Assembly (NCBI GenBank): GCA_965198225.1
Contig: CBDAOY010000007.1
Location: 990,045 to 1,054,044, forward strand
Direction of reading: 5' to 3'
Length of the DNA: 64,000 nucleotides
Source of the DNA: Terriglobia bacterium
GTDB lineage: Bacteria; Acidobacteriota; Terriglobia; 20CM-2-55-15
In this document: piece after piece, positions 1 through 64,000 of the stretch
Numbering within the stretch: position 1 is the stretch's first letter
Layout: the number at the start of each line of letters is the position of its first letter
Translations under genes and position numbers: made by a program
The notes under the pieces: generated by a model
The model's database searches: none
Seen by the model: the letters and a program-made list of their open reading frames with translations, nothing else
What the model was told of the DNA's origin: nothing

Positions 1-1708
1 CCCAGTAGTGATCCTCGACGACGACCAACCGGCCCCCTGTTTCCGCGGCTGCACGGATCAGGCCCTCGGCATCGATGGGCTTGACCGAGTATGCGTCGAT
101 GACCCGGATGGAGCAGCCTCGCTCCTTCAGGATGTCGTGTGCCTTCAAGCCTTCGTGGAGCGTGATCCCGGCGCCGACCACCGTGATGTTGTCATCATCG
201 GACTGTCTAAGAGTCTTCGAGCCGCCGATGTCAAAGACCTCGTCGGAGTCATAGATGACCGGTGCTTTCGGGCGGGTCGTGCGCAGATAGGAAATACCAT
301 CTTGATCCGCCAGTCTTGAGACCAGGCGTTCAGTCGAAACCGCGTCGCTCGGATACAGCACCACCGAGTCGGGAATGGCGCGAAACATCGCTATGTCTTC
401 CAAGCCCATCTGGGACGGTCCGTCCTGTCCTATCGAGACGCCGCAGTGGGAACCGACGAAGCGGATGTTCGCCCGGGAAATACGGGCCATCCGGATCTGG
501 TCGAAACTTCTGGTCAGAAAAGCTGCGAACGTCGAAACAAACGGGATCTTGCCGCAGGCGGACATGCCTGCAGCCACACCGACCATGTTCTGTTCCGCGA
601 TGAACATCTCGAAGAACTGATCGGCGTGATCGGCGAGGAGTTTCTGGGAGAATGTCGAGTTCTTCGTGTCGCCGTCGAGCGCAACGACACGCGGATCCTT
701 GTCGGCCAGCTTGACCAGGGCGTCACCGTAGGCCTCCCGCGTCGCGGCCTGATCTCCGCGGTTGCGGGTGACGTCGATGCGGTGTTCGACGTGGGCGGCT
801 TCGATCGGAATGCTCGGTCGCGGAGACGGTTTGTAGCCGTCTGAGCCGAGCGGGGTCGACAACTCCCGGAGTGCCGAGCTGAGTTCGGTCTTCGGTACGG
901 GCTTGCCGTGCCAGCCGTCCTTGTCTTCAAGAAGCGATACGCCTTTGCCCTTGAATGTGCGGGCGACGATCGCGCGGGGCCGATCGCCTCCCTCGGCCCG
1001 ACACTTCTCGAACGCGCCGGTGATCGCCTCGTAGTCGTGCCCGTCGATCGCGAGGGCGTACCATCCGAAAGCCCGGAATCGCTCTGCGTAACGGTCGACG
1101 TCGAAGCCGTACATCGTTCGCTGGCTCTGGCCCATGCCGTTGACATCGACGATGGCATAGAGGTTCTTCGTCTCGTAGAAACTCGCCAGCGCGGCCGCTT
1201 CCCACACCGAGCCCTCGGCGCACTCACCGTCTCCCAGCAGCACGTAAGTATCGTAGGGCGCGTCGTCCATGCGCGCGGCCAGCGCGAGGCCCAGCCCGGC
1301 CGACAGCCCCTGGCCCAGAGATCCCGTTGCCACGTCGACCCACGGGATTCGCGGGGTCGGGTGGCCCTCGAGGTCGCTGTCAAACTTGCGAAGGCTCAGC
1401 GTCGCGTTCTCATCCACAATTCCGGCTTCGGCGTACGCCGCGTACAAGAGCGGTGCCGCGTGGCCTTTCGACAACACGAACCGGTCGTTCGAAGGGTTGT
1501 TCGGCTCCTGCGGGTCGTAATGCATCTGCCGGAAGAATATGACCGAGGCCAGGTCTGCGGCCGACAGGCATGATGAAGGGTGTCCAGAGCCGGCCTCGGT
1601 CGTGGCCTTGATGGAGAGGACGCGCATTCGGCGCGCCTTTTCTTTGAGGACTTCGATGGGCGTGTCCATGATTTCGAACGCTGTTCCTTTTCGAACGGTT
1701 GACGACAT
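1..1708 (-). CDS. tkt: Transketolase (single-chain short form), C-terminal part truncated by window edge
   Basis: Manual reverse-strand translation from ATG at 1706-1708: MSSTVRKGTAFEIMDTPIEVLKEKARRMRVLSIKATTEAGSGHPSSCLS...LGDGECAEGSVWEAA...AIDGHDYEAI...FIAEQNMVGVAAGMS...; open to position 1; not in ORF track because it runs off the window. Confidence 0.8.
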   Translation of the reverse strand, partial: MSSTVRKGTAFEIMDTPIEVLKEKARRMRVLSIKATTEAGSGHPSSCLSAADLASVIFFRQMHYDPQEPNNPSNDRFVLSKGHAAPLLYAAYAEAGIVDENATLSLRKFDSDLEGHPTPRIPWVDVATGSLGQGLSAGLGLALAARMDDAPYDTYVLLGDGECAEGSVWEAAALASFYETKNLYAIVDVNGMGQSQRTMYGFDVDRYAERFRAFGWYALAIDGHDYEAITGAFEKCRAEGGDRPRAIVARTFKGKGVSLLEDKDGWHGKPVPKTELSSALRELSTPLGSDGYKPSPRPSIPIEAAHVEHRIDVTRNRGDQAATREAYGDALVKLADKDPRVVALDGDTKNSTFSQKLLADHADQFFEMFIAEQNMVGVAAGMSACGKIPFVSTFAAFLTRSFDQIRMARISRANIRFVGSHCGVSIGQDGPSQMGLEDIAMFRAIPDSVVLYPSDAVSTERLVSRLADQDGISYLRTTRPKAPVIYDSDEVFDIGGSKTLRQSDDDNITVVGAGITLHEGLKAHDILKERGCSIRVIDAYSVKPIDAEGLIRAAAETGGRLVVVEDHYW

Positions 1709-1925
1709 GCTAAAGCAGCCCGAGGCCAGGCATCTCCGAGGGAACGCCGGACCGAAATTTGCCTGAGATGAAGTTGTGAATTATACGACACCTCTCGGGC
1801 CAGAAGCGGGGCCTAGAGGCAACGAAAACGGTTGGATGTTCGGCTTAGCCGTATCGCTGGTCCAATGTGATCCAGGTCTCTCCTGGCGGGCAGCCGATTC
1901 TTCTATAAAGACTGTAAAAAATGTA

Positions 1926-1954
1926 TTGACAACAAGATCACGAAAACAGATAAT
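1926..1954 (+). promoter_or_regulatory. Sigma70-type promoter: -35 TTGACA, 17-bp spacer, -10 GATAAT, in an AT-rich island with upstream A-tract
   Basis: Exact -35 consensus and 5/6 -10 at canonical spacing; no CDS downstream on + strand. Confidence 0.5.
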
Positions 1955-1960
1955 TCGCGT

Positions 1961-2021
1961 AATCTCATTAATTTGAGCGTTCCCCACACTCCGGGCCCTG
2001 CGCGATGCAGGGCCTTTTTTT
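1961..2021 (+). ncRNA. Candidate ~60-nt small RNA (orphan promoter to intrinsic terminator)
   Basis: Promoter 1926-1954 followed ~40 nt later by GC hairpin + U7; no ORF. Confidence 0.35.
1994..2021 (+). terminator. Rho-independent terminator (8-bp stem GGCCCTGC/GCAGGGCC, 5-nt loop, T7)
   Basis: Perfect stem followed by ttttttt. Confidence 0.7.
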
Positions 2022-2511
2022 CTGCAGAGACACCGATGATTCTTCACTCTCGGGGCAAACGGGGCGTGCAACCGGGCGTTACCATCTTGCGTGTGCTGTC
2101 GTCGGCGAACTGAGAAACTCGAACCAGCAGCGCCACCGAAACCTGCACGCAGTGGCCGCACTCCGGTTGGGGCTCAAGGTTCGACCAAACCTCGAGGTGA
2201 GCCGTCGCTCGAATCGACAGACGCCAGCACCGATCCGGACGCCGAGGATCGCGGCGTAAAGCACTCCAAGTGATGCCGGCCGTCCTGAGGGACCTACTCG
2301 GTACAGCGACCTTGTCACGAAAGACTTCCCGTTCTTTCTCCATTTCATGTTCCGTTGAGTCGAGTGATGAGCTGGTCTTTTCCCGTCGGTCATAGCATCC
2401 ACGGTATTGCAGCAGTCCAATCCGGTGGGCACGACGAGACCTCCCACCAACAGAATCCCGTCCGATTTTCGACCTGCTTCTCTAGAGCGGAAGTGTCCGC
2501 CAACCGTAATC

Positions 2512-3000
2512 CTAGGCGGTCTTGCCTACATCAAGCCATCTGCGAATCGCTCTGGAGGCGTCGCGCCGGATGATCTCTTCCAAGTACGGCACGAGGCAAG
2601 CATACGGACGCCTCAGCCAGGGCGTGCCCTTCGGATCATCCCCCGCGAAGCCAAAGTCGATCCAATCCTCGCATCCCGCGAAATGTCCGCCCCGGCAGAG
2701 CCGACATATTCGCCAGCGTAGCTTGCTTTTCGCGCCCTGTCCGAGGACTAGGAAAGTCTTTCGTTCGGCCTGCAGCTCCCGAATCTGCCTGAGTTCGTAG
2801 CGAAGAGATTCGGACATCATGTCAATCGTGACAATGACGTGGGACGACAGGCGAACGCACTCGCGGACCAGCTCGCGCCATTTGTCGTCCGGTGCGATTA
2901 GCTTCGGAATTGGCATGGGTCTGGCGGCCAAGTTCAAGGTTGACGAGCCCAAGCCGATAACGGAACACCCTTGACCTCCGGCCACGTAGTTGGGGCGCAC
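2512..3000 (-). CDS. Hypothetical protein (162 aa)
   Basis: ORF track; plausible composition, no recognised domain. Confidence 0.35.
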   Translation of the reverse strand: MRPNYVAGGQGCSVIGLGSSTLNLAARPMPIPKLIAPDDKWRELVRECVRLSSHVIVTIDMMSESLRYELRQIRELQAERKTFLVLGQGAKSKLRWRICRLCRGGHFAGCEDWIDFGFAGDDPKGTPWLRRPYACLVPYLEEIIRRDASRAIRRWLDVGKTA

Positions 3001-3161
3001 CCAACGTCTTGGGCTGGTTCCGTTGCTTGGCAGCGGTGCGAAGATCGAGAACCGGCTGGAGAATCGGGGTAGACCCGTCCAAACTGTGGGGTGAAATGCG
3101 GAGCACAGGACCGACCGTCAATGAATCAACTCTGTTATCAGCAGCTTACAGCTACGGGAAG

Positions 3162-3248
3162 CGGAGAGGGTGGGATTCGAACCCACGGTGGAGTCACCCC
3201 CACACCGGTTTTCGAGACCGGCCTGTTCAACCGCTCCAGCACCTCTCC
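3162..3248 (-). tRNA. tRNA-Ser (anticodon CGA), type II with long variable arm
   Basis: Reverse complement gives GGAGAGG acceptor stem pairing CCTCTCC, anticodon loop CUCGAAA, long variable arm, T-loop GGTTCGAATCC, discriminator G. Confidence 0.85.
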
Positions 3249-3336
3249 GTAGTTGATTTTACACCACTTAGCAAGGCCCACCACTTTTCATCGTCAGTCG
3301 ACAGTCCGCCTCCGTGGCAGCGCGGCAAGACAAACG

Positions 3337-3376
3337 AGGCCCCCCTCGAACATGAAGAAGGACTTGGGGGCCTGGC
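3337..3376 (-). terminator. Hairpin (AGGCCCCC..GGGGGCCT) downstream of the SBBP gene stop, putative terminator
   Basis: 8-bp GC stem directly 3' of the 3403 stop on minus strand; weak U-tract. Confidence 0.35.
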
Positions 3377-3402
3377 CTATCGCTGCCCGGGAATCGTGGA
3401 TT

Positions 3403-6400
3403 TCAGTCTTCGCCGCCTTTCCCGGACTTCTTGGACTTATCTGACTTTTCGGATTTGTCCGATTTGCCGGACTTGCCCGACTCCTCAGACTTGTTCGATT
3501 TTCCGGACTTGTCGGACTTACCCGATTTGTCGTCATCGTCGCCTTCGATGTCAGCCTGGATGCGGATCTCTCCCGAGTCGTTGCCGATCGTTAGGTTGAC
3601 CTCGACTGGATTCGAGATACTGTCCAGATTCACGGCCTCCGCCTCGACTCGAAAGTCGAAGGCGTCCGGACCCAGCTCGCGAATCCTCAGCTCCAGCTCG
3701 ATCCCGGCGACCTCGCCTTCAAACTCAAAGATGTCCGCACCACCCTTACGGCGGAACTCCAGCGAACCTGCCGGCAGCGTCAGTTCGAAGACGCCGATGT
3801 TCAGGACAACATCTTCCTGTGACGGGTCGATACCGTCGGAAGCGACGCCCAGCGTGAAAGCTTCCCGGAGGTCGAACTCGCCGTCCGCGCCCGTTTCAAT
3901 CTCAGCGACGGCGGCGAAATCGGCAAATATCTCTGGCTGCGTGTCGCGGATGGTGATCTCCACAGTGTCGTCGACGCAGTCGGAGCGAGAGTTGCAGGCC
4001 CGGAAGGCCGCCGAAACAATGGTATCCGCTCCCACCGACGGTGCGAGGAACGTTGCGCTGGCTCCCGACGTCTCGAAGACGCCGTCGCTGTCTGTGTCCC
4101 ATTCAAGAGTCAGGAACGACACATCGCCCCCTTCCGCGTGGGTAACAGTCCCGTTGAGCGCAATCGACTCTCCTTCGTCGACCTCGTACGGCCCCCCGGC
4201 ATCCGCCGTGATACCGGCGAGATCCTCGTCGCCGAACGTGTCCCCGGGAGCTACTGCTGCTATTTCGTTGCCGTCGGAGTCAACCACCCGAAGTGCAACG
4301 TTGCCCAGATTCTCGACCAGGAACTGTCCCAGCGGGGACTCGGTGACCTTGCCGATCCCGCCCGTCGGGATCGACACGAAGGTGTCAGCGCCGAAGCCGA
4401 CCTCGACTGGCCCACGGAGGACCTCTAAGGTCAGGGACCCGCACAGGAACTTCACGGCATCGTTCTGGTCCAGGTCCACTCCCTGGCCGCACGCCACGAT
4501 GTGCGCCTTTTCGGTCCCGCCCCTGGCGTTGGCGAACAACCCGTTTCCGAACGCGTCCCAAACCGTCACGTGCTGGTCCGCCCGGATCATTATGAAACCG
4601 GAACTAATCCCGTCGCTGAAATCGTCAGAAAAGGTCTGATCGGTGTCCACCTGGTCGATGATCCCGTCGCCGTCCCGGTCTTGCGGACCGATGGCCGTGA
4701 CGCGGCCCCCCACCCCAACGATGGCGCCGACCACCTTGTTCGAAACCGTCCCGTTTTCGTCCACCACCTCGATGACCTGAACGACGGACTCACTGGCCAC
4801 GTAGACCTTCGTCCCGTCCGGACTCACTGTGACGTCACTACCGAACGCCCCCGGCACTGCCGGGACGACGACGTCCTTGACGTTCGTGTCGATAACCGCG
4901 ACTCCAAACGGTCCCATCGCAACGTAGACGAGATGGCCATGGCCGTCTACGGGCTGCGGTGTCACGGCCAGATCGGACGGTACACCTCCAACGCTGATGT
5001 CCTTGACCTTCATGCCGTACTCACTGGTGTTCCTGTCAGCGCCGATGACGGAGACGGTCTTCGCGTTGGCAAAGGTATTCCCCACATAGGCCCACTGACC
5101 GTCGGGCGTCACGAGTACAGGACTGGGCTGGGTACCGACAACGATGTCGAGGGCCTCGGAGGTCTCGGTGTCGATCCGCGTGACCTTTTTCTGTTCGCGC
5201 CGGGTGGCGTAGACCTGAGTGCCGTCCGGGTGCACCGCCACACCGTCGAAGTTTTCCGCTGCTTTACCGGAATGTAAGACGGTCAGACCATGGGTCTCAG
5301 TGTCCATCACGTAGATGTCCGACCTGTTGCCACCCTGGTTGTCATTTTTGTCCTCGTGGACCACGACGAAGAGCTTCGTTCCGTCGGGGCTCACGACCAG
5401 TGCTTCGGGACCTGGTCCAACGACGTCCTCAACGGGGATAGGGACCTTGTGCACCTGTTTGGTGGCCGTGTCGAAGACCACAACGTTTTGGAGGTTGTTA
5501 AGGGAGTCCCGCTCGAGCCCATAGACTTCTGCCCCGTCTGGACGGACTGCGACGGCACCTGGCGCGCGATCAGTCAGGCCCGGCACAAGAGCTCCCGGCA
5601 CCGTTTCGGTGAGCAGGCAGTCATTGGCGGTGTCGATGATGCGGCCGTCGCCGGTATAGGCAAGCGGCCCGCCACCGCCGGTGCACGAAAGGGTGATCTT
5701 CGCGACGAACGCGTCGTTTCCGATTCCAGCGTTTGGCTGCAGCGTATTCCCCTCCTGCGGGAAGTTGGCGGATCCCGTTGTGCCGGCGACATAGACCTCA
5801 CCGAACGGGTTGACCGCGATACCGGAGCCCCTGTCGGCTCCGCTTCCTCCAAGGTAGGTGGAATACACGAGGTCTGTCCCGGAAAGGTTGAACTTGCTGA
5901 TGAAGGCATCGCAGAGCGTGCCATCGTGCAAGTGGGCTACGGGGTCCTCGGGTAGAGGGTCGACGAGTGGGAAACCGGTCATCGGGGCAGTCGTCGAGCA
6001 GCCCTGCCCGGTCACGTAAACGCCCGAGGGGTCTGCCGCGACAGCGTATCCGTAGTCGTCTCCCACGCCGCCCAGGAACGTGGAATACGTGAGATCCGCA
6101 CAGTTGTTGTACTGGACCTGTCCGATCGGGCAGCTCACGAAGGAGGAGTTGCCCGCGGACAGTGCCGCCACAAACACATCGTAAGTCCCACCGCCATGTG
6201 TCTCCTGGTAGGTGCCCGGAAAGCCGAAATTGCTGGAGGAGACAGGGAAGTCCATCGAAATGGTCTCTCCTGTGACCACGATTCCCCACGGACTGAAGGA
6301 TATGCCTCGCGCCAGGTCCCAGCTGGAGCCGCCCAGGTAGGTGGCATACTCCAGACGAGCTATCCCCTGGTTGTTTGTGCCCAGTTCGGCCAGAAAGGCG

Positions 6401-8004
6401 TCGCATCCGCCGCCGTACTGGGTTGAGAAAGGAGTCGCCGAAGGAGGGGTGGGAAAGTCGTCTGAGCAGGTCTGTCCCGTCACGAAGGGGCCGGTCGACT
6501 CGGAGCCGACGATGATTCCCAGACCATCCTCGCTGGACTGGCCCCCAAGGTAGACACCGTAGTCGAAGTCGTGACAGTCGCTGTATTGGATTCCGTTGAT
6601 GTTGCAGGAACTCTCGTTGAAGGGAGTGCTGATATCGAGCTTGACCACGAAGGCGTCCCGGGCAAGCAGCGGATTGTTCACGTCGATGGAGAGCGTGGTC
6701 AGTGCGGATTGGGCGTTGTCGGCAGGGAAGTCCGCCGAGTGGGTTGTGCCGGTAACAAAGACGGAGTTCACGGTGTTCGGTAAGAGCGAGGGTGTCACAG
6801 CCACGCCGAGGGCGAGGTCGTCGCGGCTGCCGCCCAGATAGGTGGAGTACTGGAGTTGCCCGCTGAAGGGCGCGAGCGCAAGCACAAAGCCGTCCAGATC
6901 GGTGCCTCCTAACTTGTTGGGGTCCAATCCCCGGTCAAAGGCGTCGGGAGTCGTGGGGAAGTCCGATGACCTGGTGTGACCTACTACGTACACCGTGCCC
7001 GAGGGCGCCGGGACGATTCCCCTCGCGGACTCGTCGCCTGTCCCTCCGAAGTAGACGGAATAGGCCAGGGCGCCGGAGCTGTCTATCTTGACCACGAAGC
7101 CGTCGTCTCCTGCCGCCGGCGGCACCTGGGTTGCCGGACCGGGCAGTGTGGCGCCCGAGGTGGTCGACCCTGCTACATAAACGTTCCCCTCGCCGTCGAT
7201 GGCGATGCCACGGGCTGAATCCTCGCCCATCCCGCCAAGGTAGCTGGAGTAGCCTAGCTCCAGCACCGGATCGATGACCAGAGTTTTGCTGTCATCGTAT
7301 GCGGCCAGTTGAAAACCGACGACCTGGGATTCTGGATTCAAGAGGTATCCGCCGGGGACCGTTTGCCGCCGACCGTCGATTTCCTGGTAGATGACGGGTT
7401 TTCGAAGTCGAACCTCACCGGTGGAGGTGTCGAGGACGAGGTCCCCGTTCGTGTCGATTTCGACTCTATCCGGACCCTCCAAGGAAACCTTGATGGAGTC
7501 GGGATCAGCCCCGGGCGCAACTATGAAGTCGTGCTCCCAGCGCCGTTGGTTGCCATAGTGAACGAGGTCGATCCCTGGATAGACATTCTGGTATCGGACC
7601 CTTGCGTAGGTTGGGAGGTTGGTGCGCCACTTCTCGGGGTCGCTTCCGATGAAGTAACTGCTCTTGCCTGGCAGCTCCTGGAGGCCGATGATAGCCGATC
7701 CGGAGTCGGCGCCGACGAGCCGCATCCGCACCGCACTTGCCGGGGTTTTGCCGGCGTCGCGCTCACGGAGCAGAAGAACCGCTTCTTCGGAAGTCAGGAA
7801 GAGCGTATAGCCGCTGCCTCGGGAAATGAACCGGACCTCTTCGTCCGCCTGGCCCTGGTTGGGCTCGAAGGCCATCGGTAATTGCACGAAGGTCGCCGGC
7901 AGGCTCTGGTCGACCTTTCCTTCACCCTGGCTGTTGGCCCCCCCGGGGGAAACCACGATTCCGAACAAAAGGCAGACCAAGAAGGCTTTCATCGCCGATC
8001 GCAT
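3403..8004 (-). CDS. Large secreted beta-propeller surface protein (signal peptide, SBBP repeats, YVTN repeats, DxDxDG Ca-binding motifs, Lys/Ser-rich C-terminal tail)
   Basis: 1533-aa ORF; N-term MKAFLVCLLFGIVVSPGGA signal; repeated YSTYLGG..D.G.GIAVD..GN.YV.G.T.S.DFP (SBBP) and VYV...DSNTVSVID-type units; tail GKSDKSGKSNKSEESGKSGKSDKSEKSDKSKKSGKGGED. Confidence 0.85.
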   Translation of the reverse strand: MRSAMKAFLVCLLFGIVVSPGGANSQGEGKVDQSLPATFVQLPMAFEPNQGQADEEVRFISRGSGYTLFLTSEEAVLLLRERDAGKTPASAVRMRLVGADSGSAIIGLQELPGKSSYFIGSDPEKWRTNLPTYARVRYQNVYPGIDLVHYGNQRRWEHDFIVAPGADPDSIKVSLEGPDRVEIDTNGDLVLDTSTGEVRLRKPVIYQEIDGRRQTVPGGYLLNPESQVVGFQLAAYDDSKTLVIDPVLELGYSSYLGGMGEDSARGIAIDGEGNVYVAGSTTSGATLPGPATQVPPAAGDDGFVVKIDSSGALAYSVYFGGTGDESARGIVPAPSGTVYVVGHTRSSDFPTTPDAFDRGLDPNKLGGTDLDGFVLALAPFSGQLQYSTYLGGSRDDLALGVAVTPSLLPNTVNSVFVTGTTHSADFPADNAQSALTTLSIDVNNPLLARDAFVVKLDISTPFNESSCNINGIQYSDCHDFDYGVYLGGQSSEDGLGIIVGSESTGPFVTGQTCSDDFPTPPSATPFSTQYGGGCDAFLAELGTNNQGIARLEYATYLGGSSWDLARGISFSPWGIVVTGETISMDFPVSSSNFGFPGTYQETHGGGTYDVFVAALSAGNSSFVSCPIGQVQYNNCADLTYSTFLGGVGDDYGYAVAADPSGVYVTGQGCSTTAPMTGFPLVDPLPEDPVAHLHDGTLCDAFISKFNLSGTDLVYSTYLGGSGADRGSGIAVNPFGEVYVAGTTGSANFPQEGNTLQPNAGIGNDAFVAKITLSCTGGGGPLAYTGDGRIIDTANDCLLTETVPGALVPGLTDRAPGAVAVRPDGAEVYGLERDSLNNLQNVVVFDTATKQVHKVPIPVEDVVGPGPEALVVSPDGTKLFVVVHEDKNDNQGGNRSDIYVMDTETHGLTVLHSGKAAENFDGVAVHPDGTQVYATRREQKKVTRIDTETSEALDIVVGTQPSPVLVTPDGQWAYVGNTFANAKTVSVIGADRNTSEYGMKVKDISVGGVPSDLAVTPQPVDGHGHLVYVAMGPFGVAVIDTNVKDVVVPAVPGAFGSDVTVSPDGTKVYVASESVVQVIEVVDENGTVSNKVVGAIVGVGGRVTAIGPQDRDGDGIIDQVDTDQTFSDDFSDGISSGFIMIRADQHVTVWDAFGNGLFANARGGTEKAHIVACGQGVDLDQNDAVKFLCGSLTLEVLRGPVEVGFGADTFVSIPTGGIGKVTESPLGQFLVENLGNVALRVVDSDGNEIAAVAPGDTFGDEDLAGITADAGGPYEVDEGESIALNGTVTHAEGGDVSFLTLEWDTDSDGVFETSGASATFLAPSVGADTIVSAAFRACNSRSDCVDDTVEITIRDTQPEIFADFAAVAEIETGADGEFDLREAFTLGVASDGIDPSQEDVVLNIGVFELTLPAGSLEFRRKGGADIFEFEGEVAGIELELRIRELGPDAFDFRVEAEAVNLDSISNPVEVNLTIGNDSGEIRIQADIEGDDDDKSGKSDKSGKSNKSEESGKSGKSDKSEKSDKSKKSGKGGED

Positions 8005-8082
8005 CTCTTCCCTCCGTTGCCCGGCAGATGTATGAACGCCGGGCTGATTCCATTTCTACGGGAGTGTCGGCGTTGACGGAAT

Positions 8083-8096
8083 CGCATGAACATGCG
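8083..8096. promoter_or_regulatory. 14-bp palindrome CGCATGAACATGCG upstream of SBBP gene (copy 1)
   Basis: Perfect inverted repeat; second near-identical copy ~200 bp away. Confidence 0.3.
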
Positions 8097-8281
8097 GTTT
8101 TCTCATCTAAGCCGATGGCCGAGACCGCGTATTGAGAACTCGGCAGGGGGACGGTTGCTGGAGCGGCGGTGAATTCTGATGGATGGAAGATGTAAGCCGA
8201 CGTCTCTGATCTATGGACTCAGGCGGCCGAGACCGCCCGTGTATCGCACGGCGCTACGAGCATTTGCAAGCGGGGGAGACT

Positions 8282-8295
8282 CGCATGAATATGCG
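8282..8295. promoter_or_regulatory. 14-bp palindrome CGCATGAATATGCG (copy 2), both followed by GTTTTC
   Basis: Same motif as 8083-8096. Confidence 0.3.
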
Positions 8296-8422
8296 GTTTT
8301 CGCTTCGTCCGTAAGAGATCAAATCTGAGAGCCTGGGAAGTGCTGTGATAGCCGCCAGCAAATCAGTAGTCAGTTGCTTTTGGCGCATCCCTAACTGACT
8401 ACCGACTCCTGACTACTAACCA

Positions 8423-9748
8423 TCAATTCTTCCAACTGTCGGCCCACAAAGGCAGGCGCAGCCTGGCCGCACAGCCTTGCCCCTCGCCCCGGTTCTCCAG
8501 TGTCAGGGTACCCTGATGCGCTTCTGCGATCTGTCGGCTCAAAACCAGCCCGATTCCCGAGCCGCCCTTCTTGGTGGTGAAGAAGGGGACGAACAGGTTG
8601 GAGGTGTTCGGCAGGCCCGGGCCTTCGTCTTCAACCCAGATGTGCAGGTGGCCGCCGGAGCGACTCCACCCCGTTCGCACATCACCTCCAGTTTCGAGAG
8701 ACGCGTCGACGGCATTCCGGACCAGGTTGATGAGGAGCTGCTCGATCTGTCCGCCGTCGGCTTCGATCGTGATCGGCGGACCTGGTATCAGGTTGACCGG
8801 CAGGCGCGTCTCCATTCCGACGACTCGACGTACCAGGGTGTCCACATCGACCTCTTCGGGTTTCGGTTGAGGTAGGCGTGCGAGCTTGGAATAGGACTCG
8901 ACGAACTGGATCAGGGAAGCGGATCGGGACGAGATCACCGAGAGACCGTGTTGGACGTCTTCCTCCCAGTCCGCCGGCCGCTGATCGCGCCCGAGCAGGC
9001 TCATGAGACTGCTCGCGATCGAGCTGATCGGTGTCAGGGAGTTGTTCAACTCGTGACCCAGAACGCGCACGATCCTCTGCCAGGTTCGCCTTTCCTCCTC
9101 GCGGAGCGTCCGGCTGAGATCGGACAGAACCAGCAGCTGGTGGGGAAGTCCACCCTGGCGAAAATTTGTCCGGCGGATCTCCCACCGGCCCCCGCCGCCC
9201 GGGAAACCGAACTCGACCAGCCGCGGCGTTTTGCCCTCCAGGCAATGTGCCAGACCCAGTTCGGCGGCGTTCGCGCCGAGCAGGCGTTCCCATGGTCTGT
9301 TCAGGAGGCGTTCGCCGGCACGGTTGACCAGCCGTAGCTTCTGGCCCTCGTCGAAGGAGAGTATCGCGACGTCGATCTCCTCCATGATCTTCTGCAAGAG
9401 CGCGGTTGCCTCGAGCGCGTCCATTCGCTGCCACCGGAGCGTGTCGGCGAGCGCGTTGATTTCTCGCGTCACATCTCCCAGCGCGTCGTCAATTCGGGCA
9501 CTGCTGCCACGGATCGAGTAGTCCCCCTCACGGAGCCCCGCGAGCAGGTTGGAAAGGGTCTGAAGGGGGAAGACCACTTTCTGCCTGGCGCCGAACGCCG
9601 CCCCTAACCAGACCACGAGGATCAACACCGACAGCGTCCACTGGACTTTCGCCGTGTAATCACTGCTCCAGAGGATAATCAGGGAGATGAGCGAGCCGGG
9701 GACCCCGGCGGTGAAGGCGATCCAGAATATGCGCTCTTCGTGTCGCAT
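8423..9748 (-). CDS. Sensor histidine kinase (2 TM, HisKA H-box GHELNNSLTPI, HATPase_c)
   Basis: 441 aa; TM helices, HELNNSL phospho-acceptor, G-boxes GGSGIGL; adjacent to NtrC-family regulator. Confidence 0.85.
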   Translation of the reverse strand: MRHEERIFWIAFTAGVPGSLISLIILWSSDYTAKVQWTLSVLILVVWLGAAFGARQKVVFPLQTLSNLLAGLREGDYSIRGSSARIDDALGDVTREINALADTLRWQRMDALEATALLQKIMEEIDVAILSFDEGQKLRLVNRAGERLLNRPWERLLGANAAELGLAHCLEGKTPRLVEFGFPGGGGRWEIRRTNFRQGGLPHQLLVLSDLSRTLREEERRTWQRIVRVLGHELNNSLTPISSIASSLMSLLGRDQRPADWEEDVQHGLSVISSRSASLIQFVESYSKLARLPQPKPEEVDVDTLVRRVVGMETRLPVNLIPGPPITIEADGGQIEQLLINLVRNAVDASLETGGDVRTGWSRSGGHLHIWVEDEGPGLPNTSNLFVPFFTTKKGGSGIGLVLSRQIAEAHQGTLTLENRGEGQGCAARLRLPLWADSWKN

Positions 9749-10172
9749 GGCTCGTTTTAGTTACAAGTAGGCCGTTGTCCGTTATTGTGGCAAATGACTC
9801 GTAGCCGTAAGCTGATCGCTGATGGCCAACTGACCGCCGGCCGGCTGCAGGCCATAGCTATCACCGGCCGCATCGCCGCCACGTGCCACAACAACGGCCT
9901 ACGGATAACGACCTACATCACTCCCACCAACTCATCCTGGCCGGGGACCCGGCGGTGAAGGCAGTCCAGAATATGTAATCGTCGTGTCGCATGGTCCGTT
10001 TCGTTACAAGTAGGCCGTTATCCGTAGGCCGTTATTGTGGTAAATGACTCGTGGCCGGAAGCTGATCGCTGATGGCCGACTTACCCGCCGGCCGGCGGCA
10101 GTCTGGCCACGAGCTATCATCGACCGCTTAGCTGGGACGTGCCACAACAACGGCCTACGGATAACGGCCTAC
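9697..10172. repeat. Tandem duplication (2 x ~235 bp, ~85% id) covering the 5' end/start codon of the kinase gene plus upstream region; contains REP-like GGCCGTTATCCGTAGGCC motifs
   Basis: 9697-9918 vs 9941-10172 align, including a degenerate second copy of the ATG region (catggctcg vs catggtccg). Confidence 0.6.
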
Positions 10173-10246
10173 GGCCGCGTCAGCGGCCCAACGGCCTACG
10201 GATAACGACTCACGGCCGCGCCAGCGGCCCAACGGCCTACGCTCAA

Positions 10247-11617
10247 TCACAACTCGTATCTTTGTATCCGCCTGTACAACGCGCTCCGGCTCAACCCCAG
10301 GGCCTTCGCCGCCTGGCTGACGTTGTTGTCGTACCGCGCGAGAGCCTTGCGGATCAGGAACGCTTCGACCTCCTCCAGGCTCATGTCTTCGACCCGGCCC
10401 GCGGTTTCACGGCCATCGTGCAGACCCAGATCGGCCGAGGTGATCATCTCTCCCTGCGCCATCAGGACGGCCCGCTCGATGGCATGGTCCAGTTCACGAA
10501 CGTTACCCGGCCACGGGTGGTCGACGAGGATCGGCAGTGCTGACGGATCGATACCACGAACCGGCTTGCGATACCGTTTTGCGTAGGTGTTCAAGAAGTG
10601 GATCGCCAGTGGCCGTATATCGTCGCGACGGTCTTTGAGGGAGGGCAGGCGAATCTCGATCGTATTCAGTCGAAACAGCAGGTCCGGGCGGAATCGTCCT
10701 TCGGCAGCTTCCTTGACCAGGTTCGCGTTCGTGGCCGACAGGACACGCACGTTCACGTTGCGTGTCTTGGACGAGCCGACGCGTTCCAACTCCCCGGATT
10801 CCAGGACGCGCAGCAGTTTGGCTTGCTGGGTCAGCGGAACGTTGGCGATCTCGTCGAGAAAGAGCGTTCCGCCGTTGGCCAGCTCAAAGCGCCCGACGCG
10901 GTCGGTCTTGGCATCGGTAAAAGCGCCTTTCACGTGTCCGAACAACTCGCTTTCGAAAACACCTTCCGCAAGTCCGCCGACGTTCACCGTGACCATGGTG
11001 TTCGACGCGCGTTCCGACAGCGCGTGGATGGTGCGTGCGACCACTTCCTTGCCGGTTCCGTGTTCACCTGTGATCAGCACGTTGGCGTCGGAGGGCGCAA
11101 TCCGTGTCATCAACTGGAGCACGGGTTGCATCGTAGCGGACTCGGCGATGAAGCTCGGCCGTCCCTCCGCGCGCAGCAATCGGTTCTCCGCTTCGAGTCG
11201 CTGCTCGTTCCGCAACGTTCGGCAGAGTTCGATCTGCGTGCGCACGATCGCCAGGAGGCGGGGGTTTTCCCACGGCTTCTGGATGAAATCCCGGGCCCCA
11301 CGACGCATTGCCTCGACGGCCAGCTCGATCGTACCCCAGGCCGTCATCACGACCACGGGCAGAGTGCTGTCGATGGTGCTGATTTTGGTCAGCAGGTCGA
11401 GTCCCTCCTGCCCGGAGGTGGTGTCCCTGGCGTAATTGAGATCCACGATCGCGACGTCGAAATCGCGCGCTTCGATCGCACTGAGGATACCCGACGGCGT
11501 CGTCGCGGCCTCGGTTCGATACCCTTCAGCCTTCAACAGAAGCCGCAGGGCCTCGAGGACGTCGGACTGATCATCCGCAATCAAGACCTGGGCCGGGGAA
11601 GCGCTTCGGTTTCTCAT
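10247..11617 (-). CDS. Sigma-54-dependent response regulator (REC + AAA+ sigma54-interaction + Fis-type HTH), NtrC family
   Basis: 456 aa; DDQSD..D receiver, GEHGTGKE Walker A, GAFTDA, ESELFGH, C-term HTH. Confidence 0.9.
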   Translation of the reverse strand: MRNRSASPAQVLIADDQSDVLEALRLLLKAEGYRTEAATTPSGILSAIEARDFDVAIVDLNYARDTTSGQEGLDLLTKISTIDSTLPVVVMTAWGTIELAVEAMRRGARDFIQKPWENPRLLAIVRTQIELCRTLRNEQRLEAENRLLRAEGRPSFIAESATMQPVLQLMTRIAPSDANVLITGEHGTGKEVVARTIHALSERASNTMVTVNVGGLAEGVFESELFGHVKGAFTDAKTDRVGRFELANGGTLFLDEIANVPLTQQAKLLRVLESGELERVGSSKTRNVNVRVLSATNANLVKEAAEGRFRPDLLFRLNTIEIRLPSLKDRRDDIRPLAIHFLNTYAKRYRKPVRGIDPSALPILVDHPWPGNVRELDHAIERAVLMAQGEMITSADLGLHDGRETAGRVEDMSLEEVEAFLIRKALARYDNNVSQAAKALGLSRSALYRRIQRYEL

Positions 11618-11763
11618 GGTGTCAATCAGGTGATCCTTAAGGTTTCCCGTTTCGGTCGTCGCACGGTGGCTTCCTTTTGTTTAGATTGTATCTCATTGAT
11701 AAGAATGTCCTTAAACTTTCCGGGAGGGAGGGTGCGTCGAGTGGGGTGTTCAGCGACGACAAC

Positions 11764-11785
11764 GGGTGTTCGAAAACGAACACCC
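11764..11785. promoter_or_regulatory. Palindrome GGGTGTTCG-AAAA-CGAACACCC (9-4-9)
   Basis: Perfect inverted repeat in the 256-bp gap between ABC ATPase gene and the regulator gene. Confidence 0.35.
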
Positions 11786-11798
11786 GATCTCGCGTTCT

Positions 11799-11818
11799 CG
11801 TGTTCGAACCCGAACACG
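11799..11818. promoter_or_regulatory. Palindrome CGTGTTCG-AACC-CGAACACG (8-4-8), same core GTGTTCG-N4-CGAACAC
   Basis: Second copy 13 bp from the first. Confidence 0.35.
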
Positions 11819-11873
11819 CTTTGTCTTTAAGGTTGAGAGCCCAATGCAGCAAGATCGGACCGGGCCAGCAGCC

Positions 11874-12536
11874 CTAATCCCGGACCCACCCGTCGAAGAG
11901 CTGGATGATCCGATCGCCGCAGGCCGCGTTGGACTCGGAGTGAGTGACCTGTATGATAGTCGCCCCTTCGTCGTTCAGTTTCTTGAACAGCTCCATGATT
12001 TCGCGGCCCTGGCTGGAGTGCAGGTTGCCAGTTGGCTCGTCGGCGAGGATAACCTTCGGATCGGCGATCACGGCGCGCGCAACGGCGACGAGTTGCTGTT
12101 GACCGCCTGAGAGCTGGTTCGGGAAGAGGTCCTTCTTGCCGACCATCTGAAAACGGTCGAGCGCGTCGGCGACGATGGCCTGGCGTTCGCTACGTTTGAT
12201 GTTCCGGTAGGAGAGGGGAATGTCCAGGTTCTCGGCCACCGTCAGGCTGTCGAGCAGATGGTACTGCTGGAACACGAAGCCGATGTATTGCTTGTTCAGC
12301 TCGACTCGCTGCTTGGGTTTCATGCGGTGGACGGCGTTTTCCAGGAAGAAGAACTCTCCCTGCCAGGAACTGTCGAGCATGCCGAGTATCGCCAGGATCG
12401 TGGACTTGCCGGCCCCGGACGGTCCCATGACCGTCACGAACTCCCCTTGCTTGATGTCCAGATTGATCCGGCGCAGGACGTATGTTCGCCCGGCGCGCGT
12501 GTCGTAGAACTTTTCGAGATTTCGCAGTTGAATCAT
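11874..12536 (-). CDS. ABC transporter ATP-binding protein (MacB/LolD-type, soluble)
   Basis: 220 aa; GPSGAGKST Walker A, LSGGQQQ signature, ILADEPTGNL Walker B. Confidence 0.9.
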   Translation of the reverse strand: MIQLRNLEKFYDTRAGRTYVLRRINLDIKQGEFVTVMGPSGAGKSTILAILGMLDSSWQGEFFFLENAVHRMKPKQRVELNKQYIGFVFQQYHLLDSLTVAENLDIPLSYRNIKRSERQAIVADALDRFQMVGKKDLFPNQLSGGQQQLVAVARAVIADPKVILADEPTGNLHSSQGREIMELFKKLNDEGATIIQVTHSESNAACGDRIIQLFDGWVRD

Positions 12537-12549
12537 TCAGGGGGCGAAC

Positions 12550-13251
12550 CTACTCGCCCGCACCGATGCTTTCTTCGACGATGGCGCCGTCGAAGAGGTG
12601 GATTTCCCGTTCCGCGTAGCGCGCATACCGCGGGTCGTGCGTCACCATGCAGATCGTCGCGCCTTCCCGGTGGAGGCCGCGCATCAGATCCATGACCGCT
12701 TCACCGTTCTTGGAATCGAGGTTTCCAGTCGGCTCATCCGCCAGCAGGATCGAGGGTGTTCCACCCAAGGCGCGAGCCACCGCGACCCGCTGCTGCTGAC
12801 CACCCGACAACTGCGACGGGTAGTGCTTCATCCGGTGGGCCATCTCGACCTTGTCGAGCGCTTCCTGGACGGCCTTCTTCCGTTCGCTCGAGGGCATCCC
12901 GCGGTAGGTCAGAGGCAGTTCCACGTTTTCATAAACGGTGAGGTCGCCGATGAGGTTGAACGCCTGGAAGATGAAACCGACCTCCCGGTTTCGGATCCGC
13001 GCTCTCTCCGACAGAGACAGGTCAGCGACGGCTTTTCCGCTGAGCCAGTATTCGCCTTCTGTGGGCGAATCCAACAGACCCAGGATCGAAAGCAGCGTCG
13101 ATTTACCACAACCCGACGGGCCGGAAATCGACACGTACTCGCCCTTGTTGATGTTCAGGTGAATCCCCGCCAGCGCGTGAGTCTCCACTTCGTCGGTGTA
13201 GAAGATCTTTTTCACATCCTCCATCTGAATTACCGCTTGCTGCTCTGTCAT
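12550..13251 (-). CDS. ABC transporter ATP-binding protein (MacB/LolD-type, soluble), second tandem copy
   Basis: 233 aa; [35 protein letters not shown]. Confidence 0.9.
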   Translation of the reverse strand: MTEQQAVIQMEDVKKIFYTDEVETHALAGIHLNINKGEYVSISGPSGCGKSTLLSILGLLDSPTEGEYWLSGKAVADLSLSERARIRNREVGFIFQAFNLIGDLTVYENVELPLTYRGMPSSERKKAVQEALDKVEMAHRMKHYPSQLSGGQQQRVAVARALGGTPSILLADEPTGNLDSKNGEAVMDLMRGLHREGATICMVTHDPRYARYAEREIHLFDGAIVEESIGAGE

Positions 13252-13309
13252 TCTTCTCTCCTGCGCTCAATGATGATTTCGATTCTTGTGACGCAACCCT
13301 TTTCTCTGA

Positions 13310-14560
13310 TCAATTCAGTTGGACGCGATCGAACGCATCCCAGGCAGACATGTCGGAGAGGATCACTTCGTCTCCAACGTTGAGCCCCTGGACGATCTCC
13401 ATCGTGCTTACCGACGTCCGGCCCAGCCGGACCTGTGTCCGGACGGCTTCACCGTCAATGCCGAGCCTGAAGATCCCAACCAGGCTGTTTGCCTGTCCGT
13501 ACGCCGGCCGTCCGACGTAGAGGACATCTTCCAGGCGTTCGATCTCGACCGTGCCATCGACACTCAAGTCCGGGCGGGCTCCGCGGGGCAACTCCCCGTC
13601 GAGCCTGACGTCCACTTTGACCGTTCCGTTCAGCACCGCCGGGTCGATCCGGATCACCGTGCCGGGGATGACCCCGTTCCGGGTGTCGATGGAGGCAAAC
13701 TGCCCGACCTGGATGTCCTTGGCCTGAGTCTCTGCGATGTTCAGTTCGGCTTTGAGCTTTCCGGGTTCGGCCACTCGCGCGATCCGGCTGCCCGGCGAGA
13801 GGCGGTCACCGACCTCGATCGGAACCTGTTGCAGCACGCCGTGGATTCCGGCACGTACCCTCAGTTTTTCCAGCTCAGTCAGCCGGAGCTCGTATAGAGC
13901 ATTCAACTGTTCGATGCGGGCTTCCTGCGCTGCCAGCTGAGCTTCGGCGGCCTGCGAAGCGATTTCCAACCGCTGCCCCTCCAGCTTGAGCCGTTCGCTG
14001 AGCTGCTCGGCGTCGACGCGCGACTTGTTCAAGTTCAGTTCCGCGATCAAGCCCTCTTTTGCCAGCTCGGCATCGGCTTCATATTGCAGCCTGGCGCTGT
14101 TGGCCTGGCCTTCGATTGCAGCGGCCCCGGCCCGCTGGGTCAGCAGGTTGCTCTGAAGCTGGACCCGCAGGTTGGCCAGTTCGGCCTCAGCGACGCGGAT
14201 CTGGAGCGCGACGTCCAGCGTGGTCTGTTCCAGGTCGGGGTTGCTCAGCTCAACCACAACCGTCGCCGGGTCGACCGTGACGCCCGGCAGGACGACGATT
14301 CGTTCCACGAGTCCTTCCGTCGTGGCGGCGATCCACCGAATTTCCTCGGGCACGAGTTTGCCGAGTCCCCGAACCTGGCGGAGCATCTCACCTCGTTCCA
14401 CGGTGTCGATGTACACGGTCGCGCGATCGACCCGTGGCGCCGCCGGCTTCAATCGGGACAGACCCAGGGTGATGCCGGAACCGACAAGGATCACCAGCGT
14501 TCCATAGACGATGCGCTTGATCCGCTTCTTTCTGGCTTGAGATGGGCGGGGTTTATCCAT
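13310..14560 (-). CDS. HlyD-family periplasmic adaptor / membrane fusion protein
   Basis: 416 aa; N-term TM, long coiled-coil, beta-barrel/lipoyl region typical of MacA/HlyD adaptors. Confidence 0.85.
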   Translation of the reverse strand: MDKPRPSQARKKRIKRIVYGTLVILVGSGITLGLSRLKPAAPRVDRATVYIDTVERGEMLRQVRGLGKLVPEEIRWIAATTEGLVERIVVLPGVTVDPATVVVELSNPDLEQTTLDVALQIRVAEAELANLRVQLQSNLLTQRAGAAAIEGQANSARLQYEADAELAKEGLIAELNLNKSRVDAEQLSERLKLEGQRLEIASQAAEAQLAAQEARIEQLNALYELRLTELEKLRVRAGIHGVLQQVPIEVGDRLSPGSRIARVAEPGKLKAELNIAETQAKDIQVGQFASIDTRNGVIPGTVIRIDPAVLNGTVKVDVRLDGELPRGARPDLSVDGTVEIERLEDVLYVGRPAYGQANSLVGIFRLGIDGEAVRTQVRLGRTSVSTMEIVQGLNVGDEVILSDMSAWDAFDRVQLN

Positions 14561-14723
14561 AAGTCCTCCGATGGTGGATATGCGAATCGCGTTCCAGTCT
14601 GCTGTTTCTGTTAAGTCTATCTGTTTTCATCACTTCCACTTCGTCGAATCCACTAAACCAGGACGCAAGGTGTTCGCTTCTGGGATTGCATTCAGCGAAA
14701 GCGAACGTGTTCACAACCTCGTC

Positions 14724-16436
14724 CTACTGCTGTCCAGCCACTCCCCGGGTTTGCACACTCGCCAGCGAGGGGCGTAACTGCTGCTCGATCTGGATATTGT
14801 TCCGTTCTAGCGTCCGACCCACGGCGCGGTCATAGGACACCACGGCCTTGACGTAATCGACGAGGGACCGGATTTCGGTCGTTTGCGCCTGGGTCAGGTT
14901 CCGCTGCTCCTGCAGCACGAAACGGATCGCCGATGCACCCAATCGGAATTTTCGCTGTTCGGCATCCAGGCGCCGCTCGGCCAGTTCCCTGGCGATCTGC
15001 GCCGCATCGATCCGGGCACGGTTCATCTCGATCTGGTTGTAGGCGTCCCGGACCTCGGTGGCGATCGCCTGCGCGGTTGCGGCCATACGCGATTCGTTGA
15101 GCCGCTTTTGGGTGGTCAACCGCGAATGGTTGGCCTTAGCCGACTTGTTGCTCAACGGAATCTGGAGCGAGAAGCCTACGGAGTAGCCAGTGAAGTCGAA
15201 GCCAAAGATGTCTTCGAACGCACCGCCGATTCCGCCGGGGACCTGTATCACCGAACCCGTGGGTTCTCCGAACACGTTGCCGCGAAGATTCCTCGTTCCG
15301 CCCAATCCGCTCTGAGTGTAGGATGCGCTGACATCCAACTGCGGCAGCAGCTGATTCTTAGCGAACGCGAGGTCGATATCGTTGTTCTGGACCTGCAGGT
15401 CGATCTGTCGCATTTCGGGCCGATTCAGCAGCGCCAGCCGAATCGCCTCCTCGACCGGCAGGATCTGGTCCTCGCGGCGTCCGCGGACATCTTCGATCGG
15501 ATTCAGCGACATCAGGACCAGAGCGGGATCGGGAACCCGGCTGACCATCTTCTTGATGCTGTCCTCGATCCGGGTTTTGGAGTAGTTCGCCAGAACCAGC
15601 CCCTCGCGACGGCTGGCCACCTCCGATTCCGCCTGAACGACTTCGATCGGTGCAAGGGTACCGATCTCGACCTGCTTGCGGTTGTCGTCGAGCGTACGCT
15701 GGGCCAGTTGCAGGGACTCTTGCTGGACCTTGATATCCTCCAGTGAGAAGACGAGGTCCCAGTAGAGGTTGTGAGCCTGGGTTACGAGGTCCATGACCTG
15801 CATTTCAAATTGAATCTCGGAAATATTCAGATTGTTCCGGGCGATCCGAATCTGGTTGGTGTTGTTGAGCCGGCCGAAGTTCCTCAACAGCGGCTGCGAG
15901 AACGAGTACTGCAGGCTGCCGAAGTAGGAGGGGTTTACCGAACTGAACAGGCTGTTGGTCGAACTTCGGTTCATCTGGAACCGCACCTGGTACGACGTTC
16001 CATGTTCGAGGAAGTGGTTGTACGTCACGGCGTAGTTTCCGCCCAGCCTCGAATTGGATGCCGCACCGTCCAGCGCGGATCCTGACGGCGTCGTGTTGCG
16101 GTTTATGTTGCCCGACAGCGTGAGCGTCGGATCAAACCGCCCGTAAAGCGTGTTGATCAGGTATTCCGTGGTCAACGGCGAAAAACGGTTCACACCGATG
16201 TCCATGTTGTTTTCCAGCATGAGCCGGATGACATCGTTCACCGAGAGAGGCAGGCCGCCATCCTGCTGGACCATTGCAACCAGCGATGCCGGTGGCGCGT
16301 CGGTTGTTTCCAGGGCAGCCAGACCGATTTGCGGCGGCCGGTACCGATCCAGGAAACCGGTCACCCAGTTCTGTGCGGAGGCGGTGGAACCCAGCAGCAG
16401 TACCCAGAGGGCGACCAAAGTCACATATTTTTTCAT
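14724..16436 (-). CDS. TolC-family outer membrane efflux protein
   Basis: Signal peptide MKKYVTLVALWVLLLGSTASA preceded by AGGAG RBS; two TolC repeat halves; ORF-track start 16481 likely too far upstream. Confidence 0.85.
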   Translation of the reverse strand: MKKYVTLVALWVLLLGSTASAQNWVTGFLDRYRPPQIGLAALETTDAPPASLVAMVQQDGGLPLSVNDVIRLMLENNMDIGVNRFSPLTTEYLINTLYGRFDPTLTLSGNINRNTTPSGSALDGAASNSRLGGNYAVTYNHFLEHGTSYQVRFQMNRSSTNSLFSSVNPSYFGSLQYSFSQPLLRNFGRLNNTNQIRIARNNLNISEIQFEMQVMDLVTQAHNLYWDLVFSLEDIKVQQESLQLAQRTLDDNRKQVEIGTLAPIEVVQAESEVASRREGLVLANYSKTRIEDSIKKMVSRVPDPALVLMSLNPIEDVRGRREDQILPVEEAIRLALLNRPEMRQIDLQVQNNDIDLAFAKNQLLPQLDVSASYTQSGLGGTRNLRGNVFGEPTGSVIQVPGGIGGAFEDIFGFDFTGYSVGFSLQIPLSNKSAKANHSRLTTQKRLNESRMAATAQAIATEVRDAYNQIEMNRARIDAAQIARELAERRLDAEQRKFRLGASAIRFVLQEQRNLTQAQTTEIRSLVDYVKAVVSYDRAVGRTLERNNIQIEQQLRPSLASVQTRGVAGQQ

Positions 16437-16589
16437 TGAGATACTCCTAGGAACTCGTGCAATAAGGTGCGTCTTAATCAATCATCAAGCTCTTACGCCG
16501 CGGACGGGCGATCCGTTACGTCCGGAGGGCCTATTTAAAAGAAGTTAACAACATTCGCGACCGAATTCCACTGCCCCGGGGGTTTCTCC

Positions 16590-17387
16590 CTACAGGCCAC
16601 TGGACCGGCGCAGCCGGATCGCTCCGTTCACTGTCTTGAGGCGGAGATCCCGTCCGCCGTTTCCGATCGTCCCGTTCAGCCGTCGGCTTCCGAAGCGTCC
16701 CGACACGGTCATCGGGAAATCGCTGGAAATTCCGCCGTTCAGAGTTTCGGCCCGGACGTCTGCGTTGGTGTTGTCTGGGAGTTCAACCGTGATGCGACCG
16801 TTGACGGTTTCGAAAGTCAGGTCGTCCTGCCAGTCGCTCCGTCCCATCGAAACATCGATCGATCCGTTCACGGTCTTTGCCTGAACCAGCCCGGTGGCCG
16901 ATACCTCGACCTGGCCGTTTACGGTGTAGGCCTCGACGTCACCGTCGATCGAGTTGGCCTCGACACCGCCGTTCACGTTGCGTCCGATGAAACGTACACC
17001 CGCCGGAACCCGGACCGTGAAGTCCACTTCCACATCGTTGTCGTGCGTGTTCATGCGGCCGTCTGTGCCGGGTCTGCAATCGTTGGCTCGATCAGAGTTC
17101 CGACTCGGGTATACCGCGCAGATCGTGACGCCGTCGTCGTGCTCTATCGTCTCGATCTGGACAGAGTCGACGTCGCTACGGCGCGAGCTCTTGTTTGCGA
17201 CGACCTGCACCTGATTGCCCGATGCGGATGACGCTTCGACCTTACCGTTGATACCTTTGATTTCGATCGCTTTGCCGGCTGCGATCGTTCCTTCCCATTC
17301 GAAGCGTTCCTGTGCGAACGCGGATGGAATGCCGATGGTGGTGGCCATTCCCAGGACCAGGGCGGTTCGAGTCAGTGTCTGGTACAT
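16590..17387 (-). CDS. DUF4097-like putative adhesin / beta-strand repeat protein, secreted
   Basis: Signal peptide MYQTLTRTALVLGMATTIGIPSAFA after AAGGAGAG RBS; repeated VNG.I.V motif. Confidence 0.7.
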   Translation of the reverse strand: MYQTLTRTALVLGMATTIGIPSAFAQERFEWEGTIAAGKAIEIKGINGKVEASSASGNQVQVVANKSSRRSDVDSVQIETIEHDDGVTICAVYPSRNSDRANDCRPGTDGRMNTHDNDVEVDFTVRVPAGVRFIGRNVNGGVEANSIDGDVEAYTVNGQVEVSATGLVQAKTVNGSIDVSMGRSDWQDDLTFETVNGRITVELPDNTNADVRAETLNGGISSDFPMTVSGRFGSRRLNGTIGNGGRDLRLKTVNGAIRLRRSSGL

Positions 17388-17705
17388 TTCTCTCTCCTTC
17401 ACGATATTGAGTGCACTTACGGGCAGGGTTACCCGAATGTTCAATACCGTCCACCAGTCCATCGGTTACGCCCGGTTCGGGATTCGCGAGTGCGATCGGT
17501 CGCAAATCGTCGTCCGGTCGCCTGCATGCTCGCATGCGCATCTCCCGTTCCATCGTTCCGATTCACGTAATTCGTTGAAAGCAATACGGCAATGGTTCAC
17601 CCGCGGGTGATGCCCCGCTGTCCCCGTGCCCGTCTGTGGGACGGCCGGTCCGAAAACGAACAGTGGAGTCGAGCAGGGCTGAATTCAGTCTGACGGACGC
17701 GGCGT

Positions 17706-18170
17706 TTACCGGCGCTCGCGAAAAAAGCGCTGCAGGAGATCCCTACATTCGACCCCGCGGACCCCTCCGAGCACTTCAATGCGGTGGTTCAGTCTCGCGT
17801 CGCGGGGCAGGTCGTAGAGCGATCCTGCCGCCCCCGCCTTGGGGTCGGACGCCCCGAACACGAGGCGATCGATCCGGGCGTGCGTCATCGCTCCGGCGCA
17901 CATCGGGCAGGGCTCCAACGTCACATAAAGGATCGTGCGTGCGAGCCGATAGTTGTCCAGCCGGTCGGACGCTTCGCGTATGGCGTTGATTTCGGCATGA
18001 GCCGTAGGATCTTTCAAACCTATCGGACAGTTGCGACCGCGTCCGACGACCTCTCCATCACGAACCACGATGGCGCCGATCGGGACTTCCCCGGCGTTCC
18101 CGGCTTCTTCGGCGAGCCCGAGTGCCAGTCCCATGAAATAGGGGTCATCGGATTGTCGGTCTGGAGGCAT
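17706..18170 (-). CDS. tadA: tRNA-specific adenosine deaminase
   Basis: 154 aa; HAEINAIR and PCPMCAGA zinc-binding CDA motifs. Confidence 0.85.
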   Translation of the reverse strand: MPPDRQSDDPYFMGLALGLAEEAGNAGEVPIGAIVVRDGEVVGRGRNCPIGLKDPTAHAEINAIREASDRLDNYRLARTILYVTLEPCPMCAGAMTHARIDRLVFGASDPKAGAAGSLYDLPRDARLNHRIEVLGGVRGVECRDLLQRFFRERR

Positions 18171-18191
18171 GATTGCAGTAGAATCTAATCA

Positions 18192-19139
18192 ATGCGTCGT
18201 TTTGTGCTGATGGTAACACTCCTGGTCTTTGCCGCTCCGCTTTCGGCCCAGGGCATCCGGATGACTCCGGATTTTCTGCCCCTGGAAGTCGGAAACGTCT
18301 GGCGCTATGCCGTGACCGACCCGGATGGAGCGACGCTTGACGAGTTCACGATGGAGATCCGACAGCACACCATCGTGGAGGGGAAGAGCCTCTATGTCTT
18401 CACCCAGTTCCCGCTCGCACCCGGAATCGACGGGGGTGTCCCCGTGGGAGTGCGTCACGATCGAAACCTGCGCCAGTACAAGCGTTTTGACGGGGAGCTC
18501 GAAGAAGATCTGTTCCCCTCGGCCGGCGCTTCGACCGAGGTCCTCGAAAGAGACGCAAACGGGTTGCCCTTGAGGGTTGTGTTCGACTTCAGCCCGGGCC
18601 GGCTGACACTGGAGCGGGGCGTCGGCATCGTCGGGGCGGAGGCCGGGCTTCAGGTGATCAAGCTGGTCGGAGCTCGCGTAGGCGCGGTCGCGATCGGCGA
18701 GGTCGTTACGCGATCCCCGGGTCCGCAGGAGACCGCGCGGCCCGATTACCGGGACAACGTCGTCCCGATCACCGAGGAAAACCCGATGCTGGAGGTCGAA
18801 ACCGTCCAGGACGGAGACGGCCATCGCTTTCTGCTCCGGGTCCGGAACACGTCAGACAAGTTGTTGCCTTTTGATTTTTCTTCGAGCCAGAGCTTCGATT
18901 TCGTCGTGGTCGACCCAACCCACGGGCAGGAGATCTGGCGTTGGTCGCGCCGGATGTTCTTTTCCAAGGTCATCCGCAGCGAGGCGATTCGGGCACGTGG
19001 CGAGTGGGTGTTCGAAGCCGTATGGAATCATCGCGACGACAGCATGAACGAAGTCGAGCCCGGTACTTATCAGGTCTTCGCCGTCCTGACTGCTGAAACC
19101 CCTATCGAATCGGAAGCCTTCGACATCGAGGTCCCGTAG
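18192..19139 (+). CDS. Secreted hypothetical protein with C-terminal BsuPI-like (proteinase-inhibitor beta-sandwich) domain
   Basis: Signal peptide; C-terminal FDFSSSQSFDFVVVD..GQEIWRWS..GTYQVFAVL resembles BsuPI fold. Confidence 0.55.
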   Translation: MRRFVLMVTLLVFAAPLSAQGIRMTPDFLPLEVGNVWRYAVTDPDGATLDEFTMEIRQHTIVEGKSLYVFTQFPLAPGIDGGVPVGVRHDRNLRQYKRFDGELEEDLFPSAGASTEVLERDANGLPLRVVFDFSPGRLTLERGVGIVGAEAGLQVIKLVGARVGAVAIGEVVTRSPGPQETARPDYRDNVVPITEENPMLEVETVQDGDGHRFLLRVRNTSDKLLPFDFSSSQSFDFVVVDPTHGQEIWRWSRRMFFSKVIRSEAIRARGEWVFEAVWNHRDDSMNEVEPGTYQVFAVLTAETPIESEAFDIEVP

Positions 19140-19168
19140 CCCGGACTCCCAGACAATTGGGACAATTC

Positions 19169-19241
19169 GGGGACGGAGACCGAATTCGTGGGGTCCGTAA
19201 CCGAACGGTTTAATGGTCCGGGTAATTCGGTCTCCGTCCCC
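19169..19241. repeat. 18-bp perfect inverted repeat GGGGACGGAGACCGAATT / AATTCGGTCTCCGTCCCC with 37-bp loop
   Basis: Intergenic between 19139 and 19315; preceded by direct repeat GACAATTGG GACAATTCGG. Confidence 0.5.
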
Positions 19242-19314
19242 GATCTCAACGCTTCGATCGTGGCCTTGGCGTATTCGGGTGAGAAATGCGCGGCAGCGTC
19301 TATACTGATCGCCG

Positions 19315-20523
19315 ATGAGATCGCCGGATTCGATCGTCACCTCCACCACTGTTCGGTTGCGGCTGCAGCGTCTGCGGTTGGACCCCCGTGTCCAGGCCGC
19401 CATCGAGTTCTTTCGCCGGAACGTTGAGGAGATCGAAGAGGAGCAGGTCCGGATCACCAGGATTCCTGCACCACCGTTCGAGGAAGCCGAGCGGGCTGAC
19501 CACTTCCTCCGACGTCTGACCGATTCCGGCTTTGACGCCACGAGGGACGCCATCGGCAACGTGATTGCGATCTTTGAGGAGTCCGGGTCGGACCCCCTGG
19601 TCGTCGGTGCCCATCTGGACACGGTTTTTCCCCGCGACACCCCCCTGGAACTCGACCGCCGTCCGCCCGTGTTGAGGCTTCCCGGCATCACCGACAACGG
19701 GACGGGTCTGGTGGCGGGAATCTGGCTGTTCCGGGCTGCTCGTGAAGCGGGAATGGAGTTCGAACGGCCTTTGCTGCTCGTCGGTAACGTCGGCGAGGAA
19801 GGGGTCGGCAACCTGAGGGGGATCCGCCATCTGTTTGAGAATCCTCCCTGGTCGGGTGATAGCTGCGAGTTCGTCGCACTCGACGGTGCCGGCCTTCAAC
19901 GCATCACCGTCTGTGGTCTGGGGAGTCGAAGGTTTCGCGTCCGAATGACGGGGCCCGGAGGTCACAGTTGGGCGGACTTCCCCAGGCCGAACCCCATCGA
20001 CGCGCTGGCGGTCGCAATCCAGGATCTGAATCTGGCGCTCCGGGACCCGCCGCCCGGAACCACCCATAATGTCGGCGTCATACACGGTGGCATCTCCGTC
20101 AACGCGATACCGTCAGAGGCGTACATGGAAGTCGATCTCCGTGCAACTTCCGAGACGAACCTCGACGATATGGAGCGTTGCTTCCGCTCTGCTGCGACGC
20201 GCGCCGCCGAGCGGGTCGGCGTAACGTGTGACATCGAGGTGATCGGCAGGCGCCCTTCCGGCGAAACTTCACCGGGAGCGGGCCTGGTACAGACGGCGGT
20301 CGAAGCGACGCGGCTGTGCGGCGTCGAGCCCATCCTGGATATCGGCTCGACCGATGCCAATGTCCCGATGTCTCTGGGTATTCCGGCGTTATCCATCGGA
20401 GGTGGTGGGAGCGGCGGCAACATCCACAGCCTTGAGGAGTGGTTCGACCCGACGGGTCGGCACGTCGGGTTGGAACGCCTTCTGCTGCTGGTCGCTGTCC
20501 TGGCTGGCCTGAAGGCGGCATGA
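19315..20523 (+). CDS. M20-family metallopeptidase (peptidase T / ArgE / DapE-like)
   Basis: 402 aa; HLDTVFP, DNGTGL, GEEG motifs. Confidence 0.8.
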   Translation: MRSPDSIVTSTTVRLRLQRLRLDPRVQAAIEFFRRNVEEIEEEQVRITRIPAPPFEEAERADHFLRRLTDSGFDATRDAIGNVIAIFEESGSDPLVVGAHLDTVFPRDTPLELDRRPPVLRLPGITDNGTGLVAGIWLFRAAREAGMEFERPLLLVGNVGEEGVGNLRGIRHLFENPPWSGDSCEFVALDGAGLQRITVCGLGSRRFRVRMTGPGGHSWADFPRPNPIDALAVAIQDLNLALRDPPPGTTHNVGVIHGGISVNAIPSEAYMEVDLRATSETNLDDMERCFRSAATRAAERVGVTCDIEVIGRRPSGETSPGAGLVQTAVEATRLCGVEPILDIGSTDANVPMSLGIPALSIGGGGSGGNIHSLEEWFDPTGRHVGLERLLLLVAVLAGLKAA

Positions 20524-20713
20524 CCGACGTTTCGGAAAGACGAAGCGATTGTGCAACCTCCAGGGCGCGGAGATGCCCGTGACCTTCCCGCCCTGGATCG
20601 GAAAGCGCCCAATCTGAAATCTCAAATCTGCTATTTCGAACTTCCAATATTCCTGGACCGCTCCGTCCTGCCTCGCCATAATCTCAGTTCACCAACTACC
20701 CCAAGGAGACCGA

Positions 20714-22300
20714 ATGATGAAGCGTTCATGGCAAGTACCGTCGCCGCGAGTGTATTTGCCGATCCTGCTTGTCCTCCTGCTGACGTTTCCCATCGCAGCC
20801 CAGATGCAGGAAACCGTGGACCTCGACGCCATTTACCGCATCAAGGACGAAGGGTTCAACCGATCCCAGGTAATGGACATCATGAGTTACCTGACCGACG
20901 TCCACGGGCCGCGGCTGACCGGGTCCCCCAACATCAGGGAAGCGGCAGAGTATGCCAGGAGCAAGCTCATCGAGTGGGAACTGGTCAACGTAGACCTGGA
21001 GAAGTGGGGTCCGTTCGGCCGCGGCTGGACCAACGATCGCTTCTCGGCCCACATGATGACCGGGGGACACGCTTACCCGATCATCGGATACACGAAGGCA
21101 TGGACTCCAGGAACGGACGGGGCCGTCAGTGGTGAAGTCGTGATCGCCGACATCGGGTCGGCCGCGGACTTCGACGAATACCGTGGCCAATTGCGCGGCA
21201 AGTTCGTTCTCATCTCTCCGATGCCGGCCGTTCCGGCGCTTTTTGACCCTCCTGCAGTTCGGCTGACCGACGAAATGCTGACCCAGCGTGCGATGCAGCG
21301 GCAGGCGCGGGGGCGCCGGGGCGGTCGCGGCCGAGGCGGTCGGGGTGGAGCCAGTTTCCGGCAGGAGCGGACACAGTACTTCGTCGATGAAGGCGTGGCG
21401 GCGCTTCTAGAGCCGGGTCGCGGGTCGGGAGGAACCGTGTTTGTCGGCGGCGGCGGTTCGCGCGATCCAGAAGCGGATCCGGTGCCCGTCCAGATCGTGC
21501 TGGCGGTGGAGCATTACGGCCGCATGTACCGGACGCTGCAGAGAAATGTCCCGGTCACGATGCAGATGGATGTCGCCAATACGTTCTACGACGACGACCT
21601 GGATGCCTTCAACGTGATCGGTGAGATACGTGGGGACGACAGGGCCGACGAGGTCGTCATGCTCGGTGCGCACTTCGATTCGTGGCACTCCGGCACCGGC
21701 GCGACCGACAACGCCGCCGGCTCGGCGGTCATGATGGAGGCCGTTCGGATCCTGAAGGAAACAGGACTGCGCATGCGTCGAACTGTCCGGATCGGACTCT
21801 GGACTGGGGAGGAACAGGGGTTGCTCGGTTCCCGGGCCTACGTCGGCGACCACTTCGGGGATCGAAGGACGATGGAGTTGAAGCCCGACCATGAGAAGTT
21901 CTCGGGGTATTTCAATGTCGACAACGGTACCGGCGCCATCCGCGGGGTGTACCTGCAGGGCAACGAGGCGATCGCTCCCGTTTTCGAGGCCTGGATGAAA
22001 CCCTTCGAGAACCTCGGCATGACGACGCTGGCGATTCGCAACACGGGAGGAACCGATCACCTTTCCTTCGACGCGATCGGCCTGCCGGGCTTTCAGTTTA
22101 TCCAGGATCCGGTGGAATACGGCAGCAGGACCCATCATTCCAGCATGGACGTATACGAGCGGATTCAACCCATGGATATGATGAAGAACGCTGTCATCGT
22201 TGCATCGTTCGTCTACCACACGGCCAATCGCGAGGAGCTCCTCCCGCGCAAGCCGCTGCCGCGGCCCCGGGACCGGGGAGGAAGGGGGCGGGGGCAGTAG
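20714..22300 (+). CDS. M28-family aminopeptidase with PA domain, secreted
   Basis: 528 aa; signal peptide; GAHFDSWHSGTGATDNAAG zinc-ligand motif; C-terminal RG-rich tail. Confidence 0.85.
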   Translation: MMKRSWQVPSPRVYLPILLVLLLTFPIAAQMQETVDLDAIYRIKDEGFNRSQVMDIMSYLTDVHGPRLTGSPNIREAAEYARSKLIEWELVNVDLEKWGPFGRGWTNDRFSAHMMTGGHAYPIIGYTKAWTPGTDGAVSGEVVIADIGSAADFDEYRGQLRGKFVLISPMPAVPALFDPPAVRLTDEMLTQRAMQRQARGRRGGRGRGGRGGASFRQERTQYFVDEGVAALLEPGRGSGGTVFVGGGGSRDPEADPVPVQIVLAVEHYGRMYRTLQRNVPVTMQMDVANTFYDDDLDAFNVIGEIRGDDRADEVVMLGAHFDSWHSGTGATDNAAGSAVMMEAVRILKETGLRMRRTVRIGLWTGEEQGLLGSRAYVGDHFGDRRTMELKPDHEKFSGYFNVDNGTGAIRGVYLQGNEAIAPVFEAWMKPFENLGMTTLAIRNTGGTDHLSFDAIGLPGFQFIQDPVEYGSRTHHSSMDVYERIQPMDMMKNAVIVASFVYHTANREELLPRKPLPRPRDRGGRGRGQ

Positions 22301-22339
22301 GTCGTAGGCCGTAGGCAGTTGTGCGCGGGGGTCCGTTCA

Positions 22340-22440
22340 GCTTAACGGTCCGCGAGAGAGCCATCGTGAGGGGACAGGGCTAGCCCTGTCCCAGGGTGTT
22401 CGCTGAGCAGAAAAGTCGGCAAACGACGGAACGCTCTCAC
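22340..22440. repeat. Inverted copy of the ~135-bp intergenic repeat family (hairpin GGACAGGGCTAGCCCTGTCC)
   Basis: Reverse complement of 32131-32400 units aligns (GTCCGCGAGAGAGCCATCGTGAGGGGACAGGGCTAGCCCTGTCC). Confidence 0.5.
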
Positions 22441-22494
22441 GGACAGTTCCGTTATACTGTGATGATAGGCGCCATCTAGAACGGGGAGAAGATC

Positions 22495-23055
22495 ATGAGT
22501 GGTAATCAGGTTGAGGTCACGCGCGATTGTGAGGTAGTCGAAATTCCCGGCGGACAGACGCACCACTTGACGAAGGGAACCGCCGTCGCCATCACGCAGG
22601 CGCTCGGCGGATCCTACACGTTGATGGTGCCTTCACACGGGGGCCTGTTCCGACTGGCAGGGCGCGATGCCGACGCGATCGGCAAGGATCCGACTGAAGA
22701 GTCGACCGAAAGCGGCGCCGCGGCAGAACCTCTGGATTCCGAGCAGCTCGAAACGGAAATCTGGGCGCAGCTCAAAACGTGTTTCGACCCCGAAATCCCG
22801 GTCAACATCGTCGACCTCGGGCTGATCTACGGCATGACAGTGTCTCCTCTCGAAGATGGAGGAAACCACGTTGCGGTTCAGATGACGCTCACGGCTCAAG
22901 GTTGTGGGATGGGTGATTCGATTGCCGCCGACGCCCAGCACAAAATCCGACGCATCCCCCAGGTTGCCACCGCGGACGTGCAGGTGGTATGGGATCCTCC
23001 CTGGACGCCCGATAAGATGTCCTCTGAAGGCAAGGCGATGCTCGGGATCGGCTAG
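22495..23055 (+). CDS. DUF59/MIP18-family (SufT-like Fe-S assembly) protein with N-terminal extension
   Basis: C-terminal IW..LK.CFDPEIPVNIVDLGLIY....VQMTLTAQGCGMGD...VWDPPWTPDKMS. Confidence 0.7.
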   Translation: MSGNQVEVTRDCEVVEIPGGQTHHLTKGTAVAITQALGGSYTLMVPSHGGLFRLAGRDADAIGKDPTEESTESGAAAEPLDSEQLETEIWAQLKTCFDPEIPVNIVDLGLIYGMTVSPLEDGGNHVAVQMTLTAQGCGMGDSIAADAQHKIRRIPQVATADVQVVWDPPWTPDKMSSEGKAMLGIG

Positions 23056-23129
23056 CCAGGCCAGCTTCCAACCCAAGAAGGGGGCGGGCGTGACGCGCCC
23101 GCTTCTCCATCAAAGTTTTTGGGATCTTT

Positions 23130-23250
23130 CGGCAACATAGCGGTCTAATTGCAAACCGCGATATTGACTAATCCGCATTGCATGTTGTTCATTGGAGATT
23201 GCTTCACTTCAAATTTTCGGGAACAAATCTCCCGGGAGTTACCGGCCTTA
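23130..23250. repeat. AT-rich element related to 37195-37484 (CATTGCATGTTGTTCATTGGAGATTGCTTCACTTCAAATTT)
   Basis: ~75% identity over ~70 bp with 37270-37345; stands out against GC-rich background. Confidence 0.45.
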
Positions 23251-23301
23251 GCGCTGATCCCGGAACTCCAAGTTTTTCGCTTCACTGGTACAGGCCACTA
23301 G

Positions 23302-25374
23302 ATGACTCGACGAGAGCACGTTGACCTGAACTATCCCGAGTCGAGACGTGTCGATCAGGTCGACGACTATCACGGGCACCCCGTGGCCGATCCCTACCGG
23401 TGGCTCGAAGACATGGATTCGGATGAAACACGCAGCTGGATCGCGGCGCAGAACGAAATCACCGAACAGTTTCTTGATCGGGTGCCCGGAAGGAGCGAGA
23501 TCCTCCAACGCGTGACGGAGCTGTGGAACTTCGAGCGATTCGGGGTTCCGATCAGAGAGGGAGGACGCTACTTCTACTTCCGTAACAGCGGCCTGGAGAA
23601 TCAGGCCGTCCTGTACACGATGGAACAACTGGATGGCGAACCGCGCGTCCTTTTGGATCCGAACACGATGTCGGTGGATGGCACGCTCGCACTTGTGGCA
23701 TACGCGCCCAGCCGTGATGGAAGGTTCCTGGCCTACAGCGTGTCCACCAGCGGGTCCGACTGGCAGCATATACTCGTCCGCGACGTGGCCGGCGGAGCCG
23801 ATCTTGAGGACCGTCTCGATTGGGTCAAATTCTCGGACATTTCATGGACCGCGGACCACGAAGGCTTCTTCTACAGTTGCTACGACGCCCCTTCCGGCGA
23901 CGAATTCGCCGGCGAAAATTATTTCCAGAAGCTCTACTATCACCAGCTTGGAACTTCCCAGTCCGCAGATCGTCTCGTTTACGACAATCCCGACGAGCAG
24001 GAGTGGGGGTTCCTGGGTCACGTGACCGAGGACGGCCGTTACCTGGTCATTCACATCCGCAAAGGCTCGGGACCCAAACACTGCGTCTATTTCAAAGATC
24101 TCGACGAATCCGACGCCATGGACGATTGCGGGATCGTCAAACTGATGGACGGATTCGATGCGCGCTATGAGTTTGTCGGCAACGCTCGAGACGAGTTCTG
24201 GTTCCTTACCGATCGTGACGCTCCCCGTGCGCGGCTCGTGGGGGTCGACCTGGGACGAAGCGATCCGTCCCAGTGGCGGGAGATCATCCCGGAGGGTGAT
24301 GCCACGCTCGAGGCGGTCGTCGCGGCCGGCGAAGGCTTCGTCGCCCGCTTTCTCGAACACGCTCGCAGTCGAGTGGAGCTGTACGGTAGGGACGGCGGGC
24401 ATGTCCGGGAGTTGGAACTCCCCGGCATCGGGTCCGTAGTGGGTTTCTTCGGTAAAGCCGGCGGCACCGAAGCGTTCTACGCGTTTACGGATTTCACCAG
24501 TGCGCCAACCATTTACCGGTACGATGTCGCGACGGGTAAGAACGAGGTTTTCCGGAGTCCTCAGATCGACGTCGTGGGGAGCCGGTTCGAAACCCGACAG
24601 GTCTTCTACCAGAGCAGCGACGGAACGACGGTTCCGATGTTTCTCGTCCACCGGACCGACCTGGAGCTGGACGGGAACAACCCGACCCTGCTCTACGGTT
24701 ACGGCGGCTTCAACATATCGATGACCCCGGCGTTCTCCGTGCGCAACCTTGCCTGGCTCGAGATGGGCGGGGTTTATGCGGTCGCAAACATCCGGGGTGG
24801 CGGCGAATACGGTGAGGAGTGGCACCAGGCCGGAATCCGCCGCAACAAGCAGAACGGGATCGATGATTTCATCGCCGCGGCCGAATGGCTGACATCGAAC
24901 CGCTACACGAGCCCCAACCGCCTCGCGATCCACGGTGGGAGCAACGGCGGAATGCTCGTCGGGGCGTGCATGACGCAGCGACCCGACCTTTTCGCGGCTG
25001 TCGTGTCGGCGGTCGGTGTGATGGACCTGCTGCGTTTCGACAAGTTCACGATCGGATGGGCATGGCGCTCTGATTACGGGTCGCCGGACGATCCGGACGA
25101 CTTCAACATCCTCCGTGCCTGTTCGCCGTACCACAATCTACGAGAAGGAACAGAATACCCGGCGACGATGATCACCACCGGCGACCACGACGACCGTGTC
25201 GTCCCCTGTCACAGTTTCAAGTTCGCGGCAGCACTGCAGTCGGCGCAAGCCGCCAGGAGCGCTGCGGTGATACGGATCGGGGTCTCCGCGGGCCACGGCA
25301 TGGGTAAGCCGACTTCGATGCAGATCGAGGAGGCCGCCGACGTCCTGACCTTCCTCAAGCACTCGGTCATGTGA
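23302..25374 (+). CDS. Prolyl oligopeptidase (S9A family)
   Basis: 690 aa; N-term beta-propeller, catalytic GGSNGG serine motif, C-term D/H. Confidence 0.9.
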   Translation: MTRREHVDLNYPESRRVDQVDDYHGHPVADPYRWLEDMDSDETRSWIAAQNEITEQFLDRVPGRSEILQRVTELWNFERFGVPIREGGRYFYFRNSGLENQAVLYTMEQLDGEPRVLLDPNTMSVDGTLALVAYAPSRDGRFLAYSVSTSGSDWQHILVRDVAGGADLEDRLDWVKFSDISWTADHEGFFYSCYDAPSGDEFAGENYFQKLYYHQLGTSQSADRLVYDNPDEQEWGFLGHVTEDGRYLVIHIRKGSGPKHCVYFKDLDESDAMDDCGIVKLMDGFDARYEFVGNARDEFWFLTDRDAPRARLVGVDLGRSDPSQWREIIPEGDATLEAVVAAGEGFVARFLEHARSRVELYGRDGGHVRELELPGIGSVVGFFGKAGGTEAFYAFTDFTSAPTIYRYDVATGKNEVFRSPQIDVVGSRFETRQVFYQSSDGTTVPMFLVHRTDLELDGNNPTLLYGYGGFNISMTPAFSVRNLAWLEMGGVYAVANIRGGGEYGEEWHQAGIRRNKQNGIDDFIAAAEWLTSNRYTSPNRLAIHGGSNGGMLVGACMTQRPDLFAAVVSAVGVMDLLRFDKFTIGWAWRSDYGSPDDPDDFNILRACSPYHNLREGTEYPATMITTGDHDDRVVPCHSFKFAAALQSAQAARSAAVIRIGVSAGHGMGKPTSMQIEEAADVLTFLKHSVM

Positions 25375-25413
25375 CGCTCACGTAGTGGGTCAGCTTGAAT
25401 TCAAACTGAACCA

Positions 25414-25688
25414 CTAGTGACCTGTAACAGTGCTATCGGTACCAGCGTTCGGCGGAACGGCGTCGGATTCTAGGAGTGACGCCCGAGCCAATGCTGTTTC
25501 ATTGCGAGGGCGTTACGACACCGAAGACGGCGCCGTTCCGACGAACCCTTCGGGCCGATGGGGGTTGCGGGCGATCTCTTTGTCGGAAGCCGTCACCGAT
25601 GAAAGAGCATCGCTTTCCGTCTCCCTCCTCGACCTCGCCCGCAAGACCCATCGGCGATGGTGCCGATAGCACTGTTACAGGCCACTAG
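25414..25688. mobile_element. MITE copy 1 (267 bp, ~27-bp imperfect TIRs TGACCTGTAACAGTGCTATCGG..., flanked by CTAG/CTAG target duplication)
   Basis: Left TIR 25418- , right TIR ending 25684; near-identical copy at 34709-34975; internal long stem potential; non-coding. Confidence 0.75.
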
Positions 25689-25760
25689 CACGCTGCCGGC
25701 TGCCTTGATCGAAAGCGTGCTGCGTGATAGTTTTCATCCCGTACGTTACGGAGAATTCCC

Positions 25761-27671
25761 ATGAAAAAGAACCGTCTTCCGGTGCGTTTGCTTACCGTTG
25801 CCGCAGCCACGCTGGCGGTGATCTCTTGCAGCGGCGTTTCAGCCGACAACGAGTTTTTCGGTCGCGTGACACCGCCTGAAGGACAGGTGATGCGCTACAT
25901 TTCGGGATCCGAGCCGGAATCGCTGGATCCGCCGGTATCTTCCGGGCAGCCCGAGGCTCGCCTCTACATGGCGCTGTTCGAGGGGTTGACCGACTACAAC
26001 CCGAAGACCGCCGGTCCGATCCCGGGTGTTGCGGAGAGCTGGGAAGCCAATGCGGACAACTCCGAGTTTGTCTTCCACCTCCGTGAAGATGCCCGTTGGA
26101 GCAATGGCGAACCGGTCAGAGCCGGGGATTTCGTCTACTCCTGGCGTCGTGCGCTATCGCCGGAGCTGGCGTCCAGAAATGCCTACCTCGCCTACGACAT
26201 CAAGTACGCGCAGGCCTACAACGAGGGCGGCGTGTTCGTCCTCGATCCTGAGACCGGGGAATTTCTCCGCGCGGTGGAGACGGCCCAGGGACCGTCCGAT
26301 TCGGAAGAGAACGATGAGTCCACCGGGGACACAGCCTTTCATGTCTTCATCCAGGGACCCACCCGTCTGACGCTCCCCGGGGACGAGGAGAGTCGTCAGG
26401 CGATGTTCGACGAAGATACTGAACTGGCGGGCCGGATGGCTGGGAAGGAATTCGTTCCCGTCCAGGCCGAGAGCATCGGCATCGAAGCCGTCGACGACCA
26501 TACCTTCCGCGCGACTCTGGCTCGACCGGCGCCGTACTTTGTCGGCCTCGTGGCGCACCAGACCTTCATGCCGGTCCTCCAGTGGGTCGTCGAACAGTAC
26601 GGTGAGGCCTGGACAAAGCCGGAAAACATCGTCACGAACGGCGCTTTCAAGCTGGAATCCCGGAAGCCGTACAACGAGATCGTCATGGTTCGGGACCCGA
26701 TGTACTGGGACGCGGACGCAGTGCGTCTCGACAAGCTCATCTTCTACCCGATGGAAGACGCAACGACGATGATGAATCTCTACAAGGCCGGAGAGGTCGA
26801 TGCTGTCTTCAATCATGTCGTTCCGGTGGCCTGGCTGGATCTGATCCGCCCCCTCGCCGACTACATGGATGCGCCCGAGAACGCGGTCGGGTACTACATG
26901 TTCAACGTGACGCGACCTCCTATGGACGACATCCGGGTGCGAAAGGCCTTCAACGCGTCCATCGACAAAGAGGCCCTGGCCCAGTACCGCCGGGTGACCA
27001 AGCCGCTGACTGCCTTCAGCCCCGAGGGAATCTACCCGGGTTACCCCCAGCCGAAGGGAGACCCGTTCGATCGGGAGCGGGCACGGAAGTGGCTCGCCGA
27101 GGCGGGCTACGTCGATGCGGCGGGCAACTACGATCCTTCCACCTTTCCGATTGAAGAGGTCGAACTGACATACAACACTTCGGAAAGCAACCGGCAGGTG
27201 GCGGAGTTCATCCAGGCGCAATGGAAGCAGAACCTGGGCTTGACGGTTCCGCTCAAGAACATGGAATGGAAGACATTCCTGGTTGTACGGGCGGCGCTGG
27301 ACTACAAGGGCATCGGGCGTGCCGGCTGGGTCGGCGACTACATGGATCCGTTTACTTTCCTCAATATCTTCTACACCGCCGGAGGGGACAACGGCACTGG
27401 CTGGTGGGACCCGGAATACGTGCGTTTGCTCGACGAGGCGAACACGACGCTGGATCCGGCGCGACGTTACGAACTGCTCGCTGAAGCCGAAGCATACATG
27501 CTCGCGGCACAGCCGATCATCCCGTTCGAGACCAACGCGACAAACTGGATGAAGAAGCCCTACGTGAAAGGTATGTATCCGAACCCGGGGACCCTCCATG
27601 CCTGGAAGTTCGTCTACATCGAACATGATCCGGCGAAATGGGACAGCGGCGTGCCGGATATGAGTCAGTAG
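25761..27671 (+). CDS. oppA: Peptide ABC transporter substrate-binding lipoprotein (SBP family 5, OppA/DppA-like)
   Basis: 636 aa; lipobox VISC signal; family-5 SBP architecture; heads oppBCDF. Confidence 0.9.
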   Translation: MKKNRLPVRLLTVAAATLAVISCSGVSADNEFFGRVTPPEGQVMRYISGSEPESLDPPVSSGQPEARLYMALFEGLTDYNPKTAGPIPGVAESWEANADNSEFVFHLREDARWSNGEPVRAGDFVYSWRRALSPELASRNAYLAYDIKYAQAYNEGGVFVLDPETGEFLRAVETAQGPSDSEENDESTGDTAFHVFIQGPTRLTLPGDEESRQAMFDEDTELAGRMAGKEFVPVQAESIGIEAVDDHTFRATLARPAPYFVGLVAHQTFMPVLQWVVEQYGEAWTKPENIVTNGAFKLESRKPYNEIVMVRDPMYWDADAVRLDKLIFYPMEDATTMMNLYKAGEVDAVFNHVVPVAWLDLIRPLADYMDAPENAVGYYMFNVTRPPMDDIRVRKAFNASIDKEALAQYRRVTKPLTAFSPEGIYPGYPQPKGDPFDRERARKWLAEAGYVDAAGNYDPSTFPIEEVELTYNTSESNRQVAEFIQAQWKQNLGLTVPLKNMEWKTFLVVRAALDYKGIGRAGWVGDYMDPFTFLNIFYTAGGDNGTGWWDPEYVRLLDEANTTLDPARRYELLAEAEAYMLAAQPIIPFETNATNWMKKPYVKGMYPNPGTLHAWKFVYIEHDPAKWDSGVPDMSQ

Positions 27672-27791
27672 CGTGAGGCCCAATGTCCAAAGTCCGAGGT
27701 TCAAAGTCCGAGGTCCAAAGTCCAAGGTCGAATGTCTGGAGATCAGTTAATGACGTCGGACAGTGGACTTCGGACCGTGGACTGATTCCCG

Positions 27792-28712
27792 ATGTTGCAT
27801 TTCATAATCCGCCGACTGATGGTGACGCTGCCGATGGTCCTGGTTGTCGTGTCGCTGACCTGGGCTTTGATCCGGCTGGCTCCCGGCAACTTCTACACGG
27901 GCGAGAAGCCGATTCCCCCAGCGATCGAAGCAAACCTCCGCGCCAAGTACGGGCTCGACCAGCCTTGGTACGTCCAGTACGGGAAGATGATCAGCAACAC
28001 GCTGAGGGGGGACTTCGGAAACTCGTTGCGATACCAGGGACAGTCGGTGAACGAGATCCTGGCTGCCTCGCTGCCGGTGTCGGCGGGGATTGGCTTCGCG
28101 GCATACCTGCTGGCCCTTCTCATCGGCGTGCTCGTCGGCACGGTCTCGGCGGTCAAACAGAATTCCAGCATGGACTACACGTCGATGGGCTTTGCCATGG
28201 TCGGCATCTCTGTGCCCAACTTCGTTCTCGGACCGATTCTGGTGCTGGCGTTCGCACTGACGCTGTTCTGGCTGCCTCCGGCCCGGTGGGAAGGCTTTTT
28301 CAGTGTCCATACCATTCTGCCCGTGATCACGCTGTCCGCAGTCTACATGGCCTACATCGCCCGGCTTGCGAGATCGGGAATGCTCGAGGTACTCCGATCC
28401 AACTACATCCGAACCGCGCGGGCCAAGGGTTTGGATGAGAAAACCGTCGTTGTGCGGCATGGCCTGAGGGGTGGACTGCTGCCCGTCGTTTCGTTCTCGG
28501 GTCCGGCTCTGGCCCTGCTCATATCGGGCACCGTAGTCGTCGAGCGCATTTTCGCGCTGCCGGGATTGGGAAACTATTTCATCAACGCCAACCTCAACCG
28601 CGATGAACCGTTGATCATCGGAATCGTCGCGTTTATGTCGATCTCGATCCTGATCTTCAATCTGCTGGTCGACATCGCGTATGGATTCCTGGACCCCAGG
28701 GTGAGGTATTGA
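27792..28712 (+). CDS. oppB: Peptide ABC transporter permease
   Basis: 306 aa; 6 TM; EAA-like loop IRTARAKGL. Confidence 0.9.
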   Translation: MLHFIIRRLMVTLPMVLVVVSLTWALIRLAPGNFYTGEKPIPPAIEANLRAKYGLDQPWYVQYGKMISNTLRGDFGNSLRYQGQSVNEILAASLPVSAGIGFAAYLLALLIGVLVGTVSAVKQNSSMDYTSMGFAMVGISVPNFVLGPILVLAFALTLFWLPPARWEGFFSVHTILPVITLSAVYMAYIARLARSGMLEVLRSNYIRTARAKGLDEKTVVVRHGLRGGLLPVVSFSGPALALLISGTVVVERIFALPGLGNYFINANLNRDEPLIIGIVAFMSISILIFNLLVDIAYGFLDPRVRY

Positions 28713-28898
28713 AGAAGTTATGCGTAGGCCGTTATCCGTTGTCGGAAGAGGAGCTACCAACTCACAACGACGTACCAACGGCCTACGGCCTACTGAACCG
28801 AGGAAGTTATGAGTAGTCAGCTGTCAGTAGTCAGTTTTGGGAAAGGGATGGCGTACCGCCCAACGGCCTACGGACAACGGCTTACGACTTATTGACGA
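28713..28898. repeat. Intra-operon REP-like repeats (GGCCGTTATCCGT / CCAACGGCCTACGG and AGTAGTCAG units)
   Basis: Same motifs as in 9760-10240 and 8370-8420. Confidence 0.5.
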
Positions 28899-29837
28899 AT
28901 GTCCCAGGTTACCGAAACCGAAGTTGTGGCCGGAACGTCCTTGTGGCGCGACGCATGGCGCCGCCTGCTTCGCAACAGGTTGGCCGTCATCGGCATGACT
29001 TTCGTCGCCTTGATCGTTCTCGCGTCGATCGTCGGCCCACCGATCATCGAGGCGACAACCGGTTTCACGTACGACTACATACCGGCTGATTCCTCGCAGA
29101 TTCGATCGTTCCCGCCATTCACGGCGCCTGACGGTTCCTTTTCCCTGACTCACCCGATGGGAACCGACGAGGCGGGGCGGGACATCCTCGCGAGAGTTCT
29201 GTTGGGCGGGCGAATCTCTCTCATGGTCGGAAGCATTTCGACGATCGTGTCCCTGCTCATCGGTGTGACATACGGGGCGACGGCCGGTTACGTGGGCGGC
29301 CGGGTCGATGACGGGATGATGCGCATCGTCGACGTGCTCTACGCGATTCCATACATGATGGTTGTGATCGTCCTGCTGGCTTTCTTCGGAGGTCAGTCGC
29401 CGCTGGGTCAGTTGTTTCTGTTGTTCTTCGCTCTCGGCGCCGTGTCGTGGCTGACGATGGCCCGAATCGTGCGGGGACAGGTGATCTCGTTGAAGAACCA
29501 GGAATTCGTCCTCGCCGCGCGCGCCGGGGGCGTGTCGACTCCAAAGATCATCTTCAGGCATCTCGTTCCGAACACGCTCGGACCGGTCGTCGTCTACGCG
29601 ACGTTAACGATCCCGTCCGTCATGCTGCTCGAGGCGTTCCTGTCTTTCCTGGGTCTCGGTGTCCAGGCTCCGCTCGCCTCGTGGGGGAGTCTCGCCGCGG
29701 ACGGCATCCGAAACATCGCCGTCTTCCCGTGGCAGCTGATCTTTCCCGGAGTGACGATGGCCGCGACGCTGTTCTCGTTGAACTTCATGGGTGACGGGCT
29801 CCGGGACGCCTTGGATCCGCAGATGCGAAAGATGTAA
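28899..29837 (+). CDS. oppC: Peptide ABC transporter permease
   Basis: 312 aa; DppC/OppC-type N-terminal domain and permease core. Confidence 0.9.
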   Translation: MSQVTETEVVAGTSLWRDAWRRLLRNRLAVIGMTFVALIVLASIVGPPIIEATTGFTYDYIPADSSQIRSFPPFTAPDGSFSLTHPMGTDEAGRDILARVLLGGRISLMVGSISTIVSLLIGVTYGATAGYVGGRVDDGMMRIVDVLYAIPYMMVVIVLLAFFGGQSPLGQLFLLFFALGAVSWLTMARIVRGQVISLKNQEFVLAARAGGVSTPKIIFRHLVPNTLGPVVVYATLTIPSVMLLEAFLSFLGLGVQAPLASWGSLAADGIRNIAVFPWQLIFPGVTMAATLFSLNFMGDGLRDALDPQMRKM

Positions 29838-29999
29838 GCACGGATTACACGGATGGACTTACACATACAGGAGGAAGACAAGCCACGGATTGCACGGATT
29901 ACACGGACAGGAAGAAGCCCGTGGTCTGCATTCCGAAAAGACTACTCCTAATCCGTTAAATCCGTGTAATCCGTGGCTTAGCAGTCTGAACATCAACGT
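29838..29999. repeat. Intra-operon repeat cluster: CACGGATTACACGGA x3 direct + 1 inverted (TCCGTGTAATCCGTGG)
   Basis: Visible in the 160-bp gap between oppC and oppD. Confidence 0.5.
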
Positions 30000-31034
30000 A
30001 TGAACGAGGCTACGCTACTTTCGGTCCGATCACTAAGGACCTACTTCGAAACCGAGGACGGTACCGTCAGGGCGGTCGACGGTATCGATTTCGACCTCGC
30101 CTGCGGACGGACGCTCGGTATCGTCGGAGAATCCGGGTCCGGGAAGTCGGTCACCAACCTTTCGATCATGCGCCTGATCCCGTCGCCACCAGGTCGCATC
30201 GCTTCGGGCGAGATCGACTTCGACGGCCGGGATCTCCTGTCCCTGTCTGAGGAGGACATGCGCGGCGTTCGCGGCGATCGCATCGCGATGATCTTCCAGG
30301 ACCCTATGACTTCGTTGAACCCGTTCATGCGGATCTCGGACCAGCTCATGGAAGTGACCCGCCTCCACCTCGGGCACGGCAGGGCCGAGGCGCTCGAACA
30401 CGCGGTCGGAATGTTGGAGCTGGTCGGTATTCCGGATGCGCGCGAACGCGCGGGGAACTATCCACACGAGTTTTCCGGAGGAATGCGCCAACGCGTGATG
30501 ATAGCGATGGCATTATCGTGCGAGCCGAAACTGCTCATCGCCGACGAGCCAACGACGGCTCTGGACGTCACGATTCAGGCGCAGATTCTCGAACTGATCC
30601 GAAAACTGAAACGGGAGACAGGCACGAGCGTCATCCTGATCACCCACGACCTCGGCGTTGTAGCCGGTATGACCGACGACATCGTGGTCATGTACGCCGG
30701 CAAGGTCTTTGAACAGGCGCCGACACGCAGGCTGTTTGCCAATCCGGCCAATCCGTACACCGAAGGGTTGTTGCGCTCGGTCCCTGGACCGTCGTCGAAC
30801 GGCGGGGAGCTGTACCAGATTCCTGGTCTGCCTCCCGACCTCACGCGGCTCGGACCCGGCTGTCCGTTCGCGCCCCGATGCGACAGGGCGCAAGAGATCT
30901 GCAACAGCGAATTCCCGCCCTTCGTGGAACTCGGGCCCGACCATCACTCGCTGTGTCACTTCGCCGCCGAGGTTTACGCCGCGAACGGCGGGAGACAATA
31001 TGACGCCGGCTCGCCGTCCGAAACCGGTGATTGA
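30000..31034 (+). CDS. oppD: Peptide ABC transporter ATP-binding protein
   Basis: 344 aa; [18 protein letters not shown]-terminal oligopeptide ATPase extension. Confidence 0.9.
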
Positions 31035-32122
31035 GAGACATGGCTGAAAGCGCAACAGGACCGGACGTGGCCCACAACGGAACGCTTCTCTCGATCCGGG
31101 ATCTCAAGGTGCATTTCGATCTGGGCGGCGGAACCCTGTGGGATAGGGCCACAGGGGGGAGTCCGGTCCGGCGCGTCGTCAAGGCTGTCGACGGTGTGAC
31201 CATCGACATCCGCGCCGGCGAGACCCTGGGCCTGGTCGGAGAATCCGGATGCGGCAAGTCCACCCTCGGGCGTGCGCTGCTACGTTTGGAAGAGCCGACT
31301 GCCGGCGCGGTCGTTTTTCGCGGAGTGGACCTCCGCGGCCTGGCGCCGGCCGCGATGCGCGAGCAGCGGCGTCATCTGCAGATGATTTTCCAGGATCCGT
31401 ACGCGTCCCTGAACCCGCGCATGACGGTCGGGCAGATCGTCTCGGAGCCGATCGAGACCTTCGGACTGGCATCCGGCGCGGAAAAGGCCGGCCGGGTGAA
31501 TGAGCTGATGGAAACGGTCGGGCTCAGCCAGAGGTTCGTCAAGCGGTACCCGCACGAGTTCTCCGGCGGACAGCAACAGCGCATCGGCATCGCGCGCGCA
31601 CTGGCGGCCAATCCTGATTTCATTGTCGCCGACGAGCCCATATCGGCCCTGGACGTGTCGATCCAGGCGCAGATCATCAACTTGATCGAGCGGTTGCGCC
31701 GGGAACGAAACCTGACATACCTGTTCATCTCACACGATCTCCGCGCTATCCGGCACACTGCCGATCGCGTCGCGGTGATGTATCTGGGAAAGCTCGTCGA
31801 GCTGGGTGACGCCGAGACTCTCTACAACGACCCGCTCATGCCGTACACGAAGGCGCTGATCTCGGCGGTTCCCATTCCCGACCCCGAACGGGAGTTGGCG
31901 CGCGAGCGTGTCGTGCTGGAAGGTGACGTTCCGTCCCCCATCAACCCGCCCTCTGGCTGTCGCTTCCACACCCGCTGTCCTTATGCCATCCACGCTTGCA
32001 GGGAGAACGTGCCTGAGCTCGTCGAAATCAAGCCGGACCACATGGCCGCGTGCATCCGGATCAGTTCCGAGCAGCCCGACATCGACGGGGTTGCGCCTGA
32101 TTCGGCCCCGGGACTTGGTTGA
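31031..32122 (+). CDS. oppF: Peptide ABC transporter ATP-binding protein
   Basis: 363 aa; [24 protein letters not shown]; ATGA overlap with oppD. Confidence 0.9.
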
Positions 32123-32130
32123 GAAATTCC

Positions 32131-32400
32131 TGTCTGAAAAGTTTTGGGTAAGTAGACACCCGAGGACAGGGCTATACCCCTGTCCCCCTCACATTGGCTC
32201 TTTCACGGACTTTTCGCGTAGCGACCGGAAAACCCTCTGTGCCTCCGCGCCTTTGCGGTGAGATCGCCGCTCTGAAGAGTTCTGCGTAAGCAGACACCCG
32301 GGGACAGGGCTATACCCCTGTCCCCCTCACATTGGCTCTCTCACGGACATCCCGCGTAACGACAGGAAAACCCTCCGTGCCTCCGCGCCTCCGTGGTTAG
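32131..32400. repeat. Tandem direct repeat, 2 x ~138 bp, filling the convergent intergenic gap; each unit has hairpin GGACAGGGCTATACCCCTGTCC
   Basis: Unit 1 ~32131-32268, unit 2 ~32269-32400, ~90% identical; third inverted copy at 22340-22440. Confidence 0.7.
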
Positions 32401-33713
32401 TCTTCTTTCATCACCAGTGTTTTTGCGTGTTTCGAGCGGAACAGGTAGGCCACGTAGCCGAGGGTGAGCGTGGCGATTCCGGTCAGAGTCGAGATCGGTT
32501 GGGACTGGATGCTCCACACGGTGATCCAGAGGGCAAAGATCGTGAAGATCAGCGGCGGGATGGGGTAGCCGATACAGATGCGGTGAGTGGAGCGGCCGGA
32601 TCGGCGGAGGCGGAACAGGCTGATCACCGTCAGCGCCGCAAAAATGTTCAGAGTGAAACCGATGTAGATCAGCAACGCGGTGAACGACGACGTCAGCGCA
32701 ATCAGCACCGCAAGGGTTGCCTGGAAGAACACGGCGAAACTGGGGACATTCCGATGATTGAGTCTGCCGAAACGCTCGGGAAGAAACCCGTCCCGGGCCA
32801 TGGCCTCGGCGACGCGCGGGCCGGTCAGGAGCATGGCGCTGATCGGAGCGATCAGGGTCACGGCGATCAAGGTCGACACGAGCCGCCCGCCCTCGGGTCC
32901 CCAGACGGTCCTCGCGACGAGGTAGCCGACTTCTTCGACGCCGGAGAGTTCCTCGAGTCCTACGGATCGCAAAAAGGAAAGGTTGACGAGAAAATACAGG
33001 AGCGTGACGCCGCCCGCGCCCCATAGCAAAGAGCGAGGCAGGTTGCGCTCCGGCCGATCGATCTCCGTCCCGATGTATGCCGCAGCATTCCAACCGCTGT
33101 AGGCGAACGAGATGAACACAAGAACGACCGCGAACGACGACGAGGTCCAGAATCCGGGATTGAACGTCAGGGGGGACCCCGACCTGACGTCCGGTCCGGC
33201 GAAGAGGATGCCGAACACGAACGCCAGGAGCAGGAGCACCTTGATGGCGATCATGATGGTCTGTACCCGGCTTCCGAGTTTCAGATCATATGCGTGGAGC
33301 AGGGCGAGCAACAGAATCGTTCCCGCCGCCATCCCCCGGACGGGCCAGTTCGGCAAAATGGTGCCGACGTAGAGATGCATGGCCATGGCCGATGCTGCGA
33401 TCGGGGCGGCAAACCCGACGATCAGGGAAACCCAGCCGGAAATGAAACCTGCGGCCGGGTGGAGAAGCCGGCTCAGATAATGGTATTCGCCGCCCGAGGC
33501 CGGGAAGTGTGCACCGATCTCCCCGTAACAGAGGGCGCCGCACAGGGCGATTGCGCCGCCGACCAGCCACCCGAGGAGAATGTCGCCGCCTTCGGCACCC
33601 ATGGACACCATCAACCCGGTCGTCGTGAAGATGCCGGTGCCGATCATGCTCGAGACGACGATCGCCGAAGCCGGTATCGCGCCCAGAACACGGCGGTTTT
33701 CGGTGTCTCTCAC
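32397..33713 (-). CDS. APC-family amino acid permease
   Basis: 438 aa; 12 TM, APC signature. Confidence 0.85.
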   Translation of the reverse strand: MRDTENRRVLGAIPASAIVVSSMIGTGIFTTTGLMVSMGAEGGDILLGWLVGGAIALCGALCYGEIGAHFPASGGEYHYLSRLLHPAAGFISGWVSLIVGFAAPIAASAMAMHLYVGTILPNWPVRGMAAGTILLLALLHAYDLKLGSRVQTIMIAIKVLLLLAFVFGILFAGPDVRSGSPLTFNPGFWTSSSFAVVLVFISFAYSGWNAAAYIGTEIDRPERNLPRSLLWGAGGVTLLYFLVNLSFLRSVGLEELSGVEEVGYLVARTVWGPEGGRLVSTLIAVTLIAPISAMLLTGPRVAEAMARDGFLPERFGRLNHRNVPSFAVFFQATLAVLIALTSSFTALLIYIGFTLNIFAALTVISLFRLRRSGRSTHRICIGYPIPPLIFTIFALWITVWSIQSQPISTLTGIATLTLGYVAYLFRSKHAKTLVMKED

Positions 33714-33783
33714 GTCCAGGGAATCCTACCAGACTTGCCACGCGGGCCAGATGAAATGATGTAATACGAGTGAGGTCTGTTCG

Positions 33784-34683
33784 ATGCGTGTCTGTTACGG
33801 TCCCGGCTACACCATCCCTCTGCCGCACACCCATCCGTTTCCGATGGGCAAGTACGAGGCGCTCTACCGGATTCTGATCGAAGAGGGCTTGATCGTTCCC
33901 GCCGACGCGCACGATCCCGGCGAAGCGGATTGGAGCGACCTGGCCTTGGTGCATACCTACCAGTACCTCGATACGCTCCGCCGAGGCAGTCTCGACAGGG
34001 ATGCTGAACGGCGTCTGGGTCTGCCGTTTTCCGAAGTTCTTCTACGCCGCTCGCGCCTGGCCGTCCAGGGTACGATCGACGCCGGACAGTTTGCCCTCGA
34101 GGAAGGAATCGCAGCCAACCTGGCCGGCGGCACCCACCACGCGTTTCCGGGCCACGGTGAAGGCTACTGCCTGCTGAACGACGTCGCCGTCGCCGTGCGG
34201 GTCTTGAAACGCTCGAAGGCAATCGAGAACACCCTGGTGGTGGATCTGGACGTACATCACGGGAACGGCAGTGCCAGCATCTTTGCCGAGGACCCATCGA
34301 CCTTCACGTTGTCGATCCACGGCGCGAAGAATTACCCGTGGGTGAAACCTCCCTCCTCGATCGATGTGGCGCTTCCGGACGGGACCGGAGACGAAGAATA
34401 TGTCACAGCGCTCGTCAGCCACCTGGATACCGCGGTATCAGAGTCCTGCCCGGACCTGATCTTCTACCTGGCCGGCGTTGACGCCGCGGCCGGAGATCGT
34501 TTCGGCCGGCTCTCGCTCAGTCCGGAAGGCCTGCGTCGGAGGGACCGCTACGTTCTGGATGCTGCGAGACGTCACGGCATTCCGATCACGCTCCTGCTCT
34601 CGGGGGGGTATGCGAAAACGCCGCAGATGACTGCCGAGTTGCATGCCATCGTTCATCGTGAACGGTGCGCCGTCTACGGGTGA
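33784..34683 (+). CDS. Histone deacetylase-family protein (AcuC/HDAC-like)
   Basis: 299 aa; HHGNG and D..H zinc-site motifs. Confidence 0.85.
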   Translation: MRVCYGPGYTIPLPHTHPFPMGKYEALYRILIEEGLIVPADAHDPGEADWSDLALVHTYQYLDTLRRGSLDRDAERRLGLPFSEVLLRRSRLAVQGTIDAGQFALEEGIAANLAGGTHHAFPGHGEGYCLLNDVAVAVRVLKRSKAIENTLVVDLDVHHGNGSASIFAEDPSTFTLSIHGAKNYPWVKPPSSIDVALPDGTGDEEYVTALVSHLDTAVSESCPDLIFYLAGVDAAAGDRFGRLSLSPEGLRRRDRYVLDAARRHGIPITLLLSGGYAKTPQMTAELHAIVHRERCAVYG

Positions 34684-34704
34684 CCCAGACCGCTGCGGAG
34701 CATC

Positions 34705-34979
34705 CTAGTGACCTGTAACAGTGCTATCGGTACCAGCGTTCGGCGGAACGGCGTCGGATTCTAGGAGTGACGCTCGAGCCAATGCTGTTTCATTGCGAGG
34801 GCGTTGCGACACCGAAGACGGCGCCGTTCCGCCGAACCCTTCGGGCCGATGGGGGTTGCGGGCGATCTCTTTGTCGGAAGCCGTCACCGATGAAAGAGCA
34901 TCGCTTTCCGTCTCCCTCCTCGACCTCGCCCGCAAGACCCATCGGCGATGGTGCCGATAGCACTGCTACAGGCCACTAG
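34705..34979. mobile_element. MITE copy 2 (267 bp), same orientation as copy 1, CTAG target duplications
   Basis: ~98% identical to 25418-25684 (4-5 substitutions); CTAG on both flanks. Confidence 0.75.
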
Positions 34980-35073
34980 GGTCCTTCTGGTTGTGGTACC
35001 TCGCCGTCCGCTTGCTATAATTGCGACTCTCCAGTCACCCAGAGAAGCGTATGCCGTTCGGCAGGTTGTCAGG

Positions 35074-36888
35074 ATGGAAGAAGAGAAGCTCGACGAAATC
35101 TTGAAAGGACAGGACGAAGCGCCCGTCGTCGAAGAGAAGCTGCGCACGCCGATGACGATTCTCTTCAGCGACATCAAGGGGTCGACCGCGTACTTCGAAC
35201 GGTATGGCGACGTCGAAGGGCTCGCGATGGTCCAGCGCCACAACGATCTCCTGTTTCCCTGCGTCGAGAACAACCACGGTCGGATCATCAAAACGATCGG
35301 CGATGCGATCATGGCGCTTTTCAACAATCCTGTTGATGCCATGAAGGCGGCAGCCGCCATGCAGCGCTCACTGTTCGACGACCGGAGCAACCGGTCGGAA
35401 TCGCAACGGGTCCACATCCGCATCGGCCTTCACACCGGCTTGGGATTGATGCAGGACAACGACGTGTTCGGCGACGTCGTCAACGCCTCGGCCAGGGTAC
35501 AGAGCCAGTCCGAACCCGACCAGATACTGATCACCGACAGCCTGCTGCATGCCGCCGAGACGGCCGGCATGCAGGTGGGTAAGCTCGGGCGGGCCCGGAT
35601 GAAGGGTAAGGATGAGCCGATCGACATCTACGCGGTGGCCTGGTCCGGGTGGGCGACCCAGCAGTTGATCGACGAGCTGCAGAGGAAGTTCGACGGTGCG
35701 TTGAGGGGGGCGAAAGAGAGACACAAGGCCCTGGAGGAAGAATTCGACGCCGCCCGCGACGGGTGGCGTGATGAACGGCGCCGTCTAAACGCCGAAGTCG
35801 AGCGCCTCGAGGAAGGTGCTCTCGACGCGATGGAAACGGCGCGAAACCAGGTATCCGAAGAGTTCCAGAAACAGCACCAGTTCAAGCAGGAAGCGACCGA
35901 CAAGGCCCGCGGGCAGGCCGAGGAGGATCTCAAAGGCACTCAGGAACGATTCGAGGCCGAGCGCGTCTCACTGAAGGCTCAGATCGCCAACCTGGAGGGG
36001 CGCCTCGTCGAAGCGATGGAGCGGAGCAACAACCCTGCGCGGGCTGCGACCCAGATTCGAGAACAGGTTCAAACGCGGTTGGACCAGGCCAAGAAGGAAT
36101 GGCAAGCCCAGTGGGAAGTCGAGCGGAAAAGGCTGGAAGCCGAGATCGAGAATGCAAAGACTGCCGGTCAGCCCAAGGATCCGATGGCCGAGGCGCGCCG
36201 GTTGATGATGGAGAAAATCAAGGCCAAACAGGAGGGCCGGGAGCCGGGCACACCGGGCGCCGAACTGGCCGCTGCGAAGGAAAAAGCGGAGAAAGAGCGT
36301 GACGAACTGCAGGCTCGCGTCGCGGGTCTCGAAAAAGAGGTCCAGAATGCCGAGGAAATAATCCGCCAGGAGGTTTACAACGACCTGCGTCACAAGTACG
36401 ACCAGAAGCTCGAGGCCGCGGATCGGATCAAGAAGCAACTTCAGCACGAAGTCCAGTCGCTCTCCGAGCAGCTCCAGGGCGAACGGGAGTCGCTTTCAGC
36501 GAGAATCAATCAGCTCGAAGCGGATGTGTCCGAGGCTGAGAACGCAGCCCGCGTCCAGGCGTCGGCTGAGGTCCGTTCCGACTACGAAAGCAAACTCGAC
36601 GACGCGGAGCGCGCGCGCTCCCGGCTGGAACGCCGCCGTCAGGAAGCCGTCGAAGAGATGGAACTGGAACGTTCCCGCCTGGAGAAACAGGTGAAGACCC
36701 TCGAGGCCGGCGTGCAGGAGGCCCGTGAAATGGCCTTCAAACGATCAAGCGATCCGACGATCGAGGAGCTCAACCGGTTGAGGCATCACCTGGAAGAAGA
36801 ATTTCGCGAGAAGACCGCTGCGTGGGAAGACGAGAAGCGCCACCTGCTGGAAAAGATTGCCCGCCTCGAAAACCCTGAAGGCGATTGA
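35074..36888 (+). CDS. Class III adenylate/guanylate cyclase (CHD) with ~430-aa C-terminal coiled-coil
   Basis: ILFSDIKGSTAY...IKTIGDAIMALF...IRIGLHTG; ORF-track start 34948 lies inside the MITE, ATG at 35074 more likely. Confidence 0.8.
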   Translation: MEEEKLDEILKGQDEAPVVEEKLRTPMTILFSDIKGSTAYFERYGDVEGLAMVQRHNDLLFPCVENNHGRIIKTIGDAIMALFNNPVDAMKAAAAMQRSLFDDRSNRSESQRVHIRIGLHTGLGLMQDNDVFGDVVNASARVQSQSEPDQILITDSLLHAAETAGMQVGKLGRARMKGKDEPIDIYAVAWSGWATQQLIDELQRKFDGALRGAKERHKALEEEFDAARDGWRDERRRLNAEVERLEEGALDAMETARNQVSEEFQKQHQFKQEATDKARGQAEEDLKGTQERFEAERVSLKAQIANLEGRLVEAMERSNNPARAATQIREQVQTRLDQAKKEWQAQWEVERKRLEAEIENAKTAGQPKDPMAEARRLMMEKIKAKQEGREPGTPGAELAAAKEKAEKERDELQARVAGLEKEVQNAEEIIRQEVYNDLRHKYDQKLEAADRIKKQLQHEVQSLSEQLQGERESLSARINQLEADVSEAENAARVQASAEVRSDYESKLDDAERARSRLERRRQEAVEEMELERSRLEKQVKTLEAGVQEAREMAFKRSSDPTIEELNRLRHHLEEEFREKTAAWEDEKRHLLEKIARLENPEGD

Positions 36889-36963
36889 ATACGACCATCC
36901 GAATCCCTCCTTCGCGCGTCTAACCAGTTGACGCACCAGAAACGGTCAGCCACGGTGAGAGAT

Positions 36964-37194
36964 ATGGTCAAGAATTTCATCCCGAACTGCGACCTGTGCG
37001 GTCGAGAGATTCCCGAAGGGAAGTACCCGCAACGAAGGGTGCCGACGAACGGGATCGAACTGTTGATCGTGCTCCTGGAGAATTCCGATCCGGAACTGGA
37101 ACTGCGGGAAAACGAAGACGGGACCGTCGACCTGGACACGTGTCTGGACTGCTACACGCGGATGGCTTTTTCGCATAGCCACGCGGTGAATTAA
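36964..37194 (+). CDS. Small zinc-ribbon protein (CxxC..CxxC), hypothetical
   Basis: MVKNFIPNCDLCG...CLDCY; GGTGAGAG RBS; alternative start at 36928. Confidence 0.4.
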   Translation: MVKNFIPNCDLCGREIPEGKYPQRRVPTNGIELLIVLLENSDPELELRENEDGTVDLDTCLDCYTRMAFSHSHAVN

Positions 37195-37484
37195 GTGTGG
37201 GTGCGCTCTATATGAGCGCACATCGTTTCGGCTCAAAGAATGTGCGGTCATAGACCGCAGCTACACCTATCGCAAATTGCGATATTTGAAAGAATCCACA
37301 TTGCAGGTTGCTCATTGGAGATTGTTTCATTTTAGATTTCCGACCAATAAGAAATCGAGCAATTTGCAATCTCCAAATTTCCAATGCGGAATCGTCCAAT
37401 GACCAATCTGCAATAGCTGTCAGACGAGGTCCCAGCCACCTCCCTCGATCGAGTAGAATGTGCGGTCATAGAGCGCACCTACAC
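37195..37484. repeat. ~290-bp AT-rich element bounded by ~29-bp inverted repeats (GTGTGGGTGCGCTCTATATGAGCGCACAT / ATGTGCGGTCATAGAGCGCACCTACAC), MITE-like
   Basis: Terminal IRs plus internal extra IR-R copy at 37240-37270; AT-rich core related to 23130-23250. Confidence 0.55.
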
Positions 37485-37489
37485 TTCCA

Positions 37490-38305
37490 CTAATTTCCCC
37501 TCCGAATATAAATATTTCCGTTGAACGTGGTGAGCTGGAACTCCGGTCCGCCGCCGTTGATGTTGCCCGTGATCGTCTTGTCGATTCGGATTCGGCTACG
37601 GTCGCCGCGCGATTCGTCGATGACTTCCTGCGTTCCGCCGGACTGCCGCTCGATCTCGAAGTCGCTGTAGATCTCTCCGTTGTCGGTCTTCATCTTGATC
37701 GTGGCGTTGACGTTGCCGGGGAGCGTGACGTCGATTTCACCGTTGAGGGTACTGAAAGACATCGGTGTGTCGGGGGTGACGCTCGTGAACGTGACCACGA
37801 CCTCGCCGTTCAAAGCGTTCGCGATGGCCGATCCGCCGATGTTCGTCAGCCGTACTGCGCCGTTGGTGTTGTCGACCTCGATCTCGCCGCGAACATCGGA
37901 CACCACGATATCGCCTCCGCTGACCGTGTCCAGCTCCAACGAGGTGTCGAAGGGAACCCGGAGCCTCACGTTCGTGACACGGGACATCGCGCTGCTTTCG
38001 ATCGTCATCACGTTGTTCCGTTCTTCTACTTCCAGCCCGGTCGACAGGTTCGGAATTCGTCGCAGGCCGCGTGCCCTGGGAGGTGCCTCTCGCCGCGATT
38101 CAGAATCCTGCCCGGCGGCCTCGATCACGACGTCGGAACCGTCGTAGCCCTCGACGGTGATCCCTCCCATGAGGATATCGGCGACGACGCGTCCCGGACG
38201 TGATGGGTCGGAAAACGGAAGCGTGATCTGTTCCTGCGCCGCTACGGGCAGCGCCGTGGCGAGGAGCAACGGGATGATCACAGTTGCGAGATTGGCTTTG
38301 TTCAT
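37490..38305 (-). CDS. DUF4097-like beta-strand repeat protein, secreted (paralogue of 16590-17387)
   Basis: 271 aa; signal peptide; VNG/TNG repeat pattern; last gene of ECF sigma operon. Confidence 0.75.
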   Translation of the reverse strand: MNKANLATVIIPLLLATALPVAAQEQITLPFSDPSRPGRVVADILMGGITVEGYDGSDVVIEAAGQDSESRREAPPRARGLRRIPNLSTGLEVEERNNVMTIESSAMSRVTNVRLRVPFDTSLELDTVSGGDIVVSDVRGEIEVDNTNGAVRLTNIGGSAIANALNGEVVVTFTSVTPDTPMSFSTLNGEIDVTLPGNVNATIKMKTDNGEIYSDFEIERQSGGTQEVIDESRGDRSRIRIDKTITGNINGGGPEFQLTTFNGNIYIRRGN

Positions 38306-38360
38306 GGTCTTCTTCCTTCGAGGCAGAATCGCCGCATTCTCCTCTAATCGTGACGAGTGA

Positions 38361-39179
38361 TCACAAGTTCAGTTGATCGAGCCCCCACGCGGCGCGTTCG
38401 CGCACGCTTTCATGGACGGCTCCGTTCTGCCTCAGTTGTTCGAAAACCCCGATAGACCGCTGCTCCCGGATGTCGACCAGAAAATTGATCAATGAGATCT
38501 GGACCAGTGGCGACTCCTGCCGGGCCAGGGAATTCAAAACCCCCTCCCGAACGGAGGGCGTGTCGCTGAATTCCACGAGAGCATCGATGACGGCGAGCCT
38601 CACGTTCACGTTGGGGTCGTAGTTCAGCGTGCTCAACAGGGAAGTCAGGATCTCTTGGTTCGGTCGAGCGATTTGCGAAGTCCAGTTCACGCCACGCAGG
38701 CGCTGGCTGGCCGATTGCTGTTCGAGAAGGGAGAGGGCGACGAGCTGTCTGAGGCTCTGGACTTCTCCCTCCAGAGTGCGCAGGTCCCCGTTCGGAGCCT
38801 CTGTCACCATGAACTGCGTACCAACGACGAGTCCGACGACGAGAAGCGTCAGTGCCGAACCGAGCTGAACCAGCGGTTGGCTGGGCCACCATCCCGCTAT
38901 CCACTCATTGAGAGATTCGTGCCATCGCGGTCCTGGATGGGCGTTGGCCAGGCCTTCCTCGTAAGCCTCCAACATGGCTTCGAAACGGGCTCGAACTTTG
39001 GGTGAAGGTTCCTCCGTCGGGATCGAACCGAGCTTCGTCCAGATGCCCCTGAGGCTATCCGCCTCCTGCTGGCATGCCGAGCAGGTGTTCCAGTGAGTCT
39101 GGAGGGCTGTCTTGGAGAGCTCATCCAGACTATCGGTCAGATAATCGGGGAGTTTTTCTCTTACTTTTGCGCATTCCAT
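38361..39179 (-). CDS. Anti-sigma factor (zf-HC2 N-terminal domain, single TM)
   Basis: MECAKVREKLPDYLTDSL...H..C..CQ N-terminal zinc-finger; overlaps sigma gene by 19 nt. Confidence 0.7.
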   Translation of the reverse strand: MECAKVREKLPDYLTDSLDELSKTALQTHWNTCSACQQEADSLRGIWTKLGSIPTEEPSPKVRARFEAMLEAYEEGLANAHPGPRWHESLNEWIAGWWPSQPLVQLGSALTLLVVGLVVGTQFMVTEAPNGDLRTLEGEVQSLRQLVALSLLEQQSASQRLRGVNWTSQIARPNQEILTSLLSTLNYDPNVNVRLAVIDALVEFSDTPSVREGVLNSLARQESPLVQISLINFLVDIREQRSIGVFEQLRQNGAVHESVRERAAWGLDQLNL

Positions 39180-39745
39180 GACTTTTTCTCACCTGCAATC
39201 CTGAAATAGACCTTCCTCAGTTCCTGCGTTGCCCGGAAGACTCGAACCTTGACGGTTCCGGTGTCGCAGCCCATGACCTCGCCGATCTGATCGTATTTCA
39301 TGTTCTGAAACCGGCTCAGAATCAACACCTCGCGCTTCTCGTCGGGAAGATCCGCCAGAGCCCGTCGCAACAGCGCGGCCTCCTGCTTTTTCCCAAGGTC
39401 CTCGGGCGCGACCGACGGGCTCATCACCTCCAGCAGCGTGTCTTCGAAGTAGTACTCCCGCTTGTGCTTGTTGAGGTGGTCGATCCGGGCGTTCCGCGCG
39501 ATGTGGTACATCCACGTCGTGAACCGGCTGCTGGCTCGAAACGTAGCACGGTACTTCAGAATCCGGAAGAAGACGTCTTGAACGAGATCCTCGCTCACTT
39601 CGCGGCTGCCGGTCATCCGGATGAAGAAGTCGAACAGCTTCCTGTGATTCCGGTCAAACAGCACCCCCAGCTTGGCCACCTGCCCCTTGCTCACGTCGAG
39701 CATCAGGGCATCATCGCTGACGGAACTGACTTCCTGCGCCTTCAT
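39161..39745 (-). CDS. ECF-family RNA polymerase sigma-70 factor
   Basis: 194 aa; sigma-2 and sigma-4 regions. Confidence 0.85.
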   Translation of the reverse strand: MKAQEVSSVSDDALMLDVSKGQVAKLGVLFDRNHRKLFDFFIRMTGSREVSEDLVQDVFFRILKYRATFRASSRFTTWMYHIARNARIDHLNKHKREYYFEDTLLEVMSPSVAPEDLGKKQEAALLRRALADLPDEKREVLILSRFQNMKYDQIGEVMGCDTGTVKVRVFRATQELRKVYFRIAGEKKSWNAQK

Positions 39746-40342
39746 TCTTCCGATTCCAATCCTGAAAACCGATCGATTGTCAAAAGGTTACAGAAAACCG
39801 CAACCAAAAGGGGCGATGATTTCAGAGTCGGTTTCAGAAGTTGGAGACCAGGGCTTAAAGGATTGATCACAAGCGTCTTATCGCCTGCCGACAGGCAAGA
39901 TTGCGACGACGTGGACGATGTGCCGAATGGAAAGGGACTTCGCAGTTGTGCAGGGAACGGCTCCAGGCCATAACCGACTTCGATCCAGATCCGGCGTTCC
40001 TCGATCGACGTCAGTATCAGGACACCGTTGTCTTCACCCCGCTGCCCGATGCCCCAGCGTTCGAAAAGACGGTTGGCGAAGTCCGCAATCTCCCCGCCCT
40101 GGAGCGACGGCAGCGTGACGACGGCCACCTGCGGACCGGTCTTCTGCTCGAGCTACGCCAGAAACGGTTCCACCTGACCCCGCTCGGCACTCATCACATT
40201 CGCGAAGTCATTGACGTATCCGCCGGGCTCCAGCTGATTGTGGAGCGCATCGCCCGTCTTGGGCCGAGAGCGGGGTCTGGCCGACGCAGACGGTCAGTGA
40301 CAGGAGCAGGGGCAGGAACAGCTTTGTCGTCGGGCGAAGCAT
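39742..40342 (-). pseudogene. TPM-domain (YgcG-like) protein, disrupted (in-frame TAG, frameshift, degenerate C-terminus)
   Basis: Signal peptide MLRPTTKLFLPLLLSLTVCVG then GYVNDFANVMSAERGQVEPFLA*LEQKTGPQVAVVTLPSLQGGEIADFANRLFERWGIGQRGEDNGVLILTSIEERRIWIEVGYGLE spread over two frames. Confidence 0.5.
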
Positions 40343-40390
40343 CGCTCTTCCTATTGTATGCGACAGGGGAGGATGTTGTGATTTCTGGAT

Positions 40391-40422
40391 AAAATAGGGA
40401 CAGACTCCTGTGTCCCTATTTT
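40391..40422. promoter_or_regulatory. Perfect 12-8-12 palindrome AAAATAGGGACA-N8-TGTCCCTATTTT in divergent promoter region upstream of the transferase pair
   Basis: Perfect inverted repeat ~30 bp upstream of candidate GT start. Confidence 0.45.
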
Positions 40423-40448
40423 ATCGGCAACATTTTGAACCACTTAAA

Positions 40449-41150
40449 ATGCCGGCTATGAAGATCTCTGTCATCATCCCAGCCTACAACGAAGCGGACC
40501 AGATCGGGCTGACACTGGACGCCGTCCACGCCGCAGGCCTTGATGACGTTCTGGTGGTCGACGGCGGCAGTGCCGACGAAACGGTTCTGCACGCACAGGC
40601 CGCCCGGGTGACGACGATGGAGGGTCCCCGGGGAAGGGCGAGCCAGATGAACGCCGGCGCGCGAGTCAGCAGCGGGGAGGTCCTGCTGTTTCTCCACGCC
40701 GACACGCGCCTGCCGCCGGACGCGGGCCGGCTTGTCGAGAACGCCCTCGCGGACGATCGCGTCCTCGGTGGTGCCTTCCACCTGCGATTCGACTCCGGCG
40801 GCTGGCTCATGCGTCTGGTGAGCTTCCAGACCAACGTGCGTTCCTACATTCTCGCCCCCTGGGGGGATCAAGCTCTTTTCGTCCGCCGCACCTTCTTCCT
40901 CGAAACCGAAGGCTACCGGCAATGGCGCTTGATGGAGGACGTCGAAATGGCTCATCGCATCAAGAAGAACGGACGATTCACAATGATCCGGACCCCGGTG
41001 GTGACTTCCGGTCGACGATTTCGCGAGCAAGGCTTCATCCGAAACGGAGTCCGCAACCAGATGCTGATGGCGGCATACTATGCAGGCATTGCGCCGGACC
41101 GCCTGGCTCGATTCTATTCCTATGACCGGCGAACAAGAGAGGAACGCTGA
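40449..41150 (+). CDS. Family-2 glycosyltransferase, TIGR04283-like (arsenosugar/rSAM-selenodomain-associated transferase 2)
   Basis: MKISVIIPAYNE...DGGSAD...; partnered with DUF2064 gene; ORF-track start 40410. Confidence 0.75.
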   Translation: MPAMKISVIIPAYNEADQIGLTLDAVHAAGLDDVLVVDGGSADETVLHAQAARVTTMEGPRGRASQMNAGARVSSGEVLLFLHADTRLPPDAGRLVENALADDRVLGGAFHLRFDSGGWLMRLVSFQTNVRSYILAPWGDQALFVRRTFFLETEGYRQWRLMEDVEMAHRIKKNGRFTMIRTPVVTSGRRFREQGFIRNGVRNQMLMAAYYAGIAPDRLARFYSYDRRTREER

Positions 41151-41830
41151 TGAAGGCGCCGCTGGCGACCTCGCTTGTCATCATGGCCAAGGCGCCACGT
41201 GCCGGCCGCACGAAAACGCGCCTGTTTCCCGCTTTGACCCCTGATGAAGCCGCCGGTTTGTATCGGTCGATGTTGCTGGACACGATCGAGCGGCTCCGTT
41301 CGCTGTCCGGGTTCGAGCTCTGGCTGGCATTCACGCCGGAGGACGAACGGGCCTGGTTCGAGACGAACATCGATCCGCCGATCCCGTTGATGCCTCAGCG
41401 GGGCGACGATCTGGGCCAGCGTATGCACCACATCGTCGAAGACAGGTGCTCCGATGGAGCTGAAGCTGTGCTGCTCGTCGGAACCGACCTGCCCACGCTT
41501 CCCGCCGACTATGTGCGTCAGGCGGCGGATTTACTGCACGAGGACGACAGGGTCGTCCTCGGCCCGACCGAAGACGGGGGCTACTACCTGATCGGATTGT
41601 GCGAGCCGGACATCCGTCTGTTCGAACGAATCGAATGGAGCACGGATTCGGTCTTCCAGCAGACCGTCTGTCAGGCCGAGGCGGCAGGAAAGTCCGTCTC
41701 GACGGTTCCGTCCTGGTTCGACATCGACGAGCCTGCCGACCTCGAACGTCTCCGGAGCGCGCTCGAACACAGCGACGAGCAAACCCATCCCCCGCACACC
41801 GCGAACTTTCTGGCGTGTCTCGGAGGCTAG
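41150..41830 (+). CDS. DUF2064 / TIGR04282-like transferase (arsenosugar-associated transferase 1)
   Basis: VIMAKAPRAGRTKTRL N-terminal hallmark; start overlaps upstream stop. Confidence 0.75.
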   Translation: MKAPLATSLVIMAKAPRAGRTKTRLFPALTPDEAAGLYRSMLLDTIERLRSLSGFELWLAFTPEDERAWFETNIDPPIPLMPQRGDDLGQRMHHIVEDRCSDGAEAVLLVGTDLPTLPADYVRQAADLLHEDDRVVLGPTEDGGYYLIGLCEPDIRLFERIEWSTDSVFQQTVCQAEAAGKSVSTVPSWFDIDEPADLERLRSALEHSDEQTHPPHTANFLACLGG

Positions 41831-41869
41831 ACCATTTCGGGCCGTTCGATCGCGCCATAGCTGGCTCGA

Positions 41870-42514
41870 TCACTCCTCCGCTCCCGAATCTCCTTCAGTT
41901 GCGTCCTCCGTGAACTCCGCCAGCGAACGTCGCGCCATCTGTGTCAGCAGCACGGCGACGATCACGGTAGCACCGAGCCCGAACCAATAGAGGACGGTTT
42001 CTCCGGTCGTGGCCTCGCGTTGACCCGACAACATTTCCGCAATGTTGAAAGCGACGGACCCGATGTAGACGTACATCGCGGTGGCAGGGAACATTCCCAG
42101 AAAAGACGCCAATACATAGTCACGCAGGCGGACCCGCGTCAGGCCCAGCGAATAGTTCAGGAAGACGAAAGGAAAGACGGGCGACAGGCGGAGGAGTGTG
42201 ATCAGCTTGAATCCCGATTCTTCCGCGGCCTGGTTCAGCCGGTCGAGGAACGGCTGATTGCGGATCCGCCGCTCTATCCGGTGGCGGAACGCGGTACGAA
42301 CGAGTAGAAACGCGATCGTCGCGGCCAGGACGCTCACGGGAGAAACCAGAGCCGTTCCGAGAATCGGCCCGTATATGAATCCGGCGATCAGCGTCATCGC
42401 AGAGCCTGGAATCAGGGCGATGGTTGCAACTACGTATATAAGTGCGAAAGCGAGGGGACCGATCCAGCCCAGACCCCGGATCGTTTCGACAGCGATTATG
42501 ATCCAGTCGTCCAT
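41870..42514 (-). CDS. TVP38/TMEM64 (DedA/VTT-domain) membrane protein
   Basis: Start MDDWIIIAVETIRGLGWIG; VTT-domain TM pattern; ORF-track upstream extension unlikely. Confidence 0.7.
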   Translation of the reverse strand: MDDWIIIAVETIRGLGWIGPLAFALIYVVATIALIPGSAMTLIAGFIYGPILGTALVSPVSVLAATIAFLLVRTAFRHRIERRIRNQPFLDRLNQAAEESGFKLITLLRLSPVFPFVFLNYSLGLTRVRLRDYVLASFLGMFPATAMYVYIGSVAFNIAEMLSGQREATTGETVLYWFGLGATVIVAVLLTQMARRSLAEFTEDATEGDSGAEE

Positions 42515-42623
42515 GAGTAAGTGGCCACCAGGCCATATCGCGCATGGCTTGCGCACGAACTCGACGTGGGCCATCGGCGTGAAGAAAGCGCCCGGCTCCA
42601 CAAATGTCGCCGGGTGCGGCCTA

Positions 42624-45077
42624 TCAGCAGCACTCGCCGGGTTCGCAACACTCAACGCTGGACAGCGCCGCGTCAGCATCCTTGGCCATCACCAGGAAAG
42701 ATCCCGCGTAAGGCTCTCGCGACAGTTTCGCAGCGGTATCGGTGCACACCTGGACGGGTTCGTTTCGGGGAAAGAGGTGGCCTTCCTCGTCGACGACCGC
42801 CTTCAGCGGGCCCAGATAGACGGCGCGCTGGCCTTCGAAGTTGCACACTCCGTTCTTCCCGAACTTGAAGCCCTGGATGATCAGCGAGTAGAAACGGTAG
42901 CCTTCGATCTCTTTCCAGAAGGTTTTCTCGACGAGCGACAGGCCGTAGAAACCCACCTGCTCGAGCATGGCGAAGTATTCATCTTCGGTCAGTGCTCCCG
43001 AGACGCACTCTCCCCACAGCCGGGGGTTGGCTTTCATGTGGTGGGGAATCTTCGATTCGGACACCGTGTCGGAGATGATCGCGCGGCCGTGATTCTTCAG
43101 AACCCGCCACATCTGCGAAAGTACGCGGCGTTTATCGGGCGAAAGGTTGATCACGCAGTTGGACGTCACGATATCGGCCTTCTGATCCTCCAGCGGAAGC
43201 TGTTCGAGGTATCCGCGCCGGAATTCGACGACGTCGTACCCGAGGGATTCGGCGACGATGCCCCGATTCCGTTCGGCCCGCTCGATCATTTCCGTCGTCA
43301 TGTCGATGCCGATCACACGACCGCTGGACCCGACGCGCTGTGCCGCGATAAAGCAGTCGATACCGCCTCCCGAACCGAGATCGACGTATGTTTCGCCCGG
43401 CTTGATGTCGGCGAACCGAATCGGGCTGCCGCAGCCGTAGGACACCTCGACGACTTCCTTCGGCAGTGCCCGAAGCTCGGCGGGGTCGTAGGCGGTCGGA
43501 CAGCACAGCGCTTCCTGAGGCTCGACGGCCGCCTGGGCGTAGAACTGGCGGACTTTCTCACGCGATCGTTCCAAGTCGACGGAGAGGACGCACGTGGAAC
43601 GGGATGTGGCGATCTCGAACCCCTCCGCTTCAATGGTTTCCATCTCAGAAAGCGATTCACCCATCGCGGCCACGACGGTCGGGGAATCGTATCCGGATGG
43701 GCCCTCATGGCTCTTGTTCTCAGAGGCGATCTGCTCGATCGCTCGGAGCAGCAGCCATTCGTGAACCTTCGAAAACGGGTCTTTTCCAAGGACGGTGCCG
43801 GAGTAGAAGAATGAATGTTCGACGTCACCGCCGCCGCACACGTAGCGCAGGTAGCATTCCTGACAGTCTTCTTTCGCGATGACGCTGGCTCGGCGCAGCG
43901 CGCGCGCGCGCGCGGATGTTTTCCAGATTTCCGCCAGCGGCTGTTCCTCGACGTTGCCCATAAGCAGTTCGGGGACACCGGCCAGCGCCGCGGAAGGATA
44001 GACGGTGCCGTCCGCGTAGACGCAGCAGCTGCTCGTGGCCGCGACCGACAGGTCCATCTTGACCCCGCGTCGGCCCTGAGCCCTTTCCCGGGCGACCTCG
44101 TAGTTGTCGAGCTCGATTCCCTTCGAAGATGCGTTTTCCAGGTATCGTTCCAGCATCTCGATGATGTCGGCGGTGAACGGACTCTGCATCTGGTCGTCTT
44201 CCAGAGCCCTGCCCTGTTTGTGGTCCCACAGCAGGTGATGACGCCGGACGCCGAGTTTGTCCAGGAACTCCGGGAATCGAGGAAGCGTGTCGAGGTTCGA
44301 GCGAGTCACGACAGTGGACACGGTCGGTTCAAACGCGGCGTCCAGCAGGGCGCCGATGCCTTCGACGGTTCGCTCGAACCCGGATCCGCGGATCGCGTGG
44401 TGGGTCTCGCGGTCGGGTCCGTCGATGCTGACCTGTAGGGCCACGTTGCCGTTCGCGGCGGCTTTGAGATTGGCCAGGGTATCGCCCCGGAAGAACATGG
44501 CGTTGGTCAGGATGACGAGTTCGCTGTCGGTGCAGATGGCCCGAACGATGTCGATCAGGTCGCGCCGTAAGAACGGCTCTCCACCGGTGATGTAAAATTG
44601 CCGAACACCCATCTGTTTCGCGTCGTCGACGATCTTCAGCCATCGATCAGTTGGAAGTCCCTCGATCCCTTTCGGGGAAGAATCCACGAGGCAGTGGGCG
44701 CAAGTCAGGTTGCAGCGGTTCGTCAGGTGCAGCCACATCTCTTGCGGCTCGTGGCGCTCGATCAACGCCCCGCGACCCGGATAGGTCGGGTGCTGGAACG
44801 GCTCGCTTCTCAGGAAGTCGGTCCGCAGTGCATGGTTGAGCAGCGTGCTGACGTCGAGCCAGGCTTCGGCCCAGTCCTTGCCCGCGTGGGACCGGTAGCG
44901 GCCCACAAGGTCCGAGACCCTCCGCTGTCCGTCGATCCAGCCGAGTATTTCGACGCCCGCTCGGTTCGTCACGATCCAGTTTGGCGCCTCGGGGTCGAAC
45001 ATCAGTCCGAATTCTCCGATCAGCCGCTCTTCGTAACGTGGGGGCGCGTGAAGTACCTGTTCAGGCAAGATAGTCAT
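42624..45077 (-). CDS. Three-domain fusion: PqqD/RRE-like N-term + radical SAM/SPASM (ArsS-like) + ArsM/AS3MT-type arsenite SAM-methyltransferase
   Basis: 817 aa; CNLTCAHC radical SAM cluster; SPASM Cys motifs; YGCGSP, VDLGSGGGIDCF, SNCVINLSPDK, LWGECVSGAL, C-terminal CCEPGECC. Confidence 0.8.
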   Translation of the reverse strand: MTILPEQVLHAPPRYEERLIGEFGLMFDPEAPNWIVTNRAGVEILGWIDGQRRVSDLVGRYRSHAGKDWAEAWLDVSTLLNHALRTDFLRSEPFQHPTYPGRGALIERHEPQEMWLHLTNRCNLTCAHCLVDSSPKGIEGLPTDRWLKIVDDAKQMGVRQFYITGGEPFLRRDLIDIVRAICTDSELVILTNAMFFRGDTLANLKAAANGNVALQVSIDGPDRETHHAIRGSGFERTVEGIGALLDAAFEPTVSTVVTRSNLDTLPRFPEFLDKLGVRRHHLLWDHKQGRALEDDQMQSPFTADIIEMLERYLENASSKGIELDNYEVARERAQGRRGVKMDLSVAATSSCCVYADGTVYPSAALAGVPELLMGNVEEQPLAEIWKTSARARALRRASVIAKEDCQECYLRYVCGGGDVEHSFFYSGTVLGKDPFSKVHEWLLLRAIEQIASENKSHEGPSGYDSPTVVAAMGESLSEMETIEAEGFEIATSRSTCVLSVDLERSREKVRQFYAQAAVEPQEALCCPTAYDPAELRALPKEVVEVSYGCGSPIRFADIKPGETYVDLGSGGGIDCFIAAQRVGSSGRVIGIDMTTEMIERAERNRGIVAESLGYDVVEFRRGYLEQLPLEDQKADIVTSNCVINLSPDKRRVLSQMWRVLKNHGRAIISDTVSESKIPHHMKANPRLWGECVSGALTEDEYFAMLEQVGFYGLSLVEKTFWKEIEGYRFYSLIIQGFKFGKNGVCNFEGQRAVYLGPLKAVVDEEGHLFPRNEPVQVCTDTAAKLSREPYAGSFLVMAKDADAALSSVECCEPGECC

Positions 45078-45254
45078 GGGGTGTCTCCTGATTCAATGCG
45101 AAGGGCAAGTTCTCCGAACGAATCATTTGATCGACTTTTCTTCAGCCGATATTGTAAGCGAAGTCACCGAGATGGGAAGGGTAGCGTGGATGTCAAAGAC
45201 GAGAGAGGTGAGGGGCGCCGGCAGACGATGACGCGACCTGCCGGCGTCTGCGCC

Positions 45255-45915
45255 TTATCCCGGGCGTCGACGCATCTCTTCCCGGGTGATGAATCCATCA
45301 TCGTCCGCGTCGAGGCGGTCGAAGGCCTCAGTCGGTCGGGTCCACTCGTCACGAGAAACCTTGCCGTCGCCGTCTTCATCCATCTGGAGCATCGCGGCTC
45401 CCCGGCCACGTCCGCCTCTGCCCGGGCGGGAGTTCTGCATCTCTTCGAGAGTGATGAAGCCGTCGCCATCGGCGTCCATGGTCTCGAACATCTGCGCGGG
45501 ACCCGGAAACTCCTGCTGCGACACGCGTCCATCGCCATCGCTGTCGAGCCCCTGGAAACGGGCTTGAGGGTCTGCGCCTCTTCCGCCTCTATCCCGGGCG
45601 TCGCCATCTCTTCCCGAATCCATCATCGTCCGCGTCGAGGCGGTCGAAGGCCTCAGTCGGTCGGGTCCACTCGTCACGAGAAACCTTGCCGTCGCCGTCT
45701 TCATCCATCTGGAGCATCGCGGCTCCCCGGCCACGTCCGCCTCTGCCCGGGCGGGAGTTCTGCATCTCTTCGAGAGTGATGAAGCCGTCGCCATCGGCGT
45801 CCATGGTCTCGAACATCTGCGCGGGACCCGGAAACTCCTGCTGCGACACGCGTCCATCGCCATCGCTGTCGAGCCCCTGGAAACGGGCTTGAGGGTCTGC
45901 GCCTCTTCCGCCTCT
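45255..45915. repeat. Tandem duplication (334 bp + ~327 bp, near-identical) of the 3' end (including stop) of the EF-hand selenoprotein gene; upstream copy carries 7-nt + 2-nt deletions
   Basis: 45255-45588 vs 45589-45915 align almost perfectly; both end CCCGGGATA(A/G). Confidence 0.8.
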
Positions 45916-46746
45916 GCCGCGGCCGCCCCCGAATTGCCGCTGGATTTCGTCACGAGCGAGGAGACCATCATCGTTTCGATCGAGCCGGTCGAACGTCTCG
46001 CCGTCGCCCGTCCACTCTTCCCGTGAGATTGTACCGTCCTCGTTCGTGTCCATGACGCCCATACCGCCCGCAGTCCCGGGCCTCTGCCCCGGCCGAGGGC
46101 GCATACCACGCATGCCGCGGCCGCGACGCTGTCCCTGTTCCTGTCCGTAGGCGGTGATCTCCCCTCTGAGAGCGACCTCGAGCGCTGCCCTGGCTTCGGG
46201 GACATCGAACCCGGCCGGCCCGGGGCGTCCCTTGAAGGCGATGGTGCCGTCGGAGCCCACGACATAGATCCGGTCGGGAAACGCGGCGTACGCATTCGCC
46301 GTCCGGTCGTCGATCTTGTCCAGAATGGTCGGCATCGAGATGTCCAAGGCGGTCGTACAGATGTTGGCTGCTTCCTGGCGCTGCTCGTCGGTTTTGGCTT
46401 GTTCGATCAGGATGCCGTCGATAACATTCGCCGCTCCGAGGTTGCCGTCGGTGGGATGCGCTTCTCGAATGTAGACGAAGAAGAAATTGGCGCGGTCCTT
46501 GTAAGCCTGGTACCAGTTTTCGATGTCCACGACATCGCGGCGGAACGGGCCTCAGGTATAGCTGGCGAAGATCAGCGCGGTCGGTCTGCCCGTCATCTCA
46601 GAAAGCGTAATCTTTTGCTTTCCGTCTTTTGTACTGAGCGTGAAATCAGGCGCCGTATCTCCAGGCGTGGGGCCGCCGCCTCGCCGCTGGGCCGTGGCAG
46701 GGCTCACCAGGACGAGGACCAATAACGCAGACGCGAATGTTCTCAT
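45589..46746 (-). CDS. Candidate selenoprotein: secreted deiodinase-like thioredoxin-fold domain (FASYT-U-GPF, VYIREAHPTDG) fused to six EF-hand Ca-binding motifs; in-frame TGA (Sec) at 46552-46554
   Basis: ORFs 46552..46788 and 45589..46530 are in the same frame separated only by TGA; hairpin CGATGTC-GTG-GACATCG 16 nt after TGA (bSECIS-like); GGAGGAG RBS before ATG 46746; deiodinase motif AHP.DG downstream. Confidence 0.6.
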
Positions 46747-46845
46747 GGGTTTACTCCTCCGTCGACTATAGACAGGGCGGAGCGGCACGGGTTTAAGAGC
46801 GTTTTCAAATCGAATGAGGACCGCGTCCAGCGGTACGAGCTAGCT

Positions 46846-46965
46846 TCAGCCCCCTCCGCCAAGGAGGAAGCCTCCTGCGGCGCCGCGCGCTGTTCCCGAC
46901 GCCAGGTCTCCCAGGAGCAGACCGCCTATTGCGCCGACAACGGCAAACACCGCGATCGTGCCCAT
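46846..46965 (-). CDS. Possible small Gly-zipper membrane peptide (39 aa)
   Basis: MGTIAVFAVVGAIGGLLLGDLASGTARGAAGGFLLGGGG; weak RBS. Confidence 0.25.
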   Translation of the reverse strand: MGTIAVFAVVGAIGGLLLGDLASGTARGAAGGFLLGGGG

Positions 46966-47152
46966 CTTGGCTGCTGCGGACTTCTTAGCGCAGCTTTGTT
47001 CTTCGTTCTCTGTCACGAAAGAGCCTCAGTTTCCCCGTTCAGTCGATGATACCGGTGTTGTAACGGGATTTCTTCAAAAAAGCCGGGGTCTGCCGGGGCG
47101 TCGCCCGGATGCGGTAACATTAGGCTGACTTGAGTGTGATGGAGGCAGGTTC

Positions 47153-47431
47153 ATGAAAGCAATATGGCAGGGCGCGGTCTTGGCCGAAAGCGAAGATACC
47201 ATCGTCGTGGAAGGGAACCACTACTTCCCACCGGAGTCGACCGACACCTCCCACTTTCGGCAGAGCCGGACCCACACGGTCTGCCCGTGGAAAGGACAGG
47301 CCAGCTACTACGACATCGTCGTCGACGGCGACACCAATAAGGACGCCGCCTGGTTCTACCCCGAGACGAAGGAAGCCGCCGACCAGATTCGCGGTTATGT
47401 CGCGTTCTGGCACGGAGTCGAAATCACCTAA
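47153..47431 (+). CDS. DUF427-domain protein
   Basis: 92 aa; NHYFP, C.WKG.A.YY, GYVAFW; GGAGG RBS; terminator hairpin GGGGGCAGAGCCCCC downstream. Confidence 0.7.
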   Translation: MKAIWQGAVLAESEDTIVVEGNHYFPPESTDTSHFRQSRTHTVCPWKGQASYYDIVVDGDTNKDAAWFYPETKEAADQIRGYVAFWHGVEIT

Positions 47432-47443
47432 AACGGGGGCAGA

Positions 47444-47470
47444 GCCCCCATTTCCCTCTTTCGTTCTCAA
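47444..47470 (+). terminator. Intrinsic terminator GGGGGC-AGA-GCCCCC + T-rich tract
   Basis: Directly after DUF427 stop. Confidence 0.55.
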
Positions 47471-47539
47471 CTTATTTCTGTTTTGGGCAGCGTCCGACGA
47501 CGCTTCAAAACGATCTTGAGCTTGACAGAAAGCCACCCT

Positions 47540-47555
47540 ATGTAGAAATCTACAT
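47540..47555. promoter_or_regulatory. PadR-type operator ATGT-N8-ACAT (ATGTAGAAATCTACAT) overlapping padR promoter; TTGACA at ~47521
   Basis: Perfect 7-2-7 palindrome matching known PadR box spacing, 4 nt upstream of padR ATG. Confidence 0.5.
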
Positions 47556-47558
47556 TCG

Positions 47559-47864
47559 ATGCCTCGAAACTACATGACATATCCGTCCGGTCTGGTCCTG
47601 CAGGCAATCGCTTCGGGGCATCGGTATGGTTTCGATGTGATGGATGTGACGGGATTGCCGAGTGGTACGGTTTACCCGGCACTTCGGAAGCTGGAACGAG
47701 AGGGCTATGTCCGTTCCAGGTGGGAAGGCGAAGATGTGGCCCGCCAGGCAGGGCGTCCACCGCGGCGTTACTACGAGGTTAGCGGCCCTGGCTCGGCGGC
47801 CTTGACCCAGCTGCTGAAACGGTTTCCAGGACTGGCCCGGGCCCTTGCCGCGGAGGTCTTGTGA
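47559..47864 (+). CDS. PadR-family transcriptional regulator
   Basis: 101 aa; wHTH PadR signature Y.....G...YP.L..LE..G. Confidence 0.85.
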   Translation: MPRNYMTYPSGLVLQAIASGHRYGFDVMDVTGLPSGTVYPALRKLEREGYVRSRWEGEDVARQAGRPPRRYYEVSGPGSAALTQLLKRFPGLARALAAEVL

Positions 47865-48475
47865 GGTGGGCAGGCGGCGAGCGGTCTCTCCGCGTCTGCC
47901 TGTTGTGGATTCGCGCTCTGTCGTTCCTCGTCCCGCCCCCGGGCCGGGACGAATGGATGCGGGAGTGGCGTGGCGAGCTTCTGCATCACTGGAGTGAGTT
48001 CGAGACAGGAGTTCAAAAGTCCCGTGCTGCAAGATTCGATTTGTTCCTACATTCGATGGGCGCCTTGCCTGATGCACTGTGTCTGCTGCGTCAGGAGTGG
48101 AGACTGGACATGCTGATGCAGGATCTGACCTATGCGGTACGGACGCTCGGCGCTCGACCGGGCTTCACCTTCGTAGTGATTTTCATTCTGGCGCTGGGTA
48201 TCGGGGCCAACACCGTCGTGTTCAGCGTCGTCGATGCCGTCCTGTTTCGACCCCTACCGTTTCCCGAGCCGGAGAGGCTGGTTGCGATCTGGGACGAAAA
48301 CACCCAAAAGTCGATGCTTCGTCAGGGTCCGGCGCCCGGCAATCTGCTGGACTGGCGTGACCAGTCACGGGTGTTCGATGGTATCGGAGCCTGGTACGCG
48401 GGCGAGCCCAGGACTGTGCGCGACGAGTCCAGTGCGGAGAAAGTGTCCGCCACTATAGGATTTTATTATGTCTAA
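47861..48475 (+). pseudogene. ADOP/MacB-like FtsX permease, N-terminal 204 aa only, truncated by insertion of integrative element
   Basis: Permease-prefix domain then first TM (FTFVVIFILALGIGANTVVFSV) and start of periplasmic domain; reading frame runs into AT-rich foreign DNA at ~48457 and stops. Confidence 0.7.
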
Positions 48476-48516
48476 TAATATCCATAAGTCTTATTTATAT
48501 CAACAGTATATCGTCC

Positions 48517-48544
48517 TAGACAATCCAGCGCCGTCTGGTATAAT
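48517..48544 (+). promoter_or_regulatory. Integrase promoter: -35 TAGACA, 16-bp spacer, extended -10 TGgTATAAT
   Basis: Canonical spacing, ~70 bp upstream of int ATG. Confidence 0.5.
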
Positions 48545-48613
48545 CCAAGCCTGTTGGGGGATATATTGGGGGAGTGCTGGAGTGCCTCTGCCCCATCGGT
48601 CGAGGGCTCTGCA

Positions 48614-49792
48614 ATGGCCATTCACAAACTCTCCCAACGCAAGGTAGACACCGCCGGTCCCGGCAAATACGAAGACGGCGGCGGGCTCCGCTTGGTGGTG
48701 TCCAATTCAGGCGCCAGGAGATGGGTCCTGCGTTACACCGTCCACGGCAAACGCCGGGAAATGGGTCTGGGCCGTTATCCCGATGTCGGGTTGGCCGATG
48801 CCCGCACGCAAGCGCTACGGCACCGGAGGCAGTTGGCGACGGGCGTAGATCCCATCGCAGCCCGCCGGGCGGCCCCGGAGACGCTACCCACCTTCACCAT
48901 CTGCGCCGCCCGGTATATCCGGGCCCATCGACGGAGTTGGCACAATGCCAAGCACGCGCGGCAATGGGTCCGGAGCCTGAAGACCTATGCCCGGCCCGTC
49001 ATCGGGGCCAAACGGGTCGACGCCATTGAGACTGAAGACATTGTAAAGATACTCTCTTCGATCTGGAACACCAAGACCGAAACGGCCAAGCGCGTGCAGG
49101 GGCGCATCGAAAATGTCCTGGACTTCGCCGCCGCGCACCAATACTGCGGTCCCCTGAACCCGGCCCGCTGGCGGGGCCATCTGGACAAGTTGCTCCCGAA
49201 GCCCTCCCGGGTGAAGCAAGTCACCCACCACCCGGCCATGCCGTATCCCGAGGTGGCGGACTTCCTGCAGGAGCTGTCCGGACACCGGAGTGTATCGGCG
49301 CAGGCGCTGCGGTTTTTGATCCTGACCGCCACGCGCACCAGTGAAGTCTTAGAGGCGCAGTGGCCGGAAATCGATCGGACCGCCGGTATATGGATCCTTC
49401 CCGCCTCCCGGATGAAAGCCCGACGGGAACATCGAGTTCCCTTATCGGATGCGACCCTGGCGGTTCTGGAAGACCTACCCCGCATGGCAGGCCACCCGTA
49501 TGTCTTCGCCGGATCTCGCCACGGACGCCCTCTGTCGAACATGGCCCTACTGAAATTGATGCGAGACATGGGATATTGCGTTGAGGGTTCCCGGGCTCAC
49601 TACGTGCCGCATGGATTTCGCTCCAGTTTTCGGGATTGGTCCGGCGAGGTGTCGAGCTTCCCGCGAGAAGTTGCGGAAATGGCCTTGGCCCACGTGGTGG
49701 AGAACAAGGTGGAAGCGGCCTACCGGCGGGGGGATCTGTTCGCCAAACGGCGCAGCATGATGCAGGCCTGGGCCGACTACCTCAAGAAGTAG
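48614..49792 (+). CDS. int: Tyrosine integrase, P4-type (DUF4102 arm-binding N-domain + catalytic domain)
   Basis: MAIHKLSQRKVDTAGPGKYEDGGGLRLVV...; catalytic R..H..R..Y region (HGFRSSFRDW, conserved Y near C-term). Confidence 0.9.
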   Translation: MAIHKLSQRKVDTAGPGKYEDGGGLRLVVSNSGARRWVLRYTVHGKRREMGLGRYPDVGLADARTQALRHRRQLATGVDPIAARRAAPETLPTFTICAARYIRAHRRSWHNAKHARQWVRSLKTYARPVIGAKRVDAIETEDIVKILSSIWNTKTETAKRVQGRIENVLDFAAAHQYCGPLNPARWRGHLDKLLPKPSRVKQVTHHPAMPYPEVADFLQELSGHRSVSAQALRFLILTATRTSEVLEAQWPEIDRTAGIWILPASRMKARREHRVPLSDATLAVLEDLPRMAGHPYVFAGSRHGRPLSNMALLKLMRDMGYCVEGSRAHYVPHGFRSSFRDWSGEVSSFPREVAEMALAHVVENKVEAAYRRGDLFAKRRSMMQAWADYLKK

Positions 49793-50066
49793 AAGGGCGG
49801 GTGCGCAAGGTCGACGGGCGGCCAACAATTCATGCATTCCGATGATTCCTTGAAGGAGCCCACTGCTTCCGAGGTGTGAAAGAATTCAGGCTGGTGCGGA
49901 TTCGACGCGGAAGTGGTCGGCGGAGTGAAAGGAGATGCGACAGAATCTGAGGATCTACGATTCCCGACCGAACCCCAGTGGGGCTAGTGTAGGCCGTCAC
50001 CAAAGGGCACCGCGGACTCGGTCGATGTGACTTTGATCAGGGAAAATCATGGACGGAACGGGTCCC

Positions 50067-50708
50067 TCAATGGATCGTCGGCTTCTCCACGCCGATGGTG
50101 GACAGTGCGTGTTGGCGGGCTCGCGTGCAGGCAACCACAACGGCATGAAGCTCTTTCTCCGCGATCCGTGAGAGTTCCCGCACGTTCTTGAGGCTCCGCG
50201 CCAGATCCATCTCCGAGCGCGACGATGTTCTCTCCAGACACTCCACCATGCTGTGCATCATGGCGTTGATCTCCCCGAGATTGTCCATGGCTTCGTGAGC
50301 CCGTTCGGGGAGATCCAGCACCTCCTCGGCACCGAACAGGCCGTCGATGAAACCTTCCAGCTCTTCCATGCGGGTGCGGCAGAGGCGACTCAGATCATCG
50401 AGCTCCGCCTTGGCGGCCATCGGTGTCAAACGGAACGGCCGGGTTCCCGATTGATGCTTTGCCAATTCGTTCCAGAGGCCCATGAGAGCCTCAAACAGCT
50501 CGTTGGCGGCAGCGACATCGTCAAACTTCGGCAGTTCTCCTCCCCAGAAAGCTGCTACGGTCGGGAGGGGCGACGCATCAAGATTGGGACTGGCGATGTT
50601 GCCGAGGAAGCGTGTGCGCACGACATGGAATGGAGTCGGACAGGCATAACCGTCCAATAGCCCGCGGACTCGTTCGTCGCCCTGATATCTGTGGGAACGT
50701 TTCTTCAT
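50067..50708 (-). CDS. Hypothetical protein (213 aa)
   Basis: ORF with reasonable composition; no recognised domain. Confidence 0.45.
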   Translation of the reverse strand: MKKRSHRYQGDERVRGLLDGYACPTPFHVVRTRFLGNIASPNLDASPLPTVAAFWGGELPKFDDVAAANELFEALMGLWNELAKHQSGTRPFRLTPMAAKAELDDLSRLCRTRMEELEGFIDGLFGAEEVLDLPERAHEAMDNLGEINAMMHSMVECLERTSSRSEMDLARSLKNVRELSRIAEKELHAVVVACTRARQHALSTIGVEKPTIH

Positions 50709-50795
50709 GCCCGATTAACTTCCGGCCGGCGTTGTGCCATTTCACCTTGTCCCTGCGGAAGCAGATTAGTCCGAAGAAGTTCGAGAATTTCCCGT

Positions 50796-51380
50796 TTACG
50801 TCCCACAGTTCTGGTAGTCCGAGGCCATACACGTGCGCGCCCACTCAATGGCGCGGCTGATCTGGGCACGGGTCATTTCACGTTCAAGGTTGCCCCGCGA
50901 CTCCTCGGGCCCAACGCCGGCGACGCTGACCCTCCCATTGGCGCTGGCGATATTGAACCACATGTGCGCGAGCACGTCGTCCTCGATGCCGCCCAAGCCG
51001 TTGTAGTACATCAACCCGAGGTTGAACTGCGCGCTCGCGTGCCCCTGCTCGGCCGCCATGCGGTACCATCGCGCCGCTTCCGCATCGTCTTCGATGACAC
51101 CCTCGCCGTGGGCATACATGGTTCCGAGATTGAATTGCGCACGCGCGTCCCCCTGCTCGGCCGCTATGCGGAACCACCGCATTGCTTCACGGTCATCCTC
51201 CATGGCGGCCTCGTCATCGTCGTAGGTGCTCCCGAGGCTGTCCGGCGTATCCGCGTTCCCCTGCTCGTCTTCGGCCTGAAAGCGTCCTGGTTCGTCCTGC
51301 GCCGGAACACATGCCGCGGCCAGCAGCCAGGAGCCGCAGAGCAGTGTCATCGCGATCCATCGGTTACGGTGTTTCTTCAC
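50796..51380 (-). CDS. Sel1-repeat (TPR-like) secreted protein
   Basis: Signal peptide; repeated A.AQFNLG.MY..G.GV..D...A..W motifs. Confidence 0.8.
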   Translation of the reverse strand: MKKHRNRWIAMTLLCGSWLLAAACVPAQDEPGRFQAEDEQGNADTPDSLGSTYDDDEAAMEDDREAMRWFRIAAEQGDARAQFNLGTMYAHGEGVIEDDAEAARWYRMAAEQGHASAQFNLGLMYYNGLGGIEDDVLAHMWFNIASANGRVSVAGVGPEESRGNLEREMTRAQISRAIEWARTCMASDYQNCGT

Positions 51381-51620
51381 GGCAGCCTCCCATGTCCTGG
51401 TGATCTTATGCCTTGAGACTGGATCGTCGATTGTAGGCGATCCAGGACGCGACCCTACAAGTACTTGGCGACTCTAGTGTAATGGGATCCGCAGGTTACG
51501 TTGCGTGCCGAACACGGATCACCGCTGGAGTGTGGACACAGCGGAAGGTTCACCGTGCCGACGGACGGGTAAGCCAGCCACCTTGAGCAGGATCATCTTG
51601 GGACGCCATCGGCGGCACAC

Positions 51621-51951
51621 CTAACGTCGGCGGCCGCAGGACACGAATATCTCCACGTCGGCCCTCAGCGCGCGCTCCGTGTTGTGGCTGAAGGCACCCC
51701 GGGCCGCTTTGAAGTAGGCGGCCAGTTGGTCCCCTGCCTCCGCAGCGTATTCAACACGGAACGAGAGCGTTCTCGAGCGGGTTGGTCTGCCCGATCGCCT
51801 TGTGCAGCGTGGCGATGCTGGAGACGTAGCGGCGCACCGTCGCCGGGGCCTTGACGCGCGCCATGTCGTCGATGAAGGCGACCAGGGTGGGGGCGTTGGC
51901 GGGCAACGCCGGCACGACCTGCTGCCGGCAGCCAGGATCTCCATCTCGCAT
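51621..51951 (-). pseudogene. Tyrosine recombinase N-terminal (SAM-like core-binding) fragments, frameshifted remnant
   Basis: VAFIDDMARVKAPATVRRYVSSIATLH in one frame and FSHNTERALRADVEIFVSCG in the other; no catalytic domain. Confidence 0.45.
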
Positions 51952-52008
51952 GTCATCTCTGAAATCAGCATCGGGCGGCCTCCGGTTCAGTCGAAAAAGG
52001 CCGCGAAT

Positions 52009-52042
52009 TTTACTCGCGATAATTCCAGTTATCGCGAGTAAA
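52009..52042. promoter_or_regulatory. Perfect 14-6-14 palindrome TTTACTCGCGATAA-TTCCAG-TTATCGCGAGTAAA (recombinase core-site-like)
   Basis: Perfect arms, 6-bp spacer, ~60 bp from the recombinase fragment. Confidence 0.5.
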
Positions 52043-52611
52043 GCCCCGAGATAACGCTTTCCTCGCCGTTGATCACACGGCGCGGCGGATTTTTTTCGAT
52101 CCGGCGCCTGCTGCCCATCAGCTCAGGGGGGGCGGGACGCAACGAGGTCTGTCTACCGAACGGGGGAGTTGTGGTGCCTTCTACGGCCCGAATGAGCGCG
52201 ACCAGATATCGCCAGCGAACCGGAGAAAGGGACATCGACTTGGCAGAACACCGTGAAATCGCGGCGTCACGCGTCACAGGGATAGACACGAAAGCGGTGG
52301 CGAAGGACTGAGGTGGCCGTATCGATACGGTCGTGGCGGCGCGCTCACCCGCAGCCGTGGCTGCGCCGATGATTTGTCCATGGGGCGATCCGCCGCGTGA
52401 CCGCAAGCCGCTGGCGATGAGTGCCTGCCCGGTTCACGGAAATCGGGCTATGGGCTCTGCCGTGCAGCGCCGCCCGCCTGTTCCGTGCCGAGCCCGTTGG
52501 CAGGACATGAGCAGTTTCGCCGCCGATACCGTCGATCAACGTGCGACCGTCATCACCGGTCCCCGGGTGTCGGTCCGCGGACGTCAATTCACAAGGGCGA
52601 CGCGCTACCGC

Positions 52612-55600
52612 ATGCGCGTGCTCTCTTTTTCGCTGCAAGGCCTTAAAACCGGGTTATTTCTGCTATTCGCATCACTGCTGGCCGTGTCGGCGCCGATTCA
52701 GGCCAGCGCGCAGGCGAACAGCCCTCCGGCGGTGACGGGGCCAACCAGCGTCGACTACGCCGAGAACAGCGAGGAGACGGTGGCCACGTATATCGCTACG
52801 GACCCGGAGGCCGAAGCAATCGCGTGGAGCGTGTCCGGGACGGACCATGCGCTGTTTTCCATCACTGCGGGTGTCCTGGAGTTCCTGAGCCCGCCGAACT
52901 ACGAGAGGCCTATCGACGAGGGCGAAGACAACGCGTATGAGGTGGGCGTCACGGCCACGGATTCCTCCGGGGCGGCCGCCACCGTTGCGGTCACCGTGAC
53001 GGTAACAGACGTCAACGACCCGAACATCGTCCTCATCATGGCGGACGATGTCGGTTATGAGGCCTTTGGGGCATACGGTAGCGCACAGTACAGAACGCCG
53101 CGAATTGATGAGCTTGCAGCCGCGGGAGTTCGCTTCACGAACGCTTACTCAAACCCGGTATGCACCCCGAGCAGAGTTGCCTTGATGACGGGTAAGAGCA
53201 GTGTCAGGAACTATGTGGATTTCGGAGTTCTACTCCCCGGAGAATACACGATTACTGATCTCTTTAGTGGGGCCGGATACGCAACGGCCATCGCCGGAAA
53301 GTGGCAGCTTCACGGTAGTGTCGTAGGTAGTGACGTAGTGGCTGGTGTCCCTGCCGGAACCGGATTCGACACGTATTCCTTGTGGAATACAGCCAACACG
53401 GGTCGTAGTCGCTACTGGAATCCTTCCATCGAACGCGACGGTGAAATCATCGATCTGGGCAGCGAGGATTACGGGCCCGACATATTCACGAATTTCCTGC
53501 TGGAATTCATAGAGTCCAACAGAGATAAACCGTTTTTCGCCTACTACCCGATGGTGCTTCCTCATGATCCGTTCGGCTCGCCGCCGCAAGCCCAATGCGT
53601 CGATACCGCTGACGGACAGTGCAATTTCGAGGACATGGTCGCGTATCTCGATTACAACGTCGGCCGCATACGCGACAAGCTGGCGGACCTGGAGCTACTC
53701 GACAACACAATCCTCATATTCACCTCCGACAACGGAACTCACGCACGCTGATCTGATTTCAGAACTCGGGGGAGAAATGATCCATGGGGATAAGAACATG
53801 CCCAACAATGGCGGCACGCGGGTACCGCTGATAGTCAGCGTTCCAGGAGGTGAGGGGGGACGGGTGTTCGACGACCTGATCGACTTCACCGACTTTCTCC
53901 CGACTCTGGCTGATGCGGCAGGTCTTACGATTCCTGACGTCAATATGCTGGACGGCGTGAGTTTTTGGGACAGGCTTCAAGGCCGAACCGGCCAACCGCG
54001 GGAATGGATATATACCTATTACTTCCCACGTCCGTTCGCCGATAGGTTCGACAATCCGCAACGTCATCCAGAGGCGTCGTATGTCCGAGACAAGCGGTAC
54101 CAGCTCTACGGAACAGGAGAGTTCTTCGACATTTCCGTAGACCCTCACCAAGTGCATCCGTTGCCGAGTGACGATGAAGAGTCCAGCGCCGCCCGTACCA
54201 AGCTGCAAGCGGTTCTCGACTCGATGCCGGGGAGAGGTGAGGAGATTTACCCATATTTGATAGGAACTGTCCCGGACTCTGAGCCGCGCCCGCGATGGCG
54301 GCCCGTCCTGTCGAAAGCAACTGTGAACGGCGGCCAATTGACGCTCACTTACGCCGGAATTCTGGACTCAAGAGAAGCGCCTCCCGCAGATTCCTTCATT
54401 GTGAACGTTGATGGTTCCGAGCGTGCGGTCTCCACAGTTTCGATAAGCAAAACAGCGGTTACGCTTACACTCGCTTCGGCGGTTACAGTTGGCCAGACGG
54501 TGACGTTGAATTACACGCCGGGAACGAATGCGATTCAGCACGCGAACAGGCCATTCGGGCACAAAGCGGCACCCCTGGTTCGCCAAGGGGTGACGAACAA
54601 CACTGTGGACACGACGGCGCCGGCGGTGTTGTCGATCACGAGCGACGCGACGCACCCGACGAAGAACGCTTTCACGGTGACGATAACCTTTTCGGAGGAG
54701 GTGAGGGGACTCACGGCGGGGGAGATCGCGGTCACCAATGGCACGGGCTCGAACTTTGCGGGCACAGGCGCGAGCTACATGCTCGACATCGAACCCAGCG
54801 ACGATATCGAAGCCGACGTGACGGTCCGGGTTCCGGCCGATGCGGCGATGGACGCCGCGAACCTCGGCAACATCGAGGGGATCGAGACCTTCGCGGTGGA
54901 CACCCAGGCGCCGGCGGTGTTGTCGATCACGAGCGACGCGACACACCCGACGAAGGATGCTTTCAGGGTGACGATCACCTTTTCGGAGGCGGTGACGGAG
55001 CTCACGTCGCAGGATATCGCGGTCATGAACGGAGTGGGCTCGAACTTCGCGGGCACGGACGCGCGCTACACGCTCGACATCGAGCCCAGCGCCAATACCG
55101 AAGACGATGTGACGGTCCGGGTTCGGGCCAACGCGGCGGTGGACGGCGTGAACATCGGCAACGTCGAGGGGATCGAAACCTTTGCGGTGGACACCCAGGT
55201 GCCGAGGGTGTTGTCGATCACAAGCGACGCGGCGCACCCGACGAAGGATACTTTCACGGTAACGATCACCTTTTCGGAAGAGGTGACGGGGCTGACGGCG
55301 AGTGAGATCGTGGTCAGCAATGGCCGTGGCTCGAACTTCGCGGGCACGGGCGCACGCTACACGCTCGACATCGCTCCGAACGCCAACCTTGAAGCCGATG
55401 TGACGGTCCGGGTTCGAGCCAACGCGGCGGTGGACGGCGCGAACAACAGCCACGTCGACGAGGGCGAGACCTTCGCTGTGGACACGCGGGCACCGGTGTT
55501 GATGAGCGCTGCGGTGGATGGCGACACGCTGACGCTGAGCTATGGGGAGGCGCTGGGCAACCCGACACCGGAGCCGGGCGATTTCACGATGAATGTGGAG

Positions 55601-58600
55601 AGCGCTGGGCGGAGCGTTTCCAGGGTGGCGGTGAGCGGAAGAGCGGTGACTTTGACGCTTGCCTCGGCCGTGGCGCATGGCGAGACGGTGAGAGTGAGCT
55701 ACAGCCCGGGGACGAACCCGATCCAGGACGCGGTGGGCAACCAGGCTCTGGGACTGAGCAACGCGTCGGCCACCAACACTACGGATGCACCCAACACGGA
55801 TCCGATGATCACGAGTCCGGGGCCGTTCAATGTCACTGAGAATCAAGCGCGGGTGACCCGGCTGATGGCGGCCGACGCCGACCCGGGGGACGAGGTCACC
55901 GGCTATACGCTTGTCGGCGGAGCCGATCGGGCCCAGTTCACGGTCGGTGAGGATACCGGAGATCTGGGCTTCCGGGCGGTTCCGAACTTTGAAGCGCCCA
56001 CGGATGCCTTCAGTAACGATCCGCCAAGTGGGGCAGGAGACAACGAGTACATCGTGGTGGTCCAGGTCAGCAGCGGGGCAGGAACGCGGGTGCGGACGGC
56101 GGAACAGACGATTCGCGTGCGGGTGAGTGACGTGGAGGAGCTTCCAGCGGCGCCGGAGGAGCCGACTTTTCCGAGGGCGACGCCGGACAGCCTGACGGTG
56201 GCGTGGACGGAGCCGGACAACACCGGGCCGCCCATCACCGGCTATGACGTGCAATACCGGGAAGGCGTCAGCGGCGGCTTCACGGATGCGCCGCACTCCG
56301 GGACGGCCCAAACCACAACGCTCATGGGGTTGAGCGAGGGCACGGCCTACCAGGTGCAGGTGCGGGCGAGGAACGCGGAAGGAACAGGTGACTGGTCGGA
56401 GCCGGGCGAAGGACGGACCGTGGCCCCGCTGAGGGTTCGGATGACGCCGGAGCTGGAGCCGCCGGTGGAGGGCCCGTTCTCGGTGAGGTTCAGCTTTTCG
56501 GAGACGGTGACGGGTTTCAGCGGAAGCGACATCGAGACGGGTCAGGACCTTGCCTGCATGGACGATCAGAACAACCCGGTGTTCTGCAACCCCGGCTTTG
56601 CGGCATTCGAGACCACGGATAGCCGGGTCTTCACCACCCGCGTGACCCCGAGGACCGGCGGGGTGGCCAATAACTACAAGCTCACGCTCACGGTGCGTGC
56701 CGGCGGAGTGAGATCGTCTGTCGGCAATAAGCCTAACGAGGAGGCGACGCTTGAGGTGCCGGTGGCGCCGCCGGGGGTGACGGTGCCGATCGGGCCGCTG
56801 GGGCTGACGGCGAGCGGGGGAAACGGCCAGGTGGCGCTCCGGTGGAATGCCCCGGGGGACACCGGGGGCGCCGCGATGGTCCGCTACGAATACCGGGTGG
56901 CGGATGGCGTCGGCGGGGAGTTCGGCGCCTGGATGCGGGTGGATGCGGCGGCGAGGTCCGCGCCGGTCCCCGATCTGACGAACGGCCGGGAATACGTCTT
57001 CGAGCTGAGGGGGGTGAACGCCCTGGGCTACGGCGGGGTGGAGACCGTGCGAGCCACCCCGGTGCGCACCACCACCGGGGACGGAGGAGGCAGAGGAGGC
57101 GGCGGGGGTGGGGGCGCCCTCCGCGGGACAGTGCCGGGCGCGCCGACGAACCTGACGGCTGAGGGCGGGGACGGCCAGGTCGTACTGAGTTGGGACGCCC
57201 CGGAAAGCGACGGCGGGGCGGCGATCACCGATTACGAGTATTGGAACGGCGGGAGTCGGACCTGGACCTCCATCGGTTCCACGAACACCACCCATACGGT
57301 CACCGGCCTCGACAACGGAACGGAATACACCTTCCAGGTGCGGGCGGTCAACCGAAGGGGCCGGAGCCGGGCTTCCAACCGGGCTACGGCGACGCCGGAC
57401 GTGTTTATCCTGGACTTTGCGCATTTCGCCAATGGCGCGTCCATTACCTCCGATCTGGTGCTGGTGAACCCGGGAAGCATCCCGATCCGGCCCGTCGTTT
57501 ATTTCTACGACACCGGGGGCAATCCAATTAACGCCGAATCGGTGGTGGACGTCACCGGTGATCTGACGGTCGCCGAGGACGGTGCCTTGACGGTCCTGGC
57601 GGATATGGAGCCACTCAGAGAACTCACGATTGCGACCCACGGTCGGGGAGCGCTCGTGAGTGGATCGGTGAAGGTTGTCTCTTACGGTCCTGTCGGCGGG
57701 TTCCTGCGCTATAACGTCCCGGATGTCGGCGTGGCCGGTGTGGGAGCGAGCCCGCCCACACGGGATGTCCTTTTCCCGGCCCGCCGCGAGGCGGGAGGCA
57801 TCAATACGGCGGCGGCGATCCAGAACCTGGGAGAGGCACCGCTGGAGGTGAGCTGCCGATTGATGCGCGCGGGCGCGGTGCTGGAAGAGGCGGAGATCGC
57901 TCTTGCGCCCAACGGGCAGTCGAGTGTCTTTATCGACGAACAATTCCCCGCCACCGATACGTCCGACTTCGCGGGGTCGATGCACTGCGACGCCCCAGCG
58001 ACGTTCACCGGTGTGGCGGTCGAGATGGATGCTGTCCACCGCATCTTTACGGCACTGCCGGTGGTTTCCGCGGATCGGCTCAGCGGCGGCAGTGCGACGG
58101 TCCTGGACTTTGCGCATTTCGCCAATGGAGGTTCCATCACCTCCGATCTGGTGTTCGTGAATCTGAAGACCCGTCCGAGCGGGCCCGCGCCCACTCCCTT
58201 TCAGATGGCCATCCCTCCGAGCCGCCCTGCCATCCATTTCTACGACACGGAGGGCAATCCGATGGCGACCGAATCGGTGGTGGACATCACCGGCGATCTG
58301 GAAGTCACCGAAGACGGCGCCCTGACGGTCCGGACGGAGATGGAGCCCTTGGGCGTGCTCACGATTTCGACTCACAGCCGGGGCGATCTGGTGACCGGAT
58401 CGGTGAAGGTGGTCTCGGAGGGTCCCATCGGCGGGATGCTCCGCTTTGACCTCCCCGGCATCGGCGAGGCCGTGGTGGGGGCCAGCGAGCCCCTCAGCGA
58501 CTTCCTCTTCCCGGTGCGCCGCCAGGAGGGAGGCATCAACACGGGGGTCGCGATCCACAACCTGGAATCGAGTCCGGAGTTGGTGCGCTGCGAACTGCTG

Positions 58601-58837
58601 CGCGAGGGCGTGCTGCTCGATACCGTGAGCATCCCTCTTGAGGCCAACGGGCAGACCTCCGGGTTCATCGACGGGCGATTCCCCAGCGTCGATACGTCCG
58701 ACTTCGTGGGGTTGGTACGCTGCAATGCAGTCGGTGAGGGGCTCTTCAGTGCCGTCGCCCTGGAACTGGATGCCGCCAACCGCATCTTTACCACACTGCC
58801 AGTGATCCCGCTGCAAGAGACGATGTCTCAGGAATAG
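52612..58837 (+). CDS. Giant secreted multidomain protein: signal peptide, cadherin-like, arylsulfatase (CTPSR FGly motif), SwmB repeat, 3x tandem Ig-like, cadherin-like, 3x Fn3, two ~230-aa C-terminal repeats; one frameshift near 53745
   Basis: Sulfatase frame ends FTSDNGTHAR* at 53751 while +1 frame continues ADLISELGGEMIHGDKNMPNNGGTRVPLIVSVPGG (sulfatase C-half) into the 1757-aa ORF 53564..58837. Confidence 0.65.
54605..55477 (+). repeat. Three tandem 291-bp coding repeats (97-aa Ig-like units VDTTAPAVLSITSDATHPTK..), high nucleotide identity
   Basis: GTGGAC register at 54605, 54896, 55187, 55478. Confidence 0.8.
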
Positions 58838-59125
58838 ACGGACGCGCCTGACAGGCTAGGCGACGGCGTCGCCATGAGCTTCGAACCGGGCGTCGACGCC
58901 CAACGCGGGAGAGCCCGAGTCAGGGGGGCACGGACCACGGCATGCCTGGACGGTTCACGGCGCGCCGGCGGTAGACATCCGATCCGTGGACACCGTGGGC
59001 CGGGGGCGCCCCCGGATGCATACCGGAGGCCGGCGGGGGTCCATCATGCCTGGGATGACTGTGATGTCGATGTTGCCGTGCTCGGTCGCGTGCCTCGTCG
59101 CAGCCGGCATCCGCGGTGTTGCGGA

Positions 59126-59803
59126 ATGGCTCCACGCGTTGAGGCTCGACGACAGCTCGCGCTGGCTGGGCCCATCCTCCGAAAACCTCTGCTATCCGTA
59201 TCGCGAAAGGCGCTGGCCTCCGGCGAGCCGGAAGATCCCCCCGGCTGGGAACGGATCTATGAAGGCTCGTTCCTGGAAGCAGCGCTGGTCACACAGCTTT
59301 CCGGCGACTTTCCCGGCCCGGTGCTGGCCGTGGTTTCGGTGCCCTTTTACTCGGCAGACCGGCAGCGGATTTTAGTCCCGCGAGGGGCGCGAGTCGTGGG
59401 CACGGCTCAGGCCGTGGCGAATCAGGACCAATCGCGCCTTGCCGTCAGTTTCCACCGTTTGATCTATCCGGACGGGCGTTGGGTGTCGCTGGAATTCAAC
59501 GGCCTCAATCAGGTCGGCGAGGGAGCCTTGAAAGATCAGGTCAACCGCCATTACCTATCCACGTTCGCCGCAGTCGGCGCGGTCGGCATCCTGAGCGGGC
59601 TGACCTTGCGCGGCTCCAATCCCTATGGCGGCGGGCAGCAGAGCCTTCAGGCTGGGGCCGGACAAGGGCTCGGCCAGGCCGCGACGCGCATCCTGGATCG
59701 TTTCCTGAATCGTTTGCCCACCCTCACCATTCGGGCCGGGCATCGGCTTCGCGTTTGGTTCACTTCCGACGTGCTGGTTCCCCGGCCCCAACAAGGAGAT
59801 TGA
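59126..59803 (+). pseudogene. trbI: TrbI/VirB10 C-terminal domain fragment (5'-truncated, no TM/Pro-rich region)
   Basis: FLEAALVTQLSGDFPGPVLAVVSVPFYS...ILVPRGARVVG...RLAVSFHRLIYPDGRWVSL matches VirB10 C-domain; upstream frame is Arg-rich noise. Confidence 0.5.
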
Positions 59804-59804
59804 A

Positions 59805-60722
59805 ATGAAAATGTACCGAAAAGCCTTCACCGTTGTTGTCATGGTTCCGATCCTCATCATGCTCACCACCACGCCCGCGCATGCCCTCTTCGGCTCGATC
59901 CTTGCGGGCATCCAACGCGCCCAGATGATCGCCAATCAGGGGATCCAGATCTACAAGGACACAATGGCGAAGATCACCCTGGACGGCCAATTGACCCAGA
60001 TGACGGATCAGTTCAACCACCTGCAAGAACAGGCGCTCGGAAGTGTCGGGGCGCTCACCGATCCGTTTACGCAGTTGGCTTCGGTGCCGACGCAGTTCAT
60101 CGGCGTGGGTCTCGCGTGGAAGAACGATTTTACCGGCGTTGCCGCGGAGCTTGTCTCGTCGGTGGAACAGATGGGCGAAACCGGCACGAGCTTTACCGAG
60201 TCGTGGCGTGATCGGCTCACCGCCGCCGACACGGTGACTGAGAGCGACATCATTGGTCTGTACAACTCTCAGCGGCCCGAAATGGCCCAGAGAGCGGCAC
60301 GGGGCTACCTTGCGGCGCGAGAGGAAGGCGAGAAACGCCTGGTCCTCGATCACGCCACGAGCGATGCGGCGGCGAATCTCATGATTGCGGCGCGTGAGGC
60401 TGTGGCCTCCTACGAAGGACTGCGAAACAACACCAATACTTCCAACACCGCGCTCGCTCAATCGCAGGTGGCCGGGACCCTGACCCAGGGGAACCTCACC
60501 GCGGCCATGGCGCAGTTGATGGCGTTCGATACAGCAAAGGCGGCAGCGGAAGATTACGAACGCGAGATCGCCCGGCGCGACGCGCTGGCGGAATGGGTCG
60601 AGGCCCAGCGCCGCGCGCGCGTCACCTTCGACGCGCAACAGGCCGGGCTCGATGCCCGGCGCGATGCGATGCGGGAAGGGTTGCTCTTCCAGATTCATCC
60701 GTTCTATCGCGGCGGGAACTAA
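59805..60722 (+). CDS. trbJ: Conjugal transfer protein TrbJ (VirB5-like)
   Basis: 305 aa; signal peptide, coiled-coil; operon with trbL. Confidence 0.75.
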   Translation: MKMYRKAFTVVVMVPILIMLTTTPAHALFGSILAGIQRAQMIANQGIQIYKDTMAKITLDGQLTQMTDQFNHLQEQALGSVGALTDPFTQLASVPTQFIGVGLAWKNDFTGVAAELVSSVEQMGETGTSFTESWRDRLTAADTVTESDIIGLYNSQRPEMAQRAARGYLAAREEGEKRLVLDHATSDAAANLMIAAREAVASYEGLRNNTNTSNTALAQSQVAGTLTQGNLTAAMAQLMAFDTAKAAAEDYEREIARRDALAEWVEAQRRARVTFDAQQAGLDARRDAMREGLLFQIHPFYRGGN

Positions 60723-60734
60723 CCCGGTACGCCG

Positions 60735-61736
60735 ATGCAAATCCAACTCGACCCGGCGATCCCGGCCCAGGTCCCCCCGGAGCAGCTTCGGGATTTCAAG
60801 TCGTTTCTCGATACCGTTCTCGAGGGAATCATCGGCCCGGCGGCCAACCCTCTGCTGGAGACCGGAAACCTGCTGTGGACAGGGTTAGCCGCAATCGTGG
60901 TGGTGTTGACCGGCGCGAAGATCGCGTACAGCGGGAACATTCAGCCGTGGGACATCGTCCGGCTCGTCATCGGTCTGTGGGTGCCGTGGGTCATGTTGCA
61001 GTTCTACTCGACGCCCATCCCGGGGCTGGTCTTCACGTTCCCGGGGGTCATCACGGCGGGCGGGAATTGGTTGCACAATTTCTTGCTTGCGGACACGGCC
61101 TGGTCCATGCATAGCGAACTCGGAAACCTCGTCACCAACCTCGCGGAGGATCTTCAGGTGCAAGCGAATCAGGGGAGTATTCTCGGCGTGCTCACCGGCG
61201 GCGCTCACGCCGTGCTGACGCTCGTTGCCGGAGCCGTCATCATGCTGTTCGTCGTGACCTGTCTCGTCGTTTTGTTCGCGGTTACCTACGCTCAGGTGAT
61301 CTGGGCCCAGATCGCCCTGGCGATCCTCACGCTCCTGGGTCCGATCTTCATTCCCTGGCTGGTGTTTGAGCCGATGAGCTTCATGTTCTGGGGATGGTTC
61401 CGGGCGATGCTGACGTATTCGCTCTACGCCGTGATCGCCGGGGCCGTCATGCGCGTGTTTTCCGGCGTGGGCCTCGCCTACGTCACGACCCTGGGCACCG
61501 CCCAACTCAACTGGCAGTCCATTGGCGATCTCGGTTTGTGGCTCCTGGCGGTCCTGCCCCTGTTCGTGGCCGGGATCCTGTCATCGCTCAAGTGCGGGGA
61601 GCTCGCCTCGATGCTCGTCACCGGTGCCGGTGCATCGGGAAGCGGGCTCATGGGCATGGCGGGGATGGCGGGAACGGTTGCCACCGGCGCCAGCGTGCGC
61701 GCGGCCGCGAAAGCGGGGGCGGGAGGTCTGAAATGA
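60735..61736 (+). CDS. trbL: Conjugal transfer protein TrbL (VirB6-like)
   Basis: 333 aa; polytopic membrane protein with Gly/Ala-rich tail. Confidence 0.75.
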   Translation: MQIQLDPAIPAQVPPEQLRDFKSFLDTVLEGIIGPAANPLLETGNLLWTGLAAIVVVLTGAKIAYSGNIQPWDIVRLVIGLWVPWVMLQFYSTPIPGLVFTFPGVITAGGNWLHNFLLADTAWSMHSELGNLVTNLAEDLQVQANQGSILGVLTGGAHAVLTLVAGAVIMLFVVTCLVVLFAVTYAQVIWAQIALAILTLLGPIFIPWLVFEPMSFMFWGWFRAMLTYSLYAVIAGAVMRVFSGVGLAYVTTLGTAQLNWQSIGDLGLWLLAVLPLFVAGILSSLKCGELASMLVTGAGASGSGLMGMAGMAGTVATGASVRAAAKAGAGGLK

Positions 61737-62404
61737 GCAAGAAGGAAACCCAAGACGCCGGGGTCGAATACGCCGAAATCTGGGGCGAGGCCATCCACGC
61801 GAACCACCACCTGCGGGTGCTCTCTGTCGGGCTGGGGGCGTTGTGCCTGTTGCTCGTCATCGTCGTCATCCGCATCGTGTCGGTCGCTCCCCCGCGCCCC
61901 ATCGTCGTGCGGGTGGATGAAGTCGGCCGCGCCGAGGCCGTCGCCTATGAAGCGATGGAGGCCCAGGCGGACCCCCTCGACCCCACCACCAAATACTTTC
62001 TCAATCGCTTTATCTATGACTTCTACTCCCGGCGGCGGGCCACGGTCGAAGAGAACTGGTCCCGGAGTCTGCGCTTCCTAACGACGGAACTTGCCGGTGC
62101 CTCGTTCCGGGCCGAGAGCCAGAACATCGCCCTTCTCGCGGCGGGCGCGGCGCGGGATGAACTGCAAGTGGATCGCGTCGTTTTGCGGATTCAAGCCAAC
62201 CCCCGGGAGCCCCACAGCGCGACGGCCGATTTCGATCTGGTGCGGCTGGTGGCGCAGAACGAAGTGGGCCGGGAACGCTGGACCCTCTCGCTTCAATTTC
62301 TGTTCCTCGATGAGATCCCGCCGGACCTGATCGTCCACAACCCGATGGGGATCGTGATCACCTATCTGCAAGGAGATCGGGCGATAGTCAGCGGCGAACC
62401 ATGA
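61733..62404 (+). CDS. trbF: Conjugal transfer protein TrbF (VirB8-like)
   Basis: MSKKETQDAGVEYAEIWGEA...single TM then periplasmic domain; ATGA overlap with trbL; ORF-track upstream extension is spurious. Confidence 0.75.
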   Translation: MSKKETQDAGVEYAEIWGEAIHANHHLRVLSVGLGALCLLLVIVVIRIVSVAPPRPIVVRVDEVGRAEAVAYEAMEAQADPLDPTTKYFLNRFIYDFYSRRRATVEENWSRSLRFLTTELAGASFRAESQNIALLAAGAARDELQVDRVVLRIQANPREPHSATADFDLVRLVAQNEVGRERWTLSLQFLFLDEIPPDLIVHNPMGIVITYLQGDRAIVSGEP

Positions 62405-63345
62405 TGATCGAGCATTTGCGGGGGAGGGAGCAAAAACTGGAACCGCTCGGTTGGACAGGGCGCGATGCGGAATGGATCGCGCTGGTGTGTTTGCATAGTG
62501 GCGTTTTCACCCGCGCACAATTCTGTTTCTACTTTGATACCCGCCGCGACCGCGCCCATCGGTTTGTACAGGCATTGGTGAAGCGGAGGTCGGCGGTCGA
62601 AACCGATGCCCTCACCTTCAATGGAGGAGGGAAGACGTGCCGGATATCGAGCAAACCGATCTACCGGGCGCTGGGGGTCGAGAACATCCGCCACCGCCGA
62701 AAAGCCCAACCGCCGGTGGTGATGCGGCGGCTCCTATCGCTGGATTTCGTTCTGGAACATCCGGGCATGAACTGGCTTCCCGCCGAGATGGAAAAGGTCG
62801 AGTTTTTTGACGGGCTCGGCCTCTCGCGGCGGTTGATTCCCCGCCGGATTTATTACGGGGCCGTGGGGGCCCAGAAACGCTACTTTGCGCTCAAACTTCC
62901 CCTTGCCGTGGACGCTCGAACCGTCACCTTCGCCTACGTCGATCCGGGGCACAGTACCGCTTCGGAATTGCACTCCTGGGGAGCCGCGCATGGGCCGCTT
63001 TGGGATGCGCTGCGGAAGACGGGGCGGCAGGTCCGGGTGATCGCCATTGCCGCCGAAAACAAGACGGTCGAGCGGGCGGAGCGGGTGTTGCGCGCATGGG
63101 CGGCGGCGGTCCCAGGGGAGCCCAGCGAGGAGCTGACGGTGAAGCGGGAAATCAAGGCGATTGACGAAGCGATGACCCACAAAGACCGGGAATTTCTGGC
63201 CCGGTACGGGGGATTCGGTGGAGCCATGAAACGGTCCGCGGCGCTCCAAAGTCTGCCCGAAGCGAAGGTGACGGAAGGGGTCTCGATTGACGACTACGGG
63301 ACGTGGTTTGCGGAGCGTTTTGCCGGTCCCGAAGGAATACTGTAA
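62401..63345 (+). CDS. Hypothetical protein (314 aa), possibly wHTH replication/relaxation-type
   Basis: Overlaps trbF stop (ATGA); no confident domain call. Confidence 0.45.
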   Translation: MMIEHLRGREQKLEPLGWTGRDAEWIALVCLHSGVFTRAQFCFYFDTRRDRAHRFVQALVKRRSAVETDALTFNGGGKTCRISSKPIYRALGVENIRHRRKAQPPVVMRRLLSLDFVLEHPGMNWLPAEMEKVEFFDGLGLSRRLIPRRIYYGAVGAQKRYFALKLPLAVDARTVTFAYVDPGHSTASELHSWGAAHGPLWDALRKTGRQVRVIAIAAENKTVERAERVLRAWAAAVPGEPSEELTVKREIKAIDEAMTHKDREFLARYGGFGGAMKRSAALQSLPEAKVTEGVSIDDYGTWFAERFAGPEGIL

Positions 63346-63388
63346 TGGGGTTCAAAAGCAATGGGAAATGTGGCAGGATTCGAGGGAT

Positions 63389-63475
63389 TTTTTCTTGCAA
63401 CACCTTCCGATCCAGGATGCAACACCCTCAGAGAGGGGGGTGTTGCAGGATTCGGACAAAAGGTGTTGCAATGCC
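63389..63475. repeat. Iteron-like array: TGCAACACC x2 direct then GGTGTTGCA x2 inverted at ~22-bp spacing (fifth copy at 63612)
   Basis: 9-mers at 63395, 63417, 63439, 63462. Confidence 0.5.
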
Positions 63476-63557
63476 ACATCCTCCTATCTCCTTAATTCTT
63501 TTTTGGTTATCCCATACCAATCGGCCTCCACCGTGCCGATCCAGCGAAATCGGGGAG

Positions 63558-63656
63558 GACGATAGCGACCCCCCTAAAAAGCGCGGGGTCATGTGGCCCG
63601 GATAGAGGCGAGGTGTTGCACGCCTCTATCCGGCCCCATGAGGGTCGCTATCGTCC
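63558..63656. other. ~100-bp nested palindrome (outer 15-bp arms GGACGATAGCGACCC/GGGTCGCTATCGTCC; inner GGCCCGGATAGAGGCG/CGCCTCTATCCGGCC; loop AGGTGTTGCA)
   Basis: Perfect outer arms, near-perfect inner arms; loop carries the iteron 9-mer. Confidence 0.6.
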
Positions 63657-64000
63657 TTAATTGATCCCTGCGGGAAGGCTCGGAAAACGCCCCCAACGGG
63701 GGCCTTGACGGAAGGGAGACAGACCTATGAAATGGCGTCGATTCATCCCTCATATCCTTCTGTTTTTCGGCGGTCTCGGCTACGCCGTGTGGAGCTTTGT
63801 CCGGCGTCCCTTCCCCATGCTTGGCCGGGCGCATGAGAAGCGCCTGGAGCCAGGCGTTCTTGAGCATGACGCCCACGGCGCGGGCCAGCGCCGGATTGAT
63901 ACCGGCGGGCATGTTCAACGCCAGCACCTTGCCCCCCTCGATCAGTTCATAGAGTGGGGGCAGATGGCGCGGCCCCTCGATTCGTTCCTCTTCGACCGGC
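63589..64000 (-). CDS. Partial CDS (C-terminal part; start beyond window), unknown function
   Basis: Open frame to window edge (..GPRHLPPLYELIEGGKVLALNMPAGINPALARAVGVMLKNAWLQALLMRPAKHG..); last ~40 codons overlapping the palindrome are dubious. Confidence 0.3.
   Translation of the reverse strand, partial: PVEEERIEGPRHLPPLYELIEGGKVLALNMPAGINPALARAVGVMLKNAWLQALLMRPAKHGEGTPDKAPHGVAETAEKQKDMRDESTPFHRSVSLPSRPPLGAFSEPSRRDQLRTIATLMGPDRGVQHLASIRAT

Follow-up and report, generated by a model that had tools for sequence, protein, structure and literature searches.

Two near-identical elements in the window, the 64,000-nt stretch of Terriglobia DNA analysed here, very probably arose by separate insertions of a MITE, a non-autonomous DNA transposon that we call M1A and that has no gene of its own. 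They occupy the spacers that border an old block of peptide-uptake genes. This high confidence applies to the explanation as a whole, which comprises the M1A MITE, its TA target, an ancestral block of genes between the copies and a superfamily with a shared core. As a kind the element is ordinary. The family to which it belongs was previously undescribed (we found no account of this core or family in the literature), and it is the folded core that is conserved in it, while the ends differ.

Two copies of M1A in the window

The copies form direct repeats of 275 nt (25414-25688 and 34705-34979) with 4 mismatches (98.5% identity), and their starts are 9291 bp apart. Each has a CTAG on each side; the likeness between them ends exactly at these outermost CTAGs, and the flanks beyond are unrelated. 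M1A proper is 269 bp long (5'-GTGACCTGTAACAG...CTGTTACAGGCCAC-3'), with the M1 end sequence GTGRCCTGTAACAG, and is laid out as follows.

25414..25688, + strand: MITE copy A with both CTAGs; element proper 25417-25685 (269 bp, G...C)
25415-25416 and 25686-25687: duplicated TA of copy A, placed by the boundary and target-duplication statistics of 63 copies
34705..34979, + strand: MITE copy B with both CTAGs; element proper 34708-34976
34706-34707 and 34977-34978: duplicated TA of copy B
25417..25444 (copy A) and 34708-34735 (copy B), + strand: left terminal inverted repeat; in copy A it pairs with 25658-25685
25658..25685 (copy A) and 34949-34976 (copy B), + strand: right terminal inverted repeat
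25447..25546 (copy A) and 34738-34837 (copy B), + strand: internal hairpin 1 (helices 1-3)
25546..25554 (copy A) and 34837-34845 (copy B), + strand: junction mini-hairpin CCC-TTCG-GGG
25554..25655 (copy A) and 34845-34946 (copy B), + strand: internal hairpin 2 (helices 5-7)

The terminal inverted repeats (TIRs) are ~31 nt long and imperfect. The arms of copy A (25414-25447 and 25655-25688) are 91% complementary over 34 nt including the CTAG, and those of copy B 85-88%. A 19-nt TIR core occurs four times in the 64-kb window, where 0.01 occurrences are expected. Both strands fold far better than shuffled sequences (z = -12.9 and -12.5), and the most conserved stretch, GGGGGTTGCGGGCGATCTCTTTGT, lies inside internal hairpin 2. 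CTAG is itself scarce in the window, with 24 sites where 81 would be expected, and these elements account for 7 of the 24. The first-pass annotation, which had described two near-identical, MITE-like direct copies between CTAGs, with imperfect inverted ends and long self-complementarity, is borne out on all of these points.

M1A is mobile and present in many copies

A scan of a genome collection returned at least 76 stretches with the TIR core, nearly all from one Terriglobia MAG. One match, in a Bacteroidetes MAG (L025), was discarded as a chance 19-mer within a coding region. The unique full copies number at least 63, of which 61 come from fetched loci (nearly all from the one related MAG) and two from the window. 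Both orientations occur, 54 of the 63 copies are exactly 269 nt long, and the median copy has 4.5 mismatches to the consensus.

Comparison with relatives revealed empty sites. In L081 and L082, which are ~90% identical to the window, both insertion sites are empty: site A is a single CTAC, as it is also in L049, and site B is a single CTGC. The reverse case was seen as well, a subfamily-B copy at L021 6852-7120 being absent from the window at 38346-38356. Both window insertions postdate the split from the ~90%-identity relatives. None of the three empty-site comparisons (CTAC, CTGC and CGAG) gave an exact CTAG, and therefore either the window lineage differed there before insertion or the flanks changed afterwards.

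Both copies contain a 79-aa ORF (25430-25669 and 34721-34960), which had been suspected of not being a gene. This was right: 1-nt indels that distinguish the subfamilies break the frame, and Pfam gave no match for any of the element ORFs (79, 70 and 76 aa). Downstream of copy B, the guanylate cyclase gene (604 aa) starts at ~35074, where annotation should place it, and not at the ATG at 34948 inside the copy. M1A is small, has TIRs, lacks a transposase gene, shows a duplication between filled and empty sites and is dispersed in many copies. The empty sites in two relatives, the further copies and the lack of Pfam-recognisable coding capacity all uphold its identity as a MITE.

Only TA is duplicated on insertion

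The 63 copies define the boundary of the element. Its inner G on the left and inner C on the right are invariant (126 of 126 ends), while the outer base is variant 13 times with the TA intact, and the opposite side never mirrors the change. Therefore the element is 269 bp long (G...C) and the TA is duplicated; integration is into the TA of 5'-CTAG-3', with the preference C|TA|G.

The first-pass annotation had instead assumed an IS5-type duplication of 4 bp (YTAR), by which an IS5-group MITE would duplicate the whole CTAG and the element would be 267 bp long (TGACC...GGCCA). CTAG does stand on both sides of 39 of the 63 copies, CTAG direct repeats have been reported for IS5 (PMC10379815), and an IS5-family element with CTAG flanks, here called Y, occurs both in these genomes and in the species of the window (L079). 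However, if all four bases were flank, the chance of the pattern of outer and inner bases described above would be roughly 1 in 8000. Y also shows one-sided outer variants (TTAG...CTAG and CTAG...CTAA), so that it too duplicates only TA, and its TIRs differ from those of M1, which they resemble weakly (p = 0.04-0.15). We consider a 4-bp duplication improbable and assign the G and C to the element.

The bracketed block is ancestral

Between the copies, and outside the element, lies a 9-kb block (25761..34683). Its genes were identified from the ORF list and by Pfam searches of the identical genes of L077, L078 and L081.

25761-27671, + strand: oppA
27792-28712, + strand: oppB
28899-29837, + strand: oppC
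30000-31034, + strand: oppD
31031-32122, + strand: oppF
32397-33713, - strand: APC permease
33784-34683, + strand: histone-deacetylase-family (HDAC) gene

This block is ancestral and is not carried by the copies, because relatives without either copy have the same gene order. L081 and L082 retain the full synteny of S9 peptidase-oppABCDF-permease-HDAC-guanylate cyclase, with spacers ~270 nt shorter; the proposed strain comparison for presence or absence of the block thus found it present where both copies are lacking. In the conspecific assembly L078 the block is kept between both copies, and copy B is present in the conspecific assemblies L077-L080.

Direct copies of such high identity around a functionally coherent block could suggest one composite mobile unit, or a block imported or rearranged by the copies. 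We regard this as extremely improbable, given the identical order in two relatives with both sites empty. Moreover, a composite DDE transposon would use its outer ends and leave a single duplication across the whole unit, whereas here the TA/CTAG duplication is separate for each copy and the flanks are unrelated. The block should therefore not be annotated as a mobile island.

It had also been proposed that the copies might delete or invert the block. The first stands, as direct repeats could delete it, and the second does not, as direct repeats cannot invert it. Deletion between the copies could leave the junction ACCACTAG-(one copy)-CTAGGGTCC, with the loss of 9291 bp.

Remnants of lost copies

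Copies are also lost through internal deletion, and two short matches to the TIR in the window bear on this.

23283..23301, + strand: solo right-end remnant cactGGTACAGGCCACTAG, adjoining the ATG of the S9 prolyl-oligopeptidase gene
16589..16603, + strand: probable second solo-end remnant CTACAGGCCACTGG, matching the right end of copy B at 13 of 14 positions

The first, noticed earlier as a possible solo end at 23288-23301, is a true remnant: the relative L049 has a complete copy of 268 nt at the orthologous position (5398-5665), between the same flanking sequences, and the deletion joins two CACT motifs. The second had been placed at 16583-16595 but lies at 16591-16601, and from its sequence it is probably also a solo-end remnant. 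The 11-mer TACAGGCCACT occurs exactly in both (16591-16601 and 23289-23299), against 0.01 expected.

A Y-shaped core shared by families with different ends

M1A is part of a superfamily whose members have at least five types of end (M1-M5), besides a divergent variant of M2, and a homologous core is common to all of them. This core folds as a Y, in which an end stem and two ~100-nt hairpins are joined by a small UNCG-type hairpin. RNAalifold gave 91 pairs with 53 compensatory for alignment A2, and 84 pairs with 56 compensatory for alignment A3. The internal hairpins alone comprise 55 pairs, which are 96.2% paired and of which 30 are changed on both sides; none of 500 shuffles was as good, and slid controls were 33-47% paired. 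The TIR arms likewise co-vary between subfamilies. The fold is maintained by compensatory substitutions.

A covariance model of the right half matches the left half on the minus strand (25449-25558 and 34740-34849, E ~1e-5 to 1e-6), and each element is an inverted dimer of an end-plus-hairpin unit. The arms of a palindrome could also stay alike by non-selective processes, and the covariation comes from only about five lineages.

Could the Y core be the functional part, kept by selection as a structured RNA or as a module acting at the protein or DNA level, with the ends only its vehicle? In that case M1A would be a mobile non-coding gene or a cis-regulator, and not plain selfish DNA. Conservation of the core, and not of the ends, over five unrelated end types points this way, as do the compensatory changes in 30 internal pairs, an excess of G-U over A-C pairs (74 against 24), the better folding of the + strand in 15 of 16 sequences, and a junction loop that varies between families only at the N of UNCG (TTCG, TCCG and TGCG). 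Nevertheless, copies showed no orientation bias with respect to flanking genes (22 co-oriented, 15 anti), Rfam covariance models gave only chance-level matches far below gathering scores, scans inside the element for promoter and terminator motifs found nothing, and few independent lineages were sampled. The hairpins may just help short elements to bring their termini into contact, or they may have arisen incidentally from the inverted-dimer origin. We therefore think a functional core of this kind unlikely.

A more general proposal, which we make tentatively and regard as possible though doubtful, is that selection maintains the core as a portable non-coding module, whether as a structured RNA or as a DNA scaffold aiding synapsis or binding a host factor, and that this module has swapped its ends time and again and so parasitises the unrelated transposase families IS630, IS1182 and IS5. 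If so, the target of selection would be the cargo and not the ends, which inverts the pattern usual for MITEs. End-swapping would be enabled by the rare CTAG, since a common target would place different families end to end and offer the core a route to new ends.

With M1A read as a MITE, its copies may still affect their neighbours. The spacers of both window copies are co-directional, with the copies starting 40 and 22 nt past a stop codon, and the copies are probably co-transcribed as long double-stranded RNA stems that RNase III could cleave or that could hinder read-through. Any influence on expression is speculative, because there is neither an orientation bias nor a promoter or terminator motif.

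Candidate mobilising transposases

We propose that a transposase encoded elsewhere in the genome would bind the ~31-nt inverted ends, excise the element and paste it in. This mobilisation in trans is something we infer rather than observe, because searches of ~0.9 Mb of fetched sequence, of plasmids and of JGI metagenomes turned up no autonomous element bearing M1 ends. No exact M1 ends occurred in the JGI metagenomes, and the plasmid collection yielded chance matches only. A parental IS5-family element sharing the TIRs, as anticipated by the first-pass annotation, was not found, and the resident IS5-family Y has other TIRs. That annotation had made its reading depend on further copies, on an IS with matching TIRs and on the element not being a conserved structured RNA: the copies do exist, while no matching IS was found and a conserved structure is present.

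The mobilising enzyme appears to be a DDE transposase of a CTAG-targeting family, with IS630 and the IS5/IS1182 clan about equally plausible. Elements of the IS1182 family (X), the IS5 family (Y) and the IS630 family are all flanked by (C)TA(G), and because they share one target, the target does not single out the transposase. This common target probably also brings elements of unlike families to lie end to end, by which a core could gain new ends. The best TIR match to the M1 ends was an IS630 end (p = 0.003-0.056, before correction for ~60 comparisons), whereas X did not match (p = 0.4-0.96). The ends of M2 resemble those of X (p = 0.002-0.02). A four-copy IS630-family element has ends other than M1, and M3, a sister family, makes a 3-bp duplication (TNA), not a trait of IS630 but one that would fit the habits of the IS5 clan.

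Several candidate parents were rejected. Homologues of the IS630-like transposase lie at loci that are flanked by CTAG, but their ends differ. Seemingly lone TIR matches were all truncated copies or solo ends, and widely spaced TIR pairs were neighbouring MITEs. A 1704-bp pair with M2 ends in L020 and L068 is no parent but a copy of M2 interrupted by an IS256-like insertion. A 537-bp stretch at L065 2049-2585, was considered as a deletion intermediate with IS1182 transposase fragments, but the region as a whole proved to be an interleaved collinear mosaic of flank and MITE with a decayed IS. Because ~10% of it is deleted and a 40-nt flank is duplicated, the mosaic may be an artefact of long-read assembly or polishing and is not relied on. 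Protein-level likeness of the MITE to IS1182 transposases was equalled by 84 of 200 shuffles.

The strict tetranucleotide context, the strong hairpins and the G-U strand asymmetry would also suit the relic of a hairpin-dependent, single-strand transposon like IS200/IS605 or a REPIN. A Y1 (HUH) transposase would then move the element by recognising hairpins near its ends together with one particular tetranucleotide (CTAG), and no true duplication of the target would arise. We consider this very improbable. The long, perfect-type inverted ends change together as a pair, the two orientations of insertion are symmetric, with outer-base variation equal on both sides, and all resident elements that share the CTAG target are DDE types. 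In the fetched loci, where the multi-copy repeat families and CTAG-flanked TIR pairs were examined, we noticed no Y1 or RAYT gene.

Significance and comparison with known systems

For annotation of the window, the two spacers contain mobile DNA, and the ORFs inside it should not be called genes. MITEs of Acidobacteriota are barely described, and the copies are useful as strain markers, because insertions differ among relatives of ~90% identity. Two features are unusual: the folded core is conserved over five end types, and three IS families compete for a single rare tetranucleotide. Together they make M1A a tractable case for how non-autonomous elements switch transposase hosts, and for whether internal structure matters to the movement of very short elements.

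Type II MITEs are those with no internal similarity to a known IS (PMC10969869). M1A resembles prokaryotic members such as Correia/CREE of Neisseria, RUP, Nezha and ERIC in being short (269 bp), non-coding, high-copy and mostly intergenic, with TIRs, a short duplication and long stems. It differs in that its related families conserve the core and not the ends, and in its form, an inverted dimer folding as a three-way Y with two internal hairpins and not as one long hairpin.

IS630 inserts at the TA in CTAG (Tenzen and Ohtsubo 1991, as cited in PMC2170065). M1A shares with the IS630/Tc1-mariner group the TA duplication and the strong preference for 5'-CTAG-3', and the IS630-family elements in related acidobacterial assemblies are all CTAG-flanked, with ends that begin GTG, as in M1. 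In contrast, no member with M1 ends was found, the end likeness is marginal, and M3 has its 3-bp TNA duplication. Although M1A also departs from IS5 proper in lacking the typical 4-bp YTAR duplication, the IS5-family element Y (IS427/IS1031-like) and the IS1182-family element X are resident, multi-copy and, like M1A, flanked by TA in CTAG.

Two insertions of one MITE

The first-pass annotation had described two near-identical direct repeats with terminal inverted repeats and CTAG flanks, an observation that was borne out (coordinates are those of the window):

25414-25688, MITE copy A, direct repeat of copy B
34705-34979, MITE copy B, direct repeat of copy A
23283-23301, solo end adjoining the S9 peptidase ATG, with a full 268-nt copy at the same place in a relative

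Copies A and B are spaced 9291 bp apart with 4 mismatches per 275 nt, and the outer CTAGs are the exact limits of their similarity. The inverted ends of each copy span ~31 nt (34 nt including CTAG) with 85-91% complementarity, and the 19-nt end core occurs 4 times in the window (0.01 expected). Folding of either strand is far stronger than that of shuffled sequence (z ~ -12.5 to -12.9), and the predicted fold of each copy has an end stem and two internal hairpins of ~100 nt each. As had been suspected, the 79-aa ORF inside the copies is not a gene: it matched no family, and its frame is disrupted by 1-nt indels between subfamilies. The downstream gene starts at ~35074, not at the ATG at 34948 within copy B.

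The end core, scanned in one genome per species, was found in at least 76 stretches, nearly all of those listed coming from the Terriglobia MAG CBDAPB01, a relative with shared gene order and 87-93% DNA identity to the window organism. At least 63 unique full copies (at least 61 from fetched loci and the 2 in the window) were recovered in both orientations; 54 of the 63 are exactly 269 nt long, with a median of 4.5 mismatches to the consensus. In two relatives obtained via HDAC orthologues (L081 and L082), the order S9 peptidase-oppABCDF-APC permease-HDAC-guanylate cyclase is unbroken, both spacers are shorter by ~270 nt, and a single tetramer (CTAC at site A, CTGC at site B) replaces CTAG-element-CTAG. 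In the converse case, a diverged copy in a relative (L021, 6852-7120) is absent at 38346-38356 of the window. Taken together, the empty sites and the converse case show that A and B are genuine, independent, lineage-specific insertions with target duplication; with the many dispersed copies, the empty sites also uphold the original call of a MITE.

The unbroken gene order and empty sites in L081 and L082 likewise show that the 9-kb oppABCDF/APC permease/HDAC block is ancestral and not a composite transposon. In a conspecific assembly (L078, 99.8-100% identity) the block lies between copies A and B, as in the window. L077, L079 and L080 have copy B, and the assemblies differ by further IS insertions. 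The block had been thought to be bracketed for rearrangement. Its deletion through the direct repeats could in principle occur, but none was seen, and the proposal is unsupported; inversion, also proposed, cannot result from direct repeats.

Target duplication

Because CTAG is palindromic, a single copy cannot separate a 4-bp duplication from duplication of TA by an element with G...C ends. Across the 63 copies the element-adjacent base was invariant (left G, right C, 126/126 ends). Thirteen outer-base variants had TA intact: left flanks read TTAG, ATAG or GTAG, and right flanks CTAA or CTAC. None was mirrored on the opposite side. A 4-bp IS5-type (YTAR) duplication, as first proposed, predicts matched variants and was therefore abandoned: the element is 269 bp (G...C), and duplicates TA in a preferred C|TA|G context. 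IS630 classically behaves in this way (Tenzen and Ohtsubo 1991, as listed in PMC2170065). CTAG repeats are reported for IS5 proper (PMC10379815).

CTAG is depleted ~3.4-fold in the window (24 sites against 81 expected), with 7 of the 24 belonging to these elements. Either CTAG mutates fast here, or selection acts against it as the target shared by several IS families. In three MITE empty-site comparisons the empty side was always non-CTAG (CTAC, CTGC, CGAG), and decayed flanks are frequently CCAG or CTGG.

A conserved core with changing ends

In the MAG there are, in addition, M1B, which is a diverged subfamily, and M2, a second family of 270 bp (ends GCAGCCCGTGGCAGAAG) represented by at least 11 copies; the flanks match those of M1, the family of copies A and B. 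Scanning JGI metagenomes with the most conserved internal motif gave 31 loci, mostly of a third family, M3, with ends GTACTCACTTTCATAAATACGG and a 3-bp TNA duplication in CTNAG, perfect in 8/17. Additional end types occur at L106, L109 and L114. M1, M1B, M2, M3 and the further end types could be aligned over their whole cores, and RNAalifold retained one Y-shaped fold, with compensatory changes in 53/91 and 56/84 pairs. Masking the end stem left internal hairpins of 55 pairs, 96.2% paired, with both sides changed in 30; none of 500 shuffles was as good, and slid controls were 33-47% paired.

Built from the right half, a covariance model matched every copy (110-127 bits); on the opposite strand it also matched the left halves of all copies (~40-46 bits). 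The element is therefore built as an inverted dimer, each half being one end-plus-hairpin unit. Single-hairpin forms exist. G-U pairs outnumber A-C pairs (74 vs 24), and folding favours the + strand in 15/16 sequences. The orientation of copies was unbiased with respect to neighbouring genes (22 vs 15), and no Rfam match, promoter motif or terminator motif was found in the MITE. The sole Rfam match within the window is a tRNA gene (3162-3248, minus strand, 57.9 bits).

Remnants and aberrant copies

The full copy in a relative at the exact site confirmed the suspicion that 23288-23301 is a remnant; this solo end (23283-23301) resembles the product of a deletion between two CACT motifs. The segment 16591-16601, with an 11-nt exact match (13/14 to the end of copy B), is probably a second remnant. 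Solo ends and truncated copies are numerous in the MAG. Copies of 304-308 nt (L009 2293-2596, L068 5400-5707) have a small additional hairpin in one arm and a run of 9-13 C; the run varies between two assemblies of one locus and is probably a sequencing artefact.

Candidate transposases

No autonomous element with M1 ends was found in the fetched sequence, plasmids or JGI metagenomes. 'Lone' end matches were rejected as IS ends, being truncated copies, and a generic search of all fetched sequence for TA-flanked inverted ends gave other families only. Multi-copy elements in the same genomes were:

X, 1547 bp, IS1182 family
Y, ~815 bp, IS5 family, DUF4096 + DDE_Tnp_1 with a frameshift
IS630-family elements, DDE_3
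IS256- and IS3-like elements

X, Y and the IS630-family elements share TA-in-CTAG flanks and often directly abut MITE ends with TA in common. In an anchored end-similarity test, M1 was nearest to an IS630-family end (p = 0.003-0.056), then Y (0.04-0.15), not X, and M2 was nearest to X (p = 0.002-0.02); with ~60 comparisons, these values are hints only. For the transposase mobilising M1, we hold IS630 and the IS5/IS1182 clan to be about equally probable.

A 537-bp variant at L065 contains collinear fragments of an IS1182 transposase. At L065 1464-2650, a 40-nt flank plus MITE is interleaved as a collinear mosaic with a decayed IS1182-like element; with its interleaving, duplicated flank and ~10% deletions it looks like an artefact of long-read consensus (assembly), the alternative being a genuine recombinant or intermediate. 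Protein similarity of the MITE to an IS1182 transposase was not significant and was rejected.

A ~110-bp element with X ends and CTAG flanks (L008 5095-5204) is a miniature X derivative, and thus X too gives rise to MITEs. In IS630-family elements (L109 165-1320; L117, L119, L120, L121 1097-2254) the transposase frame extends right up to the element's end; in L109 the duplicated TA and the G that flanks it make up the stop codon TAG.

Other repeats and strain-level IS activity

Relative to the orthologous L049 spacer, 23107-23282 has ~165 nt extra with the direct repeat AAGTTTTT at its borders, and so is probably another small inserted element; its segment 23170-23219 is found again, at 84% identity, at 37293-37342. 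Two 30-nt repeats with the palindrome GTGCGGTCATAGACCGC lie 218 nt apart at 37237-37484. Two TA-flanked elements in the MAG, of 274 bp (L071 3773-4050) and 1412 bp (L045 4822-6237), have this motif (GGTGCGGTCTATGACCGC) as their inverted ends. A cluster of direct and inverted repeats on GGCCGTTATCCGTAGGCC (9690-10230; arms 97% complementary, period ~250 nt) has a related 41-mer at 28861-28901, between oppB and oppC. Three long tandem repeats, unrelated to the MITE, probably encode repeated protein domains:

45291-45915, 325 nt x2, 100% identity
54605-55486, 291 nt x3, 81-86% identity
57408-58804, ~735 nt x2, 74-80% identity

Conspecific assemblies (99.8-100% identity) are separated by IS insertions (L077 558-2275 and 3704-5017; L079 2497-5055 and 10754-12077), and strain-level IS activity is high. 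Among the conspecific differences are an IS1182-like insertion within oppA (GTGC duplicated, 4 bp, 27420-27423), one of IS4-like type between oppB and oppC, an IS4-like insertion at ~37346 in L079 and, also in L079, an IS3-like plus IS5-like cluster with oppF truncated at 31639.

Comparison with known elements

No published description of this element or family was found in the literature. M1, from an uncultivated Acidobacteriota lineage, belongs to the type II class of MITEs as PMC10969869 uses that term. It is like Correia and RUP-type elements in its TA duplication, long stems and intergenic sites, but differs from them in its three-way fold and inverted-dimer build, and in that the core, not the ends, is conserved across the M1-related families.

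Follow-up and report, generated by a model that had tools for sequence, protein, structure and literature searches.

An RRE–radical SAM–ArsM fusion protein family as a candidate organoarsenical synthase in uncultured bacteria

In the window (the whole stretch of DNA that was analysed, 64,000 nucleotides from a Terriglobia bacterium), a single gene encodes an 817-aa protein that combines, in one chain, an N-terminal PqqD/RRE fold with a radical SAM core, a SPASM domain in reduced form and a complete ArsM methyltransferase, an architecture that an initial annotation had proposed and that our analysis bore out. From this architecture, the conservation of its motifs and its gene neighbourhood, we infer that the fusion may be a bifunctional organoarsenical synthase, a functional substitute for ArsM plus ArsS; we hold this reading tentatively and rate its chances as somewhat short of even. 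Members of the family probably make organoarsenicals by a route other than that of ArsS. The single-chain version had been regarded as unusual, but it represents a large, conserved family, with more than 120 full-length homologues (44–92% identity) among the matches listed (protein clusters), and 80 species-level genomes from at least 10 phyla carry it. The listed homologues were found in metagenome-assembled genomes only, and all of them come from uncultured organisms. We found no curated model covering the fusion family and no paper on it; metagenome annotation currently gives the fusion genes no name beyond “methyltransferase domain-containing protein”, and some members bear the NCBI label “PqqD family peptide modification chaperone”.

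Layout of the locus and domains of the fusion protein

The locus comprises the following features.

40449..41150 (alternative start 40461), plus strand: GT2 glycosyltransferase, TIGR04283 (239.1 bits, cut-off 182)
41150..41830, plus strand: DUF2064/CofC-like transferase, TIGR04282 (195.6 bits, cut-off 134; PF09837, 117 bits)
41870..42514, minus strand: VTT/TVP38 (DedA-type) membrane protein (PF09335, 98 bits)
42624..45077 (stop included), minus strand: 817-aa fusion, RRE–radical SAM–reduced SPASM–ArsM (ORF, Pfam, NCBIfam)
42627..43595, minus strand: ArsM/AS3MT-type As(III) SAM methyltransferase, aa 495–817, including the C-terminal domain and Cys-rich tail
43758..44060, minus strand: reduced SPASM/twitch-like domain, aa 340–440 (PF13186, 32.5 bits, cut-off 21.5; alignment)
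44073..44765, minus strand: radical SAM core, aa 105–335, with C122-x3-C126-x2-C129 and TGGEP (PF04055, 79.5 bits)
44793..45077, minus strand: PqqD/RRE-like domain, aa 1–95 (AF2 model, Foldseek, profile match)
45151..45178, minus strand: promoter-like site between the selenoprotein and fusion genes, in a gap of 178 nt (consensus match only, presumed function)
45291..45915, no strand: perfect 325-bp tandem duplication, 1.9 copies, in the EF-hand region (TRF, 100% matches)
45589..46746, minus strand: secreted deiodinase-like selenoprotein with an EF-hand tail (ATG at 46746, in-frame TGA at 46552–46554)

All of the motifs and genes named in the initial annotation were found where it had placed them, and the two transferases, which it had taken for the TIGR04283/TIGR04282 pair, both passed the curated cut-offs. 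The VTT gene (a 214-aa gene call taken from L083; related loci are designated by L and a number) lies 109 nt downstream of the fusion gene on the same strand, and this position is kept in L085, L086, L090 and L091. The selenoprotein, fusion and VTT genes had been described as a minus-strand operon. All three genes are present, but a single three-gene operon is not established, because the 178-nt gap between the selenoprotein and fusion genes holds the promoter-like site and, ahead of it and after the selenoprotein gene, a GC-rich hairpin (approximately 45210–45245).

The first 90 or so residues of the fusion had been likened to PqqD and RREs, and structure prediction agreed with this. In the AF2 model (pLDDT 82.8 and pTM 0.80 for the whole fusion), three strands (aa 16–38) are followed by three helices (aa 39–85) with a pLDDT of ~90, and the best Foldseek matches of this domain in the PDB were the RREs of TbiB1, PqqD, PbtF and McbB (TM ~0.73). 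The profile match to TbiB1 had an E value of 0.008, and the Pfam PqqD model scored 17.3 bits, under its cut-off of 23.4. The RRE is conserved in all fusion homologues.

The radical SAM core contains the motif CNLTCAHC, and C122, C126, C129 and T164–E167 were invariant across 28 aligned homologues, as was the GGGDxEH motif of the SPASM domain. The cysteines of the latter are limited to C352 and CxxCx5C, with S362 and D418 at two canonical Cys positions, and the complete 7–8-Cys SPASM motif for two auxiliary clusters is not present in the fusion; in the Thermoanaerobaculia-type homologues, the CxxCx5C cysteines are lost as well. An assignment of the radical SAM half to the ArsS clade, as the initial annotation had it, was rejected, an outcome that the annotation had itself listed as counting against its reading. 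When the N-terminal 483 aa were searched, the ArsS model TIGR04167 (cut-off 300 bits) did not figure among the best 25 NCBIfam families, a list that ended at 64 bits, and DUF3641 (PF12345), the C-terminal Cys-rich domain of ArsS, gave no Pfam match in the fusion, where PF13186 was detected instead. No ArsL model figured among the best 25 matches for the N-terminal half either. The closest families were SPASM peptide and cofactor maturases of the StsB, MftC, PqqE and ScmE/F types, all scoring far below the family cut-offs, and Foldseek superposed the N-terminal half on SuiB and SkfB over 400–470 columns. The radical SAM half shares its build with the RiPP maturase SuiB, and the fusion is therefore not ArsS–ArsM by descent.

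The ArsM domain carries the motifs YGCG, VDLGSGGGIDCF, SNCVINLSPDK, LWGEC and a terminal CCEPGECC. It has a class I methyltransferase fold (PF13847, 118 bits) with an invariant SAM motif, VDLGSGGGID, and its best Foldseek matches were ArsM structures. The phmmer E values against 5evj, 8xt7 and 4fr0 ranged from 1e-39 to 1e-30, and identity to solved As(III) methyltransferases was 30–35% over ~300 residues. The As-binding cysteines, whose retention the initial annotation had predicted, all align with those of CrArsM, CmArsM and human AS3MT: C525/526, C549 (YGCG), C641 (SNCV) and C691 (WGEC) have counterparts in 5evj, 8xt7 and 4kw7 and are invariant in the 28 homologues, the reference As(III)-binding cysteines being CmArsM C44, C72, C174 and C224. 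The 4kw7 entry is a CmArsM chain and represents the same protein as 4fr0. PRK11873 (NF008823) scored 241.8 bits against a cut-off of 263 and covered profile positions 30–232 of 272, a narrow shortfall, considering that the domain sits within a fusion. The domain fell below the cyanobacterial arsenosugar-ArsM model NF038099 (171 bits, cut-off 400); its C-terminal domain and Cys-rich tail are like those of arsinothricin ArsM, the model of which (NF040538) aligned through its last profile position and scored 211 bits, far under its cut-off of 500. With CxxxCxxC, TGGEP, DLGSGxGID and all ArsM cysteines invariant across the 28 diverse homologues, both halves look catalytically intact. Curated ArsM-family selenoprotein fusions with redox domains also exist (NF041536 and NF041537).

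Gene neighbourhood across genomes

Across phyla, the fusion remains linked to the transferase pair. The pair lies within 7 kb of the fusion in 22 of 80 genome loci, and in 11 of the 36 loci having at least 5 kb on both sides; the pair-bearing loci span Spirochaetia, Elusimicrobia, Planctomycetota, Gemmatimonadota, Chloroflexi, Omnitrophota, Nitrospirota and Acidobacteriota. About 70% of the fusion loci are without the pair nearby. A PHO4/PiT gene occurs in 21 of the 80 loci, at a median distance of 48 bp downstream of the fusion, and further recurrent neighbours are an NF004991-type FAD disulfide reductase (in ~15 loci), the VTT gene (8 of 80) and DUF547. Many loci have the fusion alone or with PiT only, and, of the same 36 loci with flanks of 5 kb or more, 13 had none of the recurrent module genes. 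In Manganitrophus, PHO4 and a low-molecular-weight phosphatase gene come after the fusion, and the fold of this phosphatase is common to ArsC-type arsenate reductases. An unfused relative was found in a similar setting: a radical SAM protein of 283 aa, with up to 45% identity to the cores of fusions, is encoded next to DUF2064 and two metallophosphoesterases.

True mer genes lie near the fusion in a few loci (L027/L057, L040 and L045), and a Redoxin gene, encoding a secreted thioredoxin-fold protein and sometimes accompanied by CcdA, does so in six others. ArsR, ArsC, Acr3 and ArsB were not among the commonest immediate neighbours, and no efflux pump, protease, leader peptidase or ABC exporter was found among the neighbours of the fusion. 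Across 83 loci, no conserved small ORF that might encode a precursor peptide was present within 2.5 kb, a search that divergent or distant precursors would escape.

Proposed function and relation to known systems

In Synechocystis sp. PCC 6803, dimethyl-As(III) is adenosylated by ArsS, a radical SAM enzyme of the TIGR04167 family, and C–As bond formation by a radical SAM enzyme beside ArsM is established for ArsS and ArsL (PMC12159101; ref 61 there for ArsS, refs 61 and 62 for both enzymes). The fusion resembles the Synechocystis ArsM and ArsS system in that ArsM is coupled to a radical SAM enzyme and associated with TIGR04282 and TIGR04283, and by analogy the proposed chemistry would be identical. 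However, a single chain would here hold both activities, its radical SAM half is of the RRE-rSAM-SPASM type and not TIGR04167/DUF3641, a metallophosphoesterase is absent, and PiT, VTT, the FAD disulfide reductase and DUF547 come in as extra partners. In the arsQML system of Burkholderia gladioli, which makes arsinothricin, a C–As-forming radical SAM enzyme (ArsL) is likewise paired with ArsM; ArsL, though, stands alone as a protein and its cleavage of SAM is non-canonical, and the fusion locus contains no ArsQ permease. The first ~440 residues of the fusion have the same domain order and fold as SuiB, SkfB, CteB, PqqE with PqqD, and MftC, but its SPASM domain is cut to four cysteines or none, and the fusion ends in an ArsM domain, which no described RiPP maturase is known to have. 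Haft reportedly defined an “rSAM/selenodomain-associated” set composed of TIGR04167, TIGR04168, TIGR04169, TIGR04282 and TIGR04283. The window transferases are the TIGR04282 and TIGR04283 members of this set, and the fusion replaces the radical SAM partner; neither a TIGR04168 phosphoesterase nor a TIGR04169 peroxidase-like gene is found in the window.

The pathway would start with the ArsM domain, which is expected to bind As(III) at C525/526, C549, C641 and C691 and, using SAM, to produce methyl- or dimethyl-As(III). By analogy with ArsS, the radical SAM domain would then reductively cleave a further SAM molecule and add a carbon radical, most simply 5′-deoxyadenosyl, to trivalent As, and the single auxiliary cluster site (C352 and CxxCx5C) could accept the extra electron. 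Fusion of the two domains would pass a toxic, volatile trivalent intermediate straight between the active sites, and the invariant C-terminal CC tail together with C496 may serve as a carrier. Downstream, the convergent TIGR04283 and TIGR04282 transferases may remodel the arseno-nucleoside to an arsenosugar-type product. More speculatively, a co-transcribed VTT protein might handle the product at the membrane, and in other genomes PiT might act in supply and the FAD disulfide reductase in redox. The metalloid could also be Sb, Se or Te instead of As.

In favour of the synthase are the seemingly intact state of both halves, the match of the ArsM domain to solved As(III) methyltransferases, the conservation of the full-length fusion and of its neighbourhood, the Manganitrophus locus and the setting of the unfused relative, the precedent of ArsS and ArsL, and the lack of a conserved small ORF near the 83 loci. 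Against it, the radical SAM half fails all ArsS-specific tests and has its nearest relatives, and its architecture, in common with peptide maturases, the conserved RRE has no role in the model, the pair is absent near about 70% of loci and all recurrent module genes from 13 of the 36 well-flanked ones, classical ars genes are not among the commonest neighbours, and one subclade is without the auxiliary-cluster cysteines. To our knowledge, the “arsenosugar” names of TIGR04282 and TIGR04283 come from genome context and not from enzymology, and ArsS and ArsL are the only known C–As-building radical SAM enzymes.

A broader reading, which we consider possible but rather doubtful, is that the family represents a third, independently recruited radical SAM lineage for C–As bonds, of the peptide-maturase type with an RRE, and founds a hitherto unrecognised, ArsM-fused organoarsenical pathway, possibly to arseno-glycolipids, that is widespread among uncultured Acidobacteriota, Nitrospirota, Gemmatimonadota and anammox Planctomycetota. 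A more radical form of this reading takes the RRE as a sign of a carrier, either peptide or protein, that receives the As or passes it on. If the synthase reading is true, the fusion would be a third, structurally distinct solution to C–As bond formation and a single-chain methylation-plus-alkylation machine, organoarsenical production would extend to abundant uncultured phyla of soil, sediment and groundwater, and the metagenome-based reading of environmental As speciation would be affected. TIGR04282/04283, PiT, VTT, the FAD disulfide reductase and DUF547 would be testable candidates for the missing arsenosugar steps downstream of adenosylation. For RiPP and radical SAM enzymology, the presence of an RRE in what seems to be a non-peptide enzyme is a point of interest in its own right.

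Alternative explanations and the selenoprotein neighbour

The superposition on SuiB and SkfB, the StsB-, MftC-, PqqE- and ScmE/F-type matches, the NCBI label of some members and an RRE that is confidently predicted and universally conserved would all suit a RiPP or protein maturase, in which the RRE would dock a peptide or protein tail, the rSAM/SPASM part would introduce a radical modification (thioether, C–C cross-link or oxidation), and the ArsM-like domain would methylate Cys or Sec or would deliver or remove a metalloid on the peptide. We consider this unlikely: a conserved small ORF was not found near the 83 loci, the genes around the fusion encode transferases, a PiT transporter and a disulfide reductase and no protease, leader peptidase or ABC exporter, and the SPASM domain holds at most one cluster, and none in one subclade. 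Moreover, invariance extends to all four As(III)-binding cysteines and to the C-terminal domain specific to ArsM, neither of which a generic peptide methyltransferase would need. Metalloid detoxification without new C–As chemistry also seems improbable. Here, the ArsM domain would methylate As(III), Sb(III), Se or Te, and the radical SAM/Fe–S half would be an electron relay or a regulator (e.g. re-reducing the catalytic disulfide) or would demethylate. The mer genes, the FAD disulfide reductase, the many loci with the fusion alone or with PiT only, and the redox-domain fusions NF041536 and NF041537 are consistent with such a role; however, the invariance of the SAM-cleaving motifs (CxxxCxxC and GGE) argues for real radical SAM turnover, the link to two transferases would go unexplained, and neither an efflux pump nor ArsR is nearby.

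The initial annotation had further suggested that the selenoprotein and the fusion form a coupled Se/As redox-methylation module, which we now regard as very improbable. In its favour are the side-by-side, same-strand position of the two genes in the window, L083, L084 and L090, and the Redoxin genes near the fusion in six other loci. Nevertheless, the selenoprotein gene occurs only in these three relatives, in which fusion identity is at least 92%, and is missing from the syntenic loci L091, L085 and L086 (fusion identity 71% or less), where the fusion directly abuts NTP_transf_9 and PadR; in a co-occurrence survey it was absent from 80 of 82 other loci, with weak matches in two. The gene also borders a mobile, variable region, the gap with its hairpin and promoter-like site separates it from the fusion gene, and its signal peptide would place the product outside the cytoplasm, in contrast to the cytoplasmic fusion. 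On these comparative grounds, the selenoprotein is a lineage-specific insertion, incidental to the conserved module.

The description of this neighbour as deiodinase-like was itself sound. PF00837 spans the UGA with 85.5 bits, the Sec context is “FASYT-U-GPF”, and L090, with an orthologue that is 85% identical, retains the UGA together with the sequence on either side. NF038285, scored with Cys in place of Sec, narrowly missed its cut-off (247 bits, cut-off 250) and aligned over the C-terminal half of its profile only, and a SECIS search detected a 7-bp hairpin with a GUG loop, located 14 nt after the UGA and with a weak fold z-score of −1.4. The 325-bp duplication disturbs the 3′ end of the gene in the window, where the C-terminus is frameshifted; it is absent from near-identical assemblies, and L083, L084 and L090 are without it. 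The deiodinase-like family is among the known prokaryotic selenoproteins (PMC13188914). The window protein shares the thioredoxin fold and the Sec at the redox-active position with bacterial members (PF00837; NF038285), to which it adds the signal peptide and a long Gly/Arg-rich tail with at least four EF-hands.

Domain architecture of the fusion protein

Five genes make up the region. The GT2 and DUF2064 genes lie on the plus strand and share one base, and the VTT gene, the fusion and the selenoprotein (Sec) gene lie on the minus strand:

40449/40461-41150, plus strand, GT2 glycosyltransferase (TIGR04283, 239 bits; cut-off, 182)
41150-41830, plus strand, DUF2064 protein (TIGR04282, 196 bits; cut-off, 134)
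41870-42514, minus strand, VTT/TVP38 membrane protein (PF09335), 109 nt after the fusion
42624-45077, minus strand, fusion ORF (817 aa), convergent with the transferase pair
46552-46554, minus strand, in-frame TGA of the Sec gene

The initial annotation described an arsenosugar locus, and the motifs on which it drew were all present in the sequence. Its assignment of the transferase pair was confirmed by scores above the cut-offs of both models, each of which is titled "arsenosugar biosynthesis glycosyltransferase" by NCBI.

In the fusion, Pfam detected Radical_SAM (aa 118-257), SPASM (aa 348-409) and class I methyltransferase models (aa 555-710), together with a sub-threshold PqqD match at aa 26-86 (17.3 bits vs 23.4). 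An AlphaFold2 model, computed with 28 homologues as input, was confident (pLDDT, 82.8; pTM, 0.80) and showed residues 16-85 as three strands followed by three helices. Modelled alone, this N-terminal domain reached a pLDDT of 88.5; its best PDB matches were leader-peptide-binding RREs (TbiB1, PqqD, PbtF, lasso B1, McbB and ThcOx; TM, ~0.73), and its sequence profile matched TbiB1 (E = 0.008). The proposal of a PqqD/RRE-like N-terminus is therefore supported. The RRE β3 motif DPEAPNW is kept across phyla. The whole model superposed over 400-470 columns on SuiB and SkfB, both of them RRE-radical SAM-SPASM maturases.

Among 28 homologues of 44-80% identity, the radical SAM cysteines C122, C126 and C129, the TGGEP motif, C352 and GGGDxEH (aa 415-421) were invariant. 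The SPASM region is reduced to C352 and CxxCx5C, Ser and Asp replacing two of the canonical cysteines, and the CxxCx5C cysteines are wholly lost in Thermoanaerobaculia-type homologues. In columns 440-500 of the homologue alignment, a subclade (P0066, P0081, P0085, P0093, P0095, P0098, P0099, P0108 and P0115, of which P0093 and P0095 are Thermoanaerobaculia-named) lacks CxxCx5C and retains GGGDxEH and C352, so that these proteins either do without the auxiliary cluster or have a substitute for it.

The same model could also be superposed, over ~300 columns and with 30-35% identity, on CrArsM, CmArsM and human AS3MT. By phmmer, C549 (YGCG), C641 (SNCV), C691 (WGEC) and C525/526 aligned with the As(III)-binding cysteines of solved ArsMs. 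These residues, along with C496, C745, C778 and the terminal C816-C817, were invariant in the 28 homologues, which bears out the view of the C-terminal half as an ArsM domain with As-binding cysteines.

Relationship of the radical SAM half to ArsS

The fusion had been proposed to join ArsS to ArsM. The best 25 NCBIfam matches of the N-terminal 483 aa were SPASM-type maturases and cofactor enzymes, including StsB, Rv1681, AhbD, NirJ2, MftC, ScmE/F and PqqE, all far under their cut-offs. Neither TIGR04167 (cut-off, 300) nor any ArsL model was among these 25, so that TIGR04167 scores below 64 bits; the fusion contains no DUF3641 domain, and no NCBIfam model spans its full length. Since the radical SAM half thus falls outside the ArsS clade, the fusion is not an ArsS-ArsM protein by descent; at most it works like the ArsM and ArsS pair, without being an ArsS. 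The 64-kb window offers no other ArsS candidate, the fusion being its sole ORF of at least 90 aa with CxxxCxxC.

We also considered a pattern in which loci carry either ArsS or the fusion. Two Rokubacteria-type loci with a TIGR04282 homologue (L087 and L088) had no radical SAM neighbour, and a third locus with such a homologue (L089) had an unfused, fusion-type radical SAM protein that is not ArsS; a clean pattern was therefore not demonstrated. The L089 protein (283 aa) shares up to 45% identity with the fusion cores and scores only 58 bits with TIGR04167; its gene and those of two metallophosphoesterases form an array adjoining the DUF2064 gene (L089:8001-11205). The radical SAM lineage of the fusion thus also occurs unfused beside a TIGR04282 gene, and this arrangement may correspond to the fusion system in split form. 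A CMD/AhpD-like gene, a GT87 gene and a large GT2 gene were observed nearby.

Distribution and conserved neighbors of the family

Although the initial annotation regarded the single-chain fusion as unusual, full-length homologues (815-866 aa; 44-92% identity) numbered more than 120 when 5.8 billion clusters were searched, showing that it belongs to a large, uncharacterised family and is more general than first thought. The homologues that have names are annotated as "methyltransferase domain-containing protein", "radical SAM protein with SPASM domain" or "PqqD family peptide modification chaperone". Literature searches brought up no account of the family. With each GTDB species represented by one genome, 80 loci were identified, all in MAGs, from Nitrospirota (including Manganitrophus), Acidobacteriota (Thermoanaerobaculia and Vicinamibacterales), Gemmatimonadota, Planctomycetota (Scalindua and Anammoxibacter), Elusimicrobia, Wallbacteria, Omnitrophota, Chloroflexi, Spirochaetia and others. 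Apparent ~700-aa paralogues in Vicinamibacterales loci proved to be unrelated radical SAM proteins, grouped artefactually by single-linkage clustering. In a divergent ~805-aa subfamily (37-39% identity; L063, L069, L071 and L073), the next gene downstream encodes a ~494-aa B12-binding radical SAM protein in every case.

ORFs up to 7 kb from the fusion were clustered for the window and 82 related loci, and the following counts refer to the 80 genome loci.

Recurrent neighbors of the fusion
TIGR04283/TIGR04282 pair: 22/80 (11/36 among loci with at least 5 kb on both sides)
PHO4/PiT transporter: 21/80 (same strand, median 48 bp downstream of the fusion)
Pyridine-nucleotide-disulfide oxidoreductase: 18/80
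DUF547: 11/80
VTT: 8/80
GT87: 7/80
DUF3179: 6/80
Secreted redoxins: 6/80
Large membrane GT2: 5/80

An unbiased Pfam census of 136 immediate neighbors gave the same ranking (PHO4, 13; DUF2064, 10; Pyr_redox, 6; GT2, 6; DUF547, 4), and ArsR, ArsC, Acr3 and ArsB were not among its frequent families. Downstream of the Manganitrophus fusion come PHO4 and a low-molecular-weight phosphatase. The order FAD reductase / GT-DUF2064 / VTT-fusion / NTP_transf_9-PadR-MacB is kept in the syntenic relatives L090, L091, L085 and L086, with fusion identities to the window of 92% in L090 and 71% in L091.

A mercury-related function was rejected. The oxidoreductase cluster had been scored as MerA, and after splitting only 3-4 loci contained a true MerA with a C-terminal CC; the remainder, ~15 NF004991-type FAD oxidoreductases without this CC, are the recurrent neighbor. 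In some genomes the fusion has true mercury-resistance genes only a few kb away (L027/L057:2895-4980, L040:2011-4492 and L045:8456-9881), including MerA with a C-terminal CC, MerR-like and MerT/P-like genes. The fusion is sometimes found in metal-resistance islands.

In the window, the FAD oxidoreductase gene of the relatives has been lost, and the ~490 bp that remain (39961-40449) carry a fragment of a TPM-domain-like ORF. In the relatives, it is transcribed divergently from GT and encodes full-length proteins of 471-493 aa in L090, L091 and L086 and a 272-aa form in L085. A block at 37490-39745, consisting of an ECF sigma factor, a zf-HC2/HEAT anti-sigma-like protein and a DUF4097 gene, also adjoins the locus in L085, L090 and the near-identical assembly L083.

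Candidate function and the neighboring selenoprotein

The best-supported reading, which we hold tentatively, is that the fusion is a bifunctional organoarsenical synthase. Domain order, conserved motifs and gene linkage are observed, and from these we infer each chemical step: the ArsM domain would methylate cysteine-bound As(III), the radical SAM domain would attach a carbon radical derived from SAM to the trivalent methylarsenical in the manner of ArsS, and the TIGR04283/04282 transferases would remodel the product, while VTT, PiT and the FAD reductase could serve membrane, supply and redox steps. The chief alternative is a maturase acting on peptides or proteins, as the conserved RRE and the SuiB-like build would suggest; however, the As-binding site is fully conserved, the neighbors are of a non-RiPP type, and blastp-short clustering of every ORF of 18-90 aa lying up to 2.5 kb from the fusion at 83 loci yielded no conserved precursor, small ORFs being shared only between trivially related locus pairs. 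We consider a maturase unlikely. A role in detoxification only, with the Fe-S half as an accessory, likewise appears improbable.

The neighboring selenoprotein was initially thought to form a coupled Se/As module with the fusion. The Sec gene lies upstream across a 178-nt gap that contains a hairpin and a promoter-like site. Its secreted product reads ...FASYT-U-GPFRRD... at the in-frame TGA, matches the iodothyronine-deiodinase family across this stop (PF00837, 85 bits; NF038285, 247 bits vs a cut-off of 250) and carries EF-hand repeats in its tail. It belongs to the bacterial deiodinase-like selenoproteins, a known class (PMC13188914). The UGA is kept in the L090 orthologue, and a statistically weak hairpin lies 14 nt downstream of it. 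The gene is confined to the close relatives L083, L084 and L090; synteny checks showed it to be missing from L091, L085 and L086, and tblastn with the deiodinase-like domain gave two weak matches in 82 loci (absent from 80/82). Considering this restricted occurrence, the hairpin and promoter-like site, the export of the product and the border with a variable, mobile region, we regard the Sec gene as a lineage-specific insertion that lies outside the module, and Se/As coupling seems very improbable. Unrelated secreted thioredoxin-fold proteins near the fusion in six other loci provide a weak residual hint.

A perfect 325-bp tandem duplication (45291-45915; 1.9 copies, 100% identity) lies in the EF-hand tail. 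Because 325 is not divisible by three, the duplication shifts the reading frame, which then terminates at a TAG (45589). L083 and L084 (99.8-99.9% identical assemblies) and L090 have a single copy, and the duplication is either strain-specific or an assembly artefact. The mobile and variable region (47007-59884; 12.9 kb) includes a truncated MacB/FtsX (47861-48475), a tyrosine-integrase-like ORF (48554-49792) and a 1757-aa ORF (53564-58837); L083 has in its place a single IS (Transposase_mut) beside TrbL/VirB8 genes. In L087 (7360-7857) and L088 (6847-7344), DUF2064 adjoins an OsmC-like gene called in two pieces (100 aa and 64 aa), a layout that suggests an in-frame UGA, so this gene may encode a selenoprotein.

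Follow-up and report, generated by a model that had tools for sequence, protein, structure and literature searches.

We analysed a 64,000-nucleotide stretch of DNA (the window) in which two minus-strand open reading frames, 46552..46788 and 45589..46530, lie in one frame and are separated by a single stop codon, the TGA at 46552-46554. Read through this codon as selenocysteine (Sec), they form the coding sequence given in Table 1, with a probable start at ATG 46746 and a GGAGGAG 7 nt upstream of it. In homologous loci, too, the frame runs on without a stop before and after the TGA. The original prediction had joined the two frames in this way, and the translation bears it out, including the two motifs on which it relied, ALIFASYT-U-GPF and VYIREAHPTDG. 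It had further proposed that the product is secreted, and a signal peptide is discernible at the N-terminus by inspection, with the mature protein predicted to begin at the Q that follows MRTFASALLVLVLVSPATA. Similar N-termini are present in L003-L008 and in most other members of the family. The protein has a single Cys, Cys130, which is mostly conserved.

Table 1. Positions of the features assigned to the locus, in window coordinates.
Feature	Position	Strand	Remarks
Full coding sequence as assembled	45589..46746	minus	385 residues, predicted Sec at residue 65, stop TAG 45589-45591; replaces two ORF-track entries
Predicted Sec-type signal peptide, MRTFASALLVLVLVSPATAQ	46687..46746	minus	by inspection; cleavage probably after ATA
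Deiodinase-like (PF00837) thioredoxin/peroxiredoxin-fold domain	46177..46668	minus	residues 27-190; Pfam match
UGA codon, predicted Sec, residue 65	46552..46554	minus	motif S-Y-T-U-G-P-F; homologue codon column, Dio3 alignment
bSECIS-type hairpin CGAUGUC-GUG-GACAUCG	46521..46537	minus	5' arm 46531-46537, loop GUG 46528-46530, 3' arm 46521-46527
C-terminal EF-hand region	45601..46050	minus	six 12-residue loops; Pfam EF-hand families
EF-hand loops 1-3	46015-46050, 45946-45981, 45835-45870	minus	
EF-hand loops 4-6	45766-45801, 45670-45705, 45601-45636	minus	sixth truncated
Perfect tandem duplication of the gene's 3' part	45291..45915	minus	period 325 bp, 1.9 copies, 100% identical

Deiodinase-like domain, EF-hand tail and a tandem duplication

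The domain that spans the TGA matches Pfam T4_deiodinase (PF00837) over profile positions 74-234 of 237 and scores 85.5 bits (E 4.6e-24), where the cutoff is 27, and the closest solved structures by sequence are those of mouse Dio3 (4TR3, E 1.7e-17) and Dio2 (9H48, E 1.1e-11). In the alignment with mouse Dio3, ASYTUGPF faces GSCTCPPF and YIREAHPTDG faces YIEEAHPSDG, and the Sec, the Ser at -3, the Thr at -1 and the E-A-H-P segment are all aligned with Dio3 and Dio2; the protein thus carries S-x-T-U-x-P-F together with the deiodinase-specific segment E-A-H-P-x-D-G. The fold was assessed on the AlphaFold model of P0001, a homologue 78% identical to the window protein (mean pLDDT 83.5, mostly 87-97 within the domain), whose best fold matches are again 4TR3 and 9H48 (TM 0.76-0.78 normalised to the target). 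In this model the homologue is predicted to adopt a deiodinase-type thioredoxin/peroxiredoxin fold, in which the part encoded before the TGA provides the first three thioredoxin-fold strands and codon 65 starts the active-site helix.

Six DxDxDG EF-hand loops had been proposed for the C-terminal extension. All six are present, as three pairs with Gly/Arg-rich linkers, and Pfam EF-hand_5, _1, _6 and _7 all exceed their cutoffs (E 1e-20 to 1e-27). When the loops were compared with the canonical pattern (12 residues, D1, D/N3, D/N5, G6, a hydrophobic residue at 8, E12, in pairs), five agreed with it and are predicted calcium-binding motifs, but the sixth (DADDDGFGKRWR) is cut after G6-F7 and lacks its second half, because in the assembly it falls on the junction of the 325-bp duplication. 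Copy 1 of the duplication supplies a variant 3' end (GFGKRWRRPG, then stop), and copy 2 (45255-45590), left over out of frame, retains the sixth EF-hand intact along with the original TAA stop at 45255-45257. L001 and L002, which differ from the window at two or three of ~1,500 aligned bases, are without the additional 325 bp; P0002 and P0117 have the C-terminus ...DADDDGFITREEMRRRPG, and the sixth EF-hand is intact in P0002. Loops of lanmodulin typically carry a proline. A lanmodulin-like identity of the tail was rejected, as it scores 47 bits where 135 are required and the loops have no such proline.

Neighbouring genes and the arsenic question

The gene downstream on the same strand (42624-45077) encodes a radical SAM/SPASM protein fused to an ArsM-like methyltransferase. 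It had been called an ArsS-ArsM fusion, of which the shared strand and the ArsM-like C-terminal half stand (241.8 bits, against a cutoff of 263), but the ArsS assignment does not: no ArsS model is among the 25 best of 91 NCBIfam hits, and the best radical-SAM matches are StsB, Rv1681, AhbD, NirJ2 and mycofactocin maturase, plus Pfam SPASM. With a VTT/DedA membrane protein and two 'arsenosugar biosynthesis' glycosyltransferases, TIGR04282 (195.6 bits vs 134) and TIGR04283 (238.9 vs 182), both above curated cutoffs, this gene makes up an adjacent organoarsenic set. The predicted selenoprotein could serve these genes, for example by reducing arsenic species in the periplasm in a Ca2+-dependent way, instead of being a general redox or dehalogenating enzyme. 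The Dio-EF gene, the radical SAM-methyltransferase gene and the VTT gene follow one another on a single strand throughout L001-L006, with protein identities as low as 73% and 79%, and arsenate reductases and arsenite methyltransferases with Sec are already known (PMC13188914). Synteny among close relatives is weak evidence, however, and the orthologues in L007-L009 (71-77% identical) sit among unrelated neighbours, while an ArsM-like gene was found in 0 of 73 other family loci with flanks of up to 6 kb. The 178-nt intergenic spacer, moreover, holds a strong hairpin (z -2.78) and a promoter-like site. Nor does the family have a conserved partner: clustering of 640 flanking ORFs from the family loci gave none hinting at a substrate, and the only recurrent clusters were Dio paralogues, an antisense-ORF artefact and planctomycete DUF1559-type proteins. 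An arsenic role is unlikely in our view.

Codon 65 and the hairpin behind it

Comparison with homologues bears directly on how the TGA is read. Among 88 gene copies from 82 related public loci, drawn from Terriglobia, Planctomycetota, Armatimonadota, Chloroflexota and Verrucomicrobiota, codon 65 is TGA in 54 and a Cys codon in 34 (TGC 31, TGT 3), with zero other codons. Full-length homologues have Cys in the Sec column of the window protein, the peptide motifs on either side are conserved in a single frame, and the codon aligns with the Sec-to-Cys active-site residue of mouse Dio3. The in-frame UGA therefore stands opposite a homologue Cys with coding conservation on both sides, and together with the PF00837 alignment this column places it at the redox-active site, where the original prediction had put it. 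Most database relatives are C-terminal fragments of ~120 aa that start just past codon 65, which is a signature of mis-called selenoprotein genes, and the few named ones carry 'hypothetical' or 'EF-hand' labels. The protein record of P0001 has a 'W' at the Sec column where its DNA reads TGA. Public gene calls also split L001 and L002, the two closest relatives for which calls were inspected, at codon 65, and annotation of these kinds loses the active-site half and the Sec. A member of the family is present in at least 594 species-level genomes, and Sec-type loci make up over half of the 80 that match best.

A 7-bp stem with a GUG loop had been placed 16 nt after the UGA; the hairpin is present, but its stem begins 14 nt past the UGA and its loop 21 nt past it. 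The published bSECIS model has a loop of 3-9 nt that starts with G and then G/U (G[G/U]N), an upper stem of 4-16 bp, a UGA-to-loop distance of 16-37 nt and an MFE at or below -7.5 kcal/mol (PMC13188914). The 3-nt GUG loop, the 7-bp stem and the 21-nt distance of the window hairpin lie within these constraints, and with 4-5 nt of flank its energy comes to -8.5 kcal/mol, while the 17 nt alone give -7.2, just short of -7.5. On its own the hairpin is only mildly unusual. The 76-nt region around it folds no better than shuffles (z -0.18). However, just 23 of the 1777 TGA triplets in the window (1.3%) have behind them a perfect stem of 7 bp or more with the spacing and loop required of a SECIS.

The family supplies what the single hairpin does not. 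Past the codon, mean local folding energy is -10.8 kcal/mol in 50 Sec-type genes vs -6.7 in 34 Cys-type genes (p 9e-9), in which the hairpin is weak or absent. The family hairpin covaries with a score of 0.285; shuffles give 0.152, none of 500 reaching the observed score, and slid registers do not exceed 0.122. Three of the family's stem pairs each occur as GC, CG, AU and UA. Within the window's own clade (L001-L009) the stem is invariant and compensatory stem changes are none: all six stem codons are nucleotide-identical, while variation is seen in all 10 upstream codons and in each of the 4 that separate the UGA from the stem, so that neighbouring codons drift synonymously and stem codons do not. 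The loop codon in this clade is GUG, GGG, GGU or GGC, always G[G/U]N. The window stem lies 4 nt further 3' of the UGA than in most of the bacterial family. Fit to the published model, Sec-type specificity and family covariation agree with the earlier suggestion of a bacterial SECIS.

No selA, selB, selD or tRNA-Sec was found in the 64-kb window (ARAGORN, Rfam; Pfam on ~40 ORFs), where tRNA-Ser(CGA) was the only tRNA detected by ARAGORN and Rfam, and no tRNA or Sec machinery was found in the flanks of 51 Sec-type loci. The Sec-decoding trait does occur in Acidobacteria (PMC1794560), the phylum (Acidobacteriota) to which this Terriglobia bacterium belongs. TGA is an ordinary stop here, ending 25 of 54 long window ORFs, and a genome-wide reassignment of UGA was rejected since many of the window genes that end in TGA are Pfam-supported. 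A search of the window for further selenoprotein genes (same-frame ORF pairs split by TGA, with a GC3 filter) was noisy and gave none convincing; the filter missed the target gene itself.

Taken as sequence evidence, these observations make it very probable that the locus encodes one exported deiodinase-like selenoprotein with a signal peptide and C-terminal EF-hands. Readthrough of the UGA with another amino acid, by an opal-suppressor 'allo-tRNA' or by near-cognate insertion of Trp, Cys or Gly, is highly improbable. Acidobacterial allo-tRNAs are known as possible missense or nonsense suppressors (PMC5389517), yet a general suppressor would leave unexplained a structure at a fixed distance in TGA-type genes only, as well as the strict alternation of TGA and Cys at the catalytic position. 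It would also have to coexist with the many well-supported window genes that end in TGA, and the family is TGA-type also in phyla with documented complete Sec machinery, e.g. some Planctomycetes (PMC4807772). More improbable still is a true stop, leaving a nonsense pseudogene or a small secreted peptide gene beside a 313-aa EF-hand protein from GTG 46530: public gene callers do split L001 and L002 into 64-aa and 316-aa ORFs, and likewise P0002 and P0116 (the latter, in the protein collection, the same sequence as the window's 313-aa product), and the window shows no Sec machinery, but this reading is opposed by the TGA at exactly codon 65 in 54 gene copies across phyla with Cys as sole alternative, by the peptide conserved on either side in one frame, by a pre-TGA part that gives three strands of the fold with the codon opening the active-site helix, by a supposed start codon that is the loop of the hairpin, and by a covarying hairpin that would not persist in a nonsense pseudogene.

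Proposed mechanism and known relatives

For the selenoprotein reading, sequence and comparison suggest the following mechanism. The UGA at codon 65 would be decoded as Sec during translation, with the hairpin acting as a bSECIS that brings SelB with Sec-tRNA(Sec) to the ribosome. The product would have a cleavable signal peptide, the Dio-like thioredoxin/peroxiredoxin domain and a tail of three EF-hand pairs, and its Sec would stand at the N-terminal end of the first helix, where the redox-active residue of this fold is classically found. Such a protein could be a selenol-based oxidoreductase working in the periplasm or outside the cell. Its selenolate may attack an oxidised or halogenated substrate, with the selenenyl intermediate resolved via Cys130 or an external thiol. 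Ca2+ bound to the EF-hands may stabilise or gate the enzyme outside the cytoplasm.

The family, its decoding mechanism and its Sec/Cys logic are textbook matter in the field. The gene belongs to an already described prokaryotic selenoprotein family and does not represent a new category, because bacterial deiodinase-like selenoproteins (PF00837) were described in 2005 (Zhang, Fomenko & Gladyshev 2005; PMC1088965); they also appear in a 2026 review of selenoproteins (PMC13188914). The window protein shares with the 2005 members the Pfam family, a thioredoxin-fold active-site Sec, Cys homologues, a bSECIS right behind the UGA and a presumed redox function, but it comes from a soil Terriglobia whereas those came from marine metagenomes, and it adds the predicted signal peptide and the three C-terminal EF-hand pairs. 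The family motif is given in the review as UxxC (PMC13188914), whereas the window protein has T-U-G-P-F with no Cys at +3. In the literature searched, no bacterial member of the deiodinase family with characterised deiodination or dehalogenation was found. Recognising the gene would add an exported selenoprotein to a soil Terriglobia genome.

Fusion to EF-hands had been regarded as non-standard for Dio-like proteins. This does not hold for the family as a whole, in which EF-hands are common, but the C-terminal placement is specific to the Terriglobia clade, the N-terminal one being usual. Proteins of NCBIfam NF038285 ('deiodinase family protein', 347 positions, mainly Planctomycetota) likewise combine a Dio-like domain with EF-hand loops, are exported and occur in Sec and Cys forms; L062 and L054 score 496 and 404 bits over their full length. 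In NF038285, however, the EF-hand region is N-terminal and the Dio domain C-terminal, the reverse of the window protein, which is collinear with the profile only at positions 174-344 (Dio domain alone, 192.6 bits). Queried at full length, with Sec replaced by Cys and the intact sixth EF-hand of duplicate copy 2 put in, it reaches 254.3 bits (cutoff 250) only as three stretches with the EF-hands out of order, and it is thus not a member of NF038285 when at least 250 bits, collinear over the 347-position profile, are asked for.

Vertebrate Dio1-3 (4TR3, 9H48) have in common with the window protein the S-x-T-U-x-P-F and (Y/V)-I-x-E-A-H-P-x-D-G segments. They differ in their N-terminal membrane anchor and 3'-UTR SECIS, where the window gene has neither and carries a bacterial in-frame SECIS-type hairpin, and they do not have an EF-hand tail. 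Cys168 of Dio3, beside the Sec, is Tyr in the window protein, and the position of Dio3 Cys239 is also non-Cys; thyroid hormones would not be expected as substrates. Extracytoplasmic thiol-disulfide oxidoreductases of the ResA/TlpA/DsbE type are likewise exported thioredoxin-fold proteins and come next after the deiodinases among the fold matches (target-normalised TM 0.80-0.88), but their sequence matches to the window protein are weak, and they have a CxxC pair, no Sec, no EF-hands and no deiodinase-specific insertion from E-A-H-P-T-D-G onward.

A literature search for an EF-hand joined to a bacterial deiodinase gave only a review of animal selenoproteins. SELENON of animals is a selenoprotein of the ER lumen, outside the cytosol, in which an EF-hand accompanies a Sec redox motif and Ca2+ is coupled to redox chemistry (described in part in PMC10650576). 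It is eukaryotic and non-homologous, however, its motif being SCUG in a thioredoxin-reductase-like setting and its EF-hand a single one, so it serves as an analogy only. We regard as rather doubtful the idea that EF-hand/Dio fusions form an undescribed class of calcium-gated extracytoplasmic seleno/thiol enzymes, SELENON-like in logic, which in Terriglobia might have been recruited to organoarsenic metabolism or might act as a Sec-based organohalogen dehalogenase. The repeated fusion of Dio-like domains to EF-hands in bacteria suggests that selenium redox chemistry outside the cytoplasm may be tied to calcium, which can be tested. Three arrangements of these fusions are seen, one with C-terminal EF-hands (Terriglobia) and two with N-terminal EF-hands (elsewhere), and Sec as well as Cys versions exist.

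Reading frame, active-site codon and fold

Translation of the minus strand from 47000 to 45400 gives one open frame whose sole interruption is the TGA at 46552-46554, bearing out the original prediction that two minus-strand ORFs form one frame split by this codon alone. With the TGA read through, the full product has 385 residues and comprises a predicted N-terminal sequence typical of signal peptides (MRTFASALLVLVLVSPATA/Q), the motif ALIFASYT-U-GPF, the VYIREAHPTDG segment, a Gly/Arg-rich linker and six DxDxDG loops. Pfam assigns residues 27-190 to T4_deiodinase (PF00837, E 4.6e-24) and recognizes four EF-hand families in the C-terminal tail, each above threshold. The bacterial 'deiodinase-like protein' (PF00837) was described in 2005 as a selenoprotein family that has a bacterial SECIS, occurs in Sec as well as Cys forms and has no assigned function (PMC1088965), and is still computationally defined in a 2026 review (PMC13188914). 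Thus, this kind of selenoprotein is already known.

Features of the selenoprotein candidate, its surroundings and one homologous gene (window coordinates unless a contig is named)
Feature	Position	Strand	Remark
Start ATG	46746	-	GGAGGAG 7 nt upstream
Hairpin CGAUGUC-GUG-GACAUCG	46521-46537	-	GUG loop, 7-bp stem
Stop TAG	45589-45591	-	end of frame as assembled
Radical SAM/SPASM + ArsM-like methyltransferase fusion, 817 aa	42624-45077	-	178 nt beyond duplicated fragment
VTT/DedA protein	41870-42679	-	after 817-aa fusion gene
TIGR04282 (DUF2064) gene	41150-41830	+	glycosyltransferase; passes 'arsenosugar biosynthesis' model cutoff
TIGR04283 glycosyltransferase gene	40410-41150	+	passes 'arsenosugar biosynthesis' model cutoff
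56-aa Gly-rich hydrophobic ORF	46846-47016	-	just upstream of selenoprotein gene
DUF427 gene	47153-47431	+	also just upstream; conserved beside locus in L003-L006
P4-type integrase	48554-49792		directly after cut-off ADOP permease gene
1757-aa Ig/FN3/cadherin-repeat protein	53564-58837
Conjugation gene TrbI	58874-59803
Conjugation gene VirB8	61394-62404
P0001 gene	L083 (JGI contig) 132-890		public call translating Sec-TGA as Trp

When the deiodinase-like domain was searched against 5.8 billion proteins, most relatives were ~120-aa fragments covering solely the region downstream of the TGA codon, which is what gene callers make of selenoprotein genes. Full-length relatives carry Cys exactly at the TGA position. 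At least 594 genomes with a relative were found in a scan of one genome per species. Among 88 gene copies, drawn from the 80 best loci and two close contigs, the codon is TGA in 54, TGC in 31 and TGT in 3, with no other codon seen, and peptide conservation extends to either side of it without a change of frame. Sec-type (TGA) genes were found in Terriglobia, Planctomycetota, Armatimonadota, Chloroflexota and Verrucomicrobiota; Cys-type genes are those with TGC or TGT. TGA is a normal stop in the host genome and terminates many Pfam-supported genes in the window. The public record P0001 has Trp at the Sec position and its underlying DNA reads TGA, indicating that the caller applied the wrong genetic code. 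On the short contig L083, this accidentally produced a full-length protein record of a selenoprotein.

The closest solved structures by sequence are the catalytic cores of mouse Dio3 (4TR3, E 1.7e-17) and Dio2 (9H48, E 1.1e-11); the window protein aligns with them at the Sec position, at the Ser and Thr three and one residues before it, and along the E-A-H-P-x-D-G segment. An AlphaFold model was made of P0001, a 78%-identical homologue standing in for the window protein (mean pLDDT 83.5). Its best PDB matches are Dio3 and Dio2, followed by exported thiol-disulfide oxidoreductases of the ResA/TlpA type. In the model the Sec position follows a beta strand and opens the first long helix, the standard place for a redox residue. 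The 64 residues upstream of the UGA thus belong to the fold and are not a separate small protein, the outcome that would have counted against the original prediction.

The hairpin as a candidate bacterial SECIS element

The predicted stem and GUG loop are present after the UGA, with the first base 14 nt from the codon and not the 16 first given; the GTG 'start' of the 313-aa ORF is the loop itself. In isolation the hairpin does not stand out, since shuffled versions of the 76-nt region fold equally well (z -0.18). Nevertheless, of the window's 1777 TGA triplets only 1.3% precede a perfect stem of 7 bp or more that has SECIS spacing and loop. The bSECIS model describes a 3-9-nt loop whose first two bases are G (usually G[G/U]N), a 4-16-bp stem, a UGA-to-loop distance of 16-37 nt and an energy of <= -7.5 kcal/mol (PMC13188914). 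Set beside this model, the window hairpin has a 7-bp stem closing a GUG loop that lies 21 nt from the UGA; it folds at -8.5 kcal/mol when short flanks are included and at -7.2 as the bare 17 nt.

Support for the hairpin behaving as a SECIS element comes from comparative sequence data, namely Sec- versus Cys-type folding, covariation across the family and frozen stem codons in the window's clade. Over the 33 nt downstream, mean folding energy is -10.8 kcal/mol in Sec-type sequences (50 distinct) versus -6.7 in Cys-type sequences (34; p 9e-9), which encode very similar peptides. The main family register has its stem from 10 nt after the UGA and a G[G/U]N loop, and three of its stem pairs each occur as GC, CG, AU and UA; the covariation score is 0.285 versus 0.152 for shuffles (0/500 reach 0.285) and at most 0.122 for slid registers. 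In the window's own Terriglobia clade (L001-L009, 71-99% protein identity), the stem lies 4 nt further 3′ and is invariant: all six stem codons are nucleotide-identical, whereas each of the ten codons preceding the UGA varies, as does each of the four between it and the stem. The loop codon is GUG, GGG, GGU or GGC, so the amino acid changes and G[G/U]N is kept. This pattern is what selection on RNA structure would predict. The loop thus lies 21 nt after the UGA in L001-L009 and 17 nt after it in most of L010-L081 (alignment A2). A shift of 4 nt does not correspond to whole codons, so the hairpin must have been rebuilt within the same coding stretch and not displaced by gain or loss of a codon.

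None of selA, selB, selC and selD was found within the 64-kb window or in the flanks of related loci; Sec use occurs in the phylum (Acidobacteria) (PMC1794560). Read-through of the UGA without Sec by suppressor-like allo-tRNAs, which have been reported from Acidobacteria (PMC5389517), is a very unlikely alternative; it would leave the Sec-type-specific hairpin unexplained. We consider it very probable that the locus truly encodes a selenoprotein belonging to the deiodinase-like family; the original observation is confirmed and its interpretation supported.

EF-hand arrangement, proposed function and the 3′ duplication

The joining of EF-hands to a Dio-like domain had been regarded as a non-standard architecture, which does not hold since EF-hands are common in related loci. 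In L014-L080, many planctomycete proteins 400-450 aa long, Sec-type and Cys-type alike, have 1-4 EF-hand loops N-terminal to the Dio domain, within a conserved ~260-aa region (e.g. L062, L054, L047). The NCBI-curated NF038285 'deiodinase family protein' covers this layout (496 and 404 bits for two examples); the window protein is collinear with it over the Dio half only, its EF-hands being at the opposite end. Another N-terminal layout has four EF-hands (locus L021 and protein records P0016 and P0021). C-terminal EF-hands occur in nine loci, every one of them Sec-type and from Terriglobia. EF-hands have thus become joined to Dio-like domains in at least three arrangements. The window protein is therefore best placed in an established selenoprotein family, its permuted EF-hand domain order being peculiar to its clade. 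Our literature search returned no description of an EF-hand link to bacterial deiodinase-like proteins. Animal SELENON, which is not homologous, is the nearest functional analogy. Some loci hold several family genes: three tandem Sec-type genes, each with its own TGA, lie at about 3196-4612 of L081 (a Fimbriimonadia MAG), and L036, L044 and L079 have two apiece within the fetched locus, the L036 pair being one Sec-type and one Cys-type.

As a working model, the protein would be an exported selenol oxidoreductase in which Sec65 acts as nucleophile and the intermediate is resolved by Cys130 or an outside thiol. Cys130 is the only Cys in the protein and is conserved in most relatives. The EF-hands would bind calcium, either periplasmically or extracellularly.

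All six predicted DxDxDG loops are present, and the sixth EF-hand is incomplete owing to a 100%-identical tandem repeat at 45291-45915 (period 325 bp, Tandem Repeats Finder) towards the gene's 3′ end. In copy 1 the 3′ end is shortened to GFGKRWRRPG followed by TAG, so that this EF-hand loses its second half; deletions of 7 nt and 2 nt at the end of the copy jointly bring the frame back to the same ...RRPG-stop. Copy 2 (45255-45590) is a leftover, out of frame by one base, and carries the intact end GFITREEMRRRPG followed by TAA (45255-45257). L001 and L002 mismatch the window at two or three of ~1,500 aligned bases and both are without the extra 325 bp. Among public proteins, P0002 and P0117 retain the complete terminus, and P0116, on a 1.08-Mb contig, is the window's exact product. 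The duplication could be either a recent real event or an assembly error.

Neighboring genes

The downstream gene had been called an ArsS-ArsM fusion. Its C-terminal half is indeed ArsM-like (241.8 bits vs a cutoff of 263); the N-terminal half is radical SAM/SPASM, with best matches to StsB, Rv1681 and AhbD, not ArsS. Since this half is SPASM-type and not ArsS-type, the chemistry of the fusion may differ from known arsenosugar synthesis. The TIGR04282 and TIGR04283 genes are divergently oriented beyond the VTT/DedA gene, and the 40410-45077 region is an organoarsenic-type gene set; as a clue to function these neighbors are suggestive, not decisive. Six loci share the order Dio-EF, rSAM-MT, VTT, which is absent from three other orthologous loci and from the remainder of the family. 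Immediately past the original stop, the spacer contains a strong GC-rich hairpin with no U-tract (45205-45250, minus strand, GCCGGCAGG...CUGCCGGC; region -31.2 kcal/mol, z -2.78), followed by a promoter-like site (45151-45178) ahead of the radical SAM-methyltransferase gene. A functional link between the selenoprotein and arsenic seems to us quite unlikely.

On the upstream side, the 56-aa ORF matches no family and lacks a counterpart in related loci. A PadR regulator is paired there with an ADOP-family permease gene that is cut off after 204 codons at 48475, and the 47861-63345 region resembles an integrative conjugative element that has inserted next to the locus. The selenoprotein gene of L001 is directly abutted by transposases and TrbL/VirB8 genes.

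Follow-up and report, generated by a model that had tools for sequence, protein, structure and literature searches.

A genomic island with a P4/CP4-type integrase has very probably integrated site-specifically into an ADOP permease gene, at a tRNA-Ser-like pseudo-site, and has thereby split the gene in two. We propose that the island would have recombined into codon 192-198 of the PadR-linked permease gene through a crossover core in which a 5-bp inverted repeat flanks a 7-bp spacer, GCGGA-GAAAGTG-TCCGC. The usual chromosomal partner of this integrase group would be the 3' end of tRNA-Ser, and the permease sequence, like the core at 18 of 19 positions, may mimic it and thus have served as a pseudo- or secondary attachment site. 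The proposal builds on direct observation of both junctions, their repeat and arm motifs, an unoccupied site, the restored open reading frame (ORF) and the tRNA-Ser habit of integrase relatives. As an integrase-island event it is clear but ordinary, and the current understanding of integrases and islands is unchanged. It provides a base-pair-resolved case of a tRNA-targeting integrase landing in a protein-coding gene with a 5-7-5 dyad that copies the core, and it records the movement of mobile elements, and genome scrambling driven by IS elements, in an uncultured lineage that is rich in ADOP genes and probably belongs to the Acidobacteriota.

The two halves of the permease gene

ADOP-carrying genomes possess many ADOP permease paralogues. 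The one interrupted here begins within the window, by which we mean the whole 64-kb (64,000-nucleotide) stretch of DNA analysed, and follows a PadR-family regulator gene (47559..47864, plus strand; Pfam PadR, E 6.3e-10; TIGR03433 padR_acidobact 36 bits, under the cut-off). The regulator is the first gene of a PadR-ADOP pair, and its stop codon and the start codon of the permease overlap (GTGA). The orthologous locus L003 has this gene order too, and at L006 nucleotide homology implies a PadR frame 5' of the permease. The truncated permease ORF (47861..48475, plus strand) has 204 aa, namely 198 native codons (47861-48454) and six element-encoded junk codons, IGFYYV, that close it before TAA. 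Its residues 85-197 match NCBIfam TIGR03434 (ADOP) only at positions 1-111 of 803 (E 4.6e-32, 111 bits), indicating that the ORF in the window is the 5' quarter of a permease of roughly 890 aa. A tblastn search with the intact orthologue P0122 covered only residues 1-198 in the window.

The break was mapped against three intact or near-intact orthologous loci, whose nucleotide identity up to the break is 91% (L005), 82% (L006) and 74% (L003). Homology ends at 48450-48453, with the break placed at 48453/48454, and GC falls from 0.68 (48400-48449) to 0.22 (48450-48499), which agrees with the original prediction of a permease frame that stays open for 204 aa, enters AT-rich DNA and stops. This left junction is seen in the window and in the loci L001 and L002. 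There is no broad compositional break at the kilobase scale: in 1-kb windows GC is 0.59-0.64 on either side of the junction and 0.56-0.68 deeper into the island, and the AT-richness is confined to the ~90-bp att arm. Such uniformity counted against an insertion in the original prediction; as an argument it is weak, and it is outweighed by the att evidence.

The missing 3' part of the permease gene (695 codons) is present in the same genome, on the same 2.78-Mb contig as the 5' part, where a 698-aa ORF covers permease residues 192-892. It had been expected downstream of the element; the sequence exists, but it does not simply lie there. When the halves are joined in silico at the repeat, they form a single 892-codon ADOP ORF, whose alignment to the intact orthologue needs no gaps and which matches TIGR03434 over positions 1-803 of 803 (906.8 bits; cut-off 622.3). 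At the unoccupied L005 locus (91% identical), the 19-bp site occurs once. Together, the unoccupied site in a relative and the restored ORF support the insertion of an element into an ADOP permease gene. The target is codon 192-198 of the ORF, at 22% of the gene length, and the insertion most likely leaves the permease inactivated. Other tyrosine or serine recombinase elements that disrupt genes include the Listeria comK prophage and the skin, nifD and fdxN elements. Like these, the element lies within an ORF and its precise excision would restore the gene, here in silico; unlike these, nothing suggests that its excision is regulated, and Pfam searches of the small or unassigned island ORFs gave no excisionase, relaxase or additional secretion component.

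The att core, its arms and the integrase

Both junctions have in common a 19-bp direct repeat, CGGAGAAAGTGTCCGC[C/T]AC, as had been anticipated for the two ends of the element. The attL core, CGGAGAAAGTGTCCGCCAC, occupies 48435..48453 on the plus strand, and the attR copy lies at 9993-10011 of L008 with one mismatch, a T at position 17, which falls in the right arm and not in the 7-bp spacer. The unoccupied site of L005 has this T version too. The dyad in the attL core comprises GCGGA (48434-48438), the spacer GAAAGTG (48439-48445) and TCCGC (48446-48450), and the spacer would be the crossover region. Even with 3 mismatches allowed, the attL 19-mer has no other match in the window (expected 0.01), and a second att copy is absent there, the only 12-mer matches being at 2491 and 14554. 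The match at 2491 is a core-like motif adjoining tRNA-Ser.

The element-side att arm (P' arm; 48454..48613, plus strand) starts with an AT-rich stretch (48454-~48545, GC 0.22), and both element-side flanks are AT-rich. Sigma-70 consensus scoring identified a promoter on the plus strand at 48517-48544, TAGACA-16-TATAAT with an upstream TG (-35 at 48517-48522, TG at 48536-48537, -10 at 48539-48544). With 11 of 12 consensus positions it outscores every other site in the 6 kb scanned, and the near-consensus integrase promoter of the original prediction is thus upheld. Two TTGGGGGA repeats follow on the plus strand (48554-48561 and 48566-48573), and GAGGG (48602-48606, plus strand) stands ahead of the integrase ATG. 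The rare pattern GGGGGA-N6-GGGGGA marks both element-side flanks: its single copy in the 64-kb window is at the attL arm (expected 0.02), and the 22-kb L008 has one copy, at the attR arm (expected 0.00). The -10 and the paired repeats are kept upstream of the integrase relatives L010 and L099, which have the same arm layout at 68-72% identity. The paired TTGGGGGA repeats are putative arm-type sites to which the integrase may bind. Since they fall between the -10 and the start codon, it is tempting to speculate that the integrase represses its own near-consensus promoter through them.

The integrase itself is an intact P4/CP4-57-type tyrosine integrase of 392 aa (48614..49792, plus strand). Its domains, all above the cut-off, are Arm-DNA-bind_3 (PF13356, formerly DUF4102; 84 bits), Phage_int_M (PF22022; 95 bits) and Phage_integrase (PF00589; 56 bits, spanning model positions 20-166 of 172), in keeping with the P4-type, DUF4102-containing integrase first predicted. 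PDB matches are to a phage-integrase central domain and the N-terminal domain of a CP4-like integrase. Inspection of the translation by eye revealed the catalytic residues R...K...HxxR...H...Y, in the segments ATRTSE, MKARREHRVPL, HGFRSSFRDW, LAHV and EAAYRR. An identical protein is present in two further assemblies.

This organisation closely resembles P4/CP4-57 islands and the ICEs and IMEs at tRNA genes, above all those that integrate at tRNA-Ser in Mesorhizobium and other Proteobacteria (PMC8627217, PMC5882170), which have the same three-domain integrase. P4/CP4-57 islands likewise have int beside one att site and reading inwards, AT-rich arms with repeated motifs, a short direct repeat at the ends and a palindromic core close to the TGGCGGA-N7-TCCGCCA of the relatives. 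Unlike those that target tRNA genes, the present island hit the interior of a protein-coding gene, which was destroyed and not regenerated; it is dismembered, and its host is an uncultured, ADOP-carrying and probably acidobacterial organism.

The region is IS-rich and the data are low-coverage long-read metagenome assemblies with some frameshifts, which could favour another origin of the junction: insertion of a transposon or IS element, a breakpoint of illegitimate recombination, or a chimeric assembly. We regard the chance of this as close to negligible, because both junctions recur across contigs, the integrase relatives have matching core and arm motifs, and the ORF is restored exactly. 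The right junction was seen in four loci (L008, L009, L090 and L091) from different samples. The transposon reading in particular is rejected by the 19-bp duplication, far longer than transposon target duplications, and by the absence of terminal inverted repeats visible at the ends.

A probable tRNA-Ser-like core in a permease gene

Integrases of this family typically target tRNA or tmRNA genes at their 3' ends; the target of this island is of neither kind, and the sole tRNA in the window is a tRNA-Ser at 3161-3248. About 20 of 160 integrase relatives have TGGCGGA-N7-TC[CT]GC upstream of int, and the core of the group is TGGCGGA-N7-TCCGCCA. Some relatives use tRNA-Ser or other tRNAs as target. 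At five loci (L015, L016, L020, L025 and L027), a tRNA-Ser lies 5-9 kb downstream and has a 14-17-bp repeat in common with the core. The tRNA-Ser habit is extrapolated from relatives at 38-68% identity, the closest relatives being at 66-78%. ICEs and IMEs that integrate at tRNA-Ser are documented in Mesorhizobium (PMC8627217, PMC5882170).

The permease site, which encodes AEKVSAT, agrees with the inferred attP at 18 of 19 positions, including the whole spacer. Among the cluster members, no contig carries attP or an attB of the same strain, and no excised circle was seen. The protein-coding target, described as atypical in the original prediction, is real, but it is best explained as mimicry of the tRNA-Ser-type core of the clade and not as a new target class. 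A comparable choice is made by Salmonella genomic island 1: if trmE is not available, it integrates at a secondary site in the chromosome (PMC2297512). There, too, the integrase uses a site that merely resembles its normal core; the difference is that the primary site here is inferred from relatives only.

Another possibility is that the ADOP gene is the dedicated primary att site and that the integrase and its attP have evolved away from tRNA-Ser. The agreement between attB and the inferred attP extends over both arms and the entire 7-bp spacer, whereas the tRNA-Ser(CGA) end of the host, at the one tRNA-Ser gene that the comparison in this genome covers, reads GAGGGTG in the spacer, two differences from GAAAGTG, and is without the right arm. 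As the element spacer equals that of the permease and not that of tRNA-Ser(CGA), the permease could be the preferred site here, and tyrosine integrases dedicated to the protein-coding genes guaA, radC and dusA are known (PMC8627217). However, dedicated intragenic sites are usually at the end of a gene whose function is kept, and here the gene is cut at 22% of its length. Furthermore, no ADOP fragment adjoins any of the 160 other integrase-relative loci (80 from genomes and 80 from metagenomes), which fits a one-off pseudo-site, yet leaves the event with no independent replicate. We therefore consider a dedicated ADOP site rather unlikely and favour the pseudo-site reading. A host tRNA-Ser 3' end reading CACTTTCTCCGCCA, with the spacer GAAAGTG, would be the primary site.

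A core-like remnant at 2484-2502 adjoins tRNA-Ser(CGA) and hints at the fate of the primary site. Comparison of the 0.66-kb stretch beside this tRNA-Ser with the reconstructed attP and the island ends revealed nothing past the 12-mer.

Present state of the island

The left part of the island interior (49793..64000) was annotated with Pfam; it shares no homology with the DNA on the right side of the unoccupied loci. Downstream of the integrase, the minus strand carries a gene for a 213-aa protein and Sel1-repeat genes (50067-51380; Pfam), followed by a frameshifted N-terminal fragment of a tyrosine recombinase (51621-51971). A frameshifted sulfatase and a giant Ig/fn3/cadherin surface protein (52333-58837, plus strand; Pfam) come next, and then a type IV secretion remnant recognised with Pfam: TrbI/VirB10 (59126-59803), TrbL/VirB6 (60735-61736) and VirB8 (ending at 62404). 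The conjugation module is incomplete, with no relaxase, coupling protein or VirB4 in the ~30 kb of element read. Past the window, L092 continues with a 454-aa gene; two IS elements follow, and after them comes a cytochrome c5 block. We also considered whether the genes that flank the two island ends, SoxC/cytochrome c169 and cytochrome c5/YjlB, are one block that the rearrangement split. This finds no support, since the c5 block of four relatives has other left neighbours.

The other end of the element was predicted to lie outside the window, and the right junction was indeed found 1.94 Mb away. On contig ctg587049, the sole contig holding both sites and hence the one metagenomic contig on which their linkage rests, attL (~47,300) and attR (~1,987,793) lie on the same strand and are not contiguous. 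At this distance, one simple insertion is insufficient as an explanation. Fragments of IS elements come to within 165 bp of attR, and the left part has IS copies at its borders; a co-occurring variant has lost 10.9 kb of the island. The IS elements, the recombinase fragment and a type IV secretion set that is only partial mark the island as degraded; it is no longer compact and is most likely immobilised. The insertion had also been called recent, which holds only in a relative sense. The clean reading frames of both permease halves (dN/dS 0.14-0.20) speak for this; an island that is IS-riddled, dismembered and partly deleted in part of the population speaks against it.

The megabase-scale gap could instead be built in, if the island were one component of a multipartite element comparable to the tripartite ICEs known from Mesorhizobium (PMC5882170), whose att pairs are spread over the chromosome until several integrases bring the parts together ahead of excision. 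As in ICEMcSym1271, attL and attR of one integrase lie megabases apart in the chromosome, here on one contig, and one order of recombination would split the chromosome. The DNA adjacent to both ends is also far more conserved between genomes than the chromosomal flanks (cytochrome c5 block 92-97% versus 74%), and a second recombinase gene fragment is present. But that fragment is N-terminal and frameshifted, and the two further integrase/att/excisionase sets of ICEMcSym1271 are not seen in the 30 kb read, where further att pairs and excisionases are missing along with the conjugation genes. The IS elements at the breakpoints point to IS-mediated rearrangement, and we consider a multipartite origin highly unlikely.

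Since attL and attR are directly oriented, their recombination would divide the chromosome into two, and with 1.94 Mb between them excision would remove or detach a third of it. We give very little credence to the idea that this arrangement is a functional or semi-stable state and not debris, even when its two versions, a multipartite element working through further recombinases and an intact integrase that splits off and re-joins the chromosome third, are taken jointly. If true, it would be the first such state outside Mesorhizobium, in a host resembling an acidobacterium, seeded by the capture of a tRNA-Ser-type integrase at an intragenic pseudo-site.

Breakage of the PadR-ADOP locus has happened independently in each of three related lineages: the island interrupts it here, L003 has a MITE together with a stop codon, and L005 has a deletion on the 5' side. 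These three breaks suggest that this ADOP paralogue is dispensable.

The two junctions and the restored permease gene

The PadR gene (47559-47864, forward strand; Pfam PadR) is followed by a permease ORF of 204 codons (47861-48475), whose start overlaps the PadR stop. Residues 85-197 of this ORF align to positions 1-111 of 803 of the NCBIfam ADOP model TIGR03434 (E 4.6e-32), and the match identifies it as the 5' quarter of an ADOP-type duplicated FtsX/MacB permease. As predicted, the frame ends in AT-rich DNA, with GC dropping at 48450 from 0.68 to 0.22 over 50 bases. At the kilobase scale no compositional break is seen across the junction, the sole detail in which the original prediction, which had expected such a break, was not correct.

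Exact-protein and homology look-ups yielded three unoccupied loci in related uncultured genomes (L003, L005 and L006). All share a left flank with the window (VTT-domain protein, radical-SAM/methyltransferase fusion, deiodinase/EF-hand protein, two small ORFs and DUF427) and continue with a full-length permease, a 117-119-aa gene, an M14 peptidase and an AMP-binding enzyme. The window matches them at the nucleotide level (74%, 91% and 82% identity, respectively) only as far as 48450-48453, and their right flanks have no match anywhere in the window.

Members of 698 aa occur in the 90%-identity cluster of the L005 permease, and one of them lies on the 2,784,501-bp contig ERZ25069191 ctg587049, together with the window's integrase and 5' fragment. 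The locus of this member, L008, spans permease residues 192-892 and runs on into the expected right flank, 92% identical to L005. The 3' part of the gene and the second end of the element, which had been placed outside the window, are thus both found there, and the same right junction occurs in three more contigs from other samples (L009, L090 and L091).

The left junction reads ...CGGAGAAAGTGTCCGCCAC/TATAGGATTTTATTATG... and the right one ...AACAATAACATATAT/CGGAGAAAGTGTCCGCTAC CCAGGTGAC... The anticipated direct repeat is a 19-mer core, with one mismatch between attL (48435-48453) and attR (L008 9993-10011). It is unique in the window even at three mismatches (expected 0.01), and its T variant occurs once in the unoccupied L005 locus. 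The element-side flanks at both junctions are AT-rich and carry one GGGGGA-N6-GGGGGA each, found once in the 64-kb window (expected 0.02) and once in the 22-kb L008 (expected 0.00). Joining window 47861-48453 to L008 10012-12097 gives one 892-codon ORF, which aligns gap-free at 86% identity with the intact 892-aa orthologue P0122 and reaches 906.8 bits on TIGR03434, above the cut-off of 622.3. Together, the homology break, the other gene half, the att repeat, the arm motifs and the restored ORF establish a precise, conservative and site-specific insertion. The original observation is confirmed, and its reading as an element inserted inside the ADOP permease gene is supported by the repeat, the unoccupied loci and the restored frame.

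The near-consensus promoter reported after the junction is borne out: TAGACA-16-TATAAT with an upstream TG (48517-48544) lies in an AT-rich stretch, matches at 11/12 positions and is the top site in the 6 kb scanned. The intact 392-aa integrase gene follows at 48614-49792. Its Arm-DNA-bind_3 (former DUF4102), Phage_int_M and Phage_integrase domains agree with the proposed P4 type, and it also matches solved domains of CP4-like integrases. The arm layout, a -10 TATAATC and then paired TTGGGGGA, is kept in integrase relatives at 68-72% identity.

A tRNA-Ser-type core within a protein-coding target

The repeat contains a dyad, GCGGA-GAAAGTG-TCCGC. Strand exchange would take place inside its 7-bp spacer, and the sole attL/attR mismatch lies in the right arm of the dyad, outside the spacer, as expected for that. 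Among 160 gathered loci encoding integrase relatives, none has an ADOP fragment adjoining the integrase. TGGCGGA-N7-TC[CT]GC occurs 150-250 bp ahead of the integrase gene in about 20 relatives (38-68% identity). In five of these with enough sequence (L015, L016, L020, L025 and L027), the opposite strand carries, 5-9 kb downstream, a tRNA-Ser gene that shares with the core a 14-17-bp repeat, the reverse complement of the tRNA 3' end; more distant relatives (<40%) have the classical layout with the tRNA directly upstream. The core motif and the tRNA-Ser repeat argue that the window's integrase belongs to this tRNA-Ser-type group.

At 18/19 positions, the stretch of the permease gene that encodes AEKVSAT agrees with the palindromic core, and we read the site as a probable pseudo- or secondary attachment site, a class documented for integrative elements (PMC2297512). 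Alternatively, the permease could be the primary site of this element; the window's own tRNA-Ser(CGA) end, GCGGAGAGGGTG, is two spacer mismatches off. On the reading as a secondary site, the target is indeed atypical, lying inside an ADOP ORF while relatives use tRNA, but core mimicry gives it a sequence-level rationale. Since tyrosine-integrase islands are documented in protein-coding genes (guaA, radC, dusA and trmE) as well as at tRNA-Ser (PMC8627217, PMC8409611), this island is one more of a known type, with an odd target.

A core-like sequence, GAGCGGAAGTGTCCGCCAA, lies at 2484-2502, 660 bp from tRNA-Ser(CGA) (3161-3248, minus strand) on its 3' side, in the order and orientation that core and tRNA-Ser have in the integrase relatives. 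The 11-mer AGTGTCCGCCA occurs only there and at attL (expected 0.02). A related island may once have occupied the canonical tRNA-Ser site and left this sequence behind; the stretch between it and the tRNA gene shows no further similarity to attP, as reconstructed from the element-side arms, and its single 162-aa ORF has no Pfam match.

Content, rearrangement and age of the island

The integrase gene is followed by a 213-aa gene, a gene with Sel1 repeats, a frameshifted fragment of a second tyrosine recombinase, a sulfatase/surface protein and three type IV secretion genes that could be recognised (VirB10, VirB6 and VirB8). The recombinase fragment (51621-51971, minus strand) comprises two overlapping frames (...NTERALRADVEIF... 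and ...LPANAPTLVAFIDDMARVKAPATVRRYVSSIATLHKAIG...) that resemble pieces of the N-terminal SAM-like domain and have no match in a Pfam search; it is probably a decayed recombinase gene. The frameshifted sulfatase, fused to a giant Ig/fn3/cadherin surface protein (52333-58837; SWM repeats, Big_12, fn3 and cadherin), is read in overlapping frames at 52333-53751 and 53564-58837. L002, a near-identical contig, carries one additional base near 53235 and is broken in a different pattern, and the break may reflect either a real pseudogene or long-read indel errors.

Beyond the window, the near-identical contig L092 continues with a 454-aa gene and two IS elements, followed by a cytochrome c5 block. 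The island DNA read, this continuation included, yielded no relaxase, VirB4 or coupling protein. In one sample the majority variant, L001, is missing 10.9 kb with the surface protein and the secretion genes; the deletion runs from window 53623, within the sulfatase gene, into the 454-aa gene (join at L001 15011/15012), and a 2-kb IS is absent as well. Both forms co-occur in that sample, the deleted one on an 18x contig and the undeleted one on a 7x contig.

Both junctions occur together only on ctg587049, where attL (about 47,300) and attR (about 1,987,793) share a strand. An IS256-family transposase fragment stops ~165 bp short of the core at the right end, preceded by more IS debris. The separation is most economically explained by IS-mediated rearrangement following integration; a multipartite architecture built into the element, like that of tripartite ICEs (PMC5882170), has a low probability. 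Between genomes, the DNA next to both ends is far better conserved than the chromosomal flanks (in the L003 genome, its proteins are at least 90% identical, vs 74% for the L003 flanks; cytochrome c5 block 92-97% nucleotide identity), and therefore part of it may be mobile cargo.

The ~20-kb cytochrome c5 block (L094-L097 and L001 16791-21179) also encodes YjlB-like, rhodanese/metallo-beta-lactamase, FGE-sulfatase, DUF1501 and PSCyt2/PSD1 proteins. Two contigs from different samples agree over it at 99.9% identity, two further contigs have its genes called at identical positions, and different IS elements border it in each. Its 92-97% identity to the window organism, although chromosomal flanks are 74% identical to one of those genomes, makes it look like recently exchanged DNA.

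Neither permease half contains stops or frameshifts, and their dN/dS against relatives (0.14-0.20) is near that of neighbouring genes (0.07-0.18). The disruption is therefore recent, as proposed, relative to the ~9% divergence from the L005 lineage; the island itself has been heavily reworked since.

Other changes around the locus in relatives

In L003, a 6.35-Mb relative, the permease is interrupted 8 codons downstream of the window's insertion point by a ~330-bp MITE-like repeat (L003 10590-10925; terminal inverted repeats CCGCAGAATTTGTGGG), accompanied by an apparent CAGATTTTT duplication. The gene also has an in-frame TAA, and a second, inverted copy directly follows it (about 13000-13330). 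L005, the closest unoccupied relative (91% identity), has lost the equivalent of window 47457-48114, namely PadR and the first ~85 permease codons; the deletion point is L005 9798-9800, and the gene is called from Met153. Thus, with the island here, the PadR-ADOP locus is broken independently in three lineages.

The 817-aa radical-SAM/SPASM and methyltransferase fusion (42624-45077, minus strand) has a Cys-rich tail (CCEPGECC) and adjoins the deiodinase-like EF-hand protein, an arrangement conserved in all relatives. The latter gene carries a ~335-bp tandem duplication (45255-45925) whose copy structure differs between the window and L001. A ~277-bp repeat, probably a small non-autonomous mobile element, has two window copies (25414-25689 and 34702-34979) and 83-98% identical copies in L005 (76-348 and 2484-2762), some in opposite orientation.
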